Shown here: piece by piece, positions 1 through 37,726 of the stretch | Layout: each line of letters opens with the position of its first letter | Position numbering within the stretch: position 1 is the first letter of the stretch | Origin: an uncultured Gammaproteobacteria bacterium | GTDB lineage: Bacteria; Pseudomonadota; Gammaproteobacteria; UBA4575 | NCBI GenBank assembly: GCA_963926275.1 | Contig: CAWUWP010000117.1 | Span: 1-37,726 of the forward strand | Length of the DNA stretch: 37,726 nucleotides | Direction: 5' to 3' | Notes under the pieces: generated by a model | Databases searched by the model: none | What the model saw: the letters and a program-made list of their open reading frames with translations, nothing else | Told to the model about the DNA's origin: nothing | Made by a program: the position numbers and the translations under genes

Positions 1-4
1 ATGA

Positions 5-535
5 TTATTTGTACTCGTTCAAGTAATCGTTAACTGAGCCATCATATCCAGAGTGAGATTGAGCGCTGATTGAGCTTTTAGTGGCAGCCTTTTGGCTGGA
101 CTTGCTTGATGCCGGTGCACTGCGAGTATCATATTCACCTTTAGCATAATCTTTAATGGAACCGCTGAATCCAGAATGATTATTGGCACTAGACTTCATC
201 ATAGCGACAGCATTGCTACTATGCTCGGAGACATAGTCGTCAGCACTTCCGCTGTAACCCGAATGATTCTTTACGTCTTCGCTAGGGCTCATGCCGTTGC
301 CGGTATGGTCAAGATAGTTTTTTACCGAGCCGCTAAATCCAGAGTGAGAATAGACTGACTTATCTGTATCGTATTTCTGTTTAGAGCTAATCATGCTTTC
401 TGTATCAGGGCTATCAGTGATGGCAGCAATATCAGTTGTAGTCGATGAGCGATCAGCATAATAAAATCCGCCTAACGCTAAAATCGCAATGACTACCAAT
501 ATAATTACTGGTAGATTTGAGTTTGAACTGCTCAT
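5..535 (-). CDS. Membrane-anchored/secreted Ser-rich repeat protein, unknown function
   Basis: 176-aa ORF. N-terminal hydrophobic helix (LPVIILVVIAILALGGFYY). Four spaced copies of HSG[FY]xGSxx[DN]Y (HSGFSGSVKNY, HSGYSGSADDY, HSGFSGSIKDY, HSGYDGSVNDY). No family recognised. Confidence 0.6.
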   Translation of the reverse strand: MSSSNSNLPVIILVVIAILALGGFYYADRSSTTTDIAAITDSPDTESMISSKQKYDTDKSVYSHSGFSGSVKNYLDHTGNGMSPSEDVKNHSGYSGSADDYVSEHSSNAVAMMKSSANNHSGFSGSIKDYAKGEYDTRSAPASSKSSQKAATKSSISAQSHSGYDGSVNDYLNEYK

Positions 536-736
536 TGTGGTGTCTCCAAATGTTATGGGTGATCAAGGTGATCGTTATTATTTATACAGCTTTAAATTCG
601 ATAAGCTAAATGCTACGGATTACCGCACTGCGGGTCAACGTGATCGGTCAACTTTGTGAGCAAAGTGAAATAGTTATTTGTAAATCCCGGATTATCATTG
701 ATGTTATATGCTGTTGCTAGTCTATGTTACTAACCT

Positions 737-1822
737 ATGCTTAGGTCAATGTCTGAGCGCAGTATAATCCACATCGATATGGATGCATTTTATGCATCGG
801 TTGAACAGCGCGATTTTCCTCAATATCGTGGAAAGCCTTTGATTGTTGGGGGCGATCCTAATCATCGCGGAGTGGTGGCAACCTGTAGCTATGAAGCACG
901 TAAATTTGGCATCCATTCCGCCATGGCGTGTGCAATGGCTAAACGCAAATGCCCACATGCAATATTTGTTCAGCCTAGATTCCAGATATATCGCGAAGTT
1001 TCTACTCATATCCAAGATATTTTAAGAAAATATACTGATCTTATTGAGCCATTAGCACTCGATGAGGCATTTCTTGATGTGACTGAACAAATTGTACGAT
1101 CAGGTTCAAGCATGTTGATTGCCAAGGATATTTGCCAGCATATTAAGAGAGAGACGCATCTAACTGCTTCAGCCGGTGTGTCATATAACAAGTTTCTAGC
1201 CAAAATTGCCTCTGACCGAGGTAAACCTGATGGGTTATTTTATGTCTCACCCAAAGAAGGGCCTGAATTTGTGAAAAAACTTACCATTCGTGAATTTTTT
1301 GGAGTGGGCCCAGCCACTGAAGAAAAGATGCAAGGCCTAGGTATTTACACGGGTGCGGATTTAGCCACGTGGGAATTGGAGGCATTGCAGCCAATTTTTG
1401 GTAAATCAGCCGAGTATTATTATAACGCGTCTAGAGGTGTCGATGGTCGAGCAGTGGAAGCTGGCCGTTTACGGAAATCGATCGGAACGGAAGATACCTT
1501 TGAAGTAGATTTACACTTTGAGGATGAAATGCTGGCAGTGTTTGAAACACAAAGCATTGAATTAGAGCAACAGCTGAAGAAATTTGCCGGCACAGGGAAA
1601 ACAGTCACAATCAAAGTGAAATTTTCTGATTTCACGCAAGTGACGCGCAGTCATTCGAGTAAAGTTGGATTTAGAGAGGCAAAATCAATATTGAGTGTGA
1701 TCCCGGCGCTGCTTGAAAGTGCGGTAGTAAAGAATTTGCCAGTACGTTTATTAGGCATATCTATTTCCAATTTAATGCTCGATTCTGAAGCACTCAAGGA
1801 TGAACAGATATCCTTGTGGTAA
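737..1822 (+). CDS. dinB: DNA polymerase IV (Y-family translesion polymerase)
   Basis: IIHIDMDAFYASVEQRD, VGGDP..RGVVATCSYEARKFGI and LSLDEAFLDVT-like (LALDEAFLDVT) motifs over the full ~360 aa. The true start may be the Met at 749 (MSERSIIHID). Confidence 0.93.
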   Translation: MLRSMSERSIIHIDMDAFYASVEQRDFPQYRGKPLIVGGDPNHRGVVATCSYEARKFGIHSAMACAMAKRKCPHAIFVQPRFQIYREVSTHIQDILRKYTDLIEPLALDEAFLDVTEQIVRSGSSMLIAKDICQHIKRETHLTASAGVSYNKFLAKIASDRGKPDGLFYVSPKEGPEFVKKLTIREFFGVGPATEEKMQGLGIYTGADLATWELEALQPIFGKSAEYYYNASRGVDGRAVEAGRLRKSIGTEDTFEVDLHFEDEMLAVFETQSIELEQQLKKFAGTGKTVTIKVKFSDFTQVTRSHSSKVGFREAKSILSVIPALLESAVVKNLPVRLLGISISNLMLDSEALKDEQISLW

Positions 1823-1979
1823 GTATGGCTATAACTGATCAATTTGTCTTACATTTAACCAAAAACAAGTGCCTTTTGTTGTTCTAAAAATGGGCTTGAA
1901 GTATGTTGTTAGTAATGAGTTAGTACTAAAATAATCACAATAATAAGCGATAGATTCAAGCGTAGAGGAGGCCATCACA

Positions 1980-4301
1980 ATGACAGACAGCATTAAAATT
2001 ACGGAAGTCAAAGATCGTATAAAAGTCCCAGAAGGCTTTTCAGTCCACCATTCATTTTGTCCGCATGATTGTCCAGATTCATGTTCAATGTTGGTGACAC
2101 GAGACGATTCCACCGGCAAGGCAGTTCGCGTACAAGGCGACCCAACGCATCCTATTACCCGTGGTTACTTATGTAATAAAGTGAATCACTATCTTGATTT
2201 TGTTTATAACGACAATCGAGTAATGTATCCACATAAGCGTGTTGGACCTAAAGGGCCTGGCGCTAAGTTTGAGCGCATTAGCTGGGATGAAGCATTAGAA
2301 ACCATCACAGATAATTTCAAAGAGACCATCGACAAGTATGGCTCTGAAGCCGTTCAGCCGTATTCTTATTCGGGCACCATGGGCATGGTTGGTTATTGGA
2401 CTATGGACACTCGTTTCTGGAACAAAATGGAAGCAGCGCGTTTAGAGCAATCTATTTGTATCTACGCCGCTATGTGGGCGGGTTTACATACCTATGGTAT
2501 GGCACATGCAAACACGTCAATTCATGAAGCTGCACAAGAAGCAGACTACATTATTCTTTGGGGTGCTAACTTGGTTAGTACTGGCGTTCATGCCATTCCG
2601 TTTATTCGTGAAGCTAAACAACGTGGTGCGAAATTAGTCGTGATTGATCCGCGTCAAACACGGACCACAATGATGGCTGACTGGCACATTCAACCTAAGC
2701 CTGGGACTGATGCAGCATTAGCCTTAGGCATGATGAAAGTGATTGTCGACAAGGGTTTACATGATATTGAATTCATGAAAGAACAAACTATCGGATGGGA
2801 AGCGTTACTAGAAACAAAACTTCCAGATTATCCTCTAGATAAAGTTGAACAAATAACGGGTGTTGCCGCCGCAGATATTGAAAAACTTGCAACTGAATAT
2901 GCATCAGCAAACATTGCAGTCATTCGTGCTAACTACGGACTCAATCGTCATCAAAACTCTGGCCAAATGTGTCGGTCAATATTAATTCTGCCTTGTGTGA
3001 CAGGTTCTTGGAGACATCGTTGTGGCGGTGCTAGTTTTGGCAACCTTGAAGAAATGTGGTTACGCCATGACATGGCTAAATTACATCGTCCAGATTTAGG
3101 TGATCGTGCCTCTAAACGTCAAATAAGCATGGTACAAATTGGACGTGCATTAGATGACAATATTGGTTACGACGGTGAACAGTTGGACCCACCGATCAAG
3201 TCTATCTTTGTCTATAACTCAGATCCTGCCAATTGTGCACCCAATACAAATGGGGTACGCAATGGATTAAATAGAGATGATTTATTCGTCACCGTACATG
3301 AAACATTTTGGACAGATACCTGTGACTACGCAGATATCGTGTTACCTGCTGATACGCAATTAGAAAGACAGGACTTAGTCGCGACTTATGGTAATTGGTA
3401 CTACGTCATGAACGAGCCGGTGATCGAGCCATTAGGCGAGAGTGTGCGCAACTCAGAACTATTCCGCATGTTGGGTAAAAAAATGGGTTACGAGAAAGAT
3501 ACCGATAACGCATTTACGCAAACTGATGAAGAGATCATTCGCGATATCTTGGTTAAAGATGATGTTAATCCTCTTATGGAAGGGATTACATACGAAGGAT
3601 TGAAAAAGAATGGTTGGGCGCGTGCCAATACTGAGTCTGATCGCAGAAACTTCCAGAAGAATGGATGGCCGACTCCCAGCGGCAAAATCGAGATTTTCAG
3701 TGAAGCGCTTAAAGAAGAAGGCATTGATCCATTGCCCTCTTATGTGCCAGAAATTGAAGGTCAAGAAGACCCTATGCGAGATAAGTTCCCACTACAGGTA
3801 CTAAGTAGTGCTTCGCATTACTTCATTGGTGATTCCTTCCAGTCAGTGCCGCGGTTACAAGCAATGCAATCTCGACCAACAGTAGAATTGAGTCCGGAAG
3901 AAGCGGCTAAGCGCAAGATCGAAAATGATGATTTATGTCGTTTGTATAACGATCGTGGTGAGACCTATGCCTATGCAGTCATCATTGAAGGCATGTTGTC
4001 AGGTATGTGTTCTACGCAAAAACAATTCAAGGGAAGTAACACCCCTGGCGGCGTAAACATAAATGCATTGAACTCAGAAATGTTGACTGACTTTGGTAAC
4101 AGTCCGACTTTCTATTCTTGTTTGGTTGAAGTAGAAAAAGCTGATGAGAAAATGCGTAAGCAAGCCTTACTAGAAGAGTGGGGTGGGAAAGATGGGTATA
4201 TTAAGAAATGGCGGGAAGATCCTCGTAATCAGGATATAGAAGCGTCAGATGCAGAGATTTTAGAACAAGCCGAAAAAAATCATCCAGGAGTATTTGAGTA
4301 A
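1980..4301 (+). CDS. Molybdopterin (bis-MGD) oxidoreductase family protein, cytoplasmic, substrate unknown
   Basis: 773 aa. N-terminal 4Fe-4S motif CPHDCPDSC...LCNK. MopB-like core (ILWGANLVSTG, VVIDPRQT, FVYNSDPANCAPN). No twin-arginine leader. GGAGG Shine-Dalgarno at 1966-1970. Confidence 0.85.
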   Translation: MTDSIKITEVKDRIKVPEGFSVHHSFCPHDCPDSCSMLVTRDDSTGKAVRVQGDPTHPITRGYLCNKVNHYLDFVYNDNRVMYPHKRVGPKGPGAKFERISWDEALETITDNFKETIDKYGSEAVQPYSYSGTMGMVGYWTMDTRFWNKMEAARLEQSICIYAAMWAGLHTYGMAHANTSIHEAAQEADYIILWGANLVSTGVHAIPFIREAKQRGAKLVVIDPRQTRTTMMADWHIQPKPGTDAALALGMMKVIVDKGLHDIEFMKEQTIGWEALLETKLPDYPLDKVEQITGVAAADIEKLATEYASANIAVIRANYGLNRHQNSGQMCRSILILPCVTGSWRHRCGGASFGNLEEMWLRHDMAKLHRPDLGDRASKRQISMVQIGRALDDNIGYDGEQLDPPIKSIFVYNSDPANCAPNTNGVRNGLNRDDLFVTVHETFWTDTCDYADIVLPADTQLERQDLVATYGNWYYVMNEPVIEPLGESVRNSELFRMLGKKMGYEKDTDNAFTQTDEEIIRDILVKDDVNPLMEGITYEGLKKNGWARANTESDRRNFQKNGWPTPSGKIEIFSEALKEEGIDPLPSYVPEIEGQEDPMRDKFPLQVLSSASHYFIGDSFQSVPRLQAMQSRPTVELSPEEAAKRKIENDDLCRLYNDRGETYAYAVIIEGMLSGMCSTQKQFKGSNTPGGVNINALNSEMLTDFGNSPTFYSCLVEVEKADEKMRKQALLEEWGGKDGYIKKWREDPRNQDIEASDAEILEQAEKNHPGVFE

Positions 4302-5419
4302 TGGCAAAGCTTGACACATTTAACGATCCGTTTGATTTTCGTATTAGAACGCTTCCGGAGCCTAATCCGGATATTCAAACGTTACGTGTTTTTAGTAATG
4401 AAGGTGTAATTACTAAATTTAATAACTTAACTCATGATACTTATGAGGTAGTGATTACTTGTCCTGAAGGTTCGCATATATTATCTGCGCGAGCTGGTCA
4501 GTACGGCACTATTAAAGTAGAGGGCATGCAAAAACCTCGATCTTACTCATTTGCTAAAACACCGGAGATGGAAAACCCTAATGAGTATTCTTTCTTTATC
4601 CGACTGGTGCCAGGTGGTGAATTATCAGGTTGGTTAGCAGAAAAGAATCGTGAGGGAGAGAAAGTAATTGTTTCAGGGCCAATGGGTAAGTTTGGTTTAG
4701 ATGAGAGCATCAAACCTATTGTTGGTATTGCTGGTGGTTCAGGGATGAGCGCTATCAATGCTATTGCCCAGCAAGTGAAAGTACAAGACATTCCACGTGA
4801 CTTTTATTTCTTCTATGGTGCACGCACACAAAAAGATTTGTACCTGCTTGATGAGCTTAAAGAATATGAGAATAGTTGGCCCGGGGGTAAGTCATTCAAG
4901 TTTATTCCGGTGTTGTCTGAAGAGCCTGATGATAGTGACTGGGAGGGTCCAAGAGGATTTGTGACTCAGTACTTCCAGGAAGAATATCTAAATAAAGGTG
5001 TTGTTACTGCGGATAACACAAAAGCATTTTTCTGCGGCCCACCACCAATGATAGATCATGGAGTGAAAGTGTTAGAAGAAGCAGGTTTATCTAGCGCTGA
5101 TATATACTTTGATAAGTTTGAAGATGCACGTTCCCCAGCACCGGTCATTGATAATGAAATGTGTGTGTTATGTGATGAATGCTTAATGGCTAAGCCAACC
5201 AAGAACTGCATCGTCGAAGCAACTAATTTCAAAGTTAGTGATGGTAAAGTCACCTCATTTGAGCGTGTGAATCCGGGGCATACTTCAGGGTTGTATTACA
5301 ATTCATTATTTATTGATGAGACAGAATGTATTCGCTGCTATGCATGTATTGACGCGTGTCCTCATGATGCAATTTCACCGTCATATGCACAGGTTCCTAT
5401 AACTTTAAGGAAACTTTAA
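4301..5419 (+). CDS. FNR-like FAD/NAD(P)H oxidoreductase fused to a C-terminal dicluster 4Fe-4S ferredoxin domain
   Basis: RSYSFA (RxYS FAD motif), GIAGGSGMS (nucleotide-binding loop), FFCGPPPM. C-terminal CVLCDEC...C and CIRCYACIDACP. The start ATG shares one base with the upstream TAA (TAATG). Confidence 0.8.
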   Translation: MAKLDTFNDPFDFRIRTLPEPNPDIQTLRVFSNEGVITKFNNLTHDTYEVVITCPEGSHILSARAGQYGTIKVEGMQKPRSYSFAKTPEMENPNEYSFFIRLVPGGELSGWLAEKNREGEKVIVSGPMGKFGLDESIKPIVGIAGGSGMSAINAIAQQVKVQDIPRDFYFFYGARTQKDLYLLDELKEYENSWPGGKSFKFIPVLSEEPDDSDWEGPRGFVTQYFQEEYLNKGVVTADNTKAFFCGPPPMIDHGVKVLEEAGLSSADIYFDKFEDARSPAPVIDNEMCVLCDECLMAKPTKNCIVEATNFKVSDGKVTSFERVNPGHTSGLYYNSLFIDETECIRCYACIDACPHDAISPSYAQVPITLRKL

Positions 5420-5457
5420 ACTAACATAATCAACATTAAATAGTTCCTGTGACAATT

Positions 5458-5492
5458 AAAGCTACCTCATATGAATGAAGTAGCTTTTTTTT
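5458..5492 (+). terminator. Rho-independent terminator after the Mo-enzyme/FNR pair
   Basis: aaagctacctca-tatgaa-tgaagtagctt stem-loop followed by a run of T. Confidence 0.7.
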
Positions 5493-5554
5493 AAATTAGT
5501 CTATGAGTCTGATATCTATTTTATAGGATGAAAACAAGTAATCTGGAGAAGTAA

Positions 5555-6466
5555 ATGAAGATTAAAGTTTATCTCGCAGTAGCAATAGTTATGGCCATGG
5601 TCATGATGGCGTGGGTGTCTGCTAAGGAAAGTTCAGATACGTTTGACAAAGGTCTGTTCTGGAAAATAGAAAAAGATGGAGAGTATGTGGGGCACATCTT
5701 TGGCACCTTACATATGAATGATGAACGTATTGGTGTGTTACACGAAAAAGTCAACAAAGTGCTAGACAATTCCAACAGTTTTGCTATGGAAGCATTTCCT
5801 AGTGACCATTATTGGAACCCCTATCAAGGTGGCCAACTGATTAAACATGACATGGTGTTACCTAGAGGTGAAACACTGGATGAATTGGTTGGTAAGAAAA
5901 CTTATGCTGAAATTGAAGATGTATTGAGCGGCTTGGGAATGGAGCCTAAATTCATAAATACGCTAAGACCTTGGGCAGCAATGCGCAGTTTTGCAGTTAA
6001 GGCAAAAACTAATGCGGTGATCCTGGATTATGCATTATTGGAACGAGCAGCTGAGCAAAAGAAAGAACTTTTTCAAGTTGAATCGATCGAAGAATTTATT
6101 GTGACACTTCAAGAGATGCCATTAGAAGCACAAGTCGAATTGCTCAAGTTTACAGTGGCTAGTTATGATGGAATGCATGGCATTATTGATAACATGTTGG
6201 ATGCTTATTTAGATCAAGACCTAAAAGCGATGTATCAAATTAGCACAAGCTTTATTCCTGATGAGCCAGAAAATAAACAATGGCGAGATATCTATCTTAA
6301 GCATGTGATTGAAATAAGAAATATTGTGATGCAGCATTATATGAGAGCGCCAATGCGCTTAAAAGAAACATTCATCGCAGTGGGTGCTGTGCATTTGTAC
6401 GGCGAGAAGGGTGTACTTGCTTTAATAGAAAAAGATGGGTATACCGTTTCACGAGTTGAAATATAA
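5555..6466 (+). CDS. TraB/GumN family protein (secreted)
   Basis: Signal peptide (MKIKVYLAVAIVMAMVMMAWVSA). GTLHM motif near the N-terminus and AVGAVHLYGEKGVLALIEKDGY near the C-terminus, both typical of TraB/GumN. Confidence 0.75.
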   Translation: MKIKVYLAVAIVMAMVMMAWVSAKESSDTFDKGLFWKIEKDGEYVGHIFGTLHMNDERIGVLHEKVNKVLDNSNSFAMEAFPSDHYWNPYQGGQLIKHDMVLPRGETLDELVGKKTYAEIEDVLSGLGMEPKFINTLRPWAAMRSFAVKAKTNAVILDYALLERAAEQKKELFQVESIEEFIVTLQEMPLEAQVELLKFTVASYDGMHGIIDNMLDAYLDQDLKAMYQISTSFIPDEPENKQWRDIYLKHVIEIRNIVMQHYMRAPMRLKETFIAVGAVHLYGEKGVLALIEKDGYTVSRVEI

Positions 6467-6475
6467 ATTAAAATT

Positions 6476-7084
6476 ATGAAGTTAGTCAGATTATCTGTTG
6501 TTATTAGCTTGCTCGCTGCTAGCCAAGCCAGTACTGCCGCCACTAAATTTGTTTCCGATGAATTTGAGATCATGCTGCGCACCGGTCAAAGCACGCAGCA
6601 TGAAATTCGTCGTCAGATAAAAAGTGGTACGCCACTAGTAGTGCTAAAAGAAAGCGATGGTTATACCAAAGTACGCATGCCTAATGGTGTTGAAGGATGG
6701 GTGCTATCACGTTACCTGATGAATCAACCTTCAGGTAGAGATCGCTTAGCCACACTAGAGAAGCGTCATGAAAAGTTAAAAACAAAATTTGATCTTGCTG
6801 TCGCAGAAGAAAAAGCGGCGATGGGACAAGAGATCAATAGACTTCAGGAAATAGCTAAAAGACCATTAGAGCTACAACGTGAAAATGATCAGCTTAATGC
6901 CCAGTTGGTCCAAGAAAAAGATCGTTACGAGAGGCTCGCAGCAGAGACTGAAGTGTTGAAATCACCACTCAAAGATAGAAAGTGGTTTTTCAGTGGCGCG
7001 TTAGTAGTGATTGGCAGCATGATTTTTGGAATCATCCTAACCAGAATCCCATGGCAGCGAAAGAAAAAGTGGAATCAACTCTAA
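6476..7084 (+). CDS. SH3 domain protein, YgiM/TIGR04211-like (signal peptide, SH3b, coiled coil, C-terminal TM anchor)
   Basis: Signal peptide. SH3b-like GYTKVRMPNGVEGWVLSRYL. Coiled-coil middle. C-terminal helix FFSGALVVIGSMIFGIILT followed by basic residues. Confidence 0.75.
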   Translation: MKLVRLSVVISLLAASQASTAATKFVSDEFEIMLRTGQSTQHEIRRQIKSGTPLVVLKESDGYTKVRMPNGVEGWVLSRYLMNQPSGRDRLATLEKRHEKLKTKFDLAVAEEKAAMGQEINRLQEIAKRPLELQRENDQLNAQLVQEKDRYERLAAETEVLKSPLKDRKWFFSGALVVIGSMIFGIILTRIPWQRKKKWNQL

Positions 7085-7162
7085 GAAATTCTTAATGATG
7101 ATTCCTGCGCGGCCGCTATATTTGGCGATCGTACGGGAATCCAATCAATTTATAAATTATTT

Positions 7163-7510
7163 CTAGCAATTAGAGATTACAAAAAACTTCTTAAATGAGC
7201 TTTGGATTGTCCAAGTTGATTTAACGCCTTTATTGAAAGAAATAATATCTCCCGCACTTACGTTAATCGTTTCTCCATGCGTAATTTTAATTGATAGAGT
7301 TCCTTCGATAACGTGGAATATCTCGTCACCTGGAAATTCATAATCAAATGTCATTGGTTCACAGCGCCATAGACCTGAATAAGTCGGCGTACCATTTGAG
7401 TTTTCAGTGGTTAACCAATGGACTTCACCTGCCTGCTTATCGTCGACCATAAAGGCTTCATAAACATCGGATGATAATGATGATTTGCAATAGACAGTGT
7501 CTTTACTCAT
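7163..7510 (-). CDS. Small cupin domain protein (cupin_3/DUF861-like)
   Basis: 115 aa. EIFHVIEGTLSI...GETINVSAGDIISFNKG two-motif cupin beta-barrel pattern. Confidence 0.65.
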   Translation of the reverse strand: MSKDTVYCKSSLSSDVYEAFMVDDKQAGEVHWLTTENSNGTPTYSGLWRCEPMTFDYEFPGDEIFHVIEGTLSIKITHGETINVSAGDIISFNKGVKSTWTIQSSFKKFFVISNC

Positions 7511-7614
7511 AGGTTTTATCTTCAGCTAGTTAGATTTCAAGAGGCATGTGAAGAATTTGAGTTTATCACTGCAATGTAAAGATGTAGAGAAGTGCTTAAA
7601 GAGTGCTGGCAATA

Positions 7615-7992
7615 CTACAAAGGTTTGTAGTATTCAGGATTCATAAAAGCGGTCATCCAATTAGTGTAAAACTGTGGGTTCATGAACACAGTCATGGTGG
7701 CCATCATTTTATTGGGATCAGATACTTTGTTCATCATTGCTGTCCATTGCTCGGGATTGGAAGCGCATGACATCATAATTTGAAGGGTGTCCGGTTGGTT
7801 CATGACTGCCATGAACTCTTTGAATCTCTGTGGATTGGCCATGGTGTTAGCCATTACTTCAGGATCATACAACTCAGGTCGCACACTGCATTGAGGTGAA
7901 AATGATTGAGTCTCGTATTCAGCAAATGCCAATGATAATAACAATGTCTGCACAGCTAATAACGCGAAAAGTCCTGATTTAATGTAACCCAC
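7615..7992 (-). CDS. Secreted Met-rich protein, unknown function
   Basis: GTG start. Signal peptide (LFALLAVQTLLLSLAFA). 15 Met in 125 aa. Repeated M-N-P-type motifs (FMNPQFY, FMNPEYY, MANP, MNQPD). Two Cys. Confidence 0.6.
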   Translation of the reverse strand: MGYIKSGLFALLAVQTLLLSLAFAEYETQSFSPQCSVRPELYDPEVMANTMANPQRFKEFMAVMNQPDTLQIMMSCASNPEQWTAMMNKVSDPNKMMATMTVFMNPQFYTNWMTAFMNPEYYKPL

Positions 7993-8117
7993 TTGCTTCT
8001 TTCATGGATAGTAATTGACCACTATACATTGAATATAAAGTTAGAAGTGTGATTATCTTCAAATGTAAAATGGGGTTACTTGTTATGTAGATGAGACGTT
8101 TAAAAACCCTGATCACT

Positions 8118-8576
8118 TTACCGGGGTCGACGTCTTTTTAGCTGAAAGCTATTGGCGTCAATCACCAACAATTCTTTTTTAGTTAATTCAAATATGGCGC
8201 GCTGGCCAAATGTCTGTGCTAGTTGGCAAGCCTGTGAGCGAGTGAAGCCATAGATTGCAAAACTGTTCTCTTGCCAATCTCCGTTAGAGGAGCGACCGAT
8301 GACCGGCTTAAATTCAAGATTTAATGTTTCGATGTATTCCTATAGAGAGTGATTGCGCAAGTTATTTTCATCATTAGTTAGGATGTTTTCAAATGGATTG
8401 CAGGCAGTAATGATATGAATGGGTGTCTTTAGTGGTAACGCTTGGTTTTGAGCAGCAGACCAATTCATGTTGCTATCTACAATATGAGAACCAATATACA
8501 CATCCCAAATGTCATTATTATTCTGCTTGGAAGTATTCATTGCATTGTGAGTATAGAACAAAGAACTCTGAGCCAT
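8118..8576 (-). pseudogene. DUF3293-like gene interrupted by an in-frame TAG (8340-8342)
   Basis: The listed 78-aa ORF (..IHIITACNPFENILTNDENNLRNHSL*) continues in the same frame after TAG. The continuation reads EYIETLNLEFKPVIGRSSNGDWQENSFAIYGFTRSQACQLAQTFGQRAIFEL.. and stops at 8118-8120. Together the two parts reproduce the ITAxNP...G.S.DG.W.E.S....A..LA..FGQ.AI pattern I associate with DUF3293. Confidence 0.55.
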
Positions 8577-8670
8577 TTATTCTATAACAGTTATAGCTCT
8601 CAACTTGTTAACATCTAATATACGCCTTGCGAATATATTTATTCGTAACTGTGAGAGTAAACTTCAAATA

Positions 8671-9126
8671 TTAGTCCAAAGGAATTTTCAACCTAAACCA
8701 TTTTGTATGGCTTTTCTCCTGGGTAGTATTCACGGATAGGCATTCTTTGCTTTCTACCAGACCTTCTATATCAGGATCTTGTACGCAAAAATGAAACGTG
8801 CTCGTTTTCCAATATACGAATTCGATCGGGCTTTCATTATTTTTAAATTTAAATATTTCTACATCAGTTTTGTCACCGATAGACATGTGCGTAATTGTGA
8901 AGGATCCCCAGCCAGCCCTATATACGTCGAGACACATCTGTCCAATAGGCATTTTGGATTCTTCGGTAATTACCGTTGGCTTCATAATTAGATGCCGACC
9001 CATTACTGAGCTATAAAACTCAACGGCTTTCTCTACATCAGGAACAGAATGCCAATGTGCGAGAAAGTTCTTGGACAGTGACTCATCGTCCTTCTCCTGA
9101 GTAATTGTTAGCGGTTCAATGATCAA
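8671..9126 (-). CDS. VOC (glyoxalase/bleomycin-resistance/dioxygenase) family protein
   Basis: HWHSVPDVEKAVEFYSSVMGRHLIM...VEIFKF...FHFCVQDPDIEGL resembles the paired beta-alpha-beta-beta-beta VOC fold. Non-ATG (TTG) start, and the C-terminus looks short. Confidence 0.5.
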   Translation of the reverse strand: MIIEPLTITQEKDDESLSKNFLAHWHSVPDVEKAVEFYSSVMGRHLIMKPTVITEESKMPIGQMCLDVYRAGWGSFTITHMSIGDKTDVEIFKFKNNESPIEFVYWKTSTFHFCVQDPDIEGLVESKECLSVNTTQEKSHTKWFRLKIPLD

Positions 9127-9468
9127 GCCACTTGATATCTTGTTATTCTAGAATTAACTTGTGAACGGTACTGGCCTCAATTTCAAACCTTGCCATAGAC
9201 GGGTACCATCGCACTTTTTACTGACGTGACTAACACTGAGTTTAGATACAACAAGTATTGGCGACATCTTCAGTCCGGCACCCAGGTTAAAAGGTCTGCG
9301 TTGGGCATATCGTTTCTATTGGTGGGTATGTCGATGGTGTCAGGAAGTACACGGTTGATGTTAATGTCATTGTTCTATGGAATAACGTATATGATTAATT
9401 TAATTTATTGCCCTGAAGTTATGCGCAGCTTGTATAATTGAATACAAAGTCTATTTATAAAAGGAAAG

Positions 9469-9900
9469 TTGATGTTTCGCTTAATGTTAAGTTTGTTAGT
9501 TTCTGCGCTGAGTGTCTCTGCTGTGTATGCTGATGATAGTTTAATTTCAAAAGCAGCTCCTGATGCTAAAGTATATTTTATTGAACCGTTAGATGGCGCG
9601 CTGGTAAGTAAAACCTTCACGATCAAATTTGGTTTGAGTGGTATGGGTGTCGCCCCCGCAGGCACAGACCGTGAGCATACTGGGCATCATCATATTTTAA
9701 TCGATTTAGACGTACTGCCAGATATGACAGTTCCGTTACCGGCGAATGACCATGTAAAACACTTTGGCGGTGGACAGACAGAAACAACACTTACGTTAGA
9801 GCCCGGCACCCATACACTCCAGTTGCTACTGGGTAACCATATTCACATTCCTCATGATAACCCGATCATGTCAGAAAAAATCACCATTACTGTCGAGTAA
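9469..9900 (+). CDS. DUF4399 domain protein (secreted, His-rich)
   Basis: Signal peptide (LSLLVSALSVSAVYA). HTGHHHILID core and GTHTLQLLLGNHIHIPHD, characteristic of DUF4399. Confidence 0.75.
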   Translation: MMFRLMLSLLVSALSVSAVYADDSLISKAAPDAKVYFIEPLDGALVSKTFTIKFGLSGMGVAPAGTDREHTGHHHILIDLDVLPDMTVPLPANDHVKHFGGGQTETTLTLEPGTHTLQLLLGNHIHIPHDNPIMSEKITITVE

Positions 9901-9943
9901 GTTATTTTCGAAGTTATTGGTGGGGTTAAAATGAAGCACCATT

Positions 9944-9970
9944 AAAAAAGGCGGCAAAAGAATTGCCGCC
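9944..9970 (-). terminator. Rho-independent terminator of nrdB (hairpin between convergent genes)
   Basis: ggcggcaa-aagaa-ttgccgcc 8-bp GC-rich stem. On the minus strand it is followed by TTTTTT. A second small hairpin, ccaccgtgcggtgg, lies at 9980-9993. Confidence 0.75.
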
Positions 9971-10043
9971 TAAACTTTACCACCGTGCGGTGGTCCCATA
10001 ACGCTGTGTAAAAGGCTACTTTATCGGTAGCTCAATTATAGGC

Positions 10044-11252
10044 TTACCAAACAAGTGCTCCGCCAGTTTGGTATTCAGTAACACGCGTTTCAAAGAAGTT
10101 CTTTTCTTTCTTAAGGTCTAATACTTCAGACATCCATGGGAATGGATTAGTCGCACCTGGGTATTGTTCAGGTAAACCAATCTGTGAGCAACGACGGTTA
10201 GCAATGAAATGAAGGTACTCAGCAAACATATTCGCGTTTAAGCCAAGTATGCCGCGTGGCATGGTGTCTTGTGCGTATTGAATTTCTAGGTCGACTGCAT
10301 TAGTAATGAGATCAATCATTTCTTGTTGGAACTCTTTGCCCCAAAGATGTGGGTTTTCCACTTTGATTTGGTTGATAACATCAATGCCGAAGTTCATGTG
10401 CATAGATTCGTCACGCAAGATGTATTGGAATTGCTCAGCAACCCCGGTCATTTTATTGCGACGACCCATAGATAGAATTTGTACAAAGCCAACGTAGAAG
10501 AAGATACCTTCAAACACCACATAGAACGCAATCAAGTCGCGCAGTAAGCGTTGGTCCATTTCTGGTGTGCCAGTGGCGAAGTGCGGGTCACCTAGACTTT
10601 GGGTGAAGGGCAATGCCCACTCTGCTTTCTTAGCCACGGAAGGAACTTCACGATACATATTGAAGACTTCGCCTTCATCTAAACCTAATGACTCAATACA
10701 GTACTGATAAGCGTGTGTATGCACCGCTTCTTCAAAGGCTTGGCGTAATAAGTACTGGCGGCACTCAGGGTTAGTGATGTGCTTGTAAACCGCCAACACT
10801 AAGTTGTTGGCAACGAGAGAATCAGCAGTTGAGAAGAAACCTAAGTTACGCTTAATCACAGTACGCTCATCATCAGTTAGTCCATTTGGATCCTTCCAAA
10901 GGGCGATGTCTTGCGTCATGTTGATTTCTTGAGGCATCCAGTGGTTTGCACAACCATCCAGATATTTTTGCCATGCCCACTCATATTTGAATGGCACTAA
11001 CTGGTTAAGGTCAGCGCGGCAGTTAATAATCTTTTTGTCGTCAACACGAATACGCGCAGCACCCATTTCGATGCTTTCAAGTCCTGTAGCGCCAGCATCA
11101 GCGTCAAGCGCAGTTGTCACAAGGGTGGAGGCAGGGATAGTTTCATTGACTGCGGGTGTTTCAGCGGTAATGTTTACGTCTGAAGGTATGTTAGCAATAG
11201 CGTCTTGCTCTGCTGTATCTGCTTCTGCTAAGGGGTCGTCCCAATTGAGCAT
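10044..11252 (-). CDS. nrdB: Ribonucleoside-diphosphate reductase class Ia beta subunit (with Ala/Thr-rich N-terminal extension)
   Basis: Di-iron/tyrosyl-radical motifs ([25 protein letters not shown]). C-terminal tail ..[10 protein letters not shown]. Lies immediately downstream of nrdA. Confidence 0.95.
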
Positions 11253-11291
11253 TTGGTTGTTCTCCGAATTATTATAGTGATAGCAGAGAGT

Positions 11292-11319
11292 GCGTTGCTG
11301 TTATCGCTAACAACAACGC
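11292..11319 (-). other. Intercistronic stem-loop between nrdA and nrdB
   Basis: gcgttgctgtta-tcgc-taacaacaacgc. 12-bp stem (11/12 paired) with a 4-nt loop, inside the 147-bp nrdA-nrdB spacer. Confidence 0.5.
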
Positions 11320-11399
11320 TGTCTCCTATTTGCAGGGCGCTTGTGGTGCCCCTTCTCCTCTAGTTGCGTTTCCGCAAACTTTTACTTCTAGTTCTCTAC

Positions 11400-14288
11400 T
11401 TATTGGCAAGCGTCACAATCAGGATCAAGTAATGAACATGCACTAGGTGCAGCACTTGCAGGTACAGAATCTGATTGTTGTACGGCGTTGAGTTTGCTTT
11501 CCTGGTGGTTTTCCATGGTGCTTTTCTCTACGTGTGTCGCACCCATCGAACGTAGGTAGTAGGTGGTCTTTAATCCACGTACCCAAGCTAACTTATACAG
11601 GTTGTCCATCTTCTGTCCGGAGGGTTCAGCCATATATAGGTTGAGCGATTGTCCTTGATCAAGCCATTTCTGACGACGTGAGGCAGCTTCAATTAACCAG
11701 CGTGGATCAACTTCAAAAGCAGTTTTATAAATGTTCTTAACTTCGTCAGGGACACGATCAATATTTTGCACACTACCATCGTAGTACTTAAGGTCATTGA
11801 TCATGACGTTATCCCACAAATTGTGTCGTTTAAGATCAGAAATGAGGTATGGGTTAGCGACCGTGAACTCACCTGATAAGTTCGATTTCACAAATAAGTT
11901 TTGGTAAGTCGGCTCAATACTTTGAGTGACACCGCAAATATTAGAAATAGTCGCAGTCGGTGCAATTGCCATGGTGTTTGAGTTGCGAATACCCACTGTC
12001 TTCACGCGTGTACGCAATGTTTCCCAATCCAGGGTGGTAGAACGATCTACTTTCAAGAAGCCGCCACGTTCTTTCTCAAGTAAGTCAATTGAGTCGATAG
12101 GCAAAATACCTTGAGACCATAATGAGCCTTCATAAGATAAGTAAGCACCACGTTCAGCAGCAAGATCTGTTGATGCTTGAATTGCGTAGTAGCTGATAGT
12201 CTCCATAGACACATCAGCAAACTCAACGGCTTGCTCACTTGCGTAAGGAATACGTAACTTATATAGCGCATCTTGGAAGCCCATCAGACCTAAACCAATA
12301 GGACGATGACGCAAGTTAGAAGTACGCGCTTTGTTAACGCTGTAATAGTTGTAGTCGATGACGTTATCGAGCATACGAATCGCAGTGTTAATAGTCTTTT
12401 GTAACTTGTCTGTGTCTAGCCCGTTCTCAGTCGTATGAGCTGCTAAGTTAACTGAACCTAAGTTACATACAGCGATTTCATCATCAGATGTATTTAATGT
12501 GATCTCAGTACATAAGTTGGATGAGTGAACTGTGCCAACATGTCCTTGTGGCGAACGAATATTGCAAGGATCTTTGAAGGTGATCCAAGGGTGGCCCGTT
12601 TCATACAGCATGCCTAACATTTTTCGCCATAGGTCAGCCGCAGGAATTCGTTTGTAGTTTTTCAATTCACCTGCATCGGCAAGTTGTTCATACTCACAGT
12701 AGCGAGTTTCAAACTTTGCACCGTATAAATCGTGTAAGTCTGGGGTATCGTCAGGGGAGAACAATGTCCAGCCACCTTCTTCGCTAACACGCTTCATGAA
12801 TAAGTCAGGAATCCAGTTGGCGGTATTCATGTCATGAGTACGACGACGATCATCACCTGTGTTCTTGCGTAAATCCAAAAACTCTTCGATATCTAAATGC
12901 CAAGTCTCTAAGTAAGCACACATTGCACCTTTGCGTTTACCACCTTGGTTAACAGCTACTGCGGTGTCGTTGGCAACTTTAAGGAAAGGCACCACACCTT
13001 GTGATTTGCCATTAGTGCCTTTAATGTGCGAGCCCATGGAGCGAACGCGTGTCCAGTCATTGCCTAGTCCGCCGGCAAATTTAGACAGCATAGCGTCGTC
13101 TTTAATCGCATCAAATATTCCGTGAAGATTATCTGGCACAGTGGTGAGGTAACACGATGATAACTGAGGTCGTAATGTGCCTGAATTAAATAATGTGGGT
13201 GTCGAGCTCATGAAGTCAAACGAAGATAATAAGCGATAAAATTCAATGGTACGTTTTTCACGCTCAATTTCGTTGATCGCTAATCCCATTGCCACGCGCA
13301 TAAAGAATACTTGAGGTAATTCTATGCGAGTGCCTGCTTCGGTATGAATGAAATAACGGTCATAAAGTGTTTGTAAGCCAAGATAAGTGAACTGGTAATC
13401 ACGAGAAGGCTCTAATGCTTTGCCGAGTGCTTTTAAGTCGTAGTCTTTGGCTAGTTTAGAGTCGATTAGCTCCAGCTTTGCTGCTTCTTCGATGTAATTT
13501 TCAAAGTAGATCGCGTACTCCGTATCCATTTCTTTCTGAGTGGCTTGGCTAGGCTTACCATTGACGTGGCTGAGTGCTTCGCAACGAAGGTTATCTAGTA
13601 GTAAACGTGCGGCAACATAAGAGTAGTTAGGCTCACGTTCAATCAGCGTACGTGCACTCATGGTGACGGCAGTAGAAACATCACTTTCTGGCACACCATC
13701 AAAAAGATTACGTAGTGTTTCATCAATAATAGGTTGTGCTGACACGTTATCTAAATTGCGGCAGGCATCTTCTATAACTGTAGTAAGTCTATGAATATCA
13801 AGAGGTTTTACTTTCCCATTGGCGTCAGTAACATTGATGCTAATACCACCTGCGCTAGAGGCTGCAGTCTCTTTAGTTTCAGCGCGTTCTTGTGTACGTC
13901 GCTCACGATAAAGCACGTAATCACGCGCTACTTTATGGTGGCCTTCTCTCATTAATGCCAGTTCTACCTGGTCTTGAATATCTTCGATATGGAAGGTGCC
14001 ACCATCGGGCTTATTACGAGTCAGCGCGTTTTCCACATAGGTGCTCAACTGGTCGACTGTGTCATGAACACGAGTAGAGGCAGCGGCTTCTCCACCTTCT
14101 ACGGCTAGGAATGCTTTGGTGACAGCAATTTTGATTTTGTCACGGTCAAAACTAGTGACTTTTCCATTACGGCGAATAACGCGGTAATGGCCGGGTGCAG
14201 TAGATTGTAATTCTAGCTCGCTGGGAGCATCAGCGAGGGGTGTGGCGTGACTATTTTCTTGAGATGATGTTGTATTATTAGATTGCAT
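11400..14288 (-). CDS. nrdA: Ribonucleoside-diphosphate reductase class Ia alpha subunit (long form, extended N-terminal ATP-cone region)
   Basis: 962 aa. ATP-cone region (VIRRNGKVTSFDRDKI). Catalytic NLCTEI and SNTMAIAPTATIS motifs. C-terminal redox Cys pair (CSLLDPDCDACQ). Confidence 0.96.
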   Translation of the reverse strand: MQSNNTTSSQENSHATPLADAPSELELQSTAPGHYRVIRRNGKVTSFDRDKIKIAVTKAFLAVEGGEAAASTRVHDTVDQLSTYVENALTRNKPDGGTFHIEDIQDQVELALMREGHHKVARDYVLYRERRTQERAETKETAASSAGGISINVTDANGKVKPLDIHRLTTVIEDACRNLDNVSAQPIIDETLRNLFDGVPESDVSTAVTMSARTLIEREPNYSYVAARLLLDNLRCEALSHVNGKPSQATQKEMDTEYAIYFENYIEEAAKLELIDSKLAKDYDLKALGKALEPSRDYQFTYLGLQTLYDRYFIHTEAGTRIELPQVFFMRVAMGLAINEIEREKRTIEFYRLLSSFDFMSSTPTLFNSGTLRPQLSSCYLTTVPDNLHGIFDAIKDDAMLSKFAGGLGNDWTRVRSMGSHIKGTNGKSQGVVPFLKVANDTAVAVNQGGKRKGAMCAYLETWHLDIEEFLDLRKNTGDDRRRTHDMNTANWIPDLFMKRVSEEGGWTLFSPDDTPDLHDLYGAKFETRYCEYEQLADAGELKNYKRIPAADLWRKMLGMLYETGHPWITFKDPCNIRSPQGHVGTVHSSNLCTEITLNTSDDEIAVCNLGSVNLAAHTTENGLDTDKLQKTINTAIRMLDNVIDYNYYSVNKARTSNLRHRPIGLGLMGFQDALYKLRIPYASEQAVEFADVSMETISYYAIQASTDLAAERGAYLSYEGSLWSQGILPIDSIDLLEKERGGFLKVDRSTTLDWETLRTRVKTVGIRNSNTMAIAPTATISNICGVTQSIEPTYQNLFVKSNLSGEFTVANPYLISDLKRHNLWDNVMINDLKYYDGSVQNIDRVPDEVKNIYKTAFEVDPRWLIEAASRRQKWLDQGQSLNLYMAEPSGQKMDNLYKLAWVRGLKTTYYLRSMGATHVEKSTMENHQESKLNAVQQSDSVPASAAPSACSLLDPDCDACQ

Positions 14289-14370
14289 TAATAGTCTCTT
14301 GGAACTTTATGATTATTTATAGATTTTTTATTTTTCAAAGGAACGAAAGTGCGCGCCTCCCAACCAAGGA

Positions 14371-14445
14371 ACACTATAAGTTGAGGTAGGAGGAGTCGTC
14401 AACCCCAATATGTTGTGGATAGAGGTGTCAGTAAGCTGTGGATAA
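14371..14445 (-). promoter_or_regulatory. nrdAB promoter with tandem NrdR boxes and DnaA boxes
   Basis: Read on the minus strand. -35 TTGACG (14397-14402), 18-nt spacer, -10 TATAGT (14373-14378). NrdR-box-like 16-mers cctcaacttatagtgt (14371-14386) and ccacaacatattgggg (14403-14418), each 12/16 to acaCwAtATaTwGtgt, with starts 32 bp apart. Perfect DnaA box TTATCCACA (14437-14445) and a one-mismatch box CTATCCACA (14414-14422). Confidence 0.6.
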
Positions 14446-14607
14446 CTTGTGTAATAGGCAACTCAAAATAAAAATAATGTGTACTATCGAGCACTTACGA
14501 TTTTTAAGTAAAAGAAGAATGAGCTAAAACTAGTTGAAGAAATCAAATAGAAATTTTTTATTAATTTCTTCAGAAACATTAATTTTTAAAAGGAATAAAC
14601 AAGTGTC

Positions 14608-16410
14608 ATGAAGGGAATCCATGCGCGCACCGAAGATCCGCATAAAACTCGCACAGATTGGAGAAATTTACGCCGACTGTTCCCTTATCTGTGGGAATTC
14701 CGTGGGCGTATATTGCTTGCGCTGAGCTGTTTAATGGCAGCAAAAGTGGCCACTGTGGCAGTGCCATTAGTGCTTAAACATATCGTTGATTCGCTTGATA
14801 TGGAACAAATCGCTTTGCAGCTGCCGATTGTGTTGTTGCTAGGTTACGGTGCATTGCGCCTTTCCACTGGATTATTCAATGAATTACGAGATGTATTTTT
14901 TGCACGTGCGCGCTTTCATGCGATCAGGCGTTTGTCGTCTGAGGTGTTGGCTCATCTGCACCAATTATCTCTGCGCTTTCATTTAGACCGTCGCACTGGC
15001 TCGGTCACACGCGATTTAGAGCGTGGCACTCAGAGTCTCAGTTCTTTATCAAACTATTTTGTATTTATCGTGTTTCCAACGATATTTGAAATAACCTTGG
15101 TAACGGCCATTTTATTTGGTTCTTATGATGTGCAATTTACGTTGATTACGTTATCTACCATCACTGTATACGTTATGTTCACAGTCATGTTTACCAACTG
15201 GCGGATGCATTATCGCCACCTGGCTAACAAGTTGGACTCTCAAGCGCACTCGCAAGCGGTCGATAGCTTGCTAAATTATGAAACAGTTAAATATTTTAAT
15301 AATGAAAAATATGAAGTCGATAGATATGCCGACACATTAAGTGAGTGGGAGCAGGCTTCAGTAAAAAGCACTTTCACAATGTCGTTATTAAATTTTGGCC
15401 AGGCAGTCATTATTGCGCTAGGTGTTACGGGGATCATGATATTTGCCGCGCAAGGCGTGGTGGCAGGGGAGATGACTATTGGTGACTTGGTGCTGGTTAA
15501 TGCATTAATGCTACAACTATTTGTGCCTATGAGCATGCTGGGGATTGTGTATCGACAAATTACTTATTCGCTCGCCGATATGGATATGTTGGCTAAGCTA
15601 TTAGAAGAGTCACCAGAAGTACAAGACCAACCCAATGCTAGCGATCTAAAAATAACTAATGGCGAAATACGATTTGATGAGGTGAGCTTTTCCTATACAC
15701 CTGATCGAAAAATACTCGACAAAGTCTCATTAGAAATTAAGCCAGGAGAAAAAGTGGCCATTGTCGGTCCTTCAGGTTCGGGTAAATCGACGATTGCACG
15801 CTTGTTATTTCGATTTTATGACGTTAGTGAAGGTGGCATATTTGTGGATGGAGAAAATATTGCTAGTTGCAGTCAAGATAGTTTGCGTACTCATGTCAGC
15901 ATGGTGCCCCAAGACACCATGCTGTTTAACGAAACTATTCGTTTCAATATTCAGTATGGGAATCCAAAAGCCAGTGAGCAGGATCTCCTGCAGTCGGTGT
16001 CGTTGGCCAATTTAGATAAATTGATCGCTAAGTTGCCTGACGGATTGGATACTGTCGTTGGTGAGCGCGGATTGAAGTTGTCTGGCGGCGAAGTGCAACG
16101 TGTGGCGATTGCACGTGCCATTTTGAAGAAGCCAAAAATTATTGTATTTGATGAAGCGACGTCTAGTCTGGATACAAATACCGAAGTAGCCGTGATGAAG
16201 GCGATTAGAAAGGTCACTAACAATGTTACGTCATTGATGATTGCGCATCGCTTATCGACGATAGTGGATGCCGATAAAATATACGTGGTGGATTCAGGAA
16301 AAGTAGTTGAACAGGGCACTCATGCTCAACTACTGGCAGGGAATCAGCTATACTCGCAGTTATGGGCCTTGCAACAAAAAGACTCAGAAAAAGACCAACC
16401 CACCAGTTAA
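14608..16410 (+). CDS. ABC transporter permease/ATPase fusion, ATM1/HMT1 (AtmA)-type exporter
   Basis: 600 aa. N-terminal 6-TM domain. Walker A GPSGSGKST, signature LSGGEVQR, Walker B IIVFDEATSSLD. N-terminal RRLFPYLWEF typical of the ATM1 clade. Confidence 0.85.
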   Translation: MKGIHARTEDPHKTRTDWRNLRRLFPYLWEFRGRILLALSCLMAAKVATVAVPLVLKHIVDSLDMEQIALQLPIVLLLGYGALRLSTGLFNELRDVFFARARFHAIRRLSSEVLAHLHQLSLRFHLDRRTGSVTRDLERGTQSLSSLSNYFVFIVFPTIFEITLVTAILFGSYDVQFTLITLSTITVYVMFTVMFTNWRMHYRHLANKLDSQAHSQAVDSLLNYETVKYFNNEKYEVDRYADTLSEWEQASVKSTFTMSLLNFGQAVIIALGVTGIMIFAAQGVVAGEMTIGDLVLVNALMLQLFVPMSMLGIVYRQITYSLADMDMLAKLLEESPEVQDQPNASDLKITNGEIRFDEVSFSYTPDRKILDKVSLEIKPGEKVAIVGPSGSGKSTIARLLFRFYDVSEGGIFVDGENIASCSQDSLRTHVSMVPQDTMLFNETIRFNIQYGNPKASEQDLLQSVSLANLDKLIAKLPDGLDTVVGERGLKLSGGEVQRVAIARAILKKPKIIVFDEATSSLDTNTEVAVMKAIRKVTNNVTSLMIAHRLSTIVDADKIYVVDSGKVVEQGTHAQLLAGNQLYSQLWALQQKDSEKDQPTS

Positions 16411-16416
16411 AAAATT

Positions 16417-16761
16417 ATGAGTGACGAATCTGAATTATTAGAGCTTGATGCTAGCGGTGGCTGTGCGAGCGATGAGCCGTTTGCATTACGCGTACTTGGC
16501 GATAGCATGGAGCCAGAGTTTAAAGATGGTTGCATTATTATCATTGATCCTGCTGCCAATGTAGAAAATGGTAGGTATGTTATTGCCGAAATAGATGGAG
16601 AATATATTTTCCGCCAACTAATGCAGGAAGGTGAAAAGTTTTTCTTGCAGGCAATTAACCCGGGTTACAAGCCGGTTGAAATAGAAGGCGCAAGCGTTGT
16701 TCGTGGAGTGATTACACAAAGAGCAGGCGCCAGAAGGACATACCACAAGCACTACGATTAA
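16417..16761 (+). CDS. Stand-alone S24 (LexA/UmuD-like) peptidase domain protein without a DNA-binding domain
   Basis: 114 aa. LRVLGDSMEPEFKDGCIIIIDP contains the Ser nucleophile motif. Where UmuD/LexA carry the catalytic Lys (TVKKL/TVKRL), this protein reads IFRQL. Starts 7 nt after the ABC gene. Confidence 0.7.
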   Translation: MSDESELLELDASGGCASDEPFALRVLGDSMEPEFKDGCIIIIDPAANVENGRYVIAEIDGEYIFRQLMQEGEKFFLQAINPGYKPVEIEGASVVRGVITQRAGARRTYHKHYD

Positions 16762-16969
16762 TATCCTGGTCATTCCCATGTGGATGGGAATCCAGCCACG
16801 CTGAATAAGATGCCAGCGTGTACTTAAACTCCACTCAACCTGTTCCTATGCTAGATTTTCGTGTCGACAACTGCTCTTTGGGTGGTTCTACCTTCTGCAT
16901 CCATGCCGTCCGTACGAGGGAATAACGTCAAGCCCTGTTGGAAGTATGTTTGCTTGAAGCAGCAAAAAA

Positions 16970-17137
16970 TTATTTTTGATAGCGATTAAAAAATTTCACG
17001 TATAGAAAAAATAATAAAAGATACGCTGCAATCAGCGATAAATTTTGGCCGGTGGTCAGGCTGGGGATATTAAGTGTGACAACACTCGCCAGCATCACGG
17101 CCACTAATGCGAATCGATTTCTTTGCCAAGGTTTCAT
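16970..17137 (-). CDS. Small hypothetical membrane protein
   Basis: I trimmed the ORF to the internal Met (MKPWQRNRFALVAVMLASVVTLNIP...LIAAYLLLFFLYV). Two hydrophobic helices. No family recognised. Confidence 0.3.
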   Translation of the reverse strand: MKPWQRNRFALVAVMLASVVTLNIPSLTTGQNLSLIAAYLLLFFLYVKFFNRYQK

Positions 17138-17344
17138 TTGTATAGTACGGATGAGCTTTGTAAGTTTAAAAGAGCAGCCATCAGAGCAGTCACTTAAGCT
17201 AGAGATGTAACCATAGATAGTGCTAATCAGAAAATAACACTTAATTAACAATAATAGAGCCTAAGTACACGCTTTACACATGAAGTCGTCAAGTTAAACA
17301 ACACTACCATGTGGTTTGTATAGGCTGAGTTGAGGTTGTGTAGC

Positions 17345-17785
17345 TTAGGTTGCCTTGGGTCGCAAATATTCTTCGGCATGGTCGCCATCAACTTGCTGTG
17401 TGTGTTGGTCTATCATCGGTTGGTCATAGTCATTCCAGCCACGCAAACCGGTTTTCAGTGAGCACGCATACTTGAAGCCAAGTTGCTTGAGAGTGAAAGC
17501 CGCCATGCAACTGCGTTTACCAGAACGACAGATGACCACAATGTTTTTATCACGCGCATTGGATAATTCGGGATCAGTTTCGTCGTAGCCTGCTTCTGAT
17601 GCAGCCTCGAGAATGCCGCGTGGAATGTTAATTGAATTGGCAATATGCATGGCGTGAAATTCATCGGCTTCACGCACATCGATTAATAACAAAGTTTCAT
17701 TGTTATTAAATTTTTGTTCGAGATCCCAAGGCATTAACTCACTAATGTGCCTGGCCGCATCCGCGGCCAGCTGGTCATACGTCTT
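17345..17785 (-). CDS. Single-domain rhodanese sulfurtransferase
   Basis: LLIDVREADEF...IPRG and active-site loop CRSGKRS. I chose the start at MKTYDQ (17785) to avoid overlap with the upstream regulator, which leaves a 10-nt gap. Confidence 0.8.
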   Translation of the reverse strand, partial: KTYDQLAADAARHISELMPWDLEQKFNNNETLLLIDVREADEFHAMHIANSINIPRGILEAASEAGYDETDPELSNARDKNIVVICRSGKRSCMAAFTLKQLGFKYACSLKTGLRGWNDYDQPMIDQHTQQVDGDHAEEYLRPKAT

Positions 17786-17795
17786 CATGGCTAAA

Positions 17796-18461
17796 CTATA
17801 GCGGTGTTTTTTTAGCACGAAGCCCTTGTTCAACGGCTATCACAGCCGCTTCTACGCGAGAATGAATATTTAATTTGCGTAGAATCGCTTTTACGTGCAA
17901 TTTCACTGTGCCATCAGATATACCTAAGTTTCTGGCAATGACTTTATTGCTTTGGCCTTCAGCTAATAGACTTAGAATTTCAGCTTCTCGAGGAGTTAAA
18001 TCATCAATAGGGCTAGGTTCAGACTCTAAGATAGGTTCGCCTTTGACAACACGCGCTAATATCTGCGTTAGATTTGGCGCAACCACGGTTTCACCTTTAA
18101 CAATTTCACGTAATGCCGCGACCACGTCATCAGGTTCCATGTCTTTTAGTAAATAGCCTTTTGCACCATTGCGTAACGCTTCAACTAAATCGCGTTCGTC
18201 ATTACTGGTGGTAAGCATGGCAATTGGTGCTTCAAATTTATTCTGCTGCAATTGCTTTAATACATCTAAGCCAGAAAGGCTGGGCATGCGCATATCGAGC
18301 AAAATAATATCTGGTTTTAATTCTTGAGCTAGGCGTATGCCCTCGTTGCCATCGCCTAATGAGCCAATAACATCAATATTATGTCGTTCCAGTAGGCCTT
18401 GTAGGCCATCCCTGAAGAGAGTGTGATCATCAATAATCAATACGCGTAGGTTAGAGCTCAT
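17796..18461 (-). CDS. NarL/FixJ-family response regulator (REC + LuxR-type HTH)
   Basis: VLIIDDH...DIILLDMRMP receiver motifs. C-terminal LTPREAEILSLLAEGQSNKVIARNLGISDGTVKLHVKAIL. Confidence 0.92.
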   Translation of the reverse strand: MSSNLRVLIIDDHTLFRDGLQGLLERHNIDVIGSLGDGNEGIRLAQELKPDIILLDMRMPSLSGLDVLKQLQQNKFEAPIAMLTTSNDERDLVEALRNGAKGYLLKDMEPDDVVAALREIVKGETVVAPNLTQILARVVKGEPILESEPSPIDDLTPREAEILSLLAEGQSNKVIARNLGISDGTVKLHVKAILRKLNIHSRVEAAVIAVEQGLRAKKTPL

Positions 18462-20007
18462 TATTTATTTGGTCTGCCGTAGGTTGATTGTGTGTGAATT
18501 CTAAAACAATTCGTGTGCCTTCGCCTGGTTCACTTTCTACAGTAAATTCTGCACCAAAGCGCTTAGCCCGATCCCGCATAATCGATAAGCCGATATGCTC
18601 GCCGGCATGATAGCTTGTCTGAGGCTTCGAAAAGCCAACGCCATCATCTTCAATTAACACTTCATAGCTGTCTGAGCCGTTGGCACGCATCATTATGCGC
18701 ACATTCTCGGCATCACTGTGTTTTCTTATGTTAGTGAGTGATTCCTGGATTATACGCAGAATATGGAACTCTGTTTCAGCCGGTAAGGTGGTTTCAGCCC
18801 ATTCATTTTGAAAAAACACTTGAATTTCATCATTTACTTGGCGGAAACGGTCAATTGATTGCTCGACAGATGATATCAGGCTGACTAATATGGTCGGTGA
18901 TCTGAAATGAGAGATTAGTTCACGGATCTCAGTATGAGCCTCATTAATTGACGCTTCGATTCTCTCCATCTCAGCCCAGGTTTGAGCCTCATTGCCTTGG
19001 TGTAATGTTTCGTCTAACACGCGGACTTGAAAGCGAATGCTGGTTAGCGTTTGCGCCAGTGAGTCATGCAGCTCATTTGAAATGTGGTTGCGTTCACGCA
19101 AAATTGATAAAGTCGTTGCCTCTTCATCTAAATGCGATTTTTCGATAGCGGCACCTAAGTGTCGGCCAATACTGGTAAAGAGCTCATCAAAATCTTCAAA
19201 ATCATTTAATGAGTTTTTATGGACATAGAGGTTATACGCGCCCAATAATTTTTCTTGGTATTGCAGCGGCACAACCAGTATGCAAACTTGTTTGTCATCG
19301 AAATATTTCTTGCAGAACGCATCATCGCAATCTAAAAGTTTTATATTTAATATTCCAAAGCCATCTTCTTGAGTGTCACTGGAATGATTGATTAAACAAT
19401 GTCGTGCGTGCTCTGCAATGATTTCTTCGTTGCTATTGATGTGTGTGAGTAGTTCAACTTCACTGTCATTATGGACTAGATAAGCGACGGCAGCTTGTGC
19501 ACCGACAAGCTCAGTCATATTAAAAAGGAACTGACTTAGTAATGAGTCCACATCCCTTGATAAGTTAATACTGTTAGCGACATCATACAAAATTGATAAT
19601 GAGCGAGTTTTTTGTGCGATGTAGTTGGTATGTTTATGTACTTGATTTTCAGCGCTGGTCGACAGGGATTGCAACATCTCACCAATGAAATGTAAGTCTT
19701 GATAAACATCTTCATAGTCACCCATGGGCTTGTCTAAAAATTTTGCATCAAGATCTCCGGAACGAATCATCTGTGTCCAATCTTTAATACGTTGTGCAGG
19801 GACGACGTAACTAGACCACAAATTCCAAAATGCAATTACAATCAGCACTAGGCCTGCGCATAAAATCAACCAAGACCAAGCAACGATAAATATACTGAAT
19901 ATCGATAAGCCTAACCCTAATGCCGCACTGGCCGCTGGCAAGTTGGCATGGTTGGCTAGTTTTACTAGAAATGATTGCACTGTGGTTGAATTAGATTTAA
20001 TTCGCAC
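18451..20007 (-). CDS. Sensor histidine kinase: TM hairpin, HAMP-like, GAF, HisKA_3, HATPase
   Basis: Two adjacent TM helices with no periplasmic loop. GAF-like segment (SILYDVANSINLS...LVGAQAAVAYL). H-box ISNELHDSLAQTLTSI. ATPase motifs (IEDDGVGF, GLSIMRDRA). GTG start. 11-nt overlap with the regulator. Confidence 0.88.
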   Translation of the reverse strand: MRIKSNSTTVQSFLVKLANHANLPAASAALGLGLSIFSIFIVAWSWLILCAGLVLIVIAFWNLWSSYVVPAQRIKDWTQMIRSGDLDAKFLDKPMGDYEDVYQDLHFIGEMLQSLSTSAENQVHKHTNYIAQKTRSLSILYDVANSINLSRDVDSLLSQFLFNMTELVGAQAAVAYLVHNDSEVELLTHINSNEEIIAEHARHCLINHSSDTQEDGFGILNIKLLDCDDAFCKKYFDDKQVCILVVPLQYQEKLLGAYNLYVHKNSLNDFEDFDELFTSIGRHLGAAIEKSHLDEEATTLSILRERNHISNELHDSLAQTLTSIRFQVRVLDETLHQGNEAQTWAEMERIEASINEAHTEIRELISHFRSPTILVSLISSVEQSIDRFRQVNDEIQVFFQNEWAETTLPAETEFHILRIIQESLTNIRKHSDAENVRIMMRANGSDSYEVLIEDDGVGFSKPQTSYHAGEHIGLSIMRDRAKRFGAEFTVESEPGEGTRIVLEFTHNQPTADQINNEL

Positions 20008-20022
20008 CAGATTTATGGGTCG

Positions 20023-20355
20023 TTATTTTTCTGCAGTACTACTAGCGGAGTAATTAGGGTCGTTAGGGTTGAGGAATACAAAGTGAAACTGTTTCGGTTC
20101 CAGTTCTGCGTAATCAACTACCGTGCCTTTTAATAATTCATAACTAGTTTTAGCAATAACGATATCAACGCCATTTGAGTGATAGCTGATATCTTCACCC
20201 TTAGCATTGCCTACGTCATCAAAACCCATGCCGTAATGAAATGATCCATTTGGCTTTACTGTGACAGCAATACGCAAAGGCAGCTTGTCGGTTTGTGATT
20301 CTACGGCTGACTTTTTAACTTGTTGCGCAGCGATTTCTGTAATTGATACTTCCAT
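20023..20355 (-). CDS. Cys-less A-type-carrier (HesB/IscA) fold protein, DsrR-like
   Basis: 110 aa with no cysteine. LPLRIAVTVKPNGSFHYGMGFDD...VDYAELEPKQFHFVFLNPNDPNY matches the IscA fold but lacks the Cys ligands, as described for DsrR. Confidence 0.65.
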   Translation of the reverse strand: MEVSITEIAAQQVKKSAVESQTDKLPLRIAVTVKPNGSFHYGMGFDDVGNAKGEDISYHSNGVDIVIAKTSYELLKGTVVDYAELEPKQFHFVFLNPNDPNYSASSTAEK

Positions 20356-20409
20356 AGTGTGTAACTTCCAAAATATAGTGTTGAGACTATTATAACTGTA
20401 TTCGTGTGT

Positions 20410-21777
20410 TTAAGCCTGCTTGGATTGGCAAGATTCGACAAAATTCAAAAACTGCAAGATCCATGGGTTATGAATGCTATGGCGCTGATGCGCATAGCAT
20501 GCAAGCGTATTGTGCAGATGGATACCATCCTGTTTATTCTGAATACCGCTACCACGTGACATATCAAATACCATTGTAGTGTCTTGTTTCAATCCTGATA
20601 AATGCGAATAGTGGAATTCATGTGCATTAATCGGTGATGATGGGCTGCTTGGCCAAAATGCATGCTGGTTTTCACTGAACTGAATGTAGCCACGCCCTTG
20701 AGGCGTTGGTGTCATCACACAGTCTGCGTCAATCACACCGGCCATTGCTGCGCGATCACCTTGATATTGTATATTGTTACATAGATACATTAGCCCGCCA
20801 CATTCCGCATAAGCGGGTAACCCTTGCGTCAGTGCGTTATTAATTTGTGAGCGCATTGATTGATTGTCTTGTAATGCTTGCATACATTTTTCAGGGAAAC
20901 CTCCACCAATAAATAGTGCATCTACATTAGGTAAATCTTTATCATTCAATGTATCAAAAGGAACTAACGTGGCGCCTAGCTGCTGAAAAATGTCTAAGTC
21001 ATCCGGGTAATAAAAACCAAACGCACGATCTTTTGCATAACCAATGCGTAAATCAAATGATGCGCCCACTTTTTGAGGGGTAATATCTGCTGATGGTATC
21101 GGCGTGGAAAGCTCTATGAGCGCGTCAAGATCTACTTGGTCGCCAATCATGTTTGCTAGTGACTGGGTTTTCTCAATGGCTTGCTTATCTTCATTGCTGG
21201 GAATTAAGCCGAGGTACCTTTCTTCTAGCGTTAATGCATCGTCACGACGTATTGCGCCTAGTACGGTTAAGTCTGTGTAGTGTTCAACGACTTGGTGAAG
21301 TTTTTTCTCATGGCGACCGCCACCAACAAAATTCAAAATCACCCCTTGAATATTCACTTCAGGGTCAAATTGTTGATAACCCAGTAGCAGGGGAGCAATG
21401 CCACGAGTTGTGCCGCGGCAATCCAATACCAGTACCACGGGGGATTTAAGTAATTTAGCTAATGCGGCATTACTGTTGCTGCCATCTAGTGCTAAGCCAT
21501 CATAAAGACCTTTATTCGCTTCGATGATGGAAATGTCTGCATCCACACTTTTGCGATGAAACAATTCTAGTATTTCTTGATTGGATTGTGTCCAGAAGTC
21601 TAGGTTATAACAATTACGCCCGGAGGCGGTTGCCAACCACATTGGATCGATATAATCCGGGCCTTTTTTGAAAGGCTGAACAATTTTATTTTTCGCACGT
21701 AGCGCAGCACAAATTCCTGTGCTGACAATGGTTTTTCCAGAAGACTTATGCGCGGCGGAGAAAAGTATCTGGCCCAT
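20410..21777 (-). CDS. Cobyrinate a,c-diamide synthase family amidotransferase (CobB/CbiA; DsrN-like by context)
   Basis: 455 aa. N-terminal P-loop SAAHKSSGKT and KKGPDYIDP. C-terminal glutaminase Cys in YAECGGLMYL. No other cobalamin genes in the window. Confidence 0.85.
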   Translation of the reverse strand: MGQILFSAAHKSSGKTIVSTGICAALRAKNKIVQPFKKGPDYIDPMWLATASGRNCYNLDFWTQSNQEILELFHRKSVDADISIIEANKGLYDGLALDGSNSNAALAKLLKSPVVLVLDCRGTTRGIAPLLLGYQQFDPEVNIQGVILNFVGGGRHEKKLHQVVEHYTDLTVLGAIRRDDALTLEERYLGLIPSNEDKQAIEKTQSLANMIGDQVDLDALIELSTPIPSADITPQKVGASFDLRIGYAKDRAFGFYYPDDLDIFQQLGATLVPFDTLNDKDLPNVDALFIGGGFPEKCMQALQDNQSMRSQINNALTQGLPAYAECGGLMYLCNNIQYQGDRAAMAGVIDADCVMTPTPQGRGYIQFSENQHAFWPSSPSSPINAHEFHYSHLSGLKQDTTMVFDMSRGSGIQNKQDGIHLHNTLACYAHQRHSIHNPWILQFLNFVESCQSKQA

Positions 21778-21861
21778 GGCGTTGTATGTTTTAATAAGGT
21801 CCAGCGCAAAGCGTACTATATAAACAATTCAATAAGCACTACCCGTAATCGATAGCTATTT

Positions 21862-23187
21862 ATGTCTACTGAAAAAAATAATAGTCCCTCTGTAGGGATG
21901 ATCAGCCTTGGCTGCCCTAAAGCGTTAGTTGATTCTGAGCGCATTATCACTCAGCTGCGCAGTGAGGGCTACCAAATCTCCAATGAATACGATGGCGCAG
22001 ATGCGGTGATTGTGAATACTTGCGGTTTTATTGATTCTGCTAAACAAGAATCTTTAGAGGCGATTAGCGAAGCATTAACACAAAATGGCAAAGTAATCGT
22101 GACAGGTTGTATGGGTGTCAATAGCGAAGATCTTGCAGCCATTCCTAGAGAGGTGTTGAGTATTTCTGGTCCTCAAGATGTGGACTCAGTAATGAATGCT
22201 GTACGCAAGTCTGTGCCCATTGCGCACGATCCATTTATAGAGTTATTGCCTCCGCAAGGGATTAAGTTAACGCCTAAGCATTATGCGTATATAAAAATTT
22301 CTGAAGGTTGTAATCATAAATGTACATTTTGTATTATTCCATCAATGCGTGGAAAGCTACAAAGCCGTCAATTACATGATGTGATGGAAGAAGCAGAAAA
22401 GTTAGCTGAGGCAGGCGTTAAAGAGTTATTGGTGATTTCTCAAGATACCAGCGCTTATGGTTTGGATATAAAACATGAGTCACAGCTATGGCGTGGCAAA
22501 GTCTATAACAACTCAATGTTAGATTTATGCAAAGCTATGGGCGAGTTAGGCATATGGGTTCGTTTACATTATGTGTATCCCTATCCGCATGTAGAAGATG
22601 TGATTCCACTAATGGCAGATGGAAAGATACTTCCTTATATTGATGCGCCCTTTCAACATGCGAGTTACGCTGTTTTAAAACGGATGCGTCGACCGGCTTC
22701 AAGCGATCGCACGTTGGAGCAGATTCAACGCTGGCGACAAATATGTCCGCAGCTAGCGATACGTAGTACTTTCATTGTTGGCTTCCCAGGCGAGACAGAT
22801 AATGATTTTGAGCAGCTATTAACATTTTTGAAAGAGGCTGAGCTTGATCGTGTTGGCTGCTTTCAATATTCGCCCGTTGAAGGTGCAAAATCTAATCAAT
22901 TAGATGGCCAGCTAGATGATGAAGTTAAACAAGAGCGCTGGCATCGGCTGATGCAACTACAGCAAGAGATAAGCGAAAATAAATTAGAAGAAAAAGTGGG
23001 CCAGACTTTAGATGTACTCATTGATGAAGTGACGGAAGAAGAAGCGATTGGTAGAAGTTATGCGGATGCGCCTGAGATTGATGGTGCTGTCCATGTGTAT
23101 AGCAATAATCCATTGCAAGTGGGCGATATTGTGAAAGTTGTGATTGAAGAAGCCACAGAATATGATTTGATCGGTTCGCAAGCTTAA
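21862..23187 (+). CDS. rimO: Ribosomal protein S12 methylthiotransferase
   Basis: [15 protein letters not shown], radical-SAM CNHKCTFC, C-terminal TRAM domain. 441 aa. Confidence 0.95.
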
Positions 23188-23514
23188 CGATTTATAAAAA
23201 AGCTACTAAAAGATTCAAAAATATAAATTAACAAGCAGATTAGGTTCAGCTGCTTGTTGTGACTAGGTGGTTAGATGCGTTTGTGTTTAAGCTCTTTCCC
23301 CTAATTGTGATCGCAGATTGGGTCAGTTGAATTCTGTAAATTAGAAAACTTGATTAAGTCGTATTTTTATTCGGGTGATACAGGTGGGAATTTCAAGTGG
23401 ATCTGTAACAGATTTGTCATTATCGTTACTTGGAATATCCAATATACAATAAATAATGTATGCCGATAGCGTCTGAAACAGGACTTTGGTGGTTGAATGC
23501 TTGGATGAGTTGCA

Positions 23515-23555
23515 TTGACTGGCTTAATCATCAGACACTATAATGTATATACATT
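23515..23555 (+). promoter_or_regulatory. Sigma70-like promoter with overlapping palindromic operator upstream of the RHH gene
   Basis: TTGACT (23515-23520), 18-nt spacer, TATAAT (23539-23544). Perfect 14-bp palindrome AATGTATATACATT (23542-23555) overlaps the -10. Further TGTATA/TATACA half-sites flank it. Confidence 0.55.
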
Positions 23556-23586
23556 GTATATCTTTCGGTCTGGACGATCAAAAATA

Positions 23587-23757
23587 ATGAGCGACAAAAG
23601 TAAGAACAAGAATAAGAATAAGGATAGTCAGCTGGTCATACGCATCAATAAAAAAGAGCGTGATGAATTCGTATCACTTTGTGATGAGCTTGATACTAGT
23701 GCGGCAAGAGAGATACGGCGCTTTATTCGCGACTTTATTCATCAACAAGACAAATAA
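23587..23757 (+). CDS. Small ribbon-helix-helix (CopG/Arc-like) DNA-binding protein
   Basis: 56 aa from the internal ATG. Lys/Asn-rich tail, then QLVIRINKKERDEFVSLCDELDTSAAREIRRFIRDFI, which gives a beta-strand/helix/helix pattern. Confidence 0.6.
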   Translation: MSDKSKNKNKNKDSQLVIRINKKERDEFVSLCDELDTSAAREIRRFIRDFIHQQDK

Positions 23758-23982
23758 TCATATCGTTAGTCAGCCAATGCTAACTAACTAAATAGCAACT
23801 TTCCCACCGGTGTCCAGTTTTAGTCTGTATCTAATTAGGTCGAATTATTATTACATTTGATCCATATTGCGCGGCTAAAGCGGTTTTCATATAGCCTCAA
23901 TAAAGAGATAATAGCTGTTATTAGATAAGCGCTATATTGAACAATTATTCATCAGTGATAGATAACAATAAGGAACGATAAC

Positions 23983-24999
23983 ATGGAAAAAATACCAGCC
24001 ACGTTAATACCGGGTGATGGTATTGGCCCCGAGATTGTTAAAGCGACGCTTAAGATACTAGATACCTTAGGAGCCTCTTTTGAATGGGATGAGCAATTAG
24101 CCGGTGTTGCCGCTGAAACAGTCTGTGGTGACCCATTACCACAAGCGACTATTGATAGTATTCGCAAAACCAAGCTTGCGTTAAAAGGTCCCTTAACAAC
24201 ACCGATAGGCAGTGGTTTCCGTTCAATTAATGTGCGATTGCGTGAAGAGTTTCAGTTGTTTGCTAATGTGCGCCCGGCAAGAAGCTTTTTGTTAGGTGGA
24301 CGTTTTGAAAATGTAGATATCGTACTGATTCGTGAAAATTTAGAAGGCTTGTACGTCGGAGTTGAACATTATATTCCTATTGGAGATGACCCTAAGGCGG
24401 TAGCAGAAGCAACAGGGATTATTACTCGTTATGGGTGTACTCGCTTTGTAGAATTTGCATTTAACTGGGCAATTCAAAACAATCGTAAGAAAGTCATTAT
24501 TGTTCATAAAGCCAATATTCTTAAGAAGCTCACGGGTTTATTTTTAGAGATTGCAATGGAAGTTGGTAAAAAATATGAGGGCCAATTAGAAGTTGAAGAA
24601 CGTATTGTTGATAACTGTGCAATGCAGTTAGTGCTCAATCCCAATCAATTTGATGTATTGATTACAACTAATATGTTTGGTGACATTCTTTCGGATGAAA
24701 TCGCAGGCTTGGTGGGTGGATTAGGTTTAGCACCGGCAGCCAATATTGGTAAAGATGCTTCTATATTTGAAGCCGTACATGGTTCTGCGCCAGATATTGC
24801 AGGTAAGAATATCGCTAACCCAACTGCTTTGCTGTTAGCGGCAGGATTGATGCTAGATCATGTAGGTGAAGCAGAAAAAGCCGGTCGACTTAGAGAGGCA
24901 ATAGACACACAACTAACAAGTGGTGAAGGTTTGACGAGTGATCTTGGTGGTAAAGCTAATACAATGGAATTTGCCGATAATATTATTGCAAGATTATAA
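23983..24999 (+). CDS. Isocitrate/isopropylmalate dehydrogenase family; likely NAD-dependent isocitrate dehydrogenase
   Basis: 338 aa. IPGDGIGPEI, LKGPLTTP, RSINVRLR, IRENLEGLY, NMFGDILSD, HGSAPDIAGKNIANP. Confidence 0.85.
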   Translation: MEKIPATLIPGDGIGPEIVKATLKILDTLGASFEWDEQLAGVAAETVCGDPLPQATIDSIRKTKLALKGPLTTPIGSGFRSINVRLREEFQLFANVRPARSFLLGGRFENVDIVLIRENLEGLYVGVEHYIPIGDDPKAVAEATGIITRYGCTRFVEFAFNWAIQNNRKKVIIVHKANILKKLTGLFLEIAMEVGKKYEGQLEVEERIVDNCAMQLVLNPNQFDVLITTNMFGDILSDEIAGLVGGLGLAPAANIGKDASIFEAVHGSAPDIAGKNIANPTALLLAAGLMLDHVGEAEKAGRLREAIDTQLTSGEGLTSDLGGKANTMEFADNIIARL

Positions 25000-25001
25000 G
25001 T

Positions 25002-25787
25002 TTACGATTCAGTTTTAGTGTCTATTTTAGTGCCTAGCACGACGTCTTTCTCACGTAGCTGAGTAAGCGTCGTGTGCCCGCCATGCACCACTACATCTTG
25101 TGAGATTGATGGAATCTCTTTGGCGATGGTGAGTAAAATTTCTTCACCTGTTTGAGTCTTGTTGTTAGCCACTAGCTCGACTAGCCGAGCGGTCATTGGG
25201 TTCATTTCCATAAACCCAACCTTATCTTTTTGATCTCTATACACCAAAATAAAAGTCGCTTGTTCTGGAGCAGTCTCGGGTTGGAAGCCCGGTTTTATTT
25301 TATGCACAGGATAATCGTAACGATCAAGTTGCATTAGTGGAGAAAGCACAGGTATTTGCTTGAGCAAGTTGCCATTTTTGTTGATGCCTCCCCACTCTAT
25401 TTCGGCGTCTGAAAACGACAGCATTATTTCTAGCCACTCATAATGGGTGAGCTCTAATAAAAATGCGGGATCTTCTTCCTGTGATTTCCGCTCTTCGTTT
25501 AGATAGATAAGGAATTCTTTGGAGATATCCTTAAAGTATGGCGAATGACTTTTATGTGTCGAGAAAAAATCTCTGACCATTTTGTGCCAAGCATCATCAC
25601 TATAAAGTTTACGTGTGACCGGGAAGCCACTTGCTAAAAAACCTTGTACATTTCTATACAATAAGCCACGGTAGATTTCTAAACGACGATCTTCAATTCC
25701 AGCAGGTGCCGGATTTTTTTCTGGATCTCTTAAGTGCGCAGTAAATTCGTATTGCACATCTTTAAAATTCTTTTGTATTTTAAGCAT
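25002..25787 (-). CDS. DUF2063 family RiPP maturation partner (MbnC/BufC/HvfC-like)
   Basis: Start at MLKIQKNF. The 8-nt ATGCTTAA overlap with the MNIO gene indicates translational coupling. N-terminal ..LEIYRGLLYRNVQGFLASGFPVTRKL.. resembles DUF2063. Confidence 0.75.
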   Translation of the reverse strand: MLKIQKNFKDVQYEFTAHLRDPEKNPAPAGIEDRRLEIYRGLLYRNVQGFLASGFPVTRKLYSDDAWHKMVRDFFSTHKSHSPYFKDISKEFLIYLNEERKSQEEDPAFLLELTHYEWLEIMLSFSDAEIEWGGINKNGNLLKQIPVLSPLMQLDRYDYPVHKIKPGFQPETAPEQATFILVYRDQKDKVGFMEMNPMTARLVELVANNKTQTGEEILLTIAKEIPSISQDVVVHGGHTTLTQLREKDVVLGTKIDTKTES

Positions 25788-26637
25788 GAGCAGATACTGT
25801 GTTAGCAGAATTATTCCATTTCTGCTGTAGCTGACGAATTTGATCAACCTCTTTCATTAGTGCAGGAATTTTGGGGATATTAAAATCTCTTTCTAGCAGC
25901 GTGGGAAATACACCAAACGTTTCATAAGCTTTATCTAGTATTGTCCACACGGGGCCAATTACATTAGCACCATGTGTGTCTATAATTAAATCTTTTGCTT
26001 CATTGTAATGGCCGGCTATATGGCAGTAAGTTATTCGTTGTTTAGGCAGTGATTGTAAAAAAGTGATCGGGTCATATCCATGGTTGACTGAATTCACATA
26101 AATATTATTTACATCTAATAATAATTCGCAATCTGCTTCTTCCAATACTGCTTTAAGGAAATCGATTTCTTCCATTTCTTTGCCAGGGGCTGCGTAGTAA
26201 GACGCATTCTCTATAGCGATGCGTTGGCCAAGAATATCTTGCACCTGTTTGATGCGATCTGCTACGTAATGTACTGCTTCACTGGTGAAGGGGATGGGCA
26301 TTAAGTCATACAAGTGACCTTGGTCTGAACAGTAAGTTAAATGTTCTGTGTATTTGAGAATATTATGCTGCTGCATAAATTTTTTAATGTCATGGATAAA
26401 CTCTAAATCTAAAGGGGTTGGTCCACCGATAGATAAAGATAGACCGTGAGTGACAAAGTCATAACGTTCAGTGTATTCGCGAAAACGTTTCCCTAGTCGC
26501 CCGCCGATTCGGATCCAGTTTTCTGGTGCAACTTCCATGAACTGAACTTGCATAGGATTAACCTCAAGAAGCTCTTCCATCATGTGGCCGCGCCTAAGCC
26601 CTAGACCCGCACCACTTACACAGTATTCATTAGACAT
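25780..26637 (-). CDS. DUF692 / multinuclear non-heme iron oxidative enzyme (MNIO; MbnB/BufB/HvfB-like)
   Basis: 285 aa. GAGLGLRRGH, VQFMEVAPENW, THGLSLSIGG, YTEHLTY, IENASYY, LLLDVNNIYVNS, CHIAGH. This is the TIM-barrel DUF692 motif series. Confidence 0.88.
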   Translation of the reverse strand: MSNEYCVSGAGLGLRRGHMMEELLEVNPMQVQFMEVAPENWIRIGGRLGKRFREYTERYDFVTHGLSLSIGGPTPLDLEFIHDIKKFMQQHNILKYTEHLTYCSDQGHLYDLMPIPFTSEAVHYVADRIKQVQDILGQRIAIENASYYAAPGKEMEEIDFLKAVLEEADCELLLDVNNIYVNSVNHGYDPITFLQSLPKQRITYCHIAGHYNEAKDLIIDTHGANVIGPVWTILDKAYETFGVFPTLLERDFNIPKIPALMKEVDQIRQLQQKWNNSANTVSAHA

Positions 26638-26689
26638 AATATTCTCTTTATGGGGCTATTATTTTGAACGTTGCCGTTTTCTATATTTC

Positions 26690-27295
26690 CTATCGTTTGT
26701 TGATGAAGTTTAAGTAGTAATCAAGGCTGAAGAATTTACCGGCACCAATGAAAAACAATACTAACAACATAATGAAATAGGTAGTGGCAAACTCGATGCC
26801 ATTATTGAGGGAAACGAAACCACCATTCTCGGTTAACCATGAATAGTTGCCATGTTCTTTTAATATATCTTTAGCGACACCTAATCGCTCCACTGCTTCC
26901 ATGGTTCGCTCTGTTGCAAATAGTCCTGAGCCGGATGAAATTGCTAACCATCCGTTACCAATATGTACAGAGAAAATTGCTACTAACATGGTGGCCATTA
27001 GCGGGATAGATATCCAACGTACTCCGAAGCCAACGAGTAGAAATATTGCGCCTAATACTTCTGTCCAGCCAGCGAGGAAAGCCATGAGTGTTGGCAGTGG
27101 TAATCCAAGGCCCCAATCCGCGTTTCCAAACCAGCTGACAGTTGATTCAAATGGCATAAAGGTTGAGAAATCAATTTTACTTGTACCTGCCATCCAAAAA
27201 ACTGGCACCAGATAAAGGCGTAACGCTAATGGCCCAAGAAAATCTAATACGCGTAGCTTGTCAAAAATTGAATTTATAAAATTAATTATGCCCAT
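26690..27295 (-). CDS. DoxX family integral membrane protein
   Basis: Start at ATG 27295, preceded by GGGAG. LALRLYLVPVFWMAGTSKI and four hydrophobic helices typical of DoxX. Confidence 0.8.
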   Translation of the reverse strand: MGIINFINSIFDKLRVLDFLGPLALRLYLVPVFWMAGTSKIDFSTFMPFESTVSWFGNADWGLGLPLPTLMAFLAGWTEVLGAIFLLVGFGVRWISIPLMATMLVAIFSVHIGNGWLAISSGSGLFATERTMEAVERLGVAKDILKEHGNYSWLTENGGFVSLNNGIEFATTYFIMLLVLFFIGAGKFFSLDYYLNFINKR

Positions 27296-27323
27296 GGTTG
27301 TTACTCCCAAGTTCTAGTTTGTT

Positions 27324-28835
27324 TTAAATATGCACGTATTTTGCTTCACTTGAATACAATTCATCTAGTGGTATTGATCTTCCTTGAGAGTTAACAATAT
27401 ACGCATGTTTTCTGCATAATTGACGAGGCTCTACGACACCACAAGAGTGGGCAATGACTCCTACTTCATAGACCATGTTTTTGACGTAATTACTTACACG
27501 CTGTGCCTTATTTTCTGGATTCAAGCCACTTTGCAGATCTTTGTCATGGGTGGTTATGCCGGTGGGGCAAGTGTTTTTATTGCATTGAAGTGCCTGAATA
27601 CAGCCGATGGAAAACATAAAGCCACGTGCTGATGTAATAAAGTCCGCACCTGTCGCTAGTGCCCATGCGACTTCGACTGGAGTAATTAATTTTCCTGAGG
27701 AGATAACTTTTATGCGATCACGAAGACCGTGTTCTTTTAATTTATTGATGAGTAGAGGCAGGCTTTGTTTTATAGGTAAACCCACGTTGTCCATTAAACT
27801 CATAGGCGCGGCACCTGTTCCTCCGTCTCCGCTATCTAATGTAATATAATCTGGTGCAGATTCTATTCCACGTTGATTTATTAGTTTGAATAGATCATCA
27901 AGCCAATCTCTGGCTCCTAAGACAGTTTTGAATCCTACGGGTTTGCCAGTTATGTCTCGAATTTTTTTTAGCATATCGAGTAATTCCTCAGCCGAACTGA
28001 CATCAATATGTCTATTAGGGCTAATAGAGTCGGCGCCTACAGGGATGCCACGGATTTTGGCAATTTCTTCATTGACTTTGGCGCCAGGTAAAATACCACC
28101 TTTCCCAGGTTTAGCACCTTGAGCAAGTTTTAATTCAAACATTTTCACCTGCTTGTGATCACTTACCGCTTTTAATTTCTCGGTATCTAATTTTCCTTCC
28201 TGATCACGAACACCATATTTTGCGGTGCCGATTTGGAAAACAATATCTGCTCCACCTTCTAGGTGGTAGGGGGATAGACCACCTTCACCGGTATTCATCC
28301 AGCATCCTGCCATGCGCGCACCGTTAGATAGCGCTAGTACAGCAGGTTTAGAAATTGCCCCAAAACTCATTCCTGAAATATTAATGATGGAACGTGTGGT
28401 GTAGGGTTGTTTGCAAGATTGTCCAATGGTGACTTCATGTGGCTCTGCAGAATCAATGCTTAATTTAGGGAAGGGGCAGTTACCAAAAATAATCGTGCCC
28501 GGTTTATAAAGGTCACATGTTGATCCAAATGCAATAGTGGAATCGATATCTTTAGATGCGCGATATACCCAAGATCTTTCTGCTCGATTAAACGGTAACT
28601 CTTCTCGGTCCATGGCAAAAAAATATTGGCGAAAGAATTCGCCCATATGTTCAAAGAGATAACGAAAGCGACCTATGACGGGGTAATTGTGTCGAATCGC
28701 TTGCTTTGTCTGTGAGCGATCAATGACATATAAAACAGCGACAAGAATAATGCCTGCGCCAATGATGAAAATAAATAGGAATGCTAAAATTTCAAGGGTG
28801 GTTAATGCGAATGTGGATATTTCATACATTTCCAT
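27324..28835 (-). CDS. Membrane-anchored FMN-binding glutamate synthase-domain (GltS FMN domain/YerD-like) oxidoreductase
   Basis: 503 aa. N-terminal TM helix (LEILAFLFIFIIGAGIILVAVLYVI). ISGMSFGAIS, NTGEGG, KLAQGAKPGKGGILPG, SPNRH, ITLDSGDGGTGAAP. Confidence 0.85.
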   Translation of the reverse strand: MEMYEISTFALTTLEILAFLFIFIIGAGIILVAVLYVIDRSQTKQAIRHNYPVIGRFRYLFEHMGEFFRQYFFAMDREELPFNRAERSWVYRASKDIDSTIAFGSTCDLYKPGTIIFGNCPFPKLSIDSAEPHEVTIGQSCKQPYTTRSIINISGMSFGAISKPAVLALSNGARMAGCWMNTGEGGLSPYHLEGGADIVFQIGTAKYGVRDQEGKLDTEKLKAVSDHKQVKMFELKLAQGAKPGKGGILPGAKVNEEIAKIRGIPVGADSISPNRHIDVSSAEELLDMLKKIRDITGKPVGFKTVLGARDWLDDLFKLINQRGIESAPDYITLDSGDGGTGAAPMSLMDNVGLPIKQSLPLLINKLKEHGLRDRIKVISSGKLITPVEVAWALATGADFITSARGFMFSIGCIQALQCNKNTCPTGITTHDKDLQSGLNPENKAQRVSNYVKNMVYEVGVIAHSCGVVEPRQLCRKHAYIVNSQGRSIPLDELYSSEAKYVHI

Positions 28836-28886
28836 TGGGACTCTCCAGCGTCTTATATTCGATACTTATTATATAACGTTAGGCGC

Positions 28887-28921
28887 AAAAAAAAATGGCG
28901 GGTCCTATTAAGGATCCCGCC
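28887..28921 (-). terminator. Rho-independent terminator downstream of the precursor-peptide gene
   Basis: On the minus strand: ggcgggatcc-ttaata-ggacccgcc followed by nine T. Confidence 0.8.
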
Positions 28922-28927
28922 GTTCCG

Positions 28928-28964
28928 ACACACTAGATTCGATAGCAACTAGAATCTAGTGTGT
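28928..28964 (-). other. Perfect 13-bp stem hairpin in the precursor 3' UTR
   Basis: acacactagattc (28928-28940) pairs perfectly with gaatctagtgtgt (28952-28964). 11-nt loop. Confidence 0.7.
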
Positions 28965-29005
28965 TGGTATCAATGCTGACACCTGTGGGGCTTGGTCGGT
29001 TGGGA

Positions 29006-29299
29006 TTAGCTCTCGCCGCACTTACCTTCACCACACTTACCTTCTTCCATTTTTTCGGCAGCAGCTTCACCTTCACCACATTTACCTTCACCACATTTAC
29101 CTTCTTCCATTTTTTCGGCAGCAGCTTTACCTTCGCCACATTTACCTTCTTCCATTTCAGCAACCATGTAGCCAGAAGAAAGCTCAGTTAAATCAAATGG
29201 GTTTGCATCAGCATTAGCAATAGGCATAGCCATTACACTTACTGTTAGAGCAGCGGCAACTGCTGCAGCGATGGGCTTAAGTTCAAATTTCTTAGACAT
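29006..29299 (-). CDS. Sec-exported RiPP precursor peptide with five EGKCGE motifs (HvfA/bufferin-like metallophore precursor)
   Basis: GGAG Shine-Dalgarno. Signal peptide MSKKFELKPIAAAVAAALTVSVMAMPIANA|DA. Acidic core ..EMEEGKCGEGKAAAEKMEEGKCGEGKCGEGEAAAEKMEEGKCGEGKCGES. Every Cys lies in EGKCGE. Confidence 0.85.
   Translation of the reverse strand: MSKKFELKPIAAAVAAALTVSVMAMPIANADANPFDLTELSSGYMVAEMEEGKCGEGKAAAEKMEEGKCGEGKCGEGEAAAEKMEEGKCGEGKCGES
29009..29158 (-). repeat. About 2.5 copies of a 60-bp in-frame tandem repeat encoding EKMEEGKCGEGKCGEGEAAA
   Basis: cttcttccattttttcggcagcagc recurs exactly 60 nt apart (29041 and 29101). The repeat lies inside the precursor CDS. Confidence 0.9.
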
Positions 29300-29411
29300 T
29301 TACTTTCTCCGTACTTGTTTATTTATGTGTTACTTAAAATTTTTGTTCAATTGTTGCTTCCTGACTATAAAGACCCTAGGTAGTGAGTTTATATTACAAG
29401 TTATAAGCACA

Positions 29412-29446
29412 AACCATTACCTTGCTATAAATAAGGTGAAATGGTT
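29412..29446. promoter_or_regulatory. Imperfect 35-bp inverted repeat between nth and the precursor gene
   Basis: aaccattacctt-gctataaat-aaggtgaaatggtt. Arms match except for a 2-nt bulge. Centred on an AT-rich TATAAA-like core about 130 bp upstream of the precursor ATG. Confidence 0.4.
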
Positions 29447-29512
29447 GCGGTTTTTAGAGTGAATAAAAACTATTGAGTTCCCACCCTATCTGATGATACC
29501 GGTATAACTTGA

Positions 29513-30145
29513 TCAGCCAGCTTTTTTAGAAAATTCACATAGATCATATATTGTACAAATTGTGCATTTGGGTTTGCGAGCAATGCAAGTATAACGACCA
29601 TGTAATATCAGCCAATGATGGGCATCGCGCTTAAATTCCTCAGGGACTAAACGTAGTAAACGTTTTTCTACCTCGATTACATTTTTGCCAGGAGCGATTC
29701 CGGTTCTATTGGACACCCTATATATATGAGTGTCGACGGCGATGGTGGGGTGTCCAAATGCTGTATTTAACACCACGTTGGCCGTTTTTCGTCCAACACC
29801 AGGTAGGGCCTCTAATGCGTCACGATTTTCTGGGACATGAGCATTATGTTTATCCATCAGAATTTTACAGGTATTAATAATGTTTTTAGCTTTTGTGTTG
29901 TAAAGACCGATGGTTTTCACATAGGCTTTCAATTTTTTCTCACCTAAGCTAAAAATTGCTTCAGGTGTGTTGGCAGCCTTAAACAGTGGGCCAATAGCTT
30001 TATTGACACTAATGTCAGTGGCTTGTGCCGACAGAATGACGGCAATGAGCAATTCAAAATTATTGCTATAGTTAAGCTCGGTCGTGGGATGTGGATTCAG
30101 TTCGCGTAAGCGGCTAAAAATTTCTGTGCGTTTAGTTTTGTTCAC
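29513..30145 (-). CDS. nth: Endonuclease III
   Basis: HhH-GPD (LEALPGVGRKTANVVLN, AVDTHI). C-terminal 4Fe-4S loop CIARKPKCTICTIYDLC. Confidence 0.95.
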   Translation of the reverse strand: MNKTKRTEIFSRLRELNPHPTTELNYSNNFELLIAVILSAQATDISVNKAIGPLFKAANTPEAIFSLGEKKLKAYVKTIGLYNTKAKNIINTCKILMDKHNAHVPENRDALEALPGVGRKTANVVLNTAFGHPTIAVDTHIYRVSNRTGIAPGKNVIEVEKRLLRLVPEEFKRDAHHWLILHGRYTCIARKPKCTICTIYDLCEFSKKAG

Positions 30146-30170
30146 AGTCTGAGAGATGGGTTGGAGTTAA

Positions 30171-30806
30171 TTATTTTTCTAATCGAGAGTTTTTGAGTGC
30201 CAGTAACTTATCAGCAAGTCCTTGCTTACTGTTAGATAAAAAAGTCTGCTGTTGAGATTTTTTATTTATTAGGCGTTGCTCACGAAATTTTATACGTTGT
30301 TTGCTTTTGCTAGTAAAATTTTTCTTAGCAGATCTGTGTTCTAGCATGTTAATCCCATAAGCAAAAGTTTGTGCTAATGGGATGTTGCTAGGACAGGCTG
30401 TATCGCATTTGCCACATTGAGTGCATGAGGCTAGCGACTGTTTTTCAGCATGGCTAAATTTCTTGCCACGAATGTTGGCGTATAAAGATTCTGGATTTAA
30501 TTGACTCGGGCAGACAGGGATACAATCATTGCAATGGATGCAAGCTTTGTGGTCGCTGAATTTCGGAACGCTGGGTTGAATTTTTTCTAGCGCATGATTA
30601 GATTGCATTGAAATGCAATCAACCGGGCAAGGCTCAATGCATAGTTTACAGCCTGTGCACAATTGCTTGATCACACTATGAAGTTGTTTCGACGCACCTA
30701 GAATGGCATCAAACGGACAGGCTTTAATGCAAAGTGTGCAACCAATGCAGCGATCTTCATCTATAACAGCGAGTGTTTTGCTAAATGAGATCGGCGTTGA
30801 TTGCAT
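30171..30806 (-). CDS. Polyferredoxin, RnfB/RsxB C-terminal-like (four CxxCxxCxxxCP motifs)
   Basis: [48 protein letters not shown]. Start taken at MQSTPISF, downstream of the metG stop. Confidence 0.8.
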
Positions 30807-30813
30807 ATGAAAT

Positions 30814-32853
30814 TTACTTGACGCGCATTCCTGGTGTTGCACCATCGTCAGGATGAATTATAAATAATCCACTATCAGTGCCGCTGGCCGCGATGACCAT
30901 GCCTTCGGATAAACCAAAACGCATTTTACGTGGAGCAAGGTTGGCTACCATTACTACCAGCTTCCCTTCTAGGTCTTCTGGTTTGTACGCGCTTTTGATA
31001 CCCGCAAATACATTTTTCTGTAAGCCACCAGTAGGCTCGCCAAGATCTAAAGTGAGTTGCAATAATTTGTCAGCGCCTTCTACATGCTGTGCTTTTGCGA
31101 TACGTGCTATGCGTAAATCGAGTTTGGAGAAATCATCAAATGAAATTTCATCACTGATAGGATCGCTGGCTTTGGGTGCAGCATCTTGCTTTGTTTCTTC
31201 GGTTATTTTTTCTATGGCTTCTTTTTCGATGCGTGTAATCAGTGGTTTGAATTTATTTATCTCATGGCCTTCGGGGAAAGGTAGATCACTAGCCAAATCA
31301 TCCCAGCTAATTTCTGTATTTAAAAAGACTTCAGATTTTTGTGCCAACTCAGGCATGACTGGTTTTAAATAACCAATTAATAAGTGAAACATGTTGATGC
31401 CAAAACTGCATACTTGATGAACTTCTTCTTTGTTGGCTTCGTCTTTAATGCGTTCCCAAGGTTTGTTTTTGTCTATTACTTGGTTGGCAGTATCTGCTAT
31501 AGCCATAATGATTCTCATGGCTTCAGAATATTTTCTTTCTTCATAACATGTTTTAATTGCATCATTTCTATTAACTGCAGCTGTGTATGTTTCCTCTCCA
31601 TCTGGAACAGAAATTTGATCAGTCAGTTTCGAATCAAACTTTTTATTTATAAATCCTGCGCAGCGGCTAGCAATGTTTACTAGTTTTCCAACCACGTCGC
31701 TGTTCACGCGCTGTTGGAAGTCTTCAAGATTCAAATCAATATCAGCAATACCATCGTTTAATTTTGCGGCATAGTAATAGCGCAAGTACTCAGGTTGTAA
31801 GTGATTCAAATAAGTACGCGCTTTAATAAAGGTGCCGCGCGACTTAGACATTTTCTTGCCGTTAACCGTCAAAAAGCCATGGCAGTAAACACTGGTGGGT
31901 GTGCGCCAACCCGAGCCCATTAATGTTGCTGGCCAAAATAAAGTATGGAAATAAGCGATATCTTTTCCTATGAAATGATAAAGCTCTGCATCGCTATCAG
32001 GCTTCCAAAACGAATCGAAATCTTCGCCAGTACGATCACAGTAATTTTTAAAGCTGGCCATGTAACCAATCGGTGCATCTAGCCATACATAAAAGTATTT
32101 GCCTGGGGCATCTGGAATTTCAAATCCAAAATAAGGTGCGTCGCGTGAGATATCCCAGTCCTTTAATCCATCCTCAAACCATTCTGAAATTTTATTAGCA
32201 ATTTCTGATTGTAGACTGCCAGATTGAGTCCACTCTTTTAACGCCGGCTCTAATGTGCTGAGTTTGAAAAAGTAATGTAGATTTTCTTTTTCTATTGGCT
32301 TAGCACCACTTAGTGCGGAACGTGGGTTAATTAAATCTGATGGTGTGTAGGTGGCACCGCAGACTTCGCAGTTATCACCATACTGTTCTTCTGCCTTACA
32401 TTTCGGACAGGTGCCGCGAACAAAGCGGTCAGGTAAAAAAACTTTTTCGTCTGGGTCAAATAAATCAGTGACTGTCTTGGTGCTGATATAGTCATTTTTC
32501 TGCAACTCTTTGAACATGCTGGTTGCAAAATGTTTATTTTCTTCTGAGTGGGTGCTGTGGAAATTATCAAAATTTACATGGAAATCAGCAAAATCCTGCT
32601 CATGTTCTTGTTTGGTTTTGGCAATAAGCTGTTCGGGTGTGATGCCCTCTTGTTGAGCGCGAATCATTATTGGCGTGCCATGAGCATCGTCTGCACAGAC
32701 ATAAATACATTGGTGACCACACATTTTTTGAAAGCGCGTCCATATATCCGTCTGAATGTACTCTACGAGATGGCCTAAATGGATAGATCCATTCGCGTAA
32801 GGAAGTGCGCTAGTGACTAAAATTCTTCGATTATTCACGTGTTTACAGAACAT
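30814..32853 (-). CDS. metG: Methionine--tRNA ligase
   Basis: [18 protein letters not shown], Zn knuckles CPKC/CEVCG, KMSKS, C-terminal tRNA-binding (EMAP/Trbp111-like) domain. Confidence 0.97.
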
Positions 32854-33009
32854 ATTGCTTAATGAGGGCGTACCTTACCAGCTTCCTAAAAGTGCGGCTA
32901 GATAGATTGCCTATCGACTTAATATCTCAATCAGGAGCTAGGAATGAGCCTGCTGGGGTGTTTAACTGCACTCCATTTTAGAACATTAGTCACCAAGAGG
33001 ATTCATCCA

Positions 33010-34101
33010 ATGGCAAGCGTTAGCCCACAGCAAGTAGAAGACACCCTAAAGAACATAGAAGACCCCAATGTAGGCAAGAGCATCGTTGCTGCTAAATGGG
33101 TGAAAGACATTAGTGTGGATGGCGATAAAGTCAGCATCAATATTGAGTTTGGCTATCCGGCTAAGAGCATGCTGGAGGAATTTTCTGAAAAAATAGGCAA
33201 TGAAGTCAGTAAGTTAGAGGGTGTCGCCGATGTCGACATTACCATTGGTTGGAAAATTCAGGCTCATGCAGTTCAGAAGAGTCTTAAGCCAATGGAGAAC
33301 ATCAAGAATGTTATTGCTGTCGCATCAGGTAAAGGCGGTGTGGGTAAATCAACCACCGCGGTTAATTTAGCGTTGGCATTAGCGGCGGAAGGTGCCTCGG
33401 TAGGGATTCTTGATGCTGATATTTATGGCCCTAGTCAGCCGCGTATGCTGGGTCTTTCTGGGCAGCCAGAATCCAGTGATGGCAAGAGTTTGGAGCCAAT
33501 GGTTGCACACGGCCTACAGGCCATGTCGATTGGTTTCTTGATTGATGAAGAAACTCCAATGATTTGGCGTGGACCCATGGTGACGCAGGCATTAGAACAA
33601 TTACTTAACGATACGCGCTGGAGAGATATCGATTACTTGGTGGTTGATTTACCTCCTGGTACGGGTGATGTGCACTTAACACTTGCTCAGAAAATACCAG
33701 TAAGTGGAGCAGTGATTGTCACCACACCACAAGATATTGCTTTGTTGGATGCGCGCAAAGGCTTGAAGATGTTTGAAAAGGTCGAAGTGCCGGTGTTAGG
33801 TATTGTTGAGAATATGAGCCTGCACATTTGTAGTGAGTGTAGCCATGAAGAAGCTATTTTCGGTACCGGTGGTGGCGAAAAAATGGCAGAGGAAAGCGAT
33901 GTTGAATTGCTGGGTAAGTTACCACTCGATATGAGCATTCGTGAGCAAGTCGATGGTGGTCAGCCAACAGTGATCTCGTTTCCAGATAGCCGGGTAAGCC
34001 AGATATATAAGGAAATTGCACGAAAAACAGCCGCAAAATTGGCCGTGAAAAGTAAAGACTATAGTGCTAAATTCCCTAAAATCGTTATTCAGAATACCTA
34101 A
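33010..34101 (+). CDS. apbC: Fe-S cluster carrier ATPase Mrp/ApbC
   Basis: Start taken at MASVSPQQ. N-terminal DUF59-like domain. Deviant Walker A SGKGGVGKST. CSECSHE (CxxC) motif. Divergent from metG, as in enterics. Confidence 0.93.
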   Translation: MASVSPQQVEDTLKNIEDPNVGKSIVAAKWVKDISVDGDKVSINIEFGYPAKSMLEEFSEKIGNEVSKLEGVADVDITIGWKIQAHAVQKSLKPMENIKNVIAVASGKGGVGKSTTAVNLALALAAEGASVGILDADIYGPSQPRMLGLSGQPESSDGKSLEPMVAHGLQAMSIGFLIDEETPMIWRGPMVTQALEQLLNDTRWRDIDYLVVDLPPGTGDVHLTLAQKIPVSGAVIVTTPQDIALLDARKGLKMFEKVEVPVLGIVENMSLHICSECSHEEAIFGTGGGEKMAEESDVELLGKLPLDMSIREQVDGGQPTVISFPDSRVSQIYKEIARKTAAKLAVKSKDYSAKFPKIVIQNT

Positions 34102-34121
34102 TACCTATAAAAACGTGCTCA

Positions 34122-34607
34122 ATGTTTCGTATTATTGTTAGCTTAATCAGCTTAACTTTATTAGTTGCCAGTTGTGCGGGACCGCTTTCAAAGCCACTGA
34201 TTGAACCCATTGTTCAGGTGCGTGGCTTAGAAATTGTCGAGGCAACATTGGGTGGTATCGACGCAATTGTGACACTAGATATCGATAATCCTAATGATGT
34301 TCGATTGAGTGCGCGTGGATTGAGCTATGAAGTATTTGTCTCCGACAATAAATTGGTCACCGGCCAAGATGATAACTCTATTTCTGTGCCTGCATTGGGA
34401 CGAGAAACACTTGAGTTGCCTGTACGGCTATCCTATTTTGGGATTATAGAAGTATTACCTGAAGTGCTAAAAACAGGTACTGCTGATTACACAGTTAAGG
34501 GTAATATCAAAACATCAATTTTTAATTACGCAATTCCATTTTCTAAACAAATGGCAATTTTAAATTGCCATTTGTTTCACCATTTAAATAAACCCTATGT
34601 CGATTAA
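34122..34607 (+). CDS. LEA type-2 / WHy-domain lipoprotein
   Basis: Lipobox [33 protein letters not shown].....Y.V.....L..G pattern of LEA_2. Overlaps the dcd start by 11 nt. Confidence 0.7.
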
Positions 34608-35163
34608 ATCGGATCGCTGGATTCGTCAAATGGCGGATGAGCAACAAATGATTGAGCCTTTTGTTGCCGGCCAAGTAAAACAAGCCAATGATAAAAAGAT
34701 TATTTCCTATGGCACTTCTAGCTATGGATATGATGTACGTTGCTCAAATCACTTTAAAATATTTACCAACATCAACTCTGCCATTGTTGACCCTAAAGCA
34801 TTTAATCCAGAAAGCTTTGTCGATTTTGAAGGAGAGGTATGTATTATTCCACCTAATTCATTTGCTCTCGCGAGTACGGTGGAATACTTTCGTATTCCAC
34901 GATCTGTGTTGACAGTGTGCTTGGGTAAGTCTACTTATGCGCGTTGCGGCATTATTGTTAATGTCACTCCGTTGGAACCAGAGTGGGAAGGGCACGTCAC
35001 TTTAGAGTTTTCAAATACCACACCCTTGCCAGCAAAAATTTATGCCAACGAAGGTGTTGCTCAAATGCTGTTCTTTGAATCTGATGAAGTATGCGAAACT
35101 TCGTATAAAGACCGTGGTGGTAAATATCAAGGCCAAACTGGAGTCACCCTGCCAAAAGCGTAG
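34597..35163 (+). CDS. dcd: dCTP deaminase
   Basis: [61 protein letters not shown]. 188 aa. Confidence 0.96.
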
Positions 35164-35325
35164 CCTTCCGCAAGCTTTCGCCAACACTCATTTCCTCTCT
35201 AGAAAATTTCACTCTACATCACTTTGTTCAACTTGATGTAGTGTCGTCCTATCAAATTGCAATTATTTATGTCCCGGATTGGGATGTTCTTAAAATAATA
35301 AATAAGTGAGAAGGGGTTTGTTGGC

Positions 35326-35511
35326 ATGAAAAAAATCAAGGCATGCGTATTGAATGTATACGGAACATTTTAGATACTTAATCTTCCCCTTGAAAGATGT
35401 AAAGACCAGTTAGGAAAGCACGCGTTAGTTATTTTTAAATTATGGCGAGCTAAGCGCCTGCAGTATTCATCTAAATATGAGGTTATCGTGTCGAATATCA
35501 GGGTTTATTGA
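35326..35511 (+). pseudogene. Remnant of a type II haloacid dehalogenase (HAD) gene with an in-frame TAG and truncation
   Basis: MKKIKACVLNVYGTF*ILNLP..LGKHALVIFKLWRAKRLQYSSKY parallels the HAD-II N-terminus (IKA.VFDAYGTLFDV......WRQKQLEYSW). Stop at 35371-35373 and the frame ends at 35511, whereas full-length enzymes run to about 220-230 aa. Confidence 0.5.
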
Positions 35512-35728
35512 AAATAATAAAACCCAAGATTAGTTTGATTAAACCACAAGAAATAGTGAGTGCGTTATCGCAAGATGAGACATTGGCTGAGGTGGCTAAG
35601 CAAGTTGAAGAAAAAACTATCCAAATGGCTGACCAGGCAAGCTAGCAATACTTATATCGGTAGCAATAACAGAGCACTTGATGCGGAGTCTCGAGTTAAT
35701 AAATAACTCGCTTGCTTGCTGTTCTAGA

Positions 35729-35965
35729 TTACTTGAGCTTGGACGCCCATATGGCAAGCCTATGTCGCATAGATTGTTGTGAGATTTGATCTGGGGGAAT
35801 GGCTTGGATGACTTTGTCATGCACAAGTAATCTATAAATGTATTCTATTTTTTCACTGGCTGAATCTGTCGCCTCAAACTCAACTACTCCTCTTTGTTCG
35901 CCATAGTTAACACCTGCAGCGATAGCTTTTTTAATTAGCTCTTTTTCGTTTTTAAGTTTCTTCAT
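35729..35965 (-). CDS. Hypothetical 78-aa protein (possibly a fragment)
   Basis: ORF only. It overlaps an alternative-frame ORF (35617-35826) whose product has a resolvase-type HTH-like stretch (GRPSSSNLEQQASEL...SVIATDISIASL). This may reflect a frameshifted small gene. Confidence 0.3.
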   Translation of the reverse strand: MKKLKNEKELIKKAIAAGVNYGEQRGVVEFEATDSASEKIEYIYRLLVHDKVIQAIPPDQISQQSMRHRLAIWASKLK

Positions 35966-36023
35966 AACAAAATTGTATTAGTTTTTAATGTCTTCTATCC
36001 AAAATTTTTCAGGAACAAGTTAT

Positions 36024-37370
36024 CTACAATAATAACCATGTAGCTAAGCCAAGAAAAGCAAAAATACCCACCACGTCTGTCACTGTTGTGAGTGCAACAC
36101 CACCTGCAAGTGCAGGATCGATGCCGTATTTTCTTAACGCAATTGGAATAGCGACACCAGCTAGTCCTGCGCAGACTAAATTAGCCATCATTGCCAGTGC
36201 GATAATCAAACCAAGTTGTAAGTCATGAAACCATACAATGGCGATAATCGCGACTATCACCGACCAGAGTAAACCGTTAAGTATGCCAATGCCTAGTTCG
36301 CGCAGTAATAGACTTCGCGAGTTGGCTTTACCAATTTGCTTCAGCGCTAAACCTCGAATGACTAAGGTTAAGGTTTGACTGCCGGCAATGCCGCCCATAC
36401 TTGCAACCACCGGTATTAGTATTGCTAATACAATAAGTTGCTCAAGTGTTTCTTGAAATAAGCTGATTACCCATGCTGCTAAAAATGCCGTCAACATGTT
36501 GACGCCCAACCATAATGCGCGTCGGCGAGTAGATTTGGTGATGGGAGCAAATAAATCTTCATCTTCAGTTAAGCCGGCCATACTCATAATTGAGTGCTCA
36601 CCTTCTTCACGAATAACATCGACTACATCATCAATCGTGATGCGGCCGAGTAGCTTGCCAGTTTCATCAATTACTGGAGCTGTGATCAAATCTAGATTTT
36701 CGAATGTATGTGCGACATCGGTGGCGCTATCCGTGACCAAGATCGGTTCAATGTTGTTCTGTAATAAATCTTGGACGACAGTTGATGGATCATTGGTCAG
36801 AACATCAGCCAAGGTTAATGTGCCTATATACTTTTCATAACGGTCAACAACGAACAGACTATCGGTGTGTGCAGGAAGGTTTTTGCGTGAACGTAAATAC
36901 CGGAGTACGACGTCTAGACTAATTTGCTTGCGCACAGTGATAGTGTCTGGATTCATTAAACCGCCAGCACTATCTTCATCAAATGACAGTACCGCTTCCA
37001 GGCGATGGCGATCACTGATGTCAAGATTACTGAGTGCGGTATCAGAGACTGCGCTTGGAAGGTCAGCCAATAAATCAGCCAAGTCATCAAGGTCAAGTCC
37101 TTCGGTAGCAGAGATCAATTGCTCCTTATCCATCACTTCGATCAGCCCACTTCGGACTTCATCAACCACGTGGAGAAGAATCTCGCCATCATCATCGTGA
37201 TCTAACATGTTCCAAATGAACATACGTTGTGACTGAGGCAGTGACTCTAATAAGTGGGCAATTTCAGCCGGATGGAAAGCATTTAATATGCGCCCAGCAC
37301 GTTGCATCTCGCCTGAATCGAGTGCTTCTGTGATGATTTGTAGATTGTCACGTACTTGGGTGTCTAGCAT
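36024..37370 (-). CDS. mgtE: Magnesium transporter MgtE
   Basis: N-domain, tandem CBS (VVDRYEKYIGTLTL, VIDETGKLLGRITIDDVVDVI) and a 5-TM MgtE channel domain with GGIAGSQ. Confidence 0.95.
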   Translation of the reverse strand: MLDTQVRDNLQIITEALDSGEMQRAGRILNAFHPAEIAHLLESLPQSQRMFIWNMLDHDDDGEILLHVVDEVRSGLIEVMDKEQLISATEGLDLDDLADLLADLPSAVSDTALSNLDISDRHRLEAVLSFDEDSAGGLMNPDTITVRKQISLDVVLRYLRSRKNLPAHTDSLFVVDRYEKYIGTLTLADVLTNDPSTVVQDLLQNNIEPILVTDSATDVAHTFENLDLITAPVIDETGKLLGRITIDDVVDVIREEGEHSIMSMAGLTEDEDLFAPITKSTRRRALWLGVNMLTAFLAAWVISLFQETLEQLIVLAILIPVVASMGGIAGSQTLTLVIRGLALKQIGKANSRSLLLRELGIGILNGLLWSVIVAIIAIVWFHDLQLGLIIALAMMANLVCAGLAGVAIPIALRKYGIDPALAGGVALTTVTDVVGIFAFLGLATWLLL

Positions 37371-37535
37371 TGCGAATCCTTGATTGCGCCGTTAGCGCAT
37401 AGCTGCAATCAAGTGTACCCGTTAGTTAAGCGAATGCAAAAAAGGTTTTTTAAGTTAAAGTTGTAAATTGTGCAAGAAAAACATGCGACTATTAAGAAGT
37501 CTATTGTGTAAAGTGGATGTCACATTAGTGAAGTA

Positions 37536-37726
37536 TTATTGGTTGAGCTCATCGACTAGTGCATGAATTTTGTCTGGCCTAGTAGAAGCACTAAGAATGC
37601 GCTTACATTGAGGCTCTAGTTTTTTAATTGAGCTAGAATTTATAATTGATTTAACATCAAGTACGGTAGCGGGATGAGCGCTAAAGTGCCTTAAGCCCAT
37701 GCCAAGTAACAAGCGTGTATAGCGAG
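37536..37726 (-). CDS. PEP-protein phosphotransferase (enzyme I family, PtsP/PtsI) C-terminal fragment; gene continues beyond the window
   Basis: My manual minus-strand translation gives ..RYTRLLLGMGLRHFSAHPATVLDVKSIINSSSIKKLEPQCKRILSASTRPDKIHALVDELNQ*. LLLGMGL..(F/L)S resembles the enzyme-I C-terminus. Confidence 0.5.
   Translation of the reverse strand, partial: RYTRLLLGMGLRHFSAHPATVLDVKSIINSSSIKKLEPQCKRILSASTRPDKIHALVDELNQ

Follow-up and report, generated by a model that had tools for sequence, protein, structure and literature searches.

A NarQ/NarL-like two-component system and a rhodanese beside dsrN-dsrR: a candidate regulatory module of sulfur oxidation in Gammaproteobacteria

Sulfur oxidation by the reverse dissimilatory sulfite reductase (rDSR) pathway is of global importance, and we know of no transcriptional regulator of its dsr genes that has been identified in any sulfur oxidizer. 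DsrN reportedly amidates the siroheme of DsrAB; the Cys-less IscA-like protein DsrR is said to affect dsr expression in Allochromatium vinosum, an effect that to our knowledge is known only at the post-transcriptional level; and cytoplasmic rhodaneses are reported to be part of the rDSR sulfur relay of the same organism. The A. vinosum operon has the order dsrABEFHCMKLJOPNRS (PMC4136832, PMC4287430). Among signaling systems, NreBC of Bacillus licheniformis is a sulfide-responsive HisKA_3/NarL-family pair in an sqr-pdo cluster (PMC9918477), and the thiol-based sensors of sulfane sulfur include SqrR/BigR, CstR and sHdrR/SoxR of Hyphomicrobium (PMC12423496).

Here we describe a unit of five genes on the minus strand of a 37,726-nucleotide stretch of DNA (hereafter the window, meaning this stretch at its full length), in which dsrN and dsrR are followed by genes for a sensor histidine kinase, a NarL-type response regulator and a rhodanese (Table 1). 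We found no paper describing this arrangement, in agreement with the initial annotation, which had called it uncharacterized.

The five-gene unit as the tail of a dsr cluster

ORF calls and domain searches bore out the five co-directional genes that the initial annotation had placed at 17345-21777, as well as its remark that the window holds no cobalamin genes besides a CobB/CbiA amidotransferase. The intergenic gaps are 54, 15, -11 and 7 nt, the negative value being the 11-nt overlap of the regulator gene with the kinase gene; the first three are as given before, and the last, previously put at +10, is corrected because the rhodanese ATG lies at 17788. Beyond the rhodanese gene, at a distance of 207 nt, begins the gene for a 55-aa membrane peptide. 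Relatives keep a 46-73% identical version at the same position, and it is a possible member of the unit.

Table 1. Features of the dsrN-to-rhodanese unit and its flanks (window coordinates)
Feature	Position	Strand	Description and basis
dsrN	20410..21777	-	455 aa; GATase_3 + CbiA (CobB/CbiA family), probably siroheme amidase
dsrR	20023..20355	-	110 aa; Fe-S_biosyn (IscA) fold, Cys-less
Sensor histidine kinase, NarQ-like	18451..20007	-	518 aa; TM hairpin, HAMP-like region and signaling helix, GAF, HisKA_3, HATPase_c, no periplasmic domain; Pfam and NCBIfam
Kinase TM helix pair	19816..19935	-	~residues 25-64; sequence and model
Kinase GAF-fold input domain	19138..19560	-	~residues 150-290; Foldseek on domain model
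Kinase Cys204	codon 19396-19398	-	
Kinase Cys227	codon 19327-19329	-	
Kinase core	18496..19095	-	HisKA_3 + HATPase_c; Pfam
NarL-type response regulator	17796..18461	-	221 aa; Response_reg + GerE/LuxR HTH
Rhodanese	17345..17788	-	147 aa; single-domain, cytoplasmic; active-site loop C87-RSGKRS
Possible sixth gene	16970..17137	-	55-aa two-helix membrane peptide (MKPWQRNRF...)
Divergent intergenic region	21778..21861		84 bp; between dsrN and a rimO/MiaB-like gene

The first two genes had been read as a DsrN/DsrR-like pair, and a PDB match, synteny and the phyletic pattern uphold this over CobB and IscA. The first product has the CbiA/AAA_26 and GATase_3 domains (Pfam) of CobB/CbiA-type amidotransferases, scoring 433 bits with the CfbB model (under its cut-off), 421 with the CobB model PRK01077 and 410 with TIGR00379 (CobB); because HMM scores do not separate DsrN, CobB and CfbB, we relied on synteny and phyletic pattern for its identity. 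Its gene is the sole CobB-family gene of the genome, is present there in a single copy and shows one-to-one co-occurrence with dsrA in 41 relatives. Searches found neither cobQ nor cbiF in this genome, which is 83% complete, and no cobQ in five closed relatives; a cysG-type methyltransferase is present. Orthologues lie directly 3' of dsrP in sister genera as well as other orders. Judged by sequence and context, DsrN is thus probably a siroheme amidase.

The second product, free of cysteine as had been noted before, matches Pfam Fe-S_biosyn with 30.9 bits and has the fold of an A-type carrier but not the three cysteines that ligate the cluster. Its best PDB match is A. vinosum DsrR (2k4z, E 1.2e-23, 86.6 bits), followed by the A-type carrier HI1723 (36.8 bits) and IscA 1x0g (20.1 bits), and its scores with the IscA, SufA and ErpA equivalog models are all under the cut-offs. 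Among its orthologues, 56/72 are Cys-free, and an NPNDP motif is conserved at the C-terminus; orthologues of the gene stand behind dsrP-dsrN in sister genera as well as other orders. A complex prediction of DsrR with kinase residues 70-300 gave a score of 0.05, which speaks neither for nor against binding.

Both dsrAB and dsrEFHC are in the genome, so that the initial annotation is not refuted on its own terms: dsrABEFHCMKLJOP is spread over two other contigs, with dsrABEFHCMK(L) on C34 and dsrLJOP on C36. The tail of the A. vinosum cluster likewise consists of a CobB-family amidotransferase gene followed by that of a Cys-less IscA-fold protein, and sister genera place dsrN-dsrR directly after dsrJOP exactly as there. 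The window differs in that the pair lies on another contig than dsrA-P, 70-83 kb away in the closed genomes of the genus, and leads into the kinase, regulator and rhodanese genes rather than dsrS. The initial annotation had taken the pair to lead into these three genes instead of sitting at a dsr tail. This opposition is mistaken, as most relatives have both, with dsrN-dsrR at the cluster tail and also ahead of the same kinase, regulator and rhodanese genes. Among Gammaproteobacteria the module is a widespread addition to dsr clusters. In this genus the five genes have come away from dsrP, which is a derived condition. The cluster broke at the dsrP/dsrN junction rather than the dsrR/kinase junction, and one genome (G019) shows an intermediate state. 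In sister genera 0.3-6 kb of unrelated genes separate dsrR from the kinase gene, and what is specific to the window is that dsrN-dsrR remained with the signaling genes when the cluster split. The five genes are best explained as the 3' portion, now detached, of the rDSR cluster in a sulfur-oxidizing marine gammaproteobacterium. In another genome of the genus (G002, 90% complete), dsrA, dsrN, dsrR and the kinase gene were all not found; as the search also missed orthologues of its rimO-like and ABC neighbors, the region may simply be unassembled, and we draw nothing from this apparent joint loss.

Sensor kinase, response regulator and rhodanese

The kinase aligns with E. coli NarQ from TM2 to the C-terminus (BLASTP, 23% identity, E 6e-30) and shares the cytoplasmic architecture of NarX/NarQ, with HAMP, signaling helix, GAF-like, HisKA_3 and HATPase_c modules. 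With 178 bits for the NCBIfam NarQ model (cut-off 553) and 118 bits for NarX (cut-off 578), it is not an equivalog of either. HisKA_3 spans residues 305-371 (H-box ELHDSLAQ, His314) and HATPase_c residues 415-504, the kinase core matches that of DesK, and neither a 12-sequence nor a 49-sequence alignment shows any variation at H314, N426 or the DDG motif (454-456). The initial annotation was correct that there is no periplasmic loop: sequence and the AlphaFold2 model (pLDDT 82; helices at 7-37 and 45-82) agree on two hydrophobic helices joined by a linker of few residues, and the periplasmic four-helix sensor domain of NarX/NarQ with its nitrate-binding P-box is absent. The membrane hairpin here is only an anchor; the kinases of sister genera have neither TM helix and are fully soluble.

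These features bear on the reading of the pair as an ordinary NarX/NarL-type regulator of nitrate/nitrite or general anaerobiosis responses, with a functionally meaningless position at dsr. Its best NCBIfam matches are indeed NarQ for the kinase and NarL for the regulator (237 bits, cut-off 250). Yet besides the lost nitrate-binding domain, and the TM helices lost with it in sister genera, narG was found in 0/25 family genomes searched, G025 has a true NarX-like kinase adjoining narG, and the co-occurrence with dsrA and the fixed place after dsrR (see below) hold over many families; we give this reading only a very slim chance.

For the cytoplasmic GAF domain proposed in the initial annotation, the Pfam match in the window's kinase is sub-threshold (GAF_3, 21.9 bits; threshold 27). 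Orthologues exceed the Pfam thresholds for GAF_2, GAF and HAMP, among them L087 for GAF. As the full-length kinase model returned kinase-core matches only, we used a model of the GAF domain alone (pLDDT 74), for which the top Foldseek matches in the PDB are all GAF domains (TM 0.62-0.69, E ~1e-6). Together with the orthologues, this predicted structure indicates that the input domain has a GAF fold. Within it, Cys227 is found in 78/81 orthologues and Cys204 in 64/81; most lineages display a CLCG motif followed about 20 residues on by a further cysteine (a CxC + C trio), C204 and C227 are both present in the window's kinase, and C227 alone is retained in sister genera. This uneven pattern excludes a two-cysteine polysulfide bridge as a mechanism common to all.

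Could the GAF domain sense a tetrapyrrole (siroheme, siroamide or heme), matching the supply of cofactor by DsrN to the synthesis of DsrAB? The kinase gene stands two genes after that of the siroheme amidase, one of the GAF cysteines is nearly invariant, and the structural matches include GAF domains that bind bilins (via a conserved Cys) and heme (DosS). At 10-18% identity, however, the matches show no more than the fold common to GAF domains, and no tetrapyrrole-binding motif was identified in the domain; the kinase is linked to the whole dsr cluster rather than to dsrN specifically, and the trio of kinase, regulator and rhodanese also occurs without dsrN nearby. We hold such sensing to be very improbable, and siroheme in particular is favored by none of the results.

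The regulator, with Response_reg (101.5 bits) and GerE (78.2 bits) domains in Pfam, belongs to the NarL/FixJ type. Its score with the NarL model lies under the cut-off, and it is therefore a member of the family, not a NarL equivalog. It is 64-97% identical among relatives, and no other NarL-type regulator was found in the assembly.

The rhodanese with a CRSGKRS loop was likewise recovered, from its sequence and from Pfam (Rhodanese, 64 bits). No signal peptide is visible in its sequence; a CRSGnRS loop is conserved in 60 orthologues, and the fold and the catalytic Cys in a six-residue loop predict a protein of the sulfurtransferase type. This conserved loop would also suit a metabolic sulfur carrier rather than a co-sensor, which would stand in for A. 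vinosum Rhd_2599, feed sulfane sulfur to TusA, DsrE2, DsrEFH and DsrC in a relay of the kind reported for that organism, and simply share expression with the regulators. The dsrE2-like-tusA pair of C52 has no adjoining rhodanese gene, and just one distant rhodanese paralogue was found in the genome, which fits such a carrier. Against it, the gene keeps company with the kinase and regulator genes and not with tusA or dsrEFH, this linkage persists where the trio lies away from dsr (L047), and the rhodanese gene is absent after the regulator gene in 13/70 loci. We consider a purely metabolic role somewhat unlikely; it would be compatible with a two-component system regulating dsr.

Conservation, expression and the proposed circuit

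The order of the genes is conserved in loci from MAGs labeled Thiohalomonadales, Thiohalobacter, Thiogranum, Thioalkalispiraceae, Arenicellales and Chromatiales: the kinase gene has dsrR upstream in 59/62 related loci, the regulator gene follows the kinase gene in 70/70, and the rhodanese gene lies downstream in 57/70. The same order in dozens of genomes means that this is not a chance juxtaposition. Across 201 genomes, one per family, the kinase was found in 59/66 dsrA-positive and 6/135 dsrA-negative genomes (59 with both, six with the kinase alone, seven with dsrA alone and 129 with neither). At least 31 of the 59 genomes with both have the kinase gene 4-16 kb from dsrA on a shared contig; three loci have it away from dsr.

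Contigs from RNA libraries of marine metatranscriptomes, identical to the window, span the dsrR/kinase, kinase/regulator and regulator/rhodanese junctions. The single operon of the initial annotation is thus supported at three of four junctions; none of these contigs spans the dsrN/dsrR junction, and most of dsrN is also without a contig, which is silent on its expression. As RNA contigs may hold DNA carry-over, they do not by themselves prove a single transcript. A scan found no terminator-like sites on the coding strand between the genes, with promoter and terminator counts at or under shuffle expectation, so that the scan tells nothing further. The promoter of the unit presumably lies in the 84-bp region upstream of dsrN, which contains the block GCTATCGATTACGGGTAGTGC followed by TATAGT, conserved within the genus.

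The GCTATCGATTACGGGTAGTGC block is unique in the genome. It was searched genome-wide, with mismatches allowed, alongside three conserved blocks upstream of dsrA; this returned the original sites and a few four-mismatch matches within coding regions only, and no regulon can therefore be derived from it. Each of these blocks occurs once in the genome, those of dsrA bear no likeness to that of dsrN, and no repeated operator-like motif was found. NarL-type heptamers (TACYYMT) number 21 upstream of dsrA against about 9 expected, with no excess upstream of dsrN; the excess comes from one conserved heptamer common to related genomes, and we set it aside as evidence for NarL sites. Rfam returned no family for the window and the dsrA contig, and the conserved dsrA leader folds no better than shuffles (z -0.19).

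The system might instead mainly control its neighbors and not dsrAB, namely the convergent Atm1-type ABC exporter, an S24-domain gene and the membrane peptide, for example in the export or handling of thiol-bound sulfur. The S24 gene is convergent and downstream in 44/61 loci, often with the ABC exporter, and the peptide gene keeps its place next to that of the rhodanese. These neighbors are nevertheless less constant than the upstream dsrR, the exporter and its S24 partner are encoded on the opposite strand and no shared operator was found, all of which makes control of the neighbors quite improbable.

We lean towards the view that the kinase, regulator and rhodanese in the detached dsr tail sense an intracellular sulfur or redox signal and control sulfur-oxidation genes; control of such genes by a cytoplasmic signal of this kind is probably their function. 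The cytoplasmic GAF domain would detect the signal, most likely sulfane sulfur or a persulfide on the GAF cysteine(s), and the rhodanese may load sulfur on the kinase or unload it; the kinase would then transfer a phosphoryl group to the regulator, which might tune transcription of dsr and related sulfur-oxidation genes, its own unit included. Against this view count the seven dsrA-positive families without the kinase, the six kinase-positive genomes without dsrA, the three loci with the kinase gene away from dsr, the genes inserted after dsrR in sister genera, the uneven cysteine pattern and the uniqueness of the blocks upstream of dsrA and dsrN. The sulfur- or siroheme-status sensing circuit suggested in the initial annotation is a reasonable inference of the same kind. 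A bolder proposal makes the pair the rDSR master switch in most sulfur-oxidizing Gammaproteobacteria, with the GAF cysteine(s) reading the sulfane sulfur level in the cell, a dedicated rhodanese donating or erasing that sulfur and DsrR assisting the signaling unit; taken as a whole we deem it unlikely, and if true, the regulatory phenotype of DsrR in A. vinosum would be part of this circuit.

The trio is the best candidate for a switch of dsr genes in sulfur-oxidizing Gammaproteobacteria. Because it sits at the dsr-cluster end or with dsrN-dsrR, and in 59/66 dsrA-positive families, a NarQ/NarL-derived system with a cysteine-bearing cytoplasmic GAF domain is a concrete and testable candidate dsr regulator. 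The lineage occurs in marine metatranscriptomes, and the module could therefore mark how pelagic and symbiotic sulfur oxidizers tune the pathway.

Comparison with known sensors

As in the E. coli NarQ/NarX-NarL system, the kinase and regulator genes overlap, and the kinase aligns with NarQ throughout TM2, HAMP, signaling helix, central GAF-like module, HisKA_3 and HATPase_c. In contrast to that system, the kinase here has no periplasmic sensor domain and its sister-genus counterparts no TM helices, the GAF domain is longer by about 45 residues and has conserved cysteines missing from that stretch of NarQ, the genomic partner is dsr and not nar, and both proteins fall under the equivalog cut-offs. 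The module would thereby exemplify the conversion of a periplasmic anion sensor into a cytoplasmic sensor through loss of the sensor domain and, in some lineages, of the membrane anchor as well.

NreBC, a precedent for the circuit proposed here, likewise pairs a cytoplasmic HisKA_3 kinase with a regulator of the NarL family, both of them encoded within a sulfur-oxidation gene cluster. The input differs, NreB sensing via a PAS domain and the kinase here having a GAF domain, and so do the settings, being sqr/pdo in Firmicutes and rDSR in Gammaproteobacteria. With SqrR/BigR, CstR and sHdrR/SoxR the system may share a logic in which sulfane sulfur modifies conserved cysteines and thereby governs sulfur-oxidation genes, a likeness that is conjectural and of function only; those are one-component repressors of the ArsR/CsoR type, whereas here the cysteines lie in the GAF domain of a two-component kinase.

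DsrN and DsrR in the five-gene unit

The five genes of the unit (see table) are arranged head to tail, with successive spacings of 54 nt, 15 nt, an 11-nt overlap and 7 nt, and no terminator-like hairpins were detected between them on the coding strand. The ORF order and domain calls agree with the five co-directional genes of the initial annotation, as do its first three spacings; the last, given there as 10 nt, measures 7 nt with the rhodanese ATG at 17788. The dsrR product contains no cysteine, and the rhodanese has a CRSGKRS active-site loop and no signal peptide in its sequence.

Features of the dsrN-to-rhodanese unit and its flanks in the window
Feature	Position	Strand	Description
dsrN, CobB-family gene	20410-21777	minus	455 aa; CbiA and GATase_3 (Pfam, NCBIfam)
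dsrR, Cys-less IscA-fold gene	20023-20355	minus	110 aa; Fe-S_biosyn (Pfam, NCBIfam)
Sensor kinase	18451-20007	minus	518 aa; HisKA_3 and HATPase_c; top curated model NarQ
Response regulator	17796-18461	minus	221 aa; Response_reg and GerE; NarL model 237 bits, cut-off 250
Rhodanese	17345-17788	minus	147 aa; Rhodanese (Pfam, NCBIfam)
Two-helix membrane peptide	16970-17137	minus	55 aa (MKPWQRNRF...); 207 nt past the rhodanese gene
Atm1-type ABC exporter gene, then stand-alone S24-domain gene	14608-16761	plus	convergent with the unit
Divergent region between dsrN and rimO-like gene	21778-21861		84 bp

Several lines of evidence support the assignment of the first two genes as dsrN and dsrR. Among solved structures, the Cys-less protein matches Allochromatium vinosum DsrR best (2k4z; E 1.2e-23, 86.6 bits), the runner-up A-type carrier scoring 36.8 bits. 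The window's own assembly (1.34 Mb, 129 contigs, 83% complete, 41% G+C) encodes a single CobB-family protein and a cysG-type methyltransferase, and neither cobQ nor cbiF/cobM was found in it; in each of five closed genomes from the genus and family, a CobB-family gene is likewise present once and cobQ is absent. Across 41 relatives this gene pairs one-to-one with dsrA, the one exception being a low-scoring CobB-family copy in a dsrA-negative genome. Further, six sister genera and another family have dsrN and dsrR orthologues right behind dsrJ-O-P. The remaining dsr genes lie on two other contigs of the own genome: C34 carries dsrABEFHCMK and the 5' portion of dsrL, C36 the remainder of dsrL together with dsrJOP. 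Downstream of dsrP, C36 has just one 80-aa ORF, dsrN and dsrR being absent there. Neither of the two findings that the initial annotation named as counting against it, a genome without dsrAB or a genuine cob pathway, was obtained in the 83%-complete assembly.

Distribution and linkage to the dsr cluster

More than 516 relatives emerged when species-representative genomes were scanned with an alignment of the kinase. The 80 top-ranking ones belong to uncultured marine Gammaproteobacteria and to MAGs labelled Thiohalomonadales, Thiohalobacter, Thiogranum, Thioalkalispiraceae, Thiohalophilus, Arenicellales and Chromatiales. The prevailing gene order is dsrC..K-L-J-O-P-N-R-kinase-regulator-rhodanese, followed by a convergent S24-domain gene and Atm1-type ABC exporter gene. 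The kinase is preceded by dsrR in 59 of the 62 loci with enough flank and followed by the regulator in all 70 loci, with the rhodanese downstream in 57 of the 70. Carriers of the module include MAGs labelled Thiohalomonas denitrificans, Thiohalobacter, Thiogranum and Thiohalophilus. The earlier reading, in which dsrN-dsrR lead into signalling genes instead of closing a dsr cluster, calls for correction: the same layout is common in gammaproteobacterial dsr clusters, and the window's genus has a split version of it.

Among 201 genomes, sampled at one per family across the class (dsrA E <= 1e-100, kinase E <= 1e-60), 59 have both kinase and dsrA, 129 neither, six the kinase only and seven dsrA only; related genomes in this sample are non-independent, though each represents a separate family. 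In at least 31 of these genomes the two genes lie 4-16 kb apart on the same contig. Two of the six genomes with the kinase only are listed as 100% complete, and the exceptions (kinase only: G097, G099, G101, G156, G162 and G217; dsrA only: G033, G046, G114, G118, G169, G196 and G210) could reveal other linkages of the system and its replacements.

In closed genomes of the window's genus the unit lies 70-83 kb from dsrA, adjoining a divergent rimO/MiaB-like gene. A related genome (G019) shows what looks like an intermediate toward the split cluster: between its dsrLJOP and its dsrN-R-kinase-regulator-rhodanese lie an isocitrate dehydrogenase gene and the rimO-like gene on the opposite strand. 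These gene orders therefore indicate that dsrN-dsrR remained with the signalling genes at the break. The kinase gene comes immediately after dsrR in the window's genus (15 nt in the window), in G019 and in a member of another family (G026); most remaining genera of the family have unrelated genes between the two, spanning 0.3-6 kb and coding for an SRPBCC protein, MtgA and a TonB-dependent receptor.

The flanks of the unit also show conservation. The membrane peptide is kept in the same position in relatives (46-73% identity), and of 61 related loci, 44 have the S24 gene in the equivalent place, in several orders and frequently accompanied by the exporter. The exporter-S24 pair may functionally belong to the dsr tail, e.g., in handling thiol-bound sulfur.

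Kinase architecture and candidate signal input

The kinase begins with two hydrophobic helices (7-37 and 45-82 in the model) joined by a few residues, in keeping with the proposed lack of a periplasmic loop. Kinases of sister genera lack both transmembrane helices; hence, the protein can do without a membrane anchor and must receive its input in the cytoplasm. Escherichia coli NarQ aligns with the kinase from TM2 onward (BLASTP, 23% identity, E 6e-30), through HAMP, signalling helix, central module, HisKA_3 and HATPase_c, but about 45 residues of the central module are absent from NarQ. Pfam GAF is sub-threshold on the window's kinase; an orthologue in a MAG labelled Thiohalomonas denitrificans does pass for GAF_2, GAF and HAMP, and with a domain-only AlphaFold2 model (pLDDT 74) the top Foldseek PDB matches are GAF domains only (TM 0.62-0.69). 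The H-box, N-box and G-boxes are invariant, and the kinase is thus probably active. In the dsrA-positive genome G076, a match (C1:316809-317429) to the kinase core alone (residues 302-507), within a 305-aa frame, represents a sensor-less form.

Nitrate is an unlikely input: the kinase has no periplasmic domain, a search of the 25 family genomes gave no narG, and in G025 it is a genuine NarX-like kinase that adjoins narG. What the data show directly is the identity of the genes, how their domains are arranged, their conserved linkage and their co-occurrence with dsr. In the mechanism that we propose, the GAF domain would sense a cytoplasmic sulfur or redox signal, whereupon the kinase would phosphorylate the NarL-like regulator and the latter control dsr or related genes. 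Cys227 is present in 78 of 81 kinase orthologues, Cys204 in 64 and an extra cysteine two residues past it in 55. The majority of lineages have CLCG and, ~20 residues on, a further C; the window's genus retains C204 and C227, and sister genera C227 only. Given the adjacent rhodanese, the most economical guess is that a thiol at Cys227 would read sulfane sulfur, with partner cysteines where present; the variable cysteine number speaks against one disulfide or polysulfide bridge shared by all lineages.

The rhodanese may have a metabolic role, instead of or besides signalling, consistent with a dsrE2-like-tusA pair on contig C52 that has no rhodanese gene alongside; in A. vinosum a rhodanese gene accompanies tusA-dsrE2. 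This small cluster (L141:1083-2890) also includes a pyridine-nucleotide-disulfide oxidoreductase gene, and a second tusA lies on contig C6. An important role for the kinase-regulator pair fits the scarcity of two-component genes in the own assembly, where it is the only HisKA_3/NarL pair and no second HisKA_3 kinase was found at 83% completeness. A tblastn search with the regulator recovered just three other receiver-domain genes from the same 83%-complete assembly, indicating a very small signalling repertoire.

Expression, upstream regions and known systems

Marine metatranscriptome contigs identical to the window came from four runs in four studies. They bridge the dsrR/kinase (19942-20094), kinase/regulator (e.g., 18277-18725) and regulator/rhodanese (17582-17898) junctions, and one piece falls inside dsrN. 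The dsrN/dsrR junction is unbridged in these runs. As such contigs may include DNA carry-over and do not prove a single transcript, they lend modest support to in-situ expression and co-transcription.

The divergent region upstream of dsrN holds a genus-conserved block, GCTATCGATTACGGGTAGTGC, with no other occurrence in the own assembly. It overlaps the -35 position of a TATAGT -10-like hexamer, a geometry expected for an activator-dependent promoter, making this a candidate promoter. The ~170 nt upstream of dsrA (L004:6880-7040, on C34) contain three nearly invariant blocks, YATATCCCnGTYGAGATAA, CCGCnCCCCATAGGTAGGATTTTG and CAACTCTAGACT, with variable spacers between them; these are conserved across the genus and in G019, and are unique in the own genome. 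This region has one NarL-type heptamer (TACCTAT), no Rfam match and folding no better than shuffles. DsrR reportedly exerts post-transcriptional control, and the region could be an operator or a leader relevant to that control.

Operons of the form dsrABEFHCMKLJOPNRS have been described (PMC4136832, PMC4287430), and the distribution of DsrR has been treated in a study in which the terms kinase, regulator, two-component and rhodanese do not occur (PMC11406059). The open-access literature yielded no relevant description of dsrN/dsrR with a kinase or regulator, so that the suggestion of an uncharacterised arrangement stands provisionally, subscription journals being largely uncovered. The unit brings the regulation of the dsr genes within reach of a direct test. 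Its signalling module is a NarQ/NarL-type system in which both the input and the genomic setting are new. A precedent for sulfide response by a HisKA_3/NarL-family pair is provided by the sulfide-responsive NreBC of Bacillus licheniformis, which is likewise encoded inside a sulfur-oxidation cluster (PMC9918477).

Follow-up and report, generated by a model that had tools for sequence, protein, structure and literature searches.

The oxazolins, also termed Buf_EGKCG peptides or captophorins, were characterized between 2024 and 2026 and comprise thousands of members, and existing catalogues list ~2,000 precursors of the Buf_EGKCG/oxazolin type and, for captophorins of the repeat type, several thousand (PMC12452194, PMC13097082). 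In a homologous system, HvfBC modifies all repeat cysteines of the precursor, with a shift of -4 Da each, to give a Cu(I)-binding product (PMC11252979). Later work reassigned this modification to 5-thiooxazole (PMC13097082; bioRxiv 10.64898/2026.07.17.739211). N175, D242, and H244 of site 3 (Asn/Asp/His) are essential in Haemophilus influenzae HvfB. What DoxX/HvfX does, and which reductant serves the multinuclear iron enzyme (MNIO) in the cell, are treated as open questions in the 2024-2026 literature.

We analyzed a locus within a window of 37,726 nt (the whole stretch of DNA considered here), for which a first-pass annotation had proposed a candidate new copper-binding peptide system. Exported copper-binding peptides of this kind form the already described oxazolin/captophorin (HvfABCX) family, of which the locus is an ordinary member. 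Most likely, it represents a canonical Hvf operon with one extra co-oriented gene, denoted G, which is a facultative accessory rather than a dedicated peptide-tailoring enzyme. The only unreported feature of the locus is this gene for a membrane-anchored flavin/iron-sulfur enzyme, which recurs in such operons of uncultured marine Gammaproteobacteria. The nearest genomes are Gammaproteobacteria/Thiotrichales metagenome-assembled genomes (MAGs), and related clusters were also found in MAGs labeled Methylococcales, Cycloclasticus, Nitrosomonas, and Woeseiaceae. The first-pass annotation had placed the locus in a putative sulfur oxidizer; the window contains no sox, dsr, or apr genes.

An operon of the Hvf family

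The five open reading frames of the locus, all on the minus strand, encode 97, 503, 206, 285, and 281 aa, and each of the six elements initially described (precursor, hairpin with terminator, FMN protein, DoxX, MNIO, and DUF2063 partner) was found in place (Table 1). Four of the five proteins are named by NCBIfam models with scores above the curated cut-offs, namely, HvfB (NF003818, 442.2 vs 360 bits), HvfC (NF050145, 303.7 vs 142 bits), HvfX (NF050144, 220.7 vs 80 bits), and the HvfA-family precursor (NF050137, KCGExKCG_twice, 51.3 vs 19.5 bits). Because these models name HvfA-type precursor, HvfB, HvfC, and HvfX, and the family had already been catalogued on the scale given above (PMC12452194, PMC13097082), the locus is not new. 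The core of the first-pass proposal, in which an MNIO and DUF2063 pair, together with DoxX, turns an exported precursor with EGKCG repeats into a periplasmic copper-binding peptide, is supported by this family assignment, by analogy with the characterized members. The system is thus one more member of a family known from thousands of genomes, and the core finding in itself matters little.

Table 1. Features of the hvf locus, in coordinates of the window
Feature	Position	Strand	Size	Basis
hvfC, DUF2063/RRE partner (PME type 1)	25002..25787	-		NF050145; PF09836 + PF22106
hvfB, MNIO (DUF692) maturase	25780..26637	-	285 aa	NF003818, PF05114, 3BWW alignment
hvfX, DoxX-family membrane protein	26690..27295	-		NF050144; PF07681; ATG + RBS
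G, membrane-anchored GltS-like FMN/[3Fe-4S] oxidoreductase	27324..28835	-	503 aa	PF01645; GltS alignment
Three-hairpin element after hvfA	28887..28983	-		Folding; conserved in L001-L006
GC-rich terminator stem, then nine-U run	28921-28897, then 28896-28888	-		Part of post-hvfA element
13-bp hairpin	28964-28928	-		Part of post-hvfA element
Small hairpin	28983-28966	-		Part of post-hvfA element
hvfA-type precursor gene	29006..29299	-	97 aa	ORF; NF050137 match; homologues in relatives

The Pfam matches are in agreement with these assignments: the hvfB product matches MbnB_TglH_ChrH (PF05114; E = 7e-103), the hvfC product consists of DUF2063 and NGO1945_C domains (PF09836 and PF22106), and the hvfX product matches DoxX (PF07681). 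Alignment of the hvfB product with the Histophilus somni homolog (3BWW; 265 bits) spans all metal-ligand motifs, and the iron ligands expected of an MNIO, H64, H99, E143, D175/N177, H206/H210, D220/H222, and E249, are identical; the MNIO motifs listed in the first-pass annotation are present. The 8-nt overlap between hvfB and hvfC (ATGCTTAA) is real and implies that hvfC starts at the ATG at 25787 rather than at the TTG at 25847 of the mechanical ORF (25847..25002, 281 aa, minus strand). For hvfX, the mechanical ORF (27310..26690, 206 aa) begins with TTG at 27310; the ATG at 27295, preceded by GGGAG, is predicted to be the more likely start.

The precursor carries a predicted Sec signal peptide of 30 residues (nt 29299-29210) ending in the cleavage motif ANA↓DA, as first annotated, which was recognized from the hydrophobic N-terminal segment and its conservation in relatives. 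It is followed by a conserved NPF..TELSSGYM segment and an EGKCG repeat region (residues 49-97), in which each of the five cysteines (C54, C69, C74, C89, and C94) indeed lies within EGKCGE; at the DNA level, a 60-nt tandem repeat occupies 29022-29149. The modular repeat architecture had been considered unexplained, but the Sec signal peptide, variable EGKCG repeats, and DoxX are all standard features of the oxazolin/captophorin family, and the repeat copy number ranges from 5 to 10 across the closest relatives. Of the 80 HvfB-encoding genome loci ranked most similar in our scan, at least 57 contain, upstream of HvfB, a GKCG-repeat precursor that shares the signal peptide and an NPF..EL.SGYM motif. 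At the ortholog level, the precursor falls short of H. influenzae HvfA (NF050188, 54.5 bits, cut-off 95), and we classify it as a family-level member only.

The 131-nt segment downstream of hvfA is predicted to fold at -47.3 kcal/mol (z = -5.35; none of 200 shuffled sequences folded as well) and contains the 13-bp hairpin and the intrinsic terminator recorded in the first-pass annotation, with a GC-rich stem followed by nine U; a simple terminator scan missed this terminator. The element is maintained in relatives (L001-L006), with compensatory changes at five pairs. Separation of the precursor by a terminator is a conserved feature, which extends to the relative lacking G (L006). A terminator after the precursor is a common device of RiPP operons; it would probably yield a surplus of the precursor transcript relative to the enzyme transcript. 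Such a terminator is not reported in the literature on this family cited here. A conserved TATAAT-like element located just past the terminator might serve as a separate promoter.

Carrying over the steps established for characterized homologs, HvfA would be synthesized as a precursor bearing a Sec signal peptide. A cytoplasmic HvfB-HvfC complex (mixed-valent diiron MNIO with its RRE partner) would use O2 to convert each EGKCG-repeat cysteine, five in this case, to 5-thiooxazole, for which -4 Da per cysteine and a chromophore at ~305 nm are expected. The modified peptide would then be exported through Sec, cleaved after ANA, and bind Cu(I) in the periplasm, resulting in copper sequestration and protection from stress. 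The oxazolone/thioamide chemistry originally expected has to be updated to 5-thiooxazole (PMC13097082; bioRxiv 10.64898/2026.07.17.739211). In this scheme, G would be a facultative accessory, dispensable for cysteine modification, because Haemophilus needs only HvfBC for this step and the operon is intact in the nearest relative that lacks G (L006; HvfB identity 82%; order A-X-B-C, with the same terminator).

Gene G and its association with hvf

The G product matches Glu_synthase (PF01645; E = 4e-89), and ~285 of its residues align with the FMN domains of glutamate synthase (GltS) large subunits (7MFM, 1EA0, and 1OFD). It contains a single N-terminal membrane helix, within the one hydrophobic segment (residues 5-42), with a charge bias of -2 on the N-side versus +4 on the C-side, which predicts a cytoplasmic location for the catalytic domain. 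It also contains a CX5CX4CP [3Fe-4S] motif (CIQALQCNKNTCP at residues 412-424); the membrane segment, charge bias, and cysteine motif are all conserved. G would accordingly be a cytoplasm-facing, membrane-anchored flavo-iron-sulfur dehydrogenase with the GltS FMN-domain fold. Our literature search found no characterized member of this subfamily. The G stop codon is separated from the hvfX ATG by 28 nt, with no terminator in between, and judging from this spacing, G is probably co-transcribed with hvfX-hvfB-hvfC.

The link between G and hvf is unreported. In the texts examined, the captophorin and Buf_EGKCG/oxazolin surveys (PMC13097082, PMC12452194) do not list a Glu_synthase-domain accessory gene; the Microbial Genomics survey accepted an unrelated gene only if it lay no more than 10 bp from a core gene, compared with the gap of 28 nt here. 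Of the four features listed as unexplained in the first-pass annotation, the FMN gene alone is both real and unreported, and it is not confined to hvf clusters.

Among the 80 genome loci, G is located inside 19, which occupy at least six places on the HvfB tree, and adjoins hvfX in every one of them, in the orders A-G-X-B-C, A-B-C-G-X, and A-B-C-X-G. In metagenomes, hvf genes were found within 4 kb of G in 25 of 78 loci, and in about half (12 of 25) of those flanked by 3 kb or more on each side; where a metagenomic locus contains both X and G, the two are neighbors in 17 of 19 cases. The MAGs containing co-oriented G-hvfX pairs are labeled Thiotrichales, Acidiferrobacteraceae, Thiohalobacteraceae, and Gammaproteobacteria.

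G also occurs apart from hvf, including in several metagenomic loci, next to a ThDP enzyme and an aldehyde dehydrogenase (ALDH) or to a Na+/H+ exchanger. The first of these modules (T-D-G) is present, with 12-28 nt spacers, in L103, L110, L119, L162, and Leisingera plasmids (as G-ThDP enzyme-ALDH), all without hvf; a single NCBIfam equivalog covers the ThDP enzymes, and identity between the ALDHs is 58%. In five loci (L088, L099, L126, L138, and L140) and a Thiothrix plasmid, a Na+/H+ exchanger gene starts 11 nt after G, again without hvf. These hvf-free copies belong to the same subfamily (60-68% identity) and are nested among the hvf-linked copies in the tree.

Candidate roles of G

Because the same subfamily is found in operons devoid of hvf or other RiPP genes, G is not an hvf-specific tailoring enzyme. 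The first-pass annotation implied such a role, in which a further modification by G, such as reduction or oxidation of the heterocycle or a side chain, would yield a chemically new product. The position of G between the precursor and maturase genes, its recurrence in hvf clusters, and a catalytic domain that would share a compartment with HvfBC all fit this possibility, but the precursor motifs are the same in clusters with and without G, and the G-less sister operon (L006) speaks against it as well. Furthermore, the Gln, Lys, and Arg of the QGAKPG...R segment, which in GltS presumably contact the small-molecule substrate, are retained in the alignment and would fit a 2-oxo or amino acid-like substrate better than a peptide. 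Hence, we consider a tailoring role highly improbable.

A metabolic or respiratory dehydrogenase without a functional tie to the peptide is a serious contender, if somewhat short of an even chance. G would then belong to modules of its own, either with the Na+/H+ exchanger or with the ThDP enzyme and ALDH, which would form a chain from amino/hydroxy acid to 2-oxo acid, aldehyde, and acid, and would share with hvf a variable site downstream of rnf-nth and be co-inherited with it. The hvf-free modules listed above favor this explanation, as do a locus with Nth-T-D-G and no hvf at the same site (L093), the G tree, which in its two largest clades is roughly parallel to that of HvfB, the G-less operon L006, and distant homologs (~42% identity), for which no common gene context was found. 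However, without selection gene order is normally soon lost, and the G-hvfX pair persists in co-orientation, at -1 to 190 nt, over at least three gene orders. Moreover, G is present in none of the 27 genome loci without hvfX, DoxX is the commonest single neighbor of G in metagenomes (25 loci), and T and D themselves are sometimes embedded in the hvf operon (B-C-T-D-G-X in L091 and L096). This strong, rearrangement-resistant linkage could mean that G contributes to the system and that the label of facultative accessory undersells it.

If G does contribute, it might form with HvfX a redox module in the membrane that serves the peptide, a reading we regard as possible but rather unlikely. A cytoplasmic substrate would be oxidized, and its electrons would reach quinone or HvfX by way of FMN and [3Fe-4S]. 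This would keep the thiooxazole thiolates in the periplasm, or the copper bound there, in reduced form, or supply the electron for the active Fe(II)/Fe(III) diiron site of HvfB. The adjacency of G and X in genomes and metagenomes, the membrane-tethered catalytic domain with its predicted cytoplasmic location, and the still open function of HvfX/DoxX are compatible with such a module. In vitro, HvfBC depend on a reductant for conversion to the active mixed-valent form, with the donor in the cell left open (bioRxiv 10.64898/2026.07.17.739211); other rare accessory genes of EGKCG clusters likewise encode redox proteins of the membrane, with ferric-reductase and molybdopterin oxidoreductase domains (PMC12452194). 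Conversely, about two thirds of the hvfX-containing genome loci (34 of 53) have no G nearby, hvfB-C-G loci without X exist (L136 and L164), G is often found without any DoxX, none of 10 long homologs is a G-DoxX fusion, and quinone binding or electron transfer by DoxX proteins of this family is hypothetical. The most specific version, with G as the cytoplasmic electron-input partner of HvfX in a joint dehydrogenase:quinone or trans-membrane redox module that keeps the thiooxazole peptide and copper reduced or reductively activates the HvfB diiron center, is improbable in our estimation. Were it true, it would provide the first functional assignment for the DoxX of about two thirds of the bufferin/oxazolin-type clusters and extend these clusters by a variable catabolic feeder module consisting of the ThDP enzyme and aldehyde dehydrogenase.

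What modest value the locus has lies in this accessory gene. As a flavo-iron-sulfur membrane protein encoded repeatedly beside hvfX in environmental Gammaproteobacteria, G is a concrete candidate partner. The few recurrent partners of this membrane-anchored GltS-like subfamily (DoxX/hvf, ThDP enzyme with ALDH, and Na+/H+ exchanger) offer a starting point for its function.

Comparison with known systems

As in methanobactin biosynthesis (MbnABC), the MNIO here is expected to oxidize cysteines of a ribosomal peptide to a copper-binding heterocycle. However, MbnA has a leader peptide, and its oxazolone/thioamide product is a secreted chalkophore for copper uptake; the locus was rejected as a methanobactin cluster on the MbnB score (TIGR04159, 48 vs 325 bits), the DUF2063 partner in place of MbnC, and the Sec signal of the precursor. 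The bufferin systems BufABC(D) (PMC11626156) share a related MNIO from the same SSN cluster, a DUF2063 partner, DoxX, a Sec-exported precursor, and, by analogy, thiooxazole formation and periplasmic copper buffering. Bufferin precursors are of the DUF2282 or Buf_6/12Cys type, whereas the present one carries EGKCG repeats and has no DUF2282 match, and the BufB model scores below its cut-off (NF050167, 260.1 vs 310 bits).

G resembles the FMN/[3Fe-4S] synthase domain of GltB (1EA0, 1OFD, 7MFM) in its QGAKPG.GG, DGGTGA, and CX5CX4CP motifs, but GEGGE is replaced by GEGGL, PGEGGQ by PGKGGI, and PPPHHD by SPNRHI. Comprising only PF01645 and the N-terminal membrane anchor, without the amidotransferase, central, and GXGXG domains, it is not a full glutamate synthase (GltB/GOGAT; NF008730, 125 vs 1047 bits; 503 vs ~1500 aa).

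Haemophilus HvfABC, originally cited as an analogy, is relevant as more than that because the locus belongs to the Hvf family itself. It shares with the HvfABC(X) system of nontypeable H. influenzae (PMC11252979; bioRxiv 10.64898/2026.07.17.739211) an MNIO of the same NCBIfam equivalog family, the DUF2063/RRE partner, HvfX, and a Sec-exported precursor of ~95 aa with C-terminal EGKCGEGKCG repeats. The gene order differs, A-G-X-B-C with the FMN gene versus X-A-B-C with four genes, as do the precursors: the present one has five repeat cysteines instead of six, an odd number in contrast to the paired motifs of characterized homologs, lacks the N-terminal disulfide cysteine pair, and has an acidic linker (AAAEKMEE) unlike that of Haemophilus HvfA. 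The signal peptide followed by variable EGKCG repeats is shared with the captophorins fontiphorin (Fontimonas thermophila) and gonophorin (Neisseria gonorrhoeae) (PMC13097082) and with the Buf_EGKCG/oxazolin family (PMC12452194). With the EGKCG captophorins, the locus further shares the MNIO-PME1 pair, the frequent DoxX, and, by analogy, the expected 5-thiooxazole modification and copper binding.

Gene content and family of the locus

The locus consists of five co-oriented ORFs on the minus strand (25002-29299, ORF listing), encoding an hvfA-type precursor (A), a membrane-anchored GltS-like protein (G), DoxX (hvfX, X), an MNIO maturase (hvfB, B) and its DUF2063 partner (hvfC, C). The ORFs, Pfam domains, hairpins and gene overlap described in the first-pass annotation were all confirmed, apart from two start codons that needed slight correction. 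The overlap between the MNIO gene and that of its DUF2063 partner reads ATGCTTAA, and the G stop codon is separated from the probable DoxX ATG by 28 nt that contain no terminator.

Features of the window and of the compared loci (model scores in bits against NCBIfam cut-offs)
Sequence	Feature	Coordinates	Strand	Model or remark
Window	hvfA-type precursor, 97 aa	29299-29006	-	'KCGExKCG_twice' HvfA-family domain, 51 vs 19.5
Window	TATATAAT/TATATACT element	28836-28886	-	aligned positions in L001-L004
Window	G, 503 aa	28835-27324	-	Pfam Glu_synthase PF01645, E 4e-89
Window	DoxX (hvfX)	27310/27295-26690	-	Pfam DoxX; HvfX family, 221 vs 80
Window	MNIO (hvfB), 285 aa	26637-25780	-	Pfam MbnB_TglH_ChrH, E 7e-103; HvfB-family maturase, 442 vs 360
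Window	DUF2063 partner (hvfC)	25847/25787-25002	-	Pfam DUF2063 + NGO1945_C; HvfC family, 304 vs 142
Window	nth and preceding gene	29513-30145 and 30171-30845	-	
Window	Molybdopterin oxidoreductase + FNR-like/Fe-S reductase	1980-5419	+	
Window	NarL/NarQ-like two-component system	17796-20007	-	
Window	CobB-family a,c-diamide synthase	20410-21777	-	NF002204, TIGR00379 above cut-off
L004	hvfX	9338-9928		
L005	Truncated G ORF, 326 aa	8328-9308		
L059	Truncated G ORF, 351 aa	12451-13506		
L011	EGKCG/EF-hand precursor	3602-4126		PF13202
L011	ThDP-ALDH-G module	4203-9105		
L081	ThDP-ALDH-G module	5902-10502		
L083	Bufferin-like cluster	911-2947		
L083	G-Na+/H+ exchanger pair	5902-8571		
L161, L165	Nth-DUF1841-hvfA-G-hvfX	about 6800-9600		

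At the curated cut-offs of NCBIfam, the model set used by NCBI for naming, four of the five proteins exceed those of the Hvf family. Bufferin-type and methanobactin-type clusters were ruled out with the same set, with scores of 260 for the bufferin maturase model (cut-off 310) and 48 for the MbnB model (cut-off 325). Because the precursor fails the equivalog model of Haemophilus influenzae HvfA (54.5 versus 95), it is a family member and no strict ortholog. In this family, HvfA has all its repeat cysteines modified by HvfBC, giving a Cu(I)-binding product (PMC11252979). Cataloguing has yielded about 2,000 'Buf_EGKCG/oxazolin' precursors that bear Sec signal peptides and repeats that vary, and the core genes for precursor, MNIO, DUF2063 and DoxX occur "in various combinations" (PMC12452194). 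More recently the modification was reinterpreted as 5-thiooxazole, and the class is now called captophorins (PMC13097082; bioRxiv 10.64898/2026.07.17.739211). Given the NCBIfam cut-offs and the published family, the core belongs to the described Hvf family and is not the candidate new system initially proposed, and the chemistry expected at that stage is to be replaced by 5-thiooxazole formation. By homology, HvfBC would convert the five cysteines to 5-thiooxazoles in the cytoplasm, and the peptide would be exported through Sec, cleaved after ANA and bind Cu(I) in the periplasm.

As regards the putative sulfur-oxidizing host, no sulfur-oxidation genes were identified in the window, which holds just housekeeping and nitrate/cobalamin-related genes. 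The molybdopterin oxidoreductase matched no NCBIfam model above cut-off, the best being DMSO/selenate-reductase, formate-dehydrogenase and NasC models; for the CobB-family gene, the CfbB model scores slightly higher than those passed, yet remains under its own cut-off.

Precursor, terminator and conservation of the core

The precursor ORF encodes a hydrophobic N-terminus ending ANA|DA, carries all five of its cysteines within EGKCGE motifs, and has a 3' half formed by a 60-nt tandem repeat. It is followed by a small hairpin, a 13-bp hairpin, a GC-rich stem and nine consecutive U; this 131-nt stretch has a folding energy of -47.3 kcal/mol (z = -5.35). This terminator was missed by a simple terminator scan and was revealed by folding and comparative alignment, its three hairpins being kept, with some compensatory changes, in the six related loci L001-L006; across the whole window, neither Rfam at its gathering thresholds nor a tRNA scan gave a match. 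The terminator would leave precursor transcript in excess, and G is probably co-transcribed with hvfXBC. The conserved TATATAAT/TATATACT element, located ~15 nt past the terminator and ~35 nt ahead of the G start codon, could be the -10 box of a candidate internal promoter for G-hvfXBC.

Scanning for HvfB with one genome per species gave the 80 most similar loci, at least 57 of which contain a GKCG-repeat ORF upstream of HvfB that shares its signal peptide and a conserved NPF..EL.SGYM segment with the window precursor. The precursor is thus conserved beside the MNIO pair, and the MNIO itself matches the Histophilus somni structure 3BWW (265 bits) with all metal-binding motifs identical, so that the iron ligands are present. 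As both of these points had been named as potential grounds for refutation, their outcome argues in favor of a genuine RiPP locus. The closest relatives (Gammaproteobacteria/Thiotrichales MAGs; HvfB identity 84-90%) also have the order A-G-X-B-C, with 6-10 GKCG motifs versus 5 in the window. The repeats are thus labile in number, and the 20-aa module, listed in the first-pass annotation among the unexplained features, is simply the repeat period of the window copy.

In L011, two GKCG-repeat blocks flank a PF13202 match, an EGKCG/EF-hand fusion type already described (PMC12452194). The hvfX of L004 is just 50% identical to that of the window, versus 84-89% for hvfB, hvfC and G, and was possibly replaced through recombination. 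Two contigs of MAG SZUA-116 (QIHT01; L017 and L025) carry hvf clusters, each with G, in the orders A-G-X-B-C and A-B-C-G-X, which would mean that the MAG is a mixed bin or that the clusters are true paralogs.

The G protein and its association with hvf genes

G combines a GltS-type FMN domain with a CX5CX4CP motif, the [3Fe-4S] site in glutamate synthase, and aligns to 7MFM, 1EA0 and 1OFD, but the remaining GltB domains are absent and the NCBIfam GltB model is failed. Its single hydrophobic segment (residues 5-42) is acidic on the N-side and basic on the C-side; by the positive-inside rule, the catalytic domain should thus face the cytoplasm. The literature searched contains no characterized member of this TM-anchored subfamily, and the assembly index holds no record of the exact G sequence. 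In L005 and L059, the truncated G ORFs may reflect assembly errors or be pseudogenes.

Of the 80 genome loci, 19 carry G, which invariably adjoins hvfX on the same strand (-1 to 190 nt apart); the arrangements are A-G-X-B-C, G-X-B-C, A-B-C-G-X and A-B-C-X-G, and the 27 genome loci without hvfX all lack G. In the neighbor-joining tree of HvfB, G-bearing loci occupy at least six separate places, which, together with three gene orders, rules out an artifact of one clade. A metagenome scan seeded with the G alignment gave 78 loci that could be labeled: hvf genes lie within 4 kb of G in 25 of these. Restricted to the loci flanked by 3 kb or more on each side, of which there are also 25, the number with hvf genes is 12. 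DoxX is the commonest neighbor, X adjoining G in 17 of the 19 metagenome loci carrying both. In L161 and L165, where TetR and ABC-transporter genes come next and hvfB and hvfC are absent from the 7 kb downstream, precursor, G and DoxX form a unit apart from its maturase.

One reading of this adjacency is that G and HvfX, or G and HvfB, are redox partners. To attain its active Fe(II)/Fe(III) form, HvfBC depends on a reductant (bioRxiv 10.64898/2026.07.17.739211), DoxX still has no assigned function, and the remaining rare accessory genes of EGKCG clusters encode membrane redox proteins (PMC12452194). The idea rests on these three points, and we regard it as rather unlikely, second in our ranking. 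No G-DoxX Rosetta-stone fusion was found among 10 long homologs, whose extra length consists of a fusion to GreA/Rnk or of extensions without annotation. A role of G in tailoring the peptide comes last, as highly improbable.

Ranked first, if tentatively and with less than even confidence, is that G is a hitch-hiking dehydrogenase with a pathway of its own. Against a dedicated role of G, the operon of L006 (HvfB identity 82%) is intact as A-X-B-C, with the same terminator and without G, and G recurs in two hvf-free contexts. On Leisingera plasmids, genes for a ThDP-dependent enzyme and an aldehyde dehydrogenase (ALDH) come after a G of 67% identity, with hvf genes absent. The ThDP/ALDH pair accompanies G alone in L093, L103, L110, L119 and L162, lies within hvf operons in L091 and L096, and is divergent from G-X-B-C throughout one clade of genomes. 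In the second context, G precedes a Na+/H+ exchanger (PF00999) by 4-11 nt (L088, L099, L126, L138 and L140), a pair also found on a Thiothrix subterranea plasmid (L083). In the G tree, the hvf-free copies fall among those linked to hvf. Around distant G homologs (~42% identity; Pseudomonas, Xanthomonas, Leptospira), no shared neighbors were found, and their contexts are therefore uninformative on function.

The ThDP-ALDH-G module recurs in L081, L011, L091, L096, L103, L110, L119 and L162, its ThDP member being of the 'acetolactate synthase large subunit' type (NF006187 above cut-off). On the Leisingera plasmids the module adjoins a LysR regulator and an agmatinase-family gene, a setting that suggests a putative route from an amino/guanidino acid through a 2-oxo acid and an aldehyde to an acid. 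The Thiothrix plasmid additionally carries a bufferin-like cluster (lipoprotein-type precursor CSGVNSCKG...SCKGQNSCKGQG, MNIO, DUF2063) 3 kb from G, left out of the linkage count because four unrelated genes intervene.

Across L001-L080 and L087-L165, most of the related loci, from genomes and metagenomes alike, have endonuclease III (nth), often after rnf genes, as the gene immediately upstream of hvfA, and this holds in MAGs whose order- and family-level labels vary; in the window, nth is preceded by a gene that encodes an RnfB/RnfC-like polyferredoxin and overlaps the 3' end of metG. The ThDP-ALDH-G module also tends to sit directly downstream of rnf-nth, and in L093 it occupies this site without hvf. 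An inherited syntenic block therefore rivals functional coupling, and its shared ancestry is a live alternative explanation of the G-hvf linkage, in keeping with the hitch-hiking reading.

Comparison with described clusters

Searches of the literature returned nothing relevant on glutamate-synthase-domain genes with MNIO or DoxX, the lone apparent match being N-methylglutamate synthase, of a different subfamily. The supplements of both published BGC surveys contain no entry for Glu_synthase/PF01645, likely because one of them accepted an unrelated gene only if it lay no more than 10 bp from a core gene. A-G-X-B-C with a GltS-like flavo-iron-sulfur gene is thus a variant missing from the two surveys, and it is found repeatedly in uncultured Gammaproteobacteria of marine and sediment origin. 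What makes it valuable is the testable candidate partner it offers for DoxX/HvfB, not the peptide system itself, whose core adds a new member to a known family characterized only recently.

Follow-up and report, generated by a model that had tools for sequence, protein, structure and literature searches.

A predicted membrane-anchored glutamate synthase-like enzyme is a conserved neighbor of HvfX within and outside hvf-type metallophore clusters

Research on the Hvf/oxazolin and bufferin-type metallophores began only recently; the one made by Haemophilus acts as a virulence factor. In Haemophilus, the hvf operon as described consists of four genes, hvfA, hvfB, hvfC, and hvfX, and contains no flavoenzyme (PMC11252979). 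The M. tuberculosis DoxX-SseA-SodA complex has been cited in connection with HvfX (PMC11252979), a protein still called uncharacterized in June 2026. In vitro, HvfBC needs a reductant both for its active Fe(II)/Fe(III) state and for reduced HvfA thiols. Either DTT or ascorbate is needed, and the active mixed-valent fraction amounts to only about 20%. The word "reductase" is absent from the paper that describes this need. A few EGKCG clusters carry extra oxidored_molybd (PF00174) or ferric-reductase genes, suggesting metal or redox functions (PMC12452194).

The window, which here means the whole stretch of 37,726 nucleotides analyzed from an uncultured gammaproteobacterium (contig CAWUWP010000117.1, assembly GCA_963926275.1), holds a cluster of this kind (Table 1). 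An HvfB-family MNIO, an HvfC-family partner, and a signal-peptide precursor with EGKCG repeats are mutually adjacent. The precursor passes the NCBIfam model KCGExKCG_twice (51.3 bits, cutoff 19.5) and scores 54.5 bits with the HvfA equivalog, under its cutoff of 95. By these family matches, the cluster is of the HvfA/HvfX/HvfB/HvfC thiooxazole ("oxazolin") metallophore type. The probable hvfX start, an ATG at 27295, comes with a GGGAG of its own, while the longest reading frame reaches a TTG at 27310. The hvfC frame overlaps the end of hvfB, and its start codon is uncertain. Between the precursor and hvfX lies a further gene, termed GltS-like (G), giving the order A-G-X-B-C. A preceding sequence-only reading had described it as a membrane-anchored protein of the GltS FMN type inside an MNIO RiPP cluster, located between the precursor and DoxX, with its stop 28 nt from the DoxX start. 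The PF01645 match, the transmembrane helix, and the HvfA/HvfX/HvfB/HvfC-type neighbors bear out that description, and the 28 nt hold for the hvfX ATG.

Table 1. Features of the hvf cluster and the GltS-like gene, with positions in the window
Feature	Position	Strand	Basis or details
hvfA-type precursor	29006..29299	-	97 aa, Sec signal peptide, five KCG motifs in EEGKCGEGKCGE repeats
Intrinsic terminator or attenuator after the precursor	28887..28964	-	RNA folding
TATAAT box (28868-28873) and GGAG (28843-28846)	28843..28873	-	sequence; ATG at 28835
GltS-like gene, FMN/[3Fe-4S]-type, membrane-anchored (predicted)	27324..28835	-	ATG start, 503 aa
Codons of the predicted N-terminal transmembrane helix (residues ~9-38)	28722..28811	-	hydropathy, flanking charges, model
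Codons of the FMN/substrate loop, K236-G251 (KLAQGAKPGKGGILPG)	28083..28130	-	alignment to 1llw
Codons of the putative [3Fe-4S] ligand motif, C412-x5-C418-x4-C423-P	27564..27602	-	aligns with GCIMxxxCHxNxCPVG in five GltS structures
hvfX (DoxX family)	26690..27295	-	PF07681, E=7.8e-19; NCBIfam HvfX 220.7 bits, cutoff 80
hvfB, MNIO maturase	25780..26637	-	PF05114, E=7e-103; NCBIfam HvfB 442.2 bits, cutoff 360
hvfC, partner/RRE protein (DUF2063 + NGO1945_C)	25002..25847	-	HvfC family 303.7 bits, cutoff 142

The GltS-like gene is real and transcribed, as metatranscriptome contigs with an exact match fall within it. Comparison with the orthologous gene of a close relative (L001; pN 0.062, pS 0.736) indicates that it is under constraint. 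A Pfam profile search places PF01645 (Glu_synthase) on residues 124-466 at 299.7 bits (cutoff 20.4, E=4.2e-89), spanning profile positions 42-367 of 369, and found no other Pfam domain in the 503 aa. The NCBIfam GltB equivalog reaches 125 bits, below its cutoff of 1047. Large chains of GltS are the best solved relatives both by sequence and by fold: the AF2 model forms a barrel whose top Foldseek matches are GltS (E=7e-18), and PDB matches are restricted to GltS residues ~855-1160. These matches identify the protein as a homolog of the FMN/[3Fe-4S] "synthase" domain of the glutamate synthase large subunit. Relatives align over the full length at 63-91% identity, and column identity averages 79% across orders. 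The family is slowly evolving and large, with at least 8000 database clusters matching at E<=1e-10. The literature searched held no assigned function for this stand-alone, membrane-anchored glutamate-synthase-domain family, and a query for "YerD" with the FMN-binding glutamate synthase family returned unrelated papers only.

Cofactor positions follow the GltS pattern, and those of the substrate site do so in part. The two FMN-domain motifs by which the protein had originally been recognized, KLAQGAKPGKGGILPG (residues 236-251) and DSGDGGTGAAP (334-344), contain the loops QGAKPGxGG (239-247) and DGGTGA (337-342), both of which align with five GltS structures. Cysteines C412, C418, and C423 are invariant among 16 relatives and align to the [3Fe-4S] cysteines of GltS; the protein thus keeps the triad and is predicted to carry a cluster. 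Four further residues, equally invariant in these 16 relatives, map to GltS in 1llw numbering as E184=E903, Q239=Q969, K242=K972, and R262=R992. Residues E903, Q969, K972, Q978, and R992 (Synechocystis numbering) are those that we take to form the 2-oxoglutarate site of GltS; a literature search found no open paper naming the roles of K972, R992, and E903. The cysteine triad and the 2-oxoglutarate-site residues had not figured in the earlier reading. Two swaps mark the substrate loop, K245 in place of E975 (invariant in the family) and I248 in place of Q978 (nearly invariant). Because of these replacements, the substrate may not be glutamate.

A single hydrophobic stretch (residues ~5-38, Kyte-Doolittle maximum 3.15) agrees with a helix at residues 3-45 of the AF2 model, in line with the one N-terminal transmembrane helix proposed before. 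Flanking charges are asymmetric, with no positive and three negative residues before the stretch and five positive and one negative after it. The predicted topology places the N-terminus outside and the catalytic domain in the cytoplasm.

The intergenic region upstream of the gene carries a well-folded RNA element. A 13-bp hairpin (28928-28964), a bulged G+C hairpin (28897-28921), and a U9 run (28887-28895) succeed one another, with an MFE of -47.6 kcal/mol (z=-5.3) that 0 of 200 shuffles match. Hairpin and T-run are kept in L001, L002, and L005. A consensus scan missed the terminator because the hairpin is bulged; promoter-like and terminator-like matches in the region were no more numerous in that scan than in shuffles. 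The U-run ends ~52 nt from the ATG, in keeping with the roughly 50 nt previously estimated between terminator and start. As for the TATAAT-like and GGAG elements claimed in between, both sequences are present, with the GGAG 7 nt upstream of the ATG and a TATAAT/TATACT box at the same place in three relatives, but a sigma-70 scan called no promoter at the TATAAT since its -35 is poor. An Rfam search of the window at gathering thresholds gave no match. Metatranscriptome contigs are too sparse at the hvfA junction to tell read-through from termination, and the ends of contigs at 28843-28849 do not mark a transcription start.

Across relatives, the gene most consistently found beside the GltS-like gene is hvfX. 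We compared 80 GTDB species representatives among the matches listed (63-74% identity to the GltS-like protein), with the close relatives covered separately by four contigs. Linkage to hvfB/hvfC occurs in 15 of these 80 listed representatives and linkage to HvfX only in six, whereas 59 have neither HvfX nor hvf genes nearby. The hvf-linked loci show three gene orders, A-G-X-B-C, A-B-C-G-X, and B-C-X-G, and G adjoins X in all of them. Direct same-strand adjacency, as G-X or X-G, holds for 14 of the 15 hvf-linked loci and for five pair-only loci of the same listed set, as well as for the window, L001, L002, and L005. The five pair-only loci among the matches listed have a full-length HvfX and no MNIO within 10 kb, and their DoxX genes belong to the true HvfX family (189-242 bits, cutoff 80). 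Locus L082 is an exception, its HvfX being a 52-aa fragment on the opposite strand; in all other linked loci, the genes share one strand with gaps mostly below 350 nt. The GltS-like gene and hvfX therefore form a conserved two-gene cassette that occurs inside hvf clusters or alone. One locus, L021, was left uncounted, as its MNIO (31% identity) lies 2.4 kb away on the opposite strand.

A fortuitous neighborhood, one option raised at the outset, is ruled out by these 15 and six linked loci among the 80 listed relatives. The same sequence-only reading had made its case hinge on whether relatives keep the block intact while the gene sits elsewhere, and on this point the outcome is mixed. Close relatives keep the gene in the block at 77-91% identity, and the complete precursor-GltS-HvfX-HvfB-HvfC arrangement persists even where one flank differs; on the other hand, most family members sit elsewhere and most hvf clusters do without the gene. 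In the family tree, linked members spread over at least five clades and intermix with unlinked ones. In three close relatives, the GltS-like protein is 89, 85, and 77% identical, versus 77, 77, and 49% for HvfA (HvfB reaches 90% in L002), and it is the slowest-evolving cluster protein in two of the three. The 59 unlinked relatives imply that the GltS-like enzyme can work without HvfX.

Sampling from the hvf side shows the gene to be rare. A sample of 119 loci collected through the precursor motif includes 30 complete clusters, none of which carries the GltS-like gene; among all 119 it appears in a single truncated locus (L103). Another candidate, L206, was not counted, since its GltS-family gene (41% identity) is 2 kb off with an opposite-strand gene between. 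HvfX without the enzyme occurs in 10 of the 30 complete clusters, so HvfX can also work alone. Of 15 GltS-containing hvf clusters, 14 have HvfX, versus these 10 of 30 (Fisher p=1.3e-4), a comparison between two differently sampled sets that is confounded by lineage. Because it is missing from all 30 sampled clusters and is not listed in the Haemophilus operon, the GltS-like gene is a lineage-restricted accessory of hvf clusters, not a core enzyme. The MNIO literature searched, including the supplements of PMC12452194, contains no such enzyme, as the earlier reading had supposed for the described MNIO pathways. Nor did the literature searched on HvfX, on DoxX alongside glutamate synthase, and on copper alongside [3Fe-4S] clusters link a GltS-like enzyme to HvfX.

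Most GltS-like relatives reside outside any RiPP cluster, often by genes for a TPP enzyme and an aldehyde dehydrogenase. In 10 loci, the GltS-like gene directly adjoins one for an ALS-like TPP enzyme; in six to seven loci, an aldehyde dehydrogenase gene lies next to it or with one gene in between. Among solved structures, the best match to the TPP enzyme bears only the name acetolactate synthase in its deposition, which does not settle the substrate, and the aldehyde dehydrogenase passed no specific NCBIfam cutoff. This second context suggests a small glutamate/2-oxoacid substrate, and the evidence points to such a molecule instead of a peptide. A CPA1 antiporter marks a third recurring context. 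At one unlinked relative, L006, a multicopper oxidase and an outer-membrane efflux gene lie within 3 kb. A 102-aa reading frame downstream of that relative, considered as an EGKCG precursor, is a glycine-rich secreted protein.

With a probability of roughly 0.45, we interpret the protein as an accessory redox-support module, a dehydrogenase on the cytoplasmic side that trades electrons with the membrane by way of HvfX. It would be tethered to the inner membrane by its one N-terminal helix, with the catalytic domain facing the cytoplasm. The flavin would oxidize a small glutamate-like amino acid, or reduce the matching imino or oxo acid, and single electrons would travel between flavin and membrane by way of the [3Fe-4S] cluster, with HvfX as the putative quinone-facing partner. 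Inside an hvf cluster, the module would supply redox power for whatever HvfX does; it would not tailor the peptide, and cysteine modification by HvfB/HvfC would not require it. A function in supplying or removing reducing equivalents, as the sequence-only reading offered, is still plausible, but the conserved partner is HvfX (DoxX) and not the MNIO. An extended and doubtful version holds that the enzyme and HvfX form a membrane oxidoreductase of a kind not recognized before, in which electrons from a cytoplasmic amino acid would reach the thiooxazole metallophore system over the [3Fe-4S] cluster and HvfX. If true, this would be the route, so far missing, by which MNIO/HvfA chemistry receives its reductant in the cell, or a means of membrane copper handling, and it would give a first function to HvfX and to the stand-alone membrane-anchored glutamate-synthase-domain family.

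Other interpretations assign the enzyme to the MNIO step or to general metabolism. A dedicated reductase would pass electrons from a cytoplasmic donor through flavin and [3Fe-4S] cluster to reset HvfB or keep the HvfA cysteines reduced, with HvfX merely helping to anchor it. The in vitro reductant need of HvfBC, its small active fraction, and the lack of a named reductase in that paper all favor this idea, as do the predicted location of the catalytic domain in the compartment where HvfB and HvfC act, the position directly upstream of hvfX-hvfB-hvfC in the same presumed operon, and the 15 hvf-linked loci among the 80 relatives listed. It is nonetheless unlikely: the invariant neighbor is HvfX and not HvfB or HvfC, the five listed pair-only loci are without a nearby MNIO, complete clusters sampled from the precursor side lack the gene (0 of 30), and most family members are far from any MNIO. 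Moreover, HvfB is reported to modify HvfA in Haemophilus, whose four-gene operon has no GltS-like enzyme (PMC11252979). Somewhat unlikely is a housekeeping role, for example as a membrane-bound glutamate-type dehydrogenase that feeds a 2-oxoacid decarboxylase/aldehyde dehydrogenase route, in which case its place near hvf genes would stem from inheritance of a chromosomal neighborhood or from shared regulation and imply no mechanistic tie to the metallophore. The predominance of unlinked relatives in the listed set, the conserved TPP enzyme and aldehyde dehydrogenase context, and the very high conservation across orders fit this view. The gene may also have its own -10 box, and a terminator separates it from the precursor. 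Many linked loci have in common a site next to nth, which fits vertical inheritance, and part of the co-occurrence with HvfX and hvf genes therefore stems from shared ancestry and not from independent events. Against it, linked loci also exist away from nth (L012, L015, L018, L020, and L033), L005 retains the block despite a different right flank, and window-type flanks were found at none of the unlinked relatives listed. Inheritance of a neighborhood also sits poorly with G adjoining X and hvf genes in three internal orders on one strand with short gaps, and with a ranking of neighbor families over 84 loci in which HvfX comes first (23) and MNIO second (19).

Roles tied to the peptide or to copper fare worse. 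Copper is reported to inhibit glutamate synthase in E. coli, and hvf-type products are reported to be formed in stress responses and to bind copper generally. The enzyme might accordingly be a metabolic backup for glutamate/nitrogen or membrane redox balance under copper stress, co-regulated with the metallophore and exchanging no electrons with it. The copper-related genes at L006 agree with this proposal, but that neighborhood occurs in one locus only; the enzyme, with its predicted iron-sulfur cluster, would be a copper target itself, and the strict adjacency to HvfX is left unexplained, which makes the proposal improbable. Tailoring of the precursor peptide, on the EGKCG glutamates or on an MNIO reaction intermediate, had been suggested from the Glu-rich core and would suit a gene that directly follows the precursor. 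Conserved site residues are, however, the ones with which GltS binds a 2-oxo/amino dicarboxylate in free form, and peptide-bound glutamate offers no free alpha-carboxylate or alpha-amino group. The slow evolution of the enzyme relative to its cluster, the 63-74% identity in listed genomes without RiPP neighbors, the intermixing of linked and unlinked members in the tree, and the 30 of 30 sampled complete clusters whose EGKCG precursors manage without the enzyme argue in the same direction and render peptide tailoring highly improbable. Electron exchange through HvfX is the reading that we prefer.

Repeated in many marine bacteria, the pairing with HvfX is the first testable hint at HvfX function, and a conserved flavo-iron-sulfur neighbor turns the role of HvfX into a concrete experiment while offering a candidate for keeping HvfBC and HvfA reduced. 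The three contexts (HvfX/hvf, TPP enzyme with aldehyde dehydrogenase, and CPA1 antiporter) are likewise first handles on the substrate of the family. With the GltS large subunit (Synechocystis 1llw/1ofd, Azospirillum 1ea0/2vdc, and B. subtilis 7mfm), the protein has in common a TIM-barrel FMN domain with QGAKPGxGG and DGGTGAxP loops, the Cx5Cx4CP motif, and equivalents of E903, Q969, K972, and R992. Unlike GltS, to which it is ~25-30% identical over ~285 residues only, it has no glutamine amidotransferase domain, central domain, C-terminal GXGXG beta-helix domain, or beta subunit, and it adds the N-terminal membrane helix as well as an aromatic segment (residues ~47-95) that is highly conserved and peculiar to the family. 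In related genomes, the succession of TPP enzyme and aldehyde dehydrogenase resembles the logic of OgdA and SsaD in the cyanobacterial 2-oxoglutarate decarboxylase/SSADH bypass (amino acid to oxo acid to aldehyde to acid; PMC5160925, PMC10418658); the window contains neither of these two genes. The archaeal thiosulfate:quinone oxidoreductase DoxDA and M. tuberculosis DoxX-SseA-SodA also pair a DoxX-family membrane protein genetically with a peripheral redox enzyme, although the partner here is a GltS-type flavo-iron-sulfur protein and the likeness is an analogy only. An added redox component is common to the window and the EGKCG clusters of PMC12452194, but the window's addition is PF01645, which is absent from that paper and its three supplements. 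Another close counterpart is the hvf operon of nontypeable Haemophilus influenzae (PMC11252979), with the same signal-peptide EGKCG precursor, HvfB MNIO, HvfC, and DoxX-like HvfX. Of the four corresponding window proteins, three exceed their NCBIfam family cutoffs, and the fourth, the precursor, matches the domain model; to this set, the window adds a fifth gene between hvfA and hvfX.

The product of the gene under study has a single strong Pfam match, the glutamate synthase domain (Glu_synthase, PF01645; E=4.2e-89, residues 124-466), and is called the GltS-like protein here. Translation recovered the open reading frame proposed by the sequence-only reading, and both FMN-domain motifs quoted there lie within it (residues 236-251 and 334-344). 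Sequence and predicted fold both have their closest solved counterparts among large subunits of glutamate synthase, where the match is confined to the FMN domain. Alignment to Synechocystis Fd-GltS gave the residue equivalences in the table, and every position listed there as conserved is invariant across 16 relatives. In GltS structures, 2-oxoglutarate is bound by K972 and R992, and the cysteines of the Cx5Cx4CP motif are the ligands of the [3Fe-4S] cluster. A bona fide glutamate synthase is excluded, as the protein is without the amidotransferase and other domains and scores 125 bits against the NCBIfam GltB cutoff of 1047. It adds a member to a known superfamily and, judged from sequence, probably represents the electron-transfer and substrate-reduction module of GltS on its own, tethered to the membrane.

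The single N-terminal transmembrane helix proposed earlier was confirmed. Residues ~5-38 form the only hydrophobic stretch, and the AlphaFold2 model places one long helix at residues 3-45. Three acidic and no basic charges precede the stretch, while five basic and one acidic charge follow it. Under the positive-inside rule, this charge distribution predicts a cytoplasmic catalytic domain; no Tat-type signal was found in the protein. Residues ~47-95 (IRHNYPV..GEFFRQYFFAxDREExPF), just past the helix, are among the family's most conserved parts in the alignment of 16 relatives and have low confidence in the AlphaFold2 model. Their position suggests a membrane-interface function.

The surrounding cluster is of the Hvf type by NCBIfam, with the minus-strand order hvfA, terminator, GltS-like gene, hvfX, hvfB and hvfC. 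Housekeeping genes flank it: nth, polyferredoxin and metG on one side, an isocitrate/isopropylmalate-type dehydrogenase gene and rimO on the other. All junction features described from sequence (terminator after the precursor, TATAAT, GGAG and DoxX spacing) hold, and the terminator and TATAAT/TATACT box are kept in three relatives. A consensus promoter scan called no promoter at the TATAAT box; an internal promoter ahead of the GltS-like gene is possible. Comparison with the close relative L001 (pN 0.062, pS 0.736) indicates strong purifying selection on the GltS-like gene. The window has near-exact matches in marine metagenomes, and the GltS-like gene is expressed, with exact-match short contigs inside it from four marine metatranscriptomes.

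Features of the window, the GltS-like protein and related loci
Feature	Location	Strand	Detail
GltS-like gene	27324-28835	-	ATG start, 503 aa
hvfA precursor			KCGExKCG domain (NCBIfam)
Post-precursor RNA structure	3' of precursor stop		13-bp hairpin, then bulged G+C hairpin and nine U; MFE -47.6 kcal/mol, z=-5.3
TATAAT box	28873-28868	-	sequence
GGAG	28846-28843	-	sequence
DoxX protein (HvfX family)	ATG at 27295	-	28 nt past stop of GltS-like gene; NCBIfam 220.7 bits, cutoff 80
MNIO (HvfB family)			NCBIfam 442.2 bits, cutoff 360
DUF2063 protein (HvfC family)			NCBIfam 303.7 bits, cutoff 142
Conserved GltS residues	E184, Q239, K242, R262		Synechocystis E903, Q969, K972, R992
Changed GltS residues	K245, I248		Synechocystis E975, Q978
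Conserved Cx5Cx4CP cysteines	C412, C418, C423
Polyferredoxin-like gene	30171-30845	-	many CxxCxxCxxxCP motifs
metG	30814-32853	-	end overlaps polyferredoxin-like gene by 32 nt
Small ORF	23515-23757	+	80 aa from TTG; Lys/Asn-rich KSKNKNKNK near start
Oxidoreductase pair	1980-5419	+	molybdopterin oxidoreductase (773 aa), then directly FAD/NAD-binding reductase with 4Fe-4S domain
hvfX of L001	9528-10118		52% identical to window's
hvfX of L002	9537-10139		92% identical to window's
hvfC match of L004	8011-8778		C-terminal 160 aa only; 309-nt gap past hvfB
DUF1841 gene of L047	9005-9439		~145 aa
L006 gene pair	11473-14158		multicopper oxidase (PF07732/PF07731), outer-membrane efflux protein
L020 combined locus	4445-13585
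L040 apparent operon	10001-14605
L206 locus	8075-12595
CPA1 exchanger genes	L011, L012, L015, L019, L020, L027, L053, L066, L075		47-886 nt past GltS-like gene

Elsewhere in the window, the oxidoreductase pair resembles an assimilatory nitrate-reductase-type system unrelated to the GltS-like gene. The small plus-strand ORF has no Pfam match, and a similar spot holds ORFs of 54-55 aa in L001 and L002. The order metG, polyferredoxin, nth is kept upstream of the hvf block in L001, L002, L005 and L026, and in part in several other linked loci.

The protein family is large, with at least 8000 candidates (all E<=1e-10), the best 120 of which are all at least 70% identical. The same five-gene block recurs in relatives at 89, 85 and 77% identity, one flank differing in the last, and the gene stands alone in one 72%-identical relative. 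With one genome taken for each GTDB species, the matches listed for the GltS-like protein comprised 80 loci (63-74% identity), and these were searched by tblastn with the window's Hvf proteins. There, hvfB/hvfC adjoin the GltS-like gene in 15, only HvfX lies nearby in 6 more (one a 52-aa fragment on the opposite strand), and 59 have neither; 12 of the 44 listed loci that have 10 kb of sequence to either side are linked. An unsupervised grouping of every ORF up to 5 kb away ranked HvfX (23 loci) and then MNIO (19) as the top neighbour families. Random placement would give 15/80 with a probability of ~4e-23, a figure that ignores shared ancestry. Many linked loci share one site beside nth, so independent linkage events number fewer than 15.

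The earlier suggestion of a fortuitous neighbour does not survive this comparison. Except at the fragment locus, linked genes lie on one strand with short gaps, in three orders (A-G-X-B-C, A-B-C-G-X and (A)-B-C-X-G, where G is the GltS-like gene and the other letters are hvf genes) that all keep G directly beside hvfX. A neighbour-joining tree scatters the linked members over at least five clades and intermixes them with unlinked ones. That the genes stay together through internal rearrangement, and that linked loci also occur at sites other than nth, argues for selection.

Individual loci show local variation. A DUF1841 gene, found in L047 with matching ORFs in L011, L026, L032, L065, L068, L069 and L077, immediately precedes the hvf block in most loci with nth nearby (L011, L026, L032, L047, L065, L068, L069); the window has none between nth and hvfA. 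In L001, where the neighbours of hvfX are 82-89% identical to the window's, the divergent hvfX looks like an allele replacement in an otherwise conserved cluster. The partial match in L004, a TARA scaffold whose GltS-like protein is identical to that of L002 and L003, suggests that hvfC is disrupted or misassembled. At the unlinked relative L006, and only there, the GltS-like gene has the multicopper oxidase and efflux genes 2-4.7 kb away.

With hvf clusters as the starting point, a search of metagenome contigs for the exact pattern EGKCGEGKCG returned 119 loci. Thirty of these hold a complete A-B-C cluster flanked by at least 500 nt at either end; HvfX occurs in 10/30 and the GltS-like gene in 0/30. 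One truncated locus (L103) has hvfA followed by the GltS-like gene. Another (L206) carries a membrane-anchored GltS-family member (545 aa, 41% identity) 2 kb away, outside the operon. After this distant enzyme come an opposite-strand gene, a probable MerR-type regulator (read from translation), a precursor mixing EGKCG and EGGCSGKMP repeats, and hvfB. HvfX is present in 14/15 hvf clusters that carry the GltS-like gene and in 10/30 that lack it (p=1.3e-4; lineage confounds the comparison). The operon of nontypeable Haemophilus influenzae is described with four genes (PMC11252979), and HvfA is modified by HvfB with HvfC, no GltS-like enzyme being involved. Together with the 0/30 count, this makes the enzyme a lineage-restricted accessory; the gene is a non-fortuitous neighbour but not a core component.

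The conserved GltS-like/HvfX gene pair exists both inside and outside hvf clusters, and further contexts of the GltS-like gene bear on the substrate. An acetolactate-synthase-like TPP enzyme directly flanks the GltS-like gene on the same strand in 10 loci (NF006187, 775-869 bits); the closest relative of this TPP enzyme with a solved structure is deposited under the plain name acetolactate synthase. In 6 to 7 loci, an aldehyde dehydrogenase on the same strand adjoins the GltS-like gene or lies past the TPP enzyme, and the three genes form an apparent operon in L040, L045 and L054. A same-strand CPA1 Na+/H+ exchanger (PF00999) directly follows the GltS-like gene or the pair in 9 loci. L020 combines hvfA-B-C, GltS-like gene, hvfX and CPA1, with the TPP enzyme and aldehyde dehydrogenase inserted between hvfC and the pair. 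These neighbours match the logic (amino acid to oxo acid to aldehyde to acid) of the cyanobacterial 2-oxoglutarate decarboxylase/succinic semialdehyde dehydrogenase bypass (PMC5160925, PMC10418658). This context and the conserved 2-oxoglutarate-site residues point to a small glutamate-like substrate.

The best supported reading, held with no more than moderate confidence, is a redox module. The flavin site would oxidise (or reduce) a small amino or oxo acid, the [3Fe-4S] cluster would carry single electrons, and HvfX would link to quinone or a membrane-side acceptor, an analogy drawn from other DoxX/DoxD proteins. The cluster and flavin of glutamate synthase have low potentials; in a ubiquinone organism, electrons would therefore more plausibly pass from substrate to quinone than in the opposite direction. 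Inside an hvf cluster, the role of the module would be to assist HvfX in its function, whichever that is. An alternative that is rated lower has the enzyme provide the missing reductant of HvfBC, a part played in vitro by DTT or ascorbate; the complete clusters that have hvfB and hvfC and not this gene count against it. Tailoring of the precursor, raised earlier as action on its Glu-rich core, is unlikely: the binding-site chemistry suits a free dicarboxylate rather than a peptide-bound residue, and the protein evolves very slowly and is widespread outside RiPP clusters.

The MNIO, Hvf and bufferin literature searched, and the searched supplements to the 2025 survey of the MNIO landscape, make no mention of a glutamate-synthase-domain protein, FMN or flavin, in line with the earlier statement that no stand-alone protein of this family is known from the described MNIO pathways. 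For EGKCG clusters, the rare additional genes listed in the survey are limited to the oxidored_molybd and ferric-reductase types (PMC12452194). HvfX is still called uncharacterised in the literature, and the redox-module reading makes its function directly testable. Set against known systems, both the kind of Hvf cluster and the GltS superfamily are familiar; the cassette of GltS-like enzyme and HvfX is new.

Follow-up and report, generated by a model that had tools for sequence, protein, structure and literature searches.

The gene at positions 29006–29299 on the reverse strand of the window (the whole 37,726-nt stretch of DNA analysed here, from an uncultured marine gammaproteobacterium) is a further member of the HvfA family of RiPP metallophore precursors, and the copy number of its repeats varies among near-identical marine strains, which carry three, five or six Cys; for the 60-nt deletion alleles this comes with the caveat of short-read collapse. 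Both the 15-nt sub-repeat and the 60-nt unit vary in number. The family, its EGKCG motif and its variable repeat number were already known, the RiPP family having been studied intensively since 2024, and hvfA is an ordinary member of it. The main value of the analysis lies in the correct annotation of the locus, in an uncultured marine gammaproteobacterium, as a putative copper-binding thiooxazole peptide precursor together with its maturase genes.

The hvfA gene, its repeat array and its cluster

The ORF list with translations gave hvfA as a 97-aa product (MSKKFELKPIAAAVAAALTVSVMAMPIANADANPFDLTELSSGYMVAEMEEGKCGEGKAAAEKMEEGKCGEGKCGEGEAAAEKMEEGKCGEGKCGES), within which the following features were located.

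29006..29299, reverse strand: hvfA, precursor of an HvfA/oxazolin-type (Buf_EGKCG, 'captophorin') RiPP metallophore (ORF; NF050137; 200 homologues with a common conserved leader)
29210..29299, reverse strand: predicted Sec-type signal peptide, residues 1–30, made up of MSKKFELKP, a hydrophobic core and A-N-A (sequence rules and homologue conservation)
29159..29209, reverse strand: conserved follower segment, residues 31–47, DANPFDLTELSSGYMVA (alignment of 45 homologues)
29009..29158, reverse strand: repeat core, residues 48–97, with five EGKCG motifs arranged 1+2+2 (repeat and motif search)
29013..29132, reverse strand: two full 60-nt tandem units, followed by a partial, indel-bearing third copy reaching ~29157 (repeat searches)

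The N-terminus is Lys-rich, and 15-residue Kyte-Doolittle windows above 1.6 start at residues 7–14. In an alignment of 45 diverse homologues, A30 is invariant within a conserved AxA pattern, as are N33, P34, F35, S41, S42 and G43 of the follower, with L40, Y44 and M45 nearly so. We infer that the signal peptide is cleaved after A30, and the NPF...LSSGYM stretch of the follower is likely the docking region for HvfC (RRE). The signal peptide of Haemophilus influenzae HvfA was shown experimentally (PMC11252979). AlphaFold2 prediction of the precursor (15-sequence alignment; mean pLDDT 47, pTM 0.13) formed only the signal-peptide helix and gave pLDDT values below 50 over residues 50–97, i.e. a core without a predicted fold. 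Searching the PDB with the precursor sequence returned no match at E values up to 1, and a Pfam search returned nothing significant.

Tandem Repeats Finder placed a period-60 array at 29022–29149 (2.1 copies, 95% matches, score 235; 2.3 copies when read on the gene strand) with a nested period-15 reading of 9.1 copies at 67%, and these were the sole arrays scoring above 50 in the 37.7-kb window. A repeat search resolved two full units, at 29013–29072 and 29073–29132, that are 92% identical (five mismatches); depending on method, the identity of the two units is 92–95%. The longest exact match spaced exactly 60 nt is 31 nt, in keeping with an earlier note on this DNA, which had described identity over at least 25 nt at that spacing. 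Its count of about 2.5 copies was also fair, the protein modules being 15, 20 and 16 aa long: AEMEEGKCGEGKAAA (module 1, the unit without one GEGKC), EKMEEGKCGEGKCGEGEAAA (module 2) and EKMEEGKCGEGKCGES (module 3, ended by the stop codon). Nested within the 60-nt unit is a 15-nt sub-repeat encoding EGKCG, and the spacer between modules reads GEAAAEKME.

The back-translated EGKCG pattern (GARGGNAARTGYGG) matched five times in the window, each time within hvfA, against a chance expectation of 0.02, and five matches were reached in 0/100 shuffles. All five Cys of the protein stand in EGKCGE, which bears out the earlier claim of a sole Cys context, and the composition of the core is limited to E, G, K, A, C, M and S. 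Two alternative-frame ORFs (28933–29163, reverse strand; 28961–29191, forward strand) had been taken for shadows of the repeat and behave as such, with repetitive translations (KVNVVKV... and FTFTTFTF...) lying wholly over it. In 2/120 homologues the tail is frameshifted into the shadow frame.

Against the NCBIfam domain model NF050137 (KCGExKCG_twice, titled 'HvfA family oxazolone/thioamide-modified RiPP metallophore') the hvfA product scored 51.3 bits over three matched stretches (cutoff 19.5), and against the strict HvfA equivalog NF050188 (H. influenzae type) it scored 54.5 bits, which is under the cutoff of 95. By these models it is an HvfA family member and not an orthologue or equivalog of the H. 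influenzae protein. Its C-terminal part carries five EGKCG motifs, among them adjacent pairs, and by sequence rules a Sec signal peptide takes the place of a classical RiPP leader. Genes for an HvfB-type MNIO, an HvfC (DUF2063/RRE) and a DoxX/HvfX protein lie on the same strand as hvfA within 4.3 kb, and a further gene resembling glutamate synthase stands amongst them.

27324..28835, reverse strand: Glu_synthase-like protein, 503 aa (PF01645, 299.7 bits)
26690..27310, reverse strand: hvfX, DoxX-family membrane protein (NF050144, 220.7 bits against a cutoff of 80; PF07681)
25780..26637, reverse strand: hvfB, multinuclear non-haem iron oxidative enzyme (MNIO) maturase (NF003818, 442.2 against a cutoff of 360, full model; PF05114, 343.9 bits)
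25002..25787, reverse strand: hvfC, DUF2063/RRE partner protein (NF050145, 303.7 against a cutoff of 142; PF09836 and PF22106)

Gene calls on related contigs (L001) start hvfX at ~27295, and the 261-aa hvfC gene call (L001) overlaps hvfB by 8 nt, the mechanical hvfC ORF extending to a TTG at 25847. The cluster is flanked by housekeeping genes, namely nth, an rnfB-like ferredoxin gene and metG on one side and an isocitrate-dehydrogenase family gene and rimO on the other. Because HvfX, HvfB and HvfC pass their cutoffs and housekeeping genes flank them, the window locus is a complete hvf-type RiPP cluster. The idea of a modular precursor with modifying enzymes, originally drawn from the letters of the gene, thus found its counterpart in the NF050137 match and in hvfB, hvfC and hvfX downstream on the same strand. 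The order metG, rnfB-like, nth, hvfA, GltS-like, hvfX, hvfB, hvfC is repeated in related genomes, and hvfA-like genes adjoin hvfB and hvfC in 58/80 species loci. In most of the 80 loci nth lies upstream of hvfA.

The HvfA of nontypeable H. influenzae has 95 aa, a Sec signal peptide and three AEGKCGEGKCG motifs, and its six Cys are modified by HvfB with HvfC, after which ~1 Cu(I) is bound per two modifications (PMC11252979). The modification was first named oxazolone/thioamide and has been reassigned to 5-thiooxazole (bioRxiv 10.64898/2026.06.05.730506; PMC12668002). The two proteins are alike in length (~95–97 aa), Sec signal, C-terminal EGKCGEGKCG repeats and HvfB/HvfC/HvfX neighbours. However, the window protein has five Cys (1+2+2) where that of H. 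influenzae has 3x2 plus an N-terminal disulfide pair; the gene order differs from the hvfXABC operon, with the extra Glu_synthase-like gene between hvfA and hvfX; and the host is an uncultured marine bacterium rather than a pathogen. Fontiphorin and gonophorin have also been characterised (PMC12668002), and the 'captophorins' FonA, NgoA and MmrA similarly carry EGKCG 5-mer repeats that MNIO-PME1 pairs turn into 5-thiooxazoles, and bind copper (PMC12668002, PMC12538549).

MNIO-made, Cys-derived heterocycles that bind copper are common also to bufferins (Buf1/DUF2282, Buf2) and methanobactin. Bufferins share the Sec signal peptide and the DoxX/DUF2063 partners as well; methanobactin differs in its leader peptide, its oxazolone/thioamide chemistry and its small, repeat-free core. 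Assignment to bufferin Buf1 was rejected, the precursor having no DUF2282 match in Pfam and hvfB scoring 260.1 against the BufB model (cutoff 310). Methanobactin was rejected as well, with 48 bits against the MbnB model (cutoff 325) and a precursor that has a signal peptide and repeats.

Repeat number among strains and species

That strains may differ in the number of sites had been predicted from the repeat itself, and the prediction held: alleles with three, five and six Cys occur on contigs that are 99.4–99.9% identical to the window. The 97-aa, five-Cys allele of the window recurs with identical gene DNA on four further contigs from other samples (L087–L090). One 15-nt unit more than in the window is present in the 102-aa, six-Cys allele (L001–L004), and two synonymous versions of this added unit occur, AAATGTGGT and AAGTGCGGT. 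By BLAST, which counts the 15-nt gap as non-identity, L001–L004 are 98.6–99.8% identical to the window; beside this gap and a 1-nt homopolymer difference, which sets the window apart from every other contig, they show 0–5 mismatches over 1.2–12.3 kb. The longest comparison, with L001, gave 99.83% identity over 12.3 kb, hvfA differing solely by the 15-nt insertion. The 77-aa, three-Cys allele lacks exactly one 60-nt unit and has two junction variants; it was found on L091–L094 (L091 being a TARA Oceans scaffold), the flanks of which are 99.4–99.9% identical to the window. Every contig compared at the population level was assembled from short metagenomic reads (names k119/k127/k141, TARA scaffold, Logan). 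Length variation, mostly in steps of 5, 10, 15 or 20 aa, was likewise seen in other 90%-identity clusters of the family.

Variable EGKCG number has been published at the family and genus level (PMC12452194, PMC12538549). In Microbulbifer, for instance, the leader is conserved and the EGKCG Cys number from five to eight between strains (PMC12538549), and the relatives of the window show the same pattern as MmrA. In comparison to those reports, which concern cultured genera, the variation here falls within a single environmental population that is near-clonal (>99.4% identical), and it can be traced to DNA events of 15 nt and 60 nt. The three-, five- and six-site alleles make up a natural series for relating site number to copper capacity.

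With whole-unit allele differences on near-identical backgrounds, as read from short-read assemblies, hvfA is a size-variable in-frame tandem repeat (VNTR-like) gene. It resembles VNTR-like secreted or surface proteins in having units that are multiples of three, whole-unit differences among close strains and homogenisation within the gene; it differs from them in that the repeat encodes the substrate sites of a RiPP maturase, with no antigenic or adhesive modules and no on/off tract. An on/off phase-variable contingency locus was rejected, the periods being multiples of three (one weak period-16 call aside), the alleles differing by 15 or 60 nt, and frameshifted tails being confined to the 2/120 homologues noted above.

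The comparison of copy number among related genomes, proposed as a check in the earlier note, was run across 80 species-level genome loci, each belonging to an uncultured gammaproteobacterium or a relative (genome scan with a 15-sequence alignment). Behind a conserved leader, the EGKCG-type core contains 3–12 Cys. Repeat periods are 15 nt or, for larger units, 30–99 nt, and are multiples of three save for one weak period-16 call. The top arrays are mostly 80–100% self-identical within a gene, and the spacers, uniform inside one protein, differ between species (elsewhere ESKAE, DKKK or GEGE). Such a pattern is indicative of duplication, loss or homogenisation that took place repeatedly, recently and separately in each lineage. 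Leprevost et al. 2025 (PMC12452194) described a fixed 17-aa period, whereas that of the window is 20 aa and those of its relatives are 10–33 aa, built over the nested 5-aa unit. Some relatives have EF-hand inserts between the EGKCG modules.

Proposed maturation and alternative readings

We are confident that the locus is best explained by a Sec-exported hvfA precursor, the EGKCG Cys of which would be converted by HvfBC into Cu(I)-binding 5-thiooxazoles, and the site number of which would be altered by repeat slippage or recombination. For the hvfA product itself, Cys modification, export and Cu(I) binding are predicted purely by homology. The 97-aa precursor would be made with its Sec signal peptide (residues 1–30) and conserved follower, presumably from a transcript in excess of the enzymes, which an ECF-sigma-type, stress-responsive promoter may drive. 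In the cytoplasm, HvfB(MNIO)–HvfC would perform the four-electron oxidation of each EGKCG Cys to a 5-thiooxazole; the modified product would then be exported by Sec and bind Cu(I), at ~1 ion per two heterocycles. At the DNA level, the 15-nt unit nested in the 60-nt unit would gain and lose copies through slippage or unequal recombination, and such in-frame gain and loss would give rise to the co-existing strains of one marine population with three-, five- and six-site alleles.

The earlier expectation of a very simple recognition motif agrees with what is published for related enzymes. Truncated HvfA fragments are still substrates of HvfBC (PMC11252979), and FonBC tolerates most substitutions so long as the Cys is kept, a small residue follows it and Pro is absent (PMC12668002). 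The lone first motif (Cys54) perhaps escapes modification, leaving 4/5 Cys converted, because FonBC in vitro modified a two-repeat substrate and left a one-repeat substrate untouched (PMC12668002). The description of the Cys as metal sites stood only in part: metal binding by EGKCG homologues is published, but the ligands are 5-thiooxazoles derived from Cys, one Cu(I) being shared by about two of them, and not free Cys.

A 'tunable capacity' would follow from the published stoichiometry, and may also be an adaptive property. Alternatively, the copy-number differences could be real and selectively neutral, with selection keeping only the reading frame and the EGKCG motif and no tuning taking place. 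This has a substantial chance of being right, and we consider neutral instability and selected tuning about equally likely. Neutrality is favoured by the three allele sizes being found together in one population and by periods in multiples of three (again save the one weak period-16 call) with motifs intact, whilst module number, spacer and period are free to differ between species. However, the number of sites limits how much Cu(I) one molecule of the studied homologue can bind, at about 1 Cu per two modifications, which argues that the alleles are not strictly equivalent per molecule (PMC11252979).

A multi-core precursor, from which a protease would free each module so that repeat number equals the number of small metallophores per precursor, is rather unlikely. 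The regular spacers between modules (GEAAAEKME here, and the other spacers of related species), together with a core predicted to be disordered, would suit such processing, and the literature leaves open whether the product is one polypeptide or several smaller peptides (PMC12668002). Nevertheless, no protease gene was found in the hvf cluster of the window (NCBIfam, Pfam) or in that of Microbulbifer (PMC12538549), the spacers lack the conservation between species expected of a cleavage site, and oxazolin from heterologous production is obtained as one modified polypeptide (PMC11252979).

We regard it as slightly less probable again that short-read assembly produced some of the allele differences (the 60-nt deletion, or the five- versus six-Cys difference) as an artefact. 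The short-read origin of all population-level contigs, the 31-nt exact stretch common to both 60-nt units and the single homopolymer nucleotide peculiar to the window point in this direction. Yet each allele was recovered in 3–5 independent assemblies that differ in sample and assembler, most of these assemblies ended with k-mers longer than the 137-nt repeat, and collapse is unable to yield an insertion allele. Furthermore, in a sister species whose chromosome comes from hifiasm-style long-read assembly (L005/L008), there is a 15-nt array of 5.5 copies.

Finally, an unmodified, metallothionein-like periplasmic Cys-thiolate binder, with the MNIO genes serving another substrate, is very improbable: HvfA without modification also binds copper in vitro (PMC11252979), but hvfA-like genes stand beside hvfB and hvfC in the majority of species loci given above, the four EGKCG precursors tested (HvfA, FonA, NgoA and MmrA) were all modified by MNIO pairs (PMC11252979, PMC12668002, PMC12538549), and no Cys-rich candidate substrate other than hvfA was found in the window.

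The Glu_synthase-like neighbour and expression signals

The gene that separates hvfA from hvfX in the window occurs within the hvf cluster in 22/80 species loci, and it is adjacent to hvfX in 21/21 loci that have both. The gene orders observed, with G for the Glu_synthase-like gene, were A-G-X-B-C, A-B-C-G-X and A-B-C-X-G, and the orthologues in hvf loci are 63–89% identical to the window protein. By hydropathy the protein has an N-terminal membrane anchor, which is followed by an FMN domain; its best PDB matches are to the FMN domain of glutamate synthase large subunits, and a C-x5-C-x4-CP motif at residue 412 resembles a [3Fe-4S] site.

Glu_synthase-like genes are not mentioned in the main texts of two family surveys (PMC12452194 among these), and a literature search gave no paper combining DoxX, glutamate synthase and MNIO. 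The survey of Leprevost et al. applied a 10-bp intergenic rule for adding unrelated genes, under which the window gene, 13 bp from hvfX, would be excluded; the occasional extras in that survey were oxidored_molybd and ferric-reductase genes (PMC12452194).

In vitro, HvfBC requires an artificial reductant (only DTT or ascorbate is known) to reach its active mixed-valent iron state. The Glu_synthase-like protein is a reasonable candidate for an accessory redox partner of the cluster because of this requirement, and the recurring flavoprotein gene offers a candidate lead on the function of DoxX/HvfX and on the physiological reductant of the MNIO. A joint reading, in which hvfA would be a hypervariable locus whose variation between three, five and six copper sites in one population is kept by copper or oxidative-stress selection, and in which the membrane FMN/[3Fe-4S] Glu_synthase-like protein, a component new to such clusters and paired with DoxX/HvfX, would supply reductant to HvfBC or take part in Cu(II)/Cu(I) or thiol redox at the membrane, is tentative and on balance somewhat doubtful.

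Several expression signals surround hvfA.

29307..29310, reverse strand: Shine-Dalgarno GGAG, 7 nt before the ATG (ACGGAGA invariant in 7 species)
29454..29481, reverse strand: GGAACT-N17-TCTAA, candidate ECF/sigma-E-type promoter ~155 nt upstream of hvfA (motif search and alignment)
28887..28921, reverse strand: predicted intrinsic terminator after hvfA, a GC-rich stem-loop (28897–28921) followed by a U9 tract (28887–28895) (RNA folding)
28928..28983, reverse strand: two more predicted hairpins in the hvfA 3' UTR, at 28966–28983 and, with a perfect 13-bp stem, at 28928–28964 (folding)

The upstream element resembles ECF/sigma-E promoters. It matched twice in the window against 0.08 expected, its GGAACT and CTCTAA are invariant in a seven-species alignment upstream of hvfA, and it stands in an equal position in L005, L007–L013 and L067. 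A scan for consensus promoters gave no sigma-70 candidate upstream of hvfA. Control of hvfA by an ECF-type sigma factor is suggested by this conservation, as a lead rather than a result.

At the other end of the gene, a search of Rfam with 28700–29700 gave only sub-threshold chance matches, with no known riboswitch or sRNA. The consensus terminator scanner missed the hvfA terminator owing to an internal mismatch, and it was folding that revealed it: the 3' region folds at -47.6 kcal/mol (z = -5.3), a stability equalled in 0/200 shuffles. The terminator hairpin and U-tract were also found in L005, L006, L007, L009, L010 and L012. Because hvfA has its own terminator, the precursor transcript would exceed that of the enzymes; hvfA is probably transcribed abundantly as a separate message, and the enzyme genes would be reached by read-through. 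The two additional hairpins, which possibly stabilise the hvfA transcript, have equivalents in related species, the three-hairpin 3' architecture being present in five of them and the terminator in a sixth.

Composition of the hvf cluster

The hvf cluster of the window includes a gene of which the main texts of two HvfA-family surveys make no mention:

27324-28835, (-) strand, Glu_synthase-domain protein, 503 aa

The encoded protein combines an N-terminal membrane anchor and an FMN domain with a C-x5-C-x4-CP motif at residue 412. A Glu_synthase-domain gene formed part of the hvf cluster in 22/80 species-level loci carrying hvfA-like genes. Among the related loci, carriers were L005-L010, L012, L014-L016, L022, L033-L036, L044, L055, L058, L067-L069, L073, L078 and L079. 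hvfX/DoxX adjoined this gene in every locus where both were detected, in three gene orders.

At the hvfB-hvfC junction, the ORF listing gave the following:

25780-25847, (-) strand, mechanical hvfC ORF start, a TTG 68 nt inside hvfB

In the gene calls of related contigs, the hvfC start overlaps hvfB by 8 nt, which suggests that the two genes are translationally coupled.

nth (Endonuclease III) lay directly upstream of hvfA in 45/80 species loci, and this synteny was retained between distant gammaproteobacterial lineages. One locus (L046) held two hvfA-like precursor genes (at 2408 and 4164; 88 and 79 aa), separated by ~1.7 kb, with a single hvfB-hvfC pair downstream of both.

Signals flanking hvfA

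Conserved elements were found on both sides of the precursor gene:

29454-29481, (-) strand, GGAACT-N17-TCTAA motif, ~155 nt upstream of hvfA
28887-28983, (-) strand, three hairpins downstream of the hvfA stop codon, ending in a U-tract terminator

The upstream motif was kept at the equivalent position in L005, L007-L013 and L067 and, given its resemblance to ECF/sigma-E-type promoters, we take it to be a candidate promoter of this type. A second exact match occurs in the window at 9706-9734 (-), where the target gene is not obvious. The 3' hairpin architecture was conserved between species. The terminator tract comprises 9 T in the window versus 8 in each of the eight further contigs compared from this marine population (L001, L002, L003, L004 and L087-L090); the extra T reflects either an error in the homopolymer or a genuine polymorphism.

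Variant HvfA relatives

Some HvfA relatives (L023, L025, L042-L044, L049, L058, L069, L076, L077 and L085; protein P0044) have two EF-hand Ca-binding loops (DADGDG...) inserted between EGKCG modules, downstream of the same signal peptide and follower (the conserved segment preceding the core). These are related, but not identical, to the 'second type' of PMC12452194. Two further homologues, P0020 and P0040, have a normal leader and first motifs followed by a Lys/Ala/Val-rich tail, representing either frameshift alleles or sequencing errors. The P0040 tail (…KVNAAK…) resembles the repeat as read in its +1 'shadow' frame.
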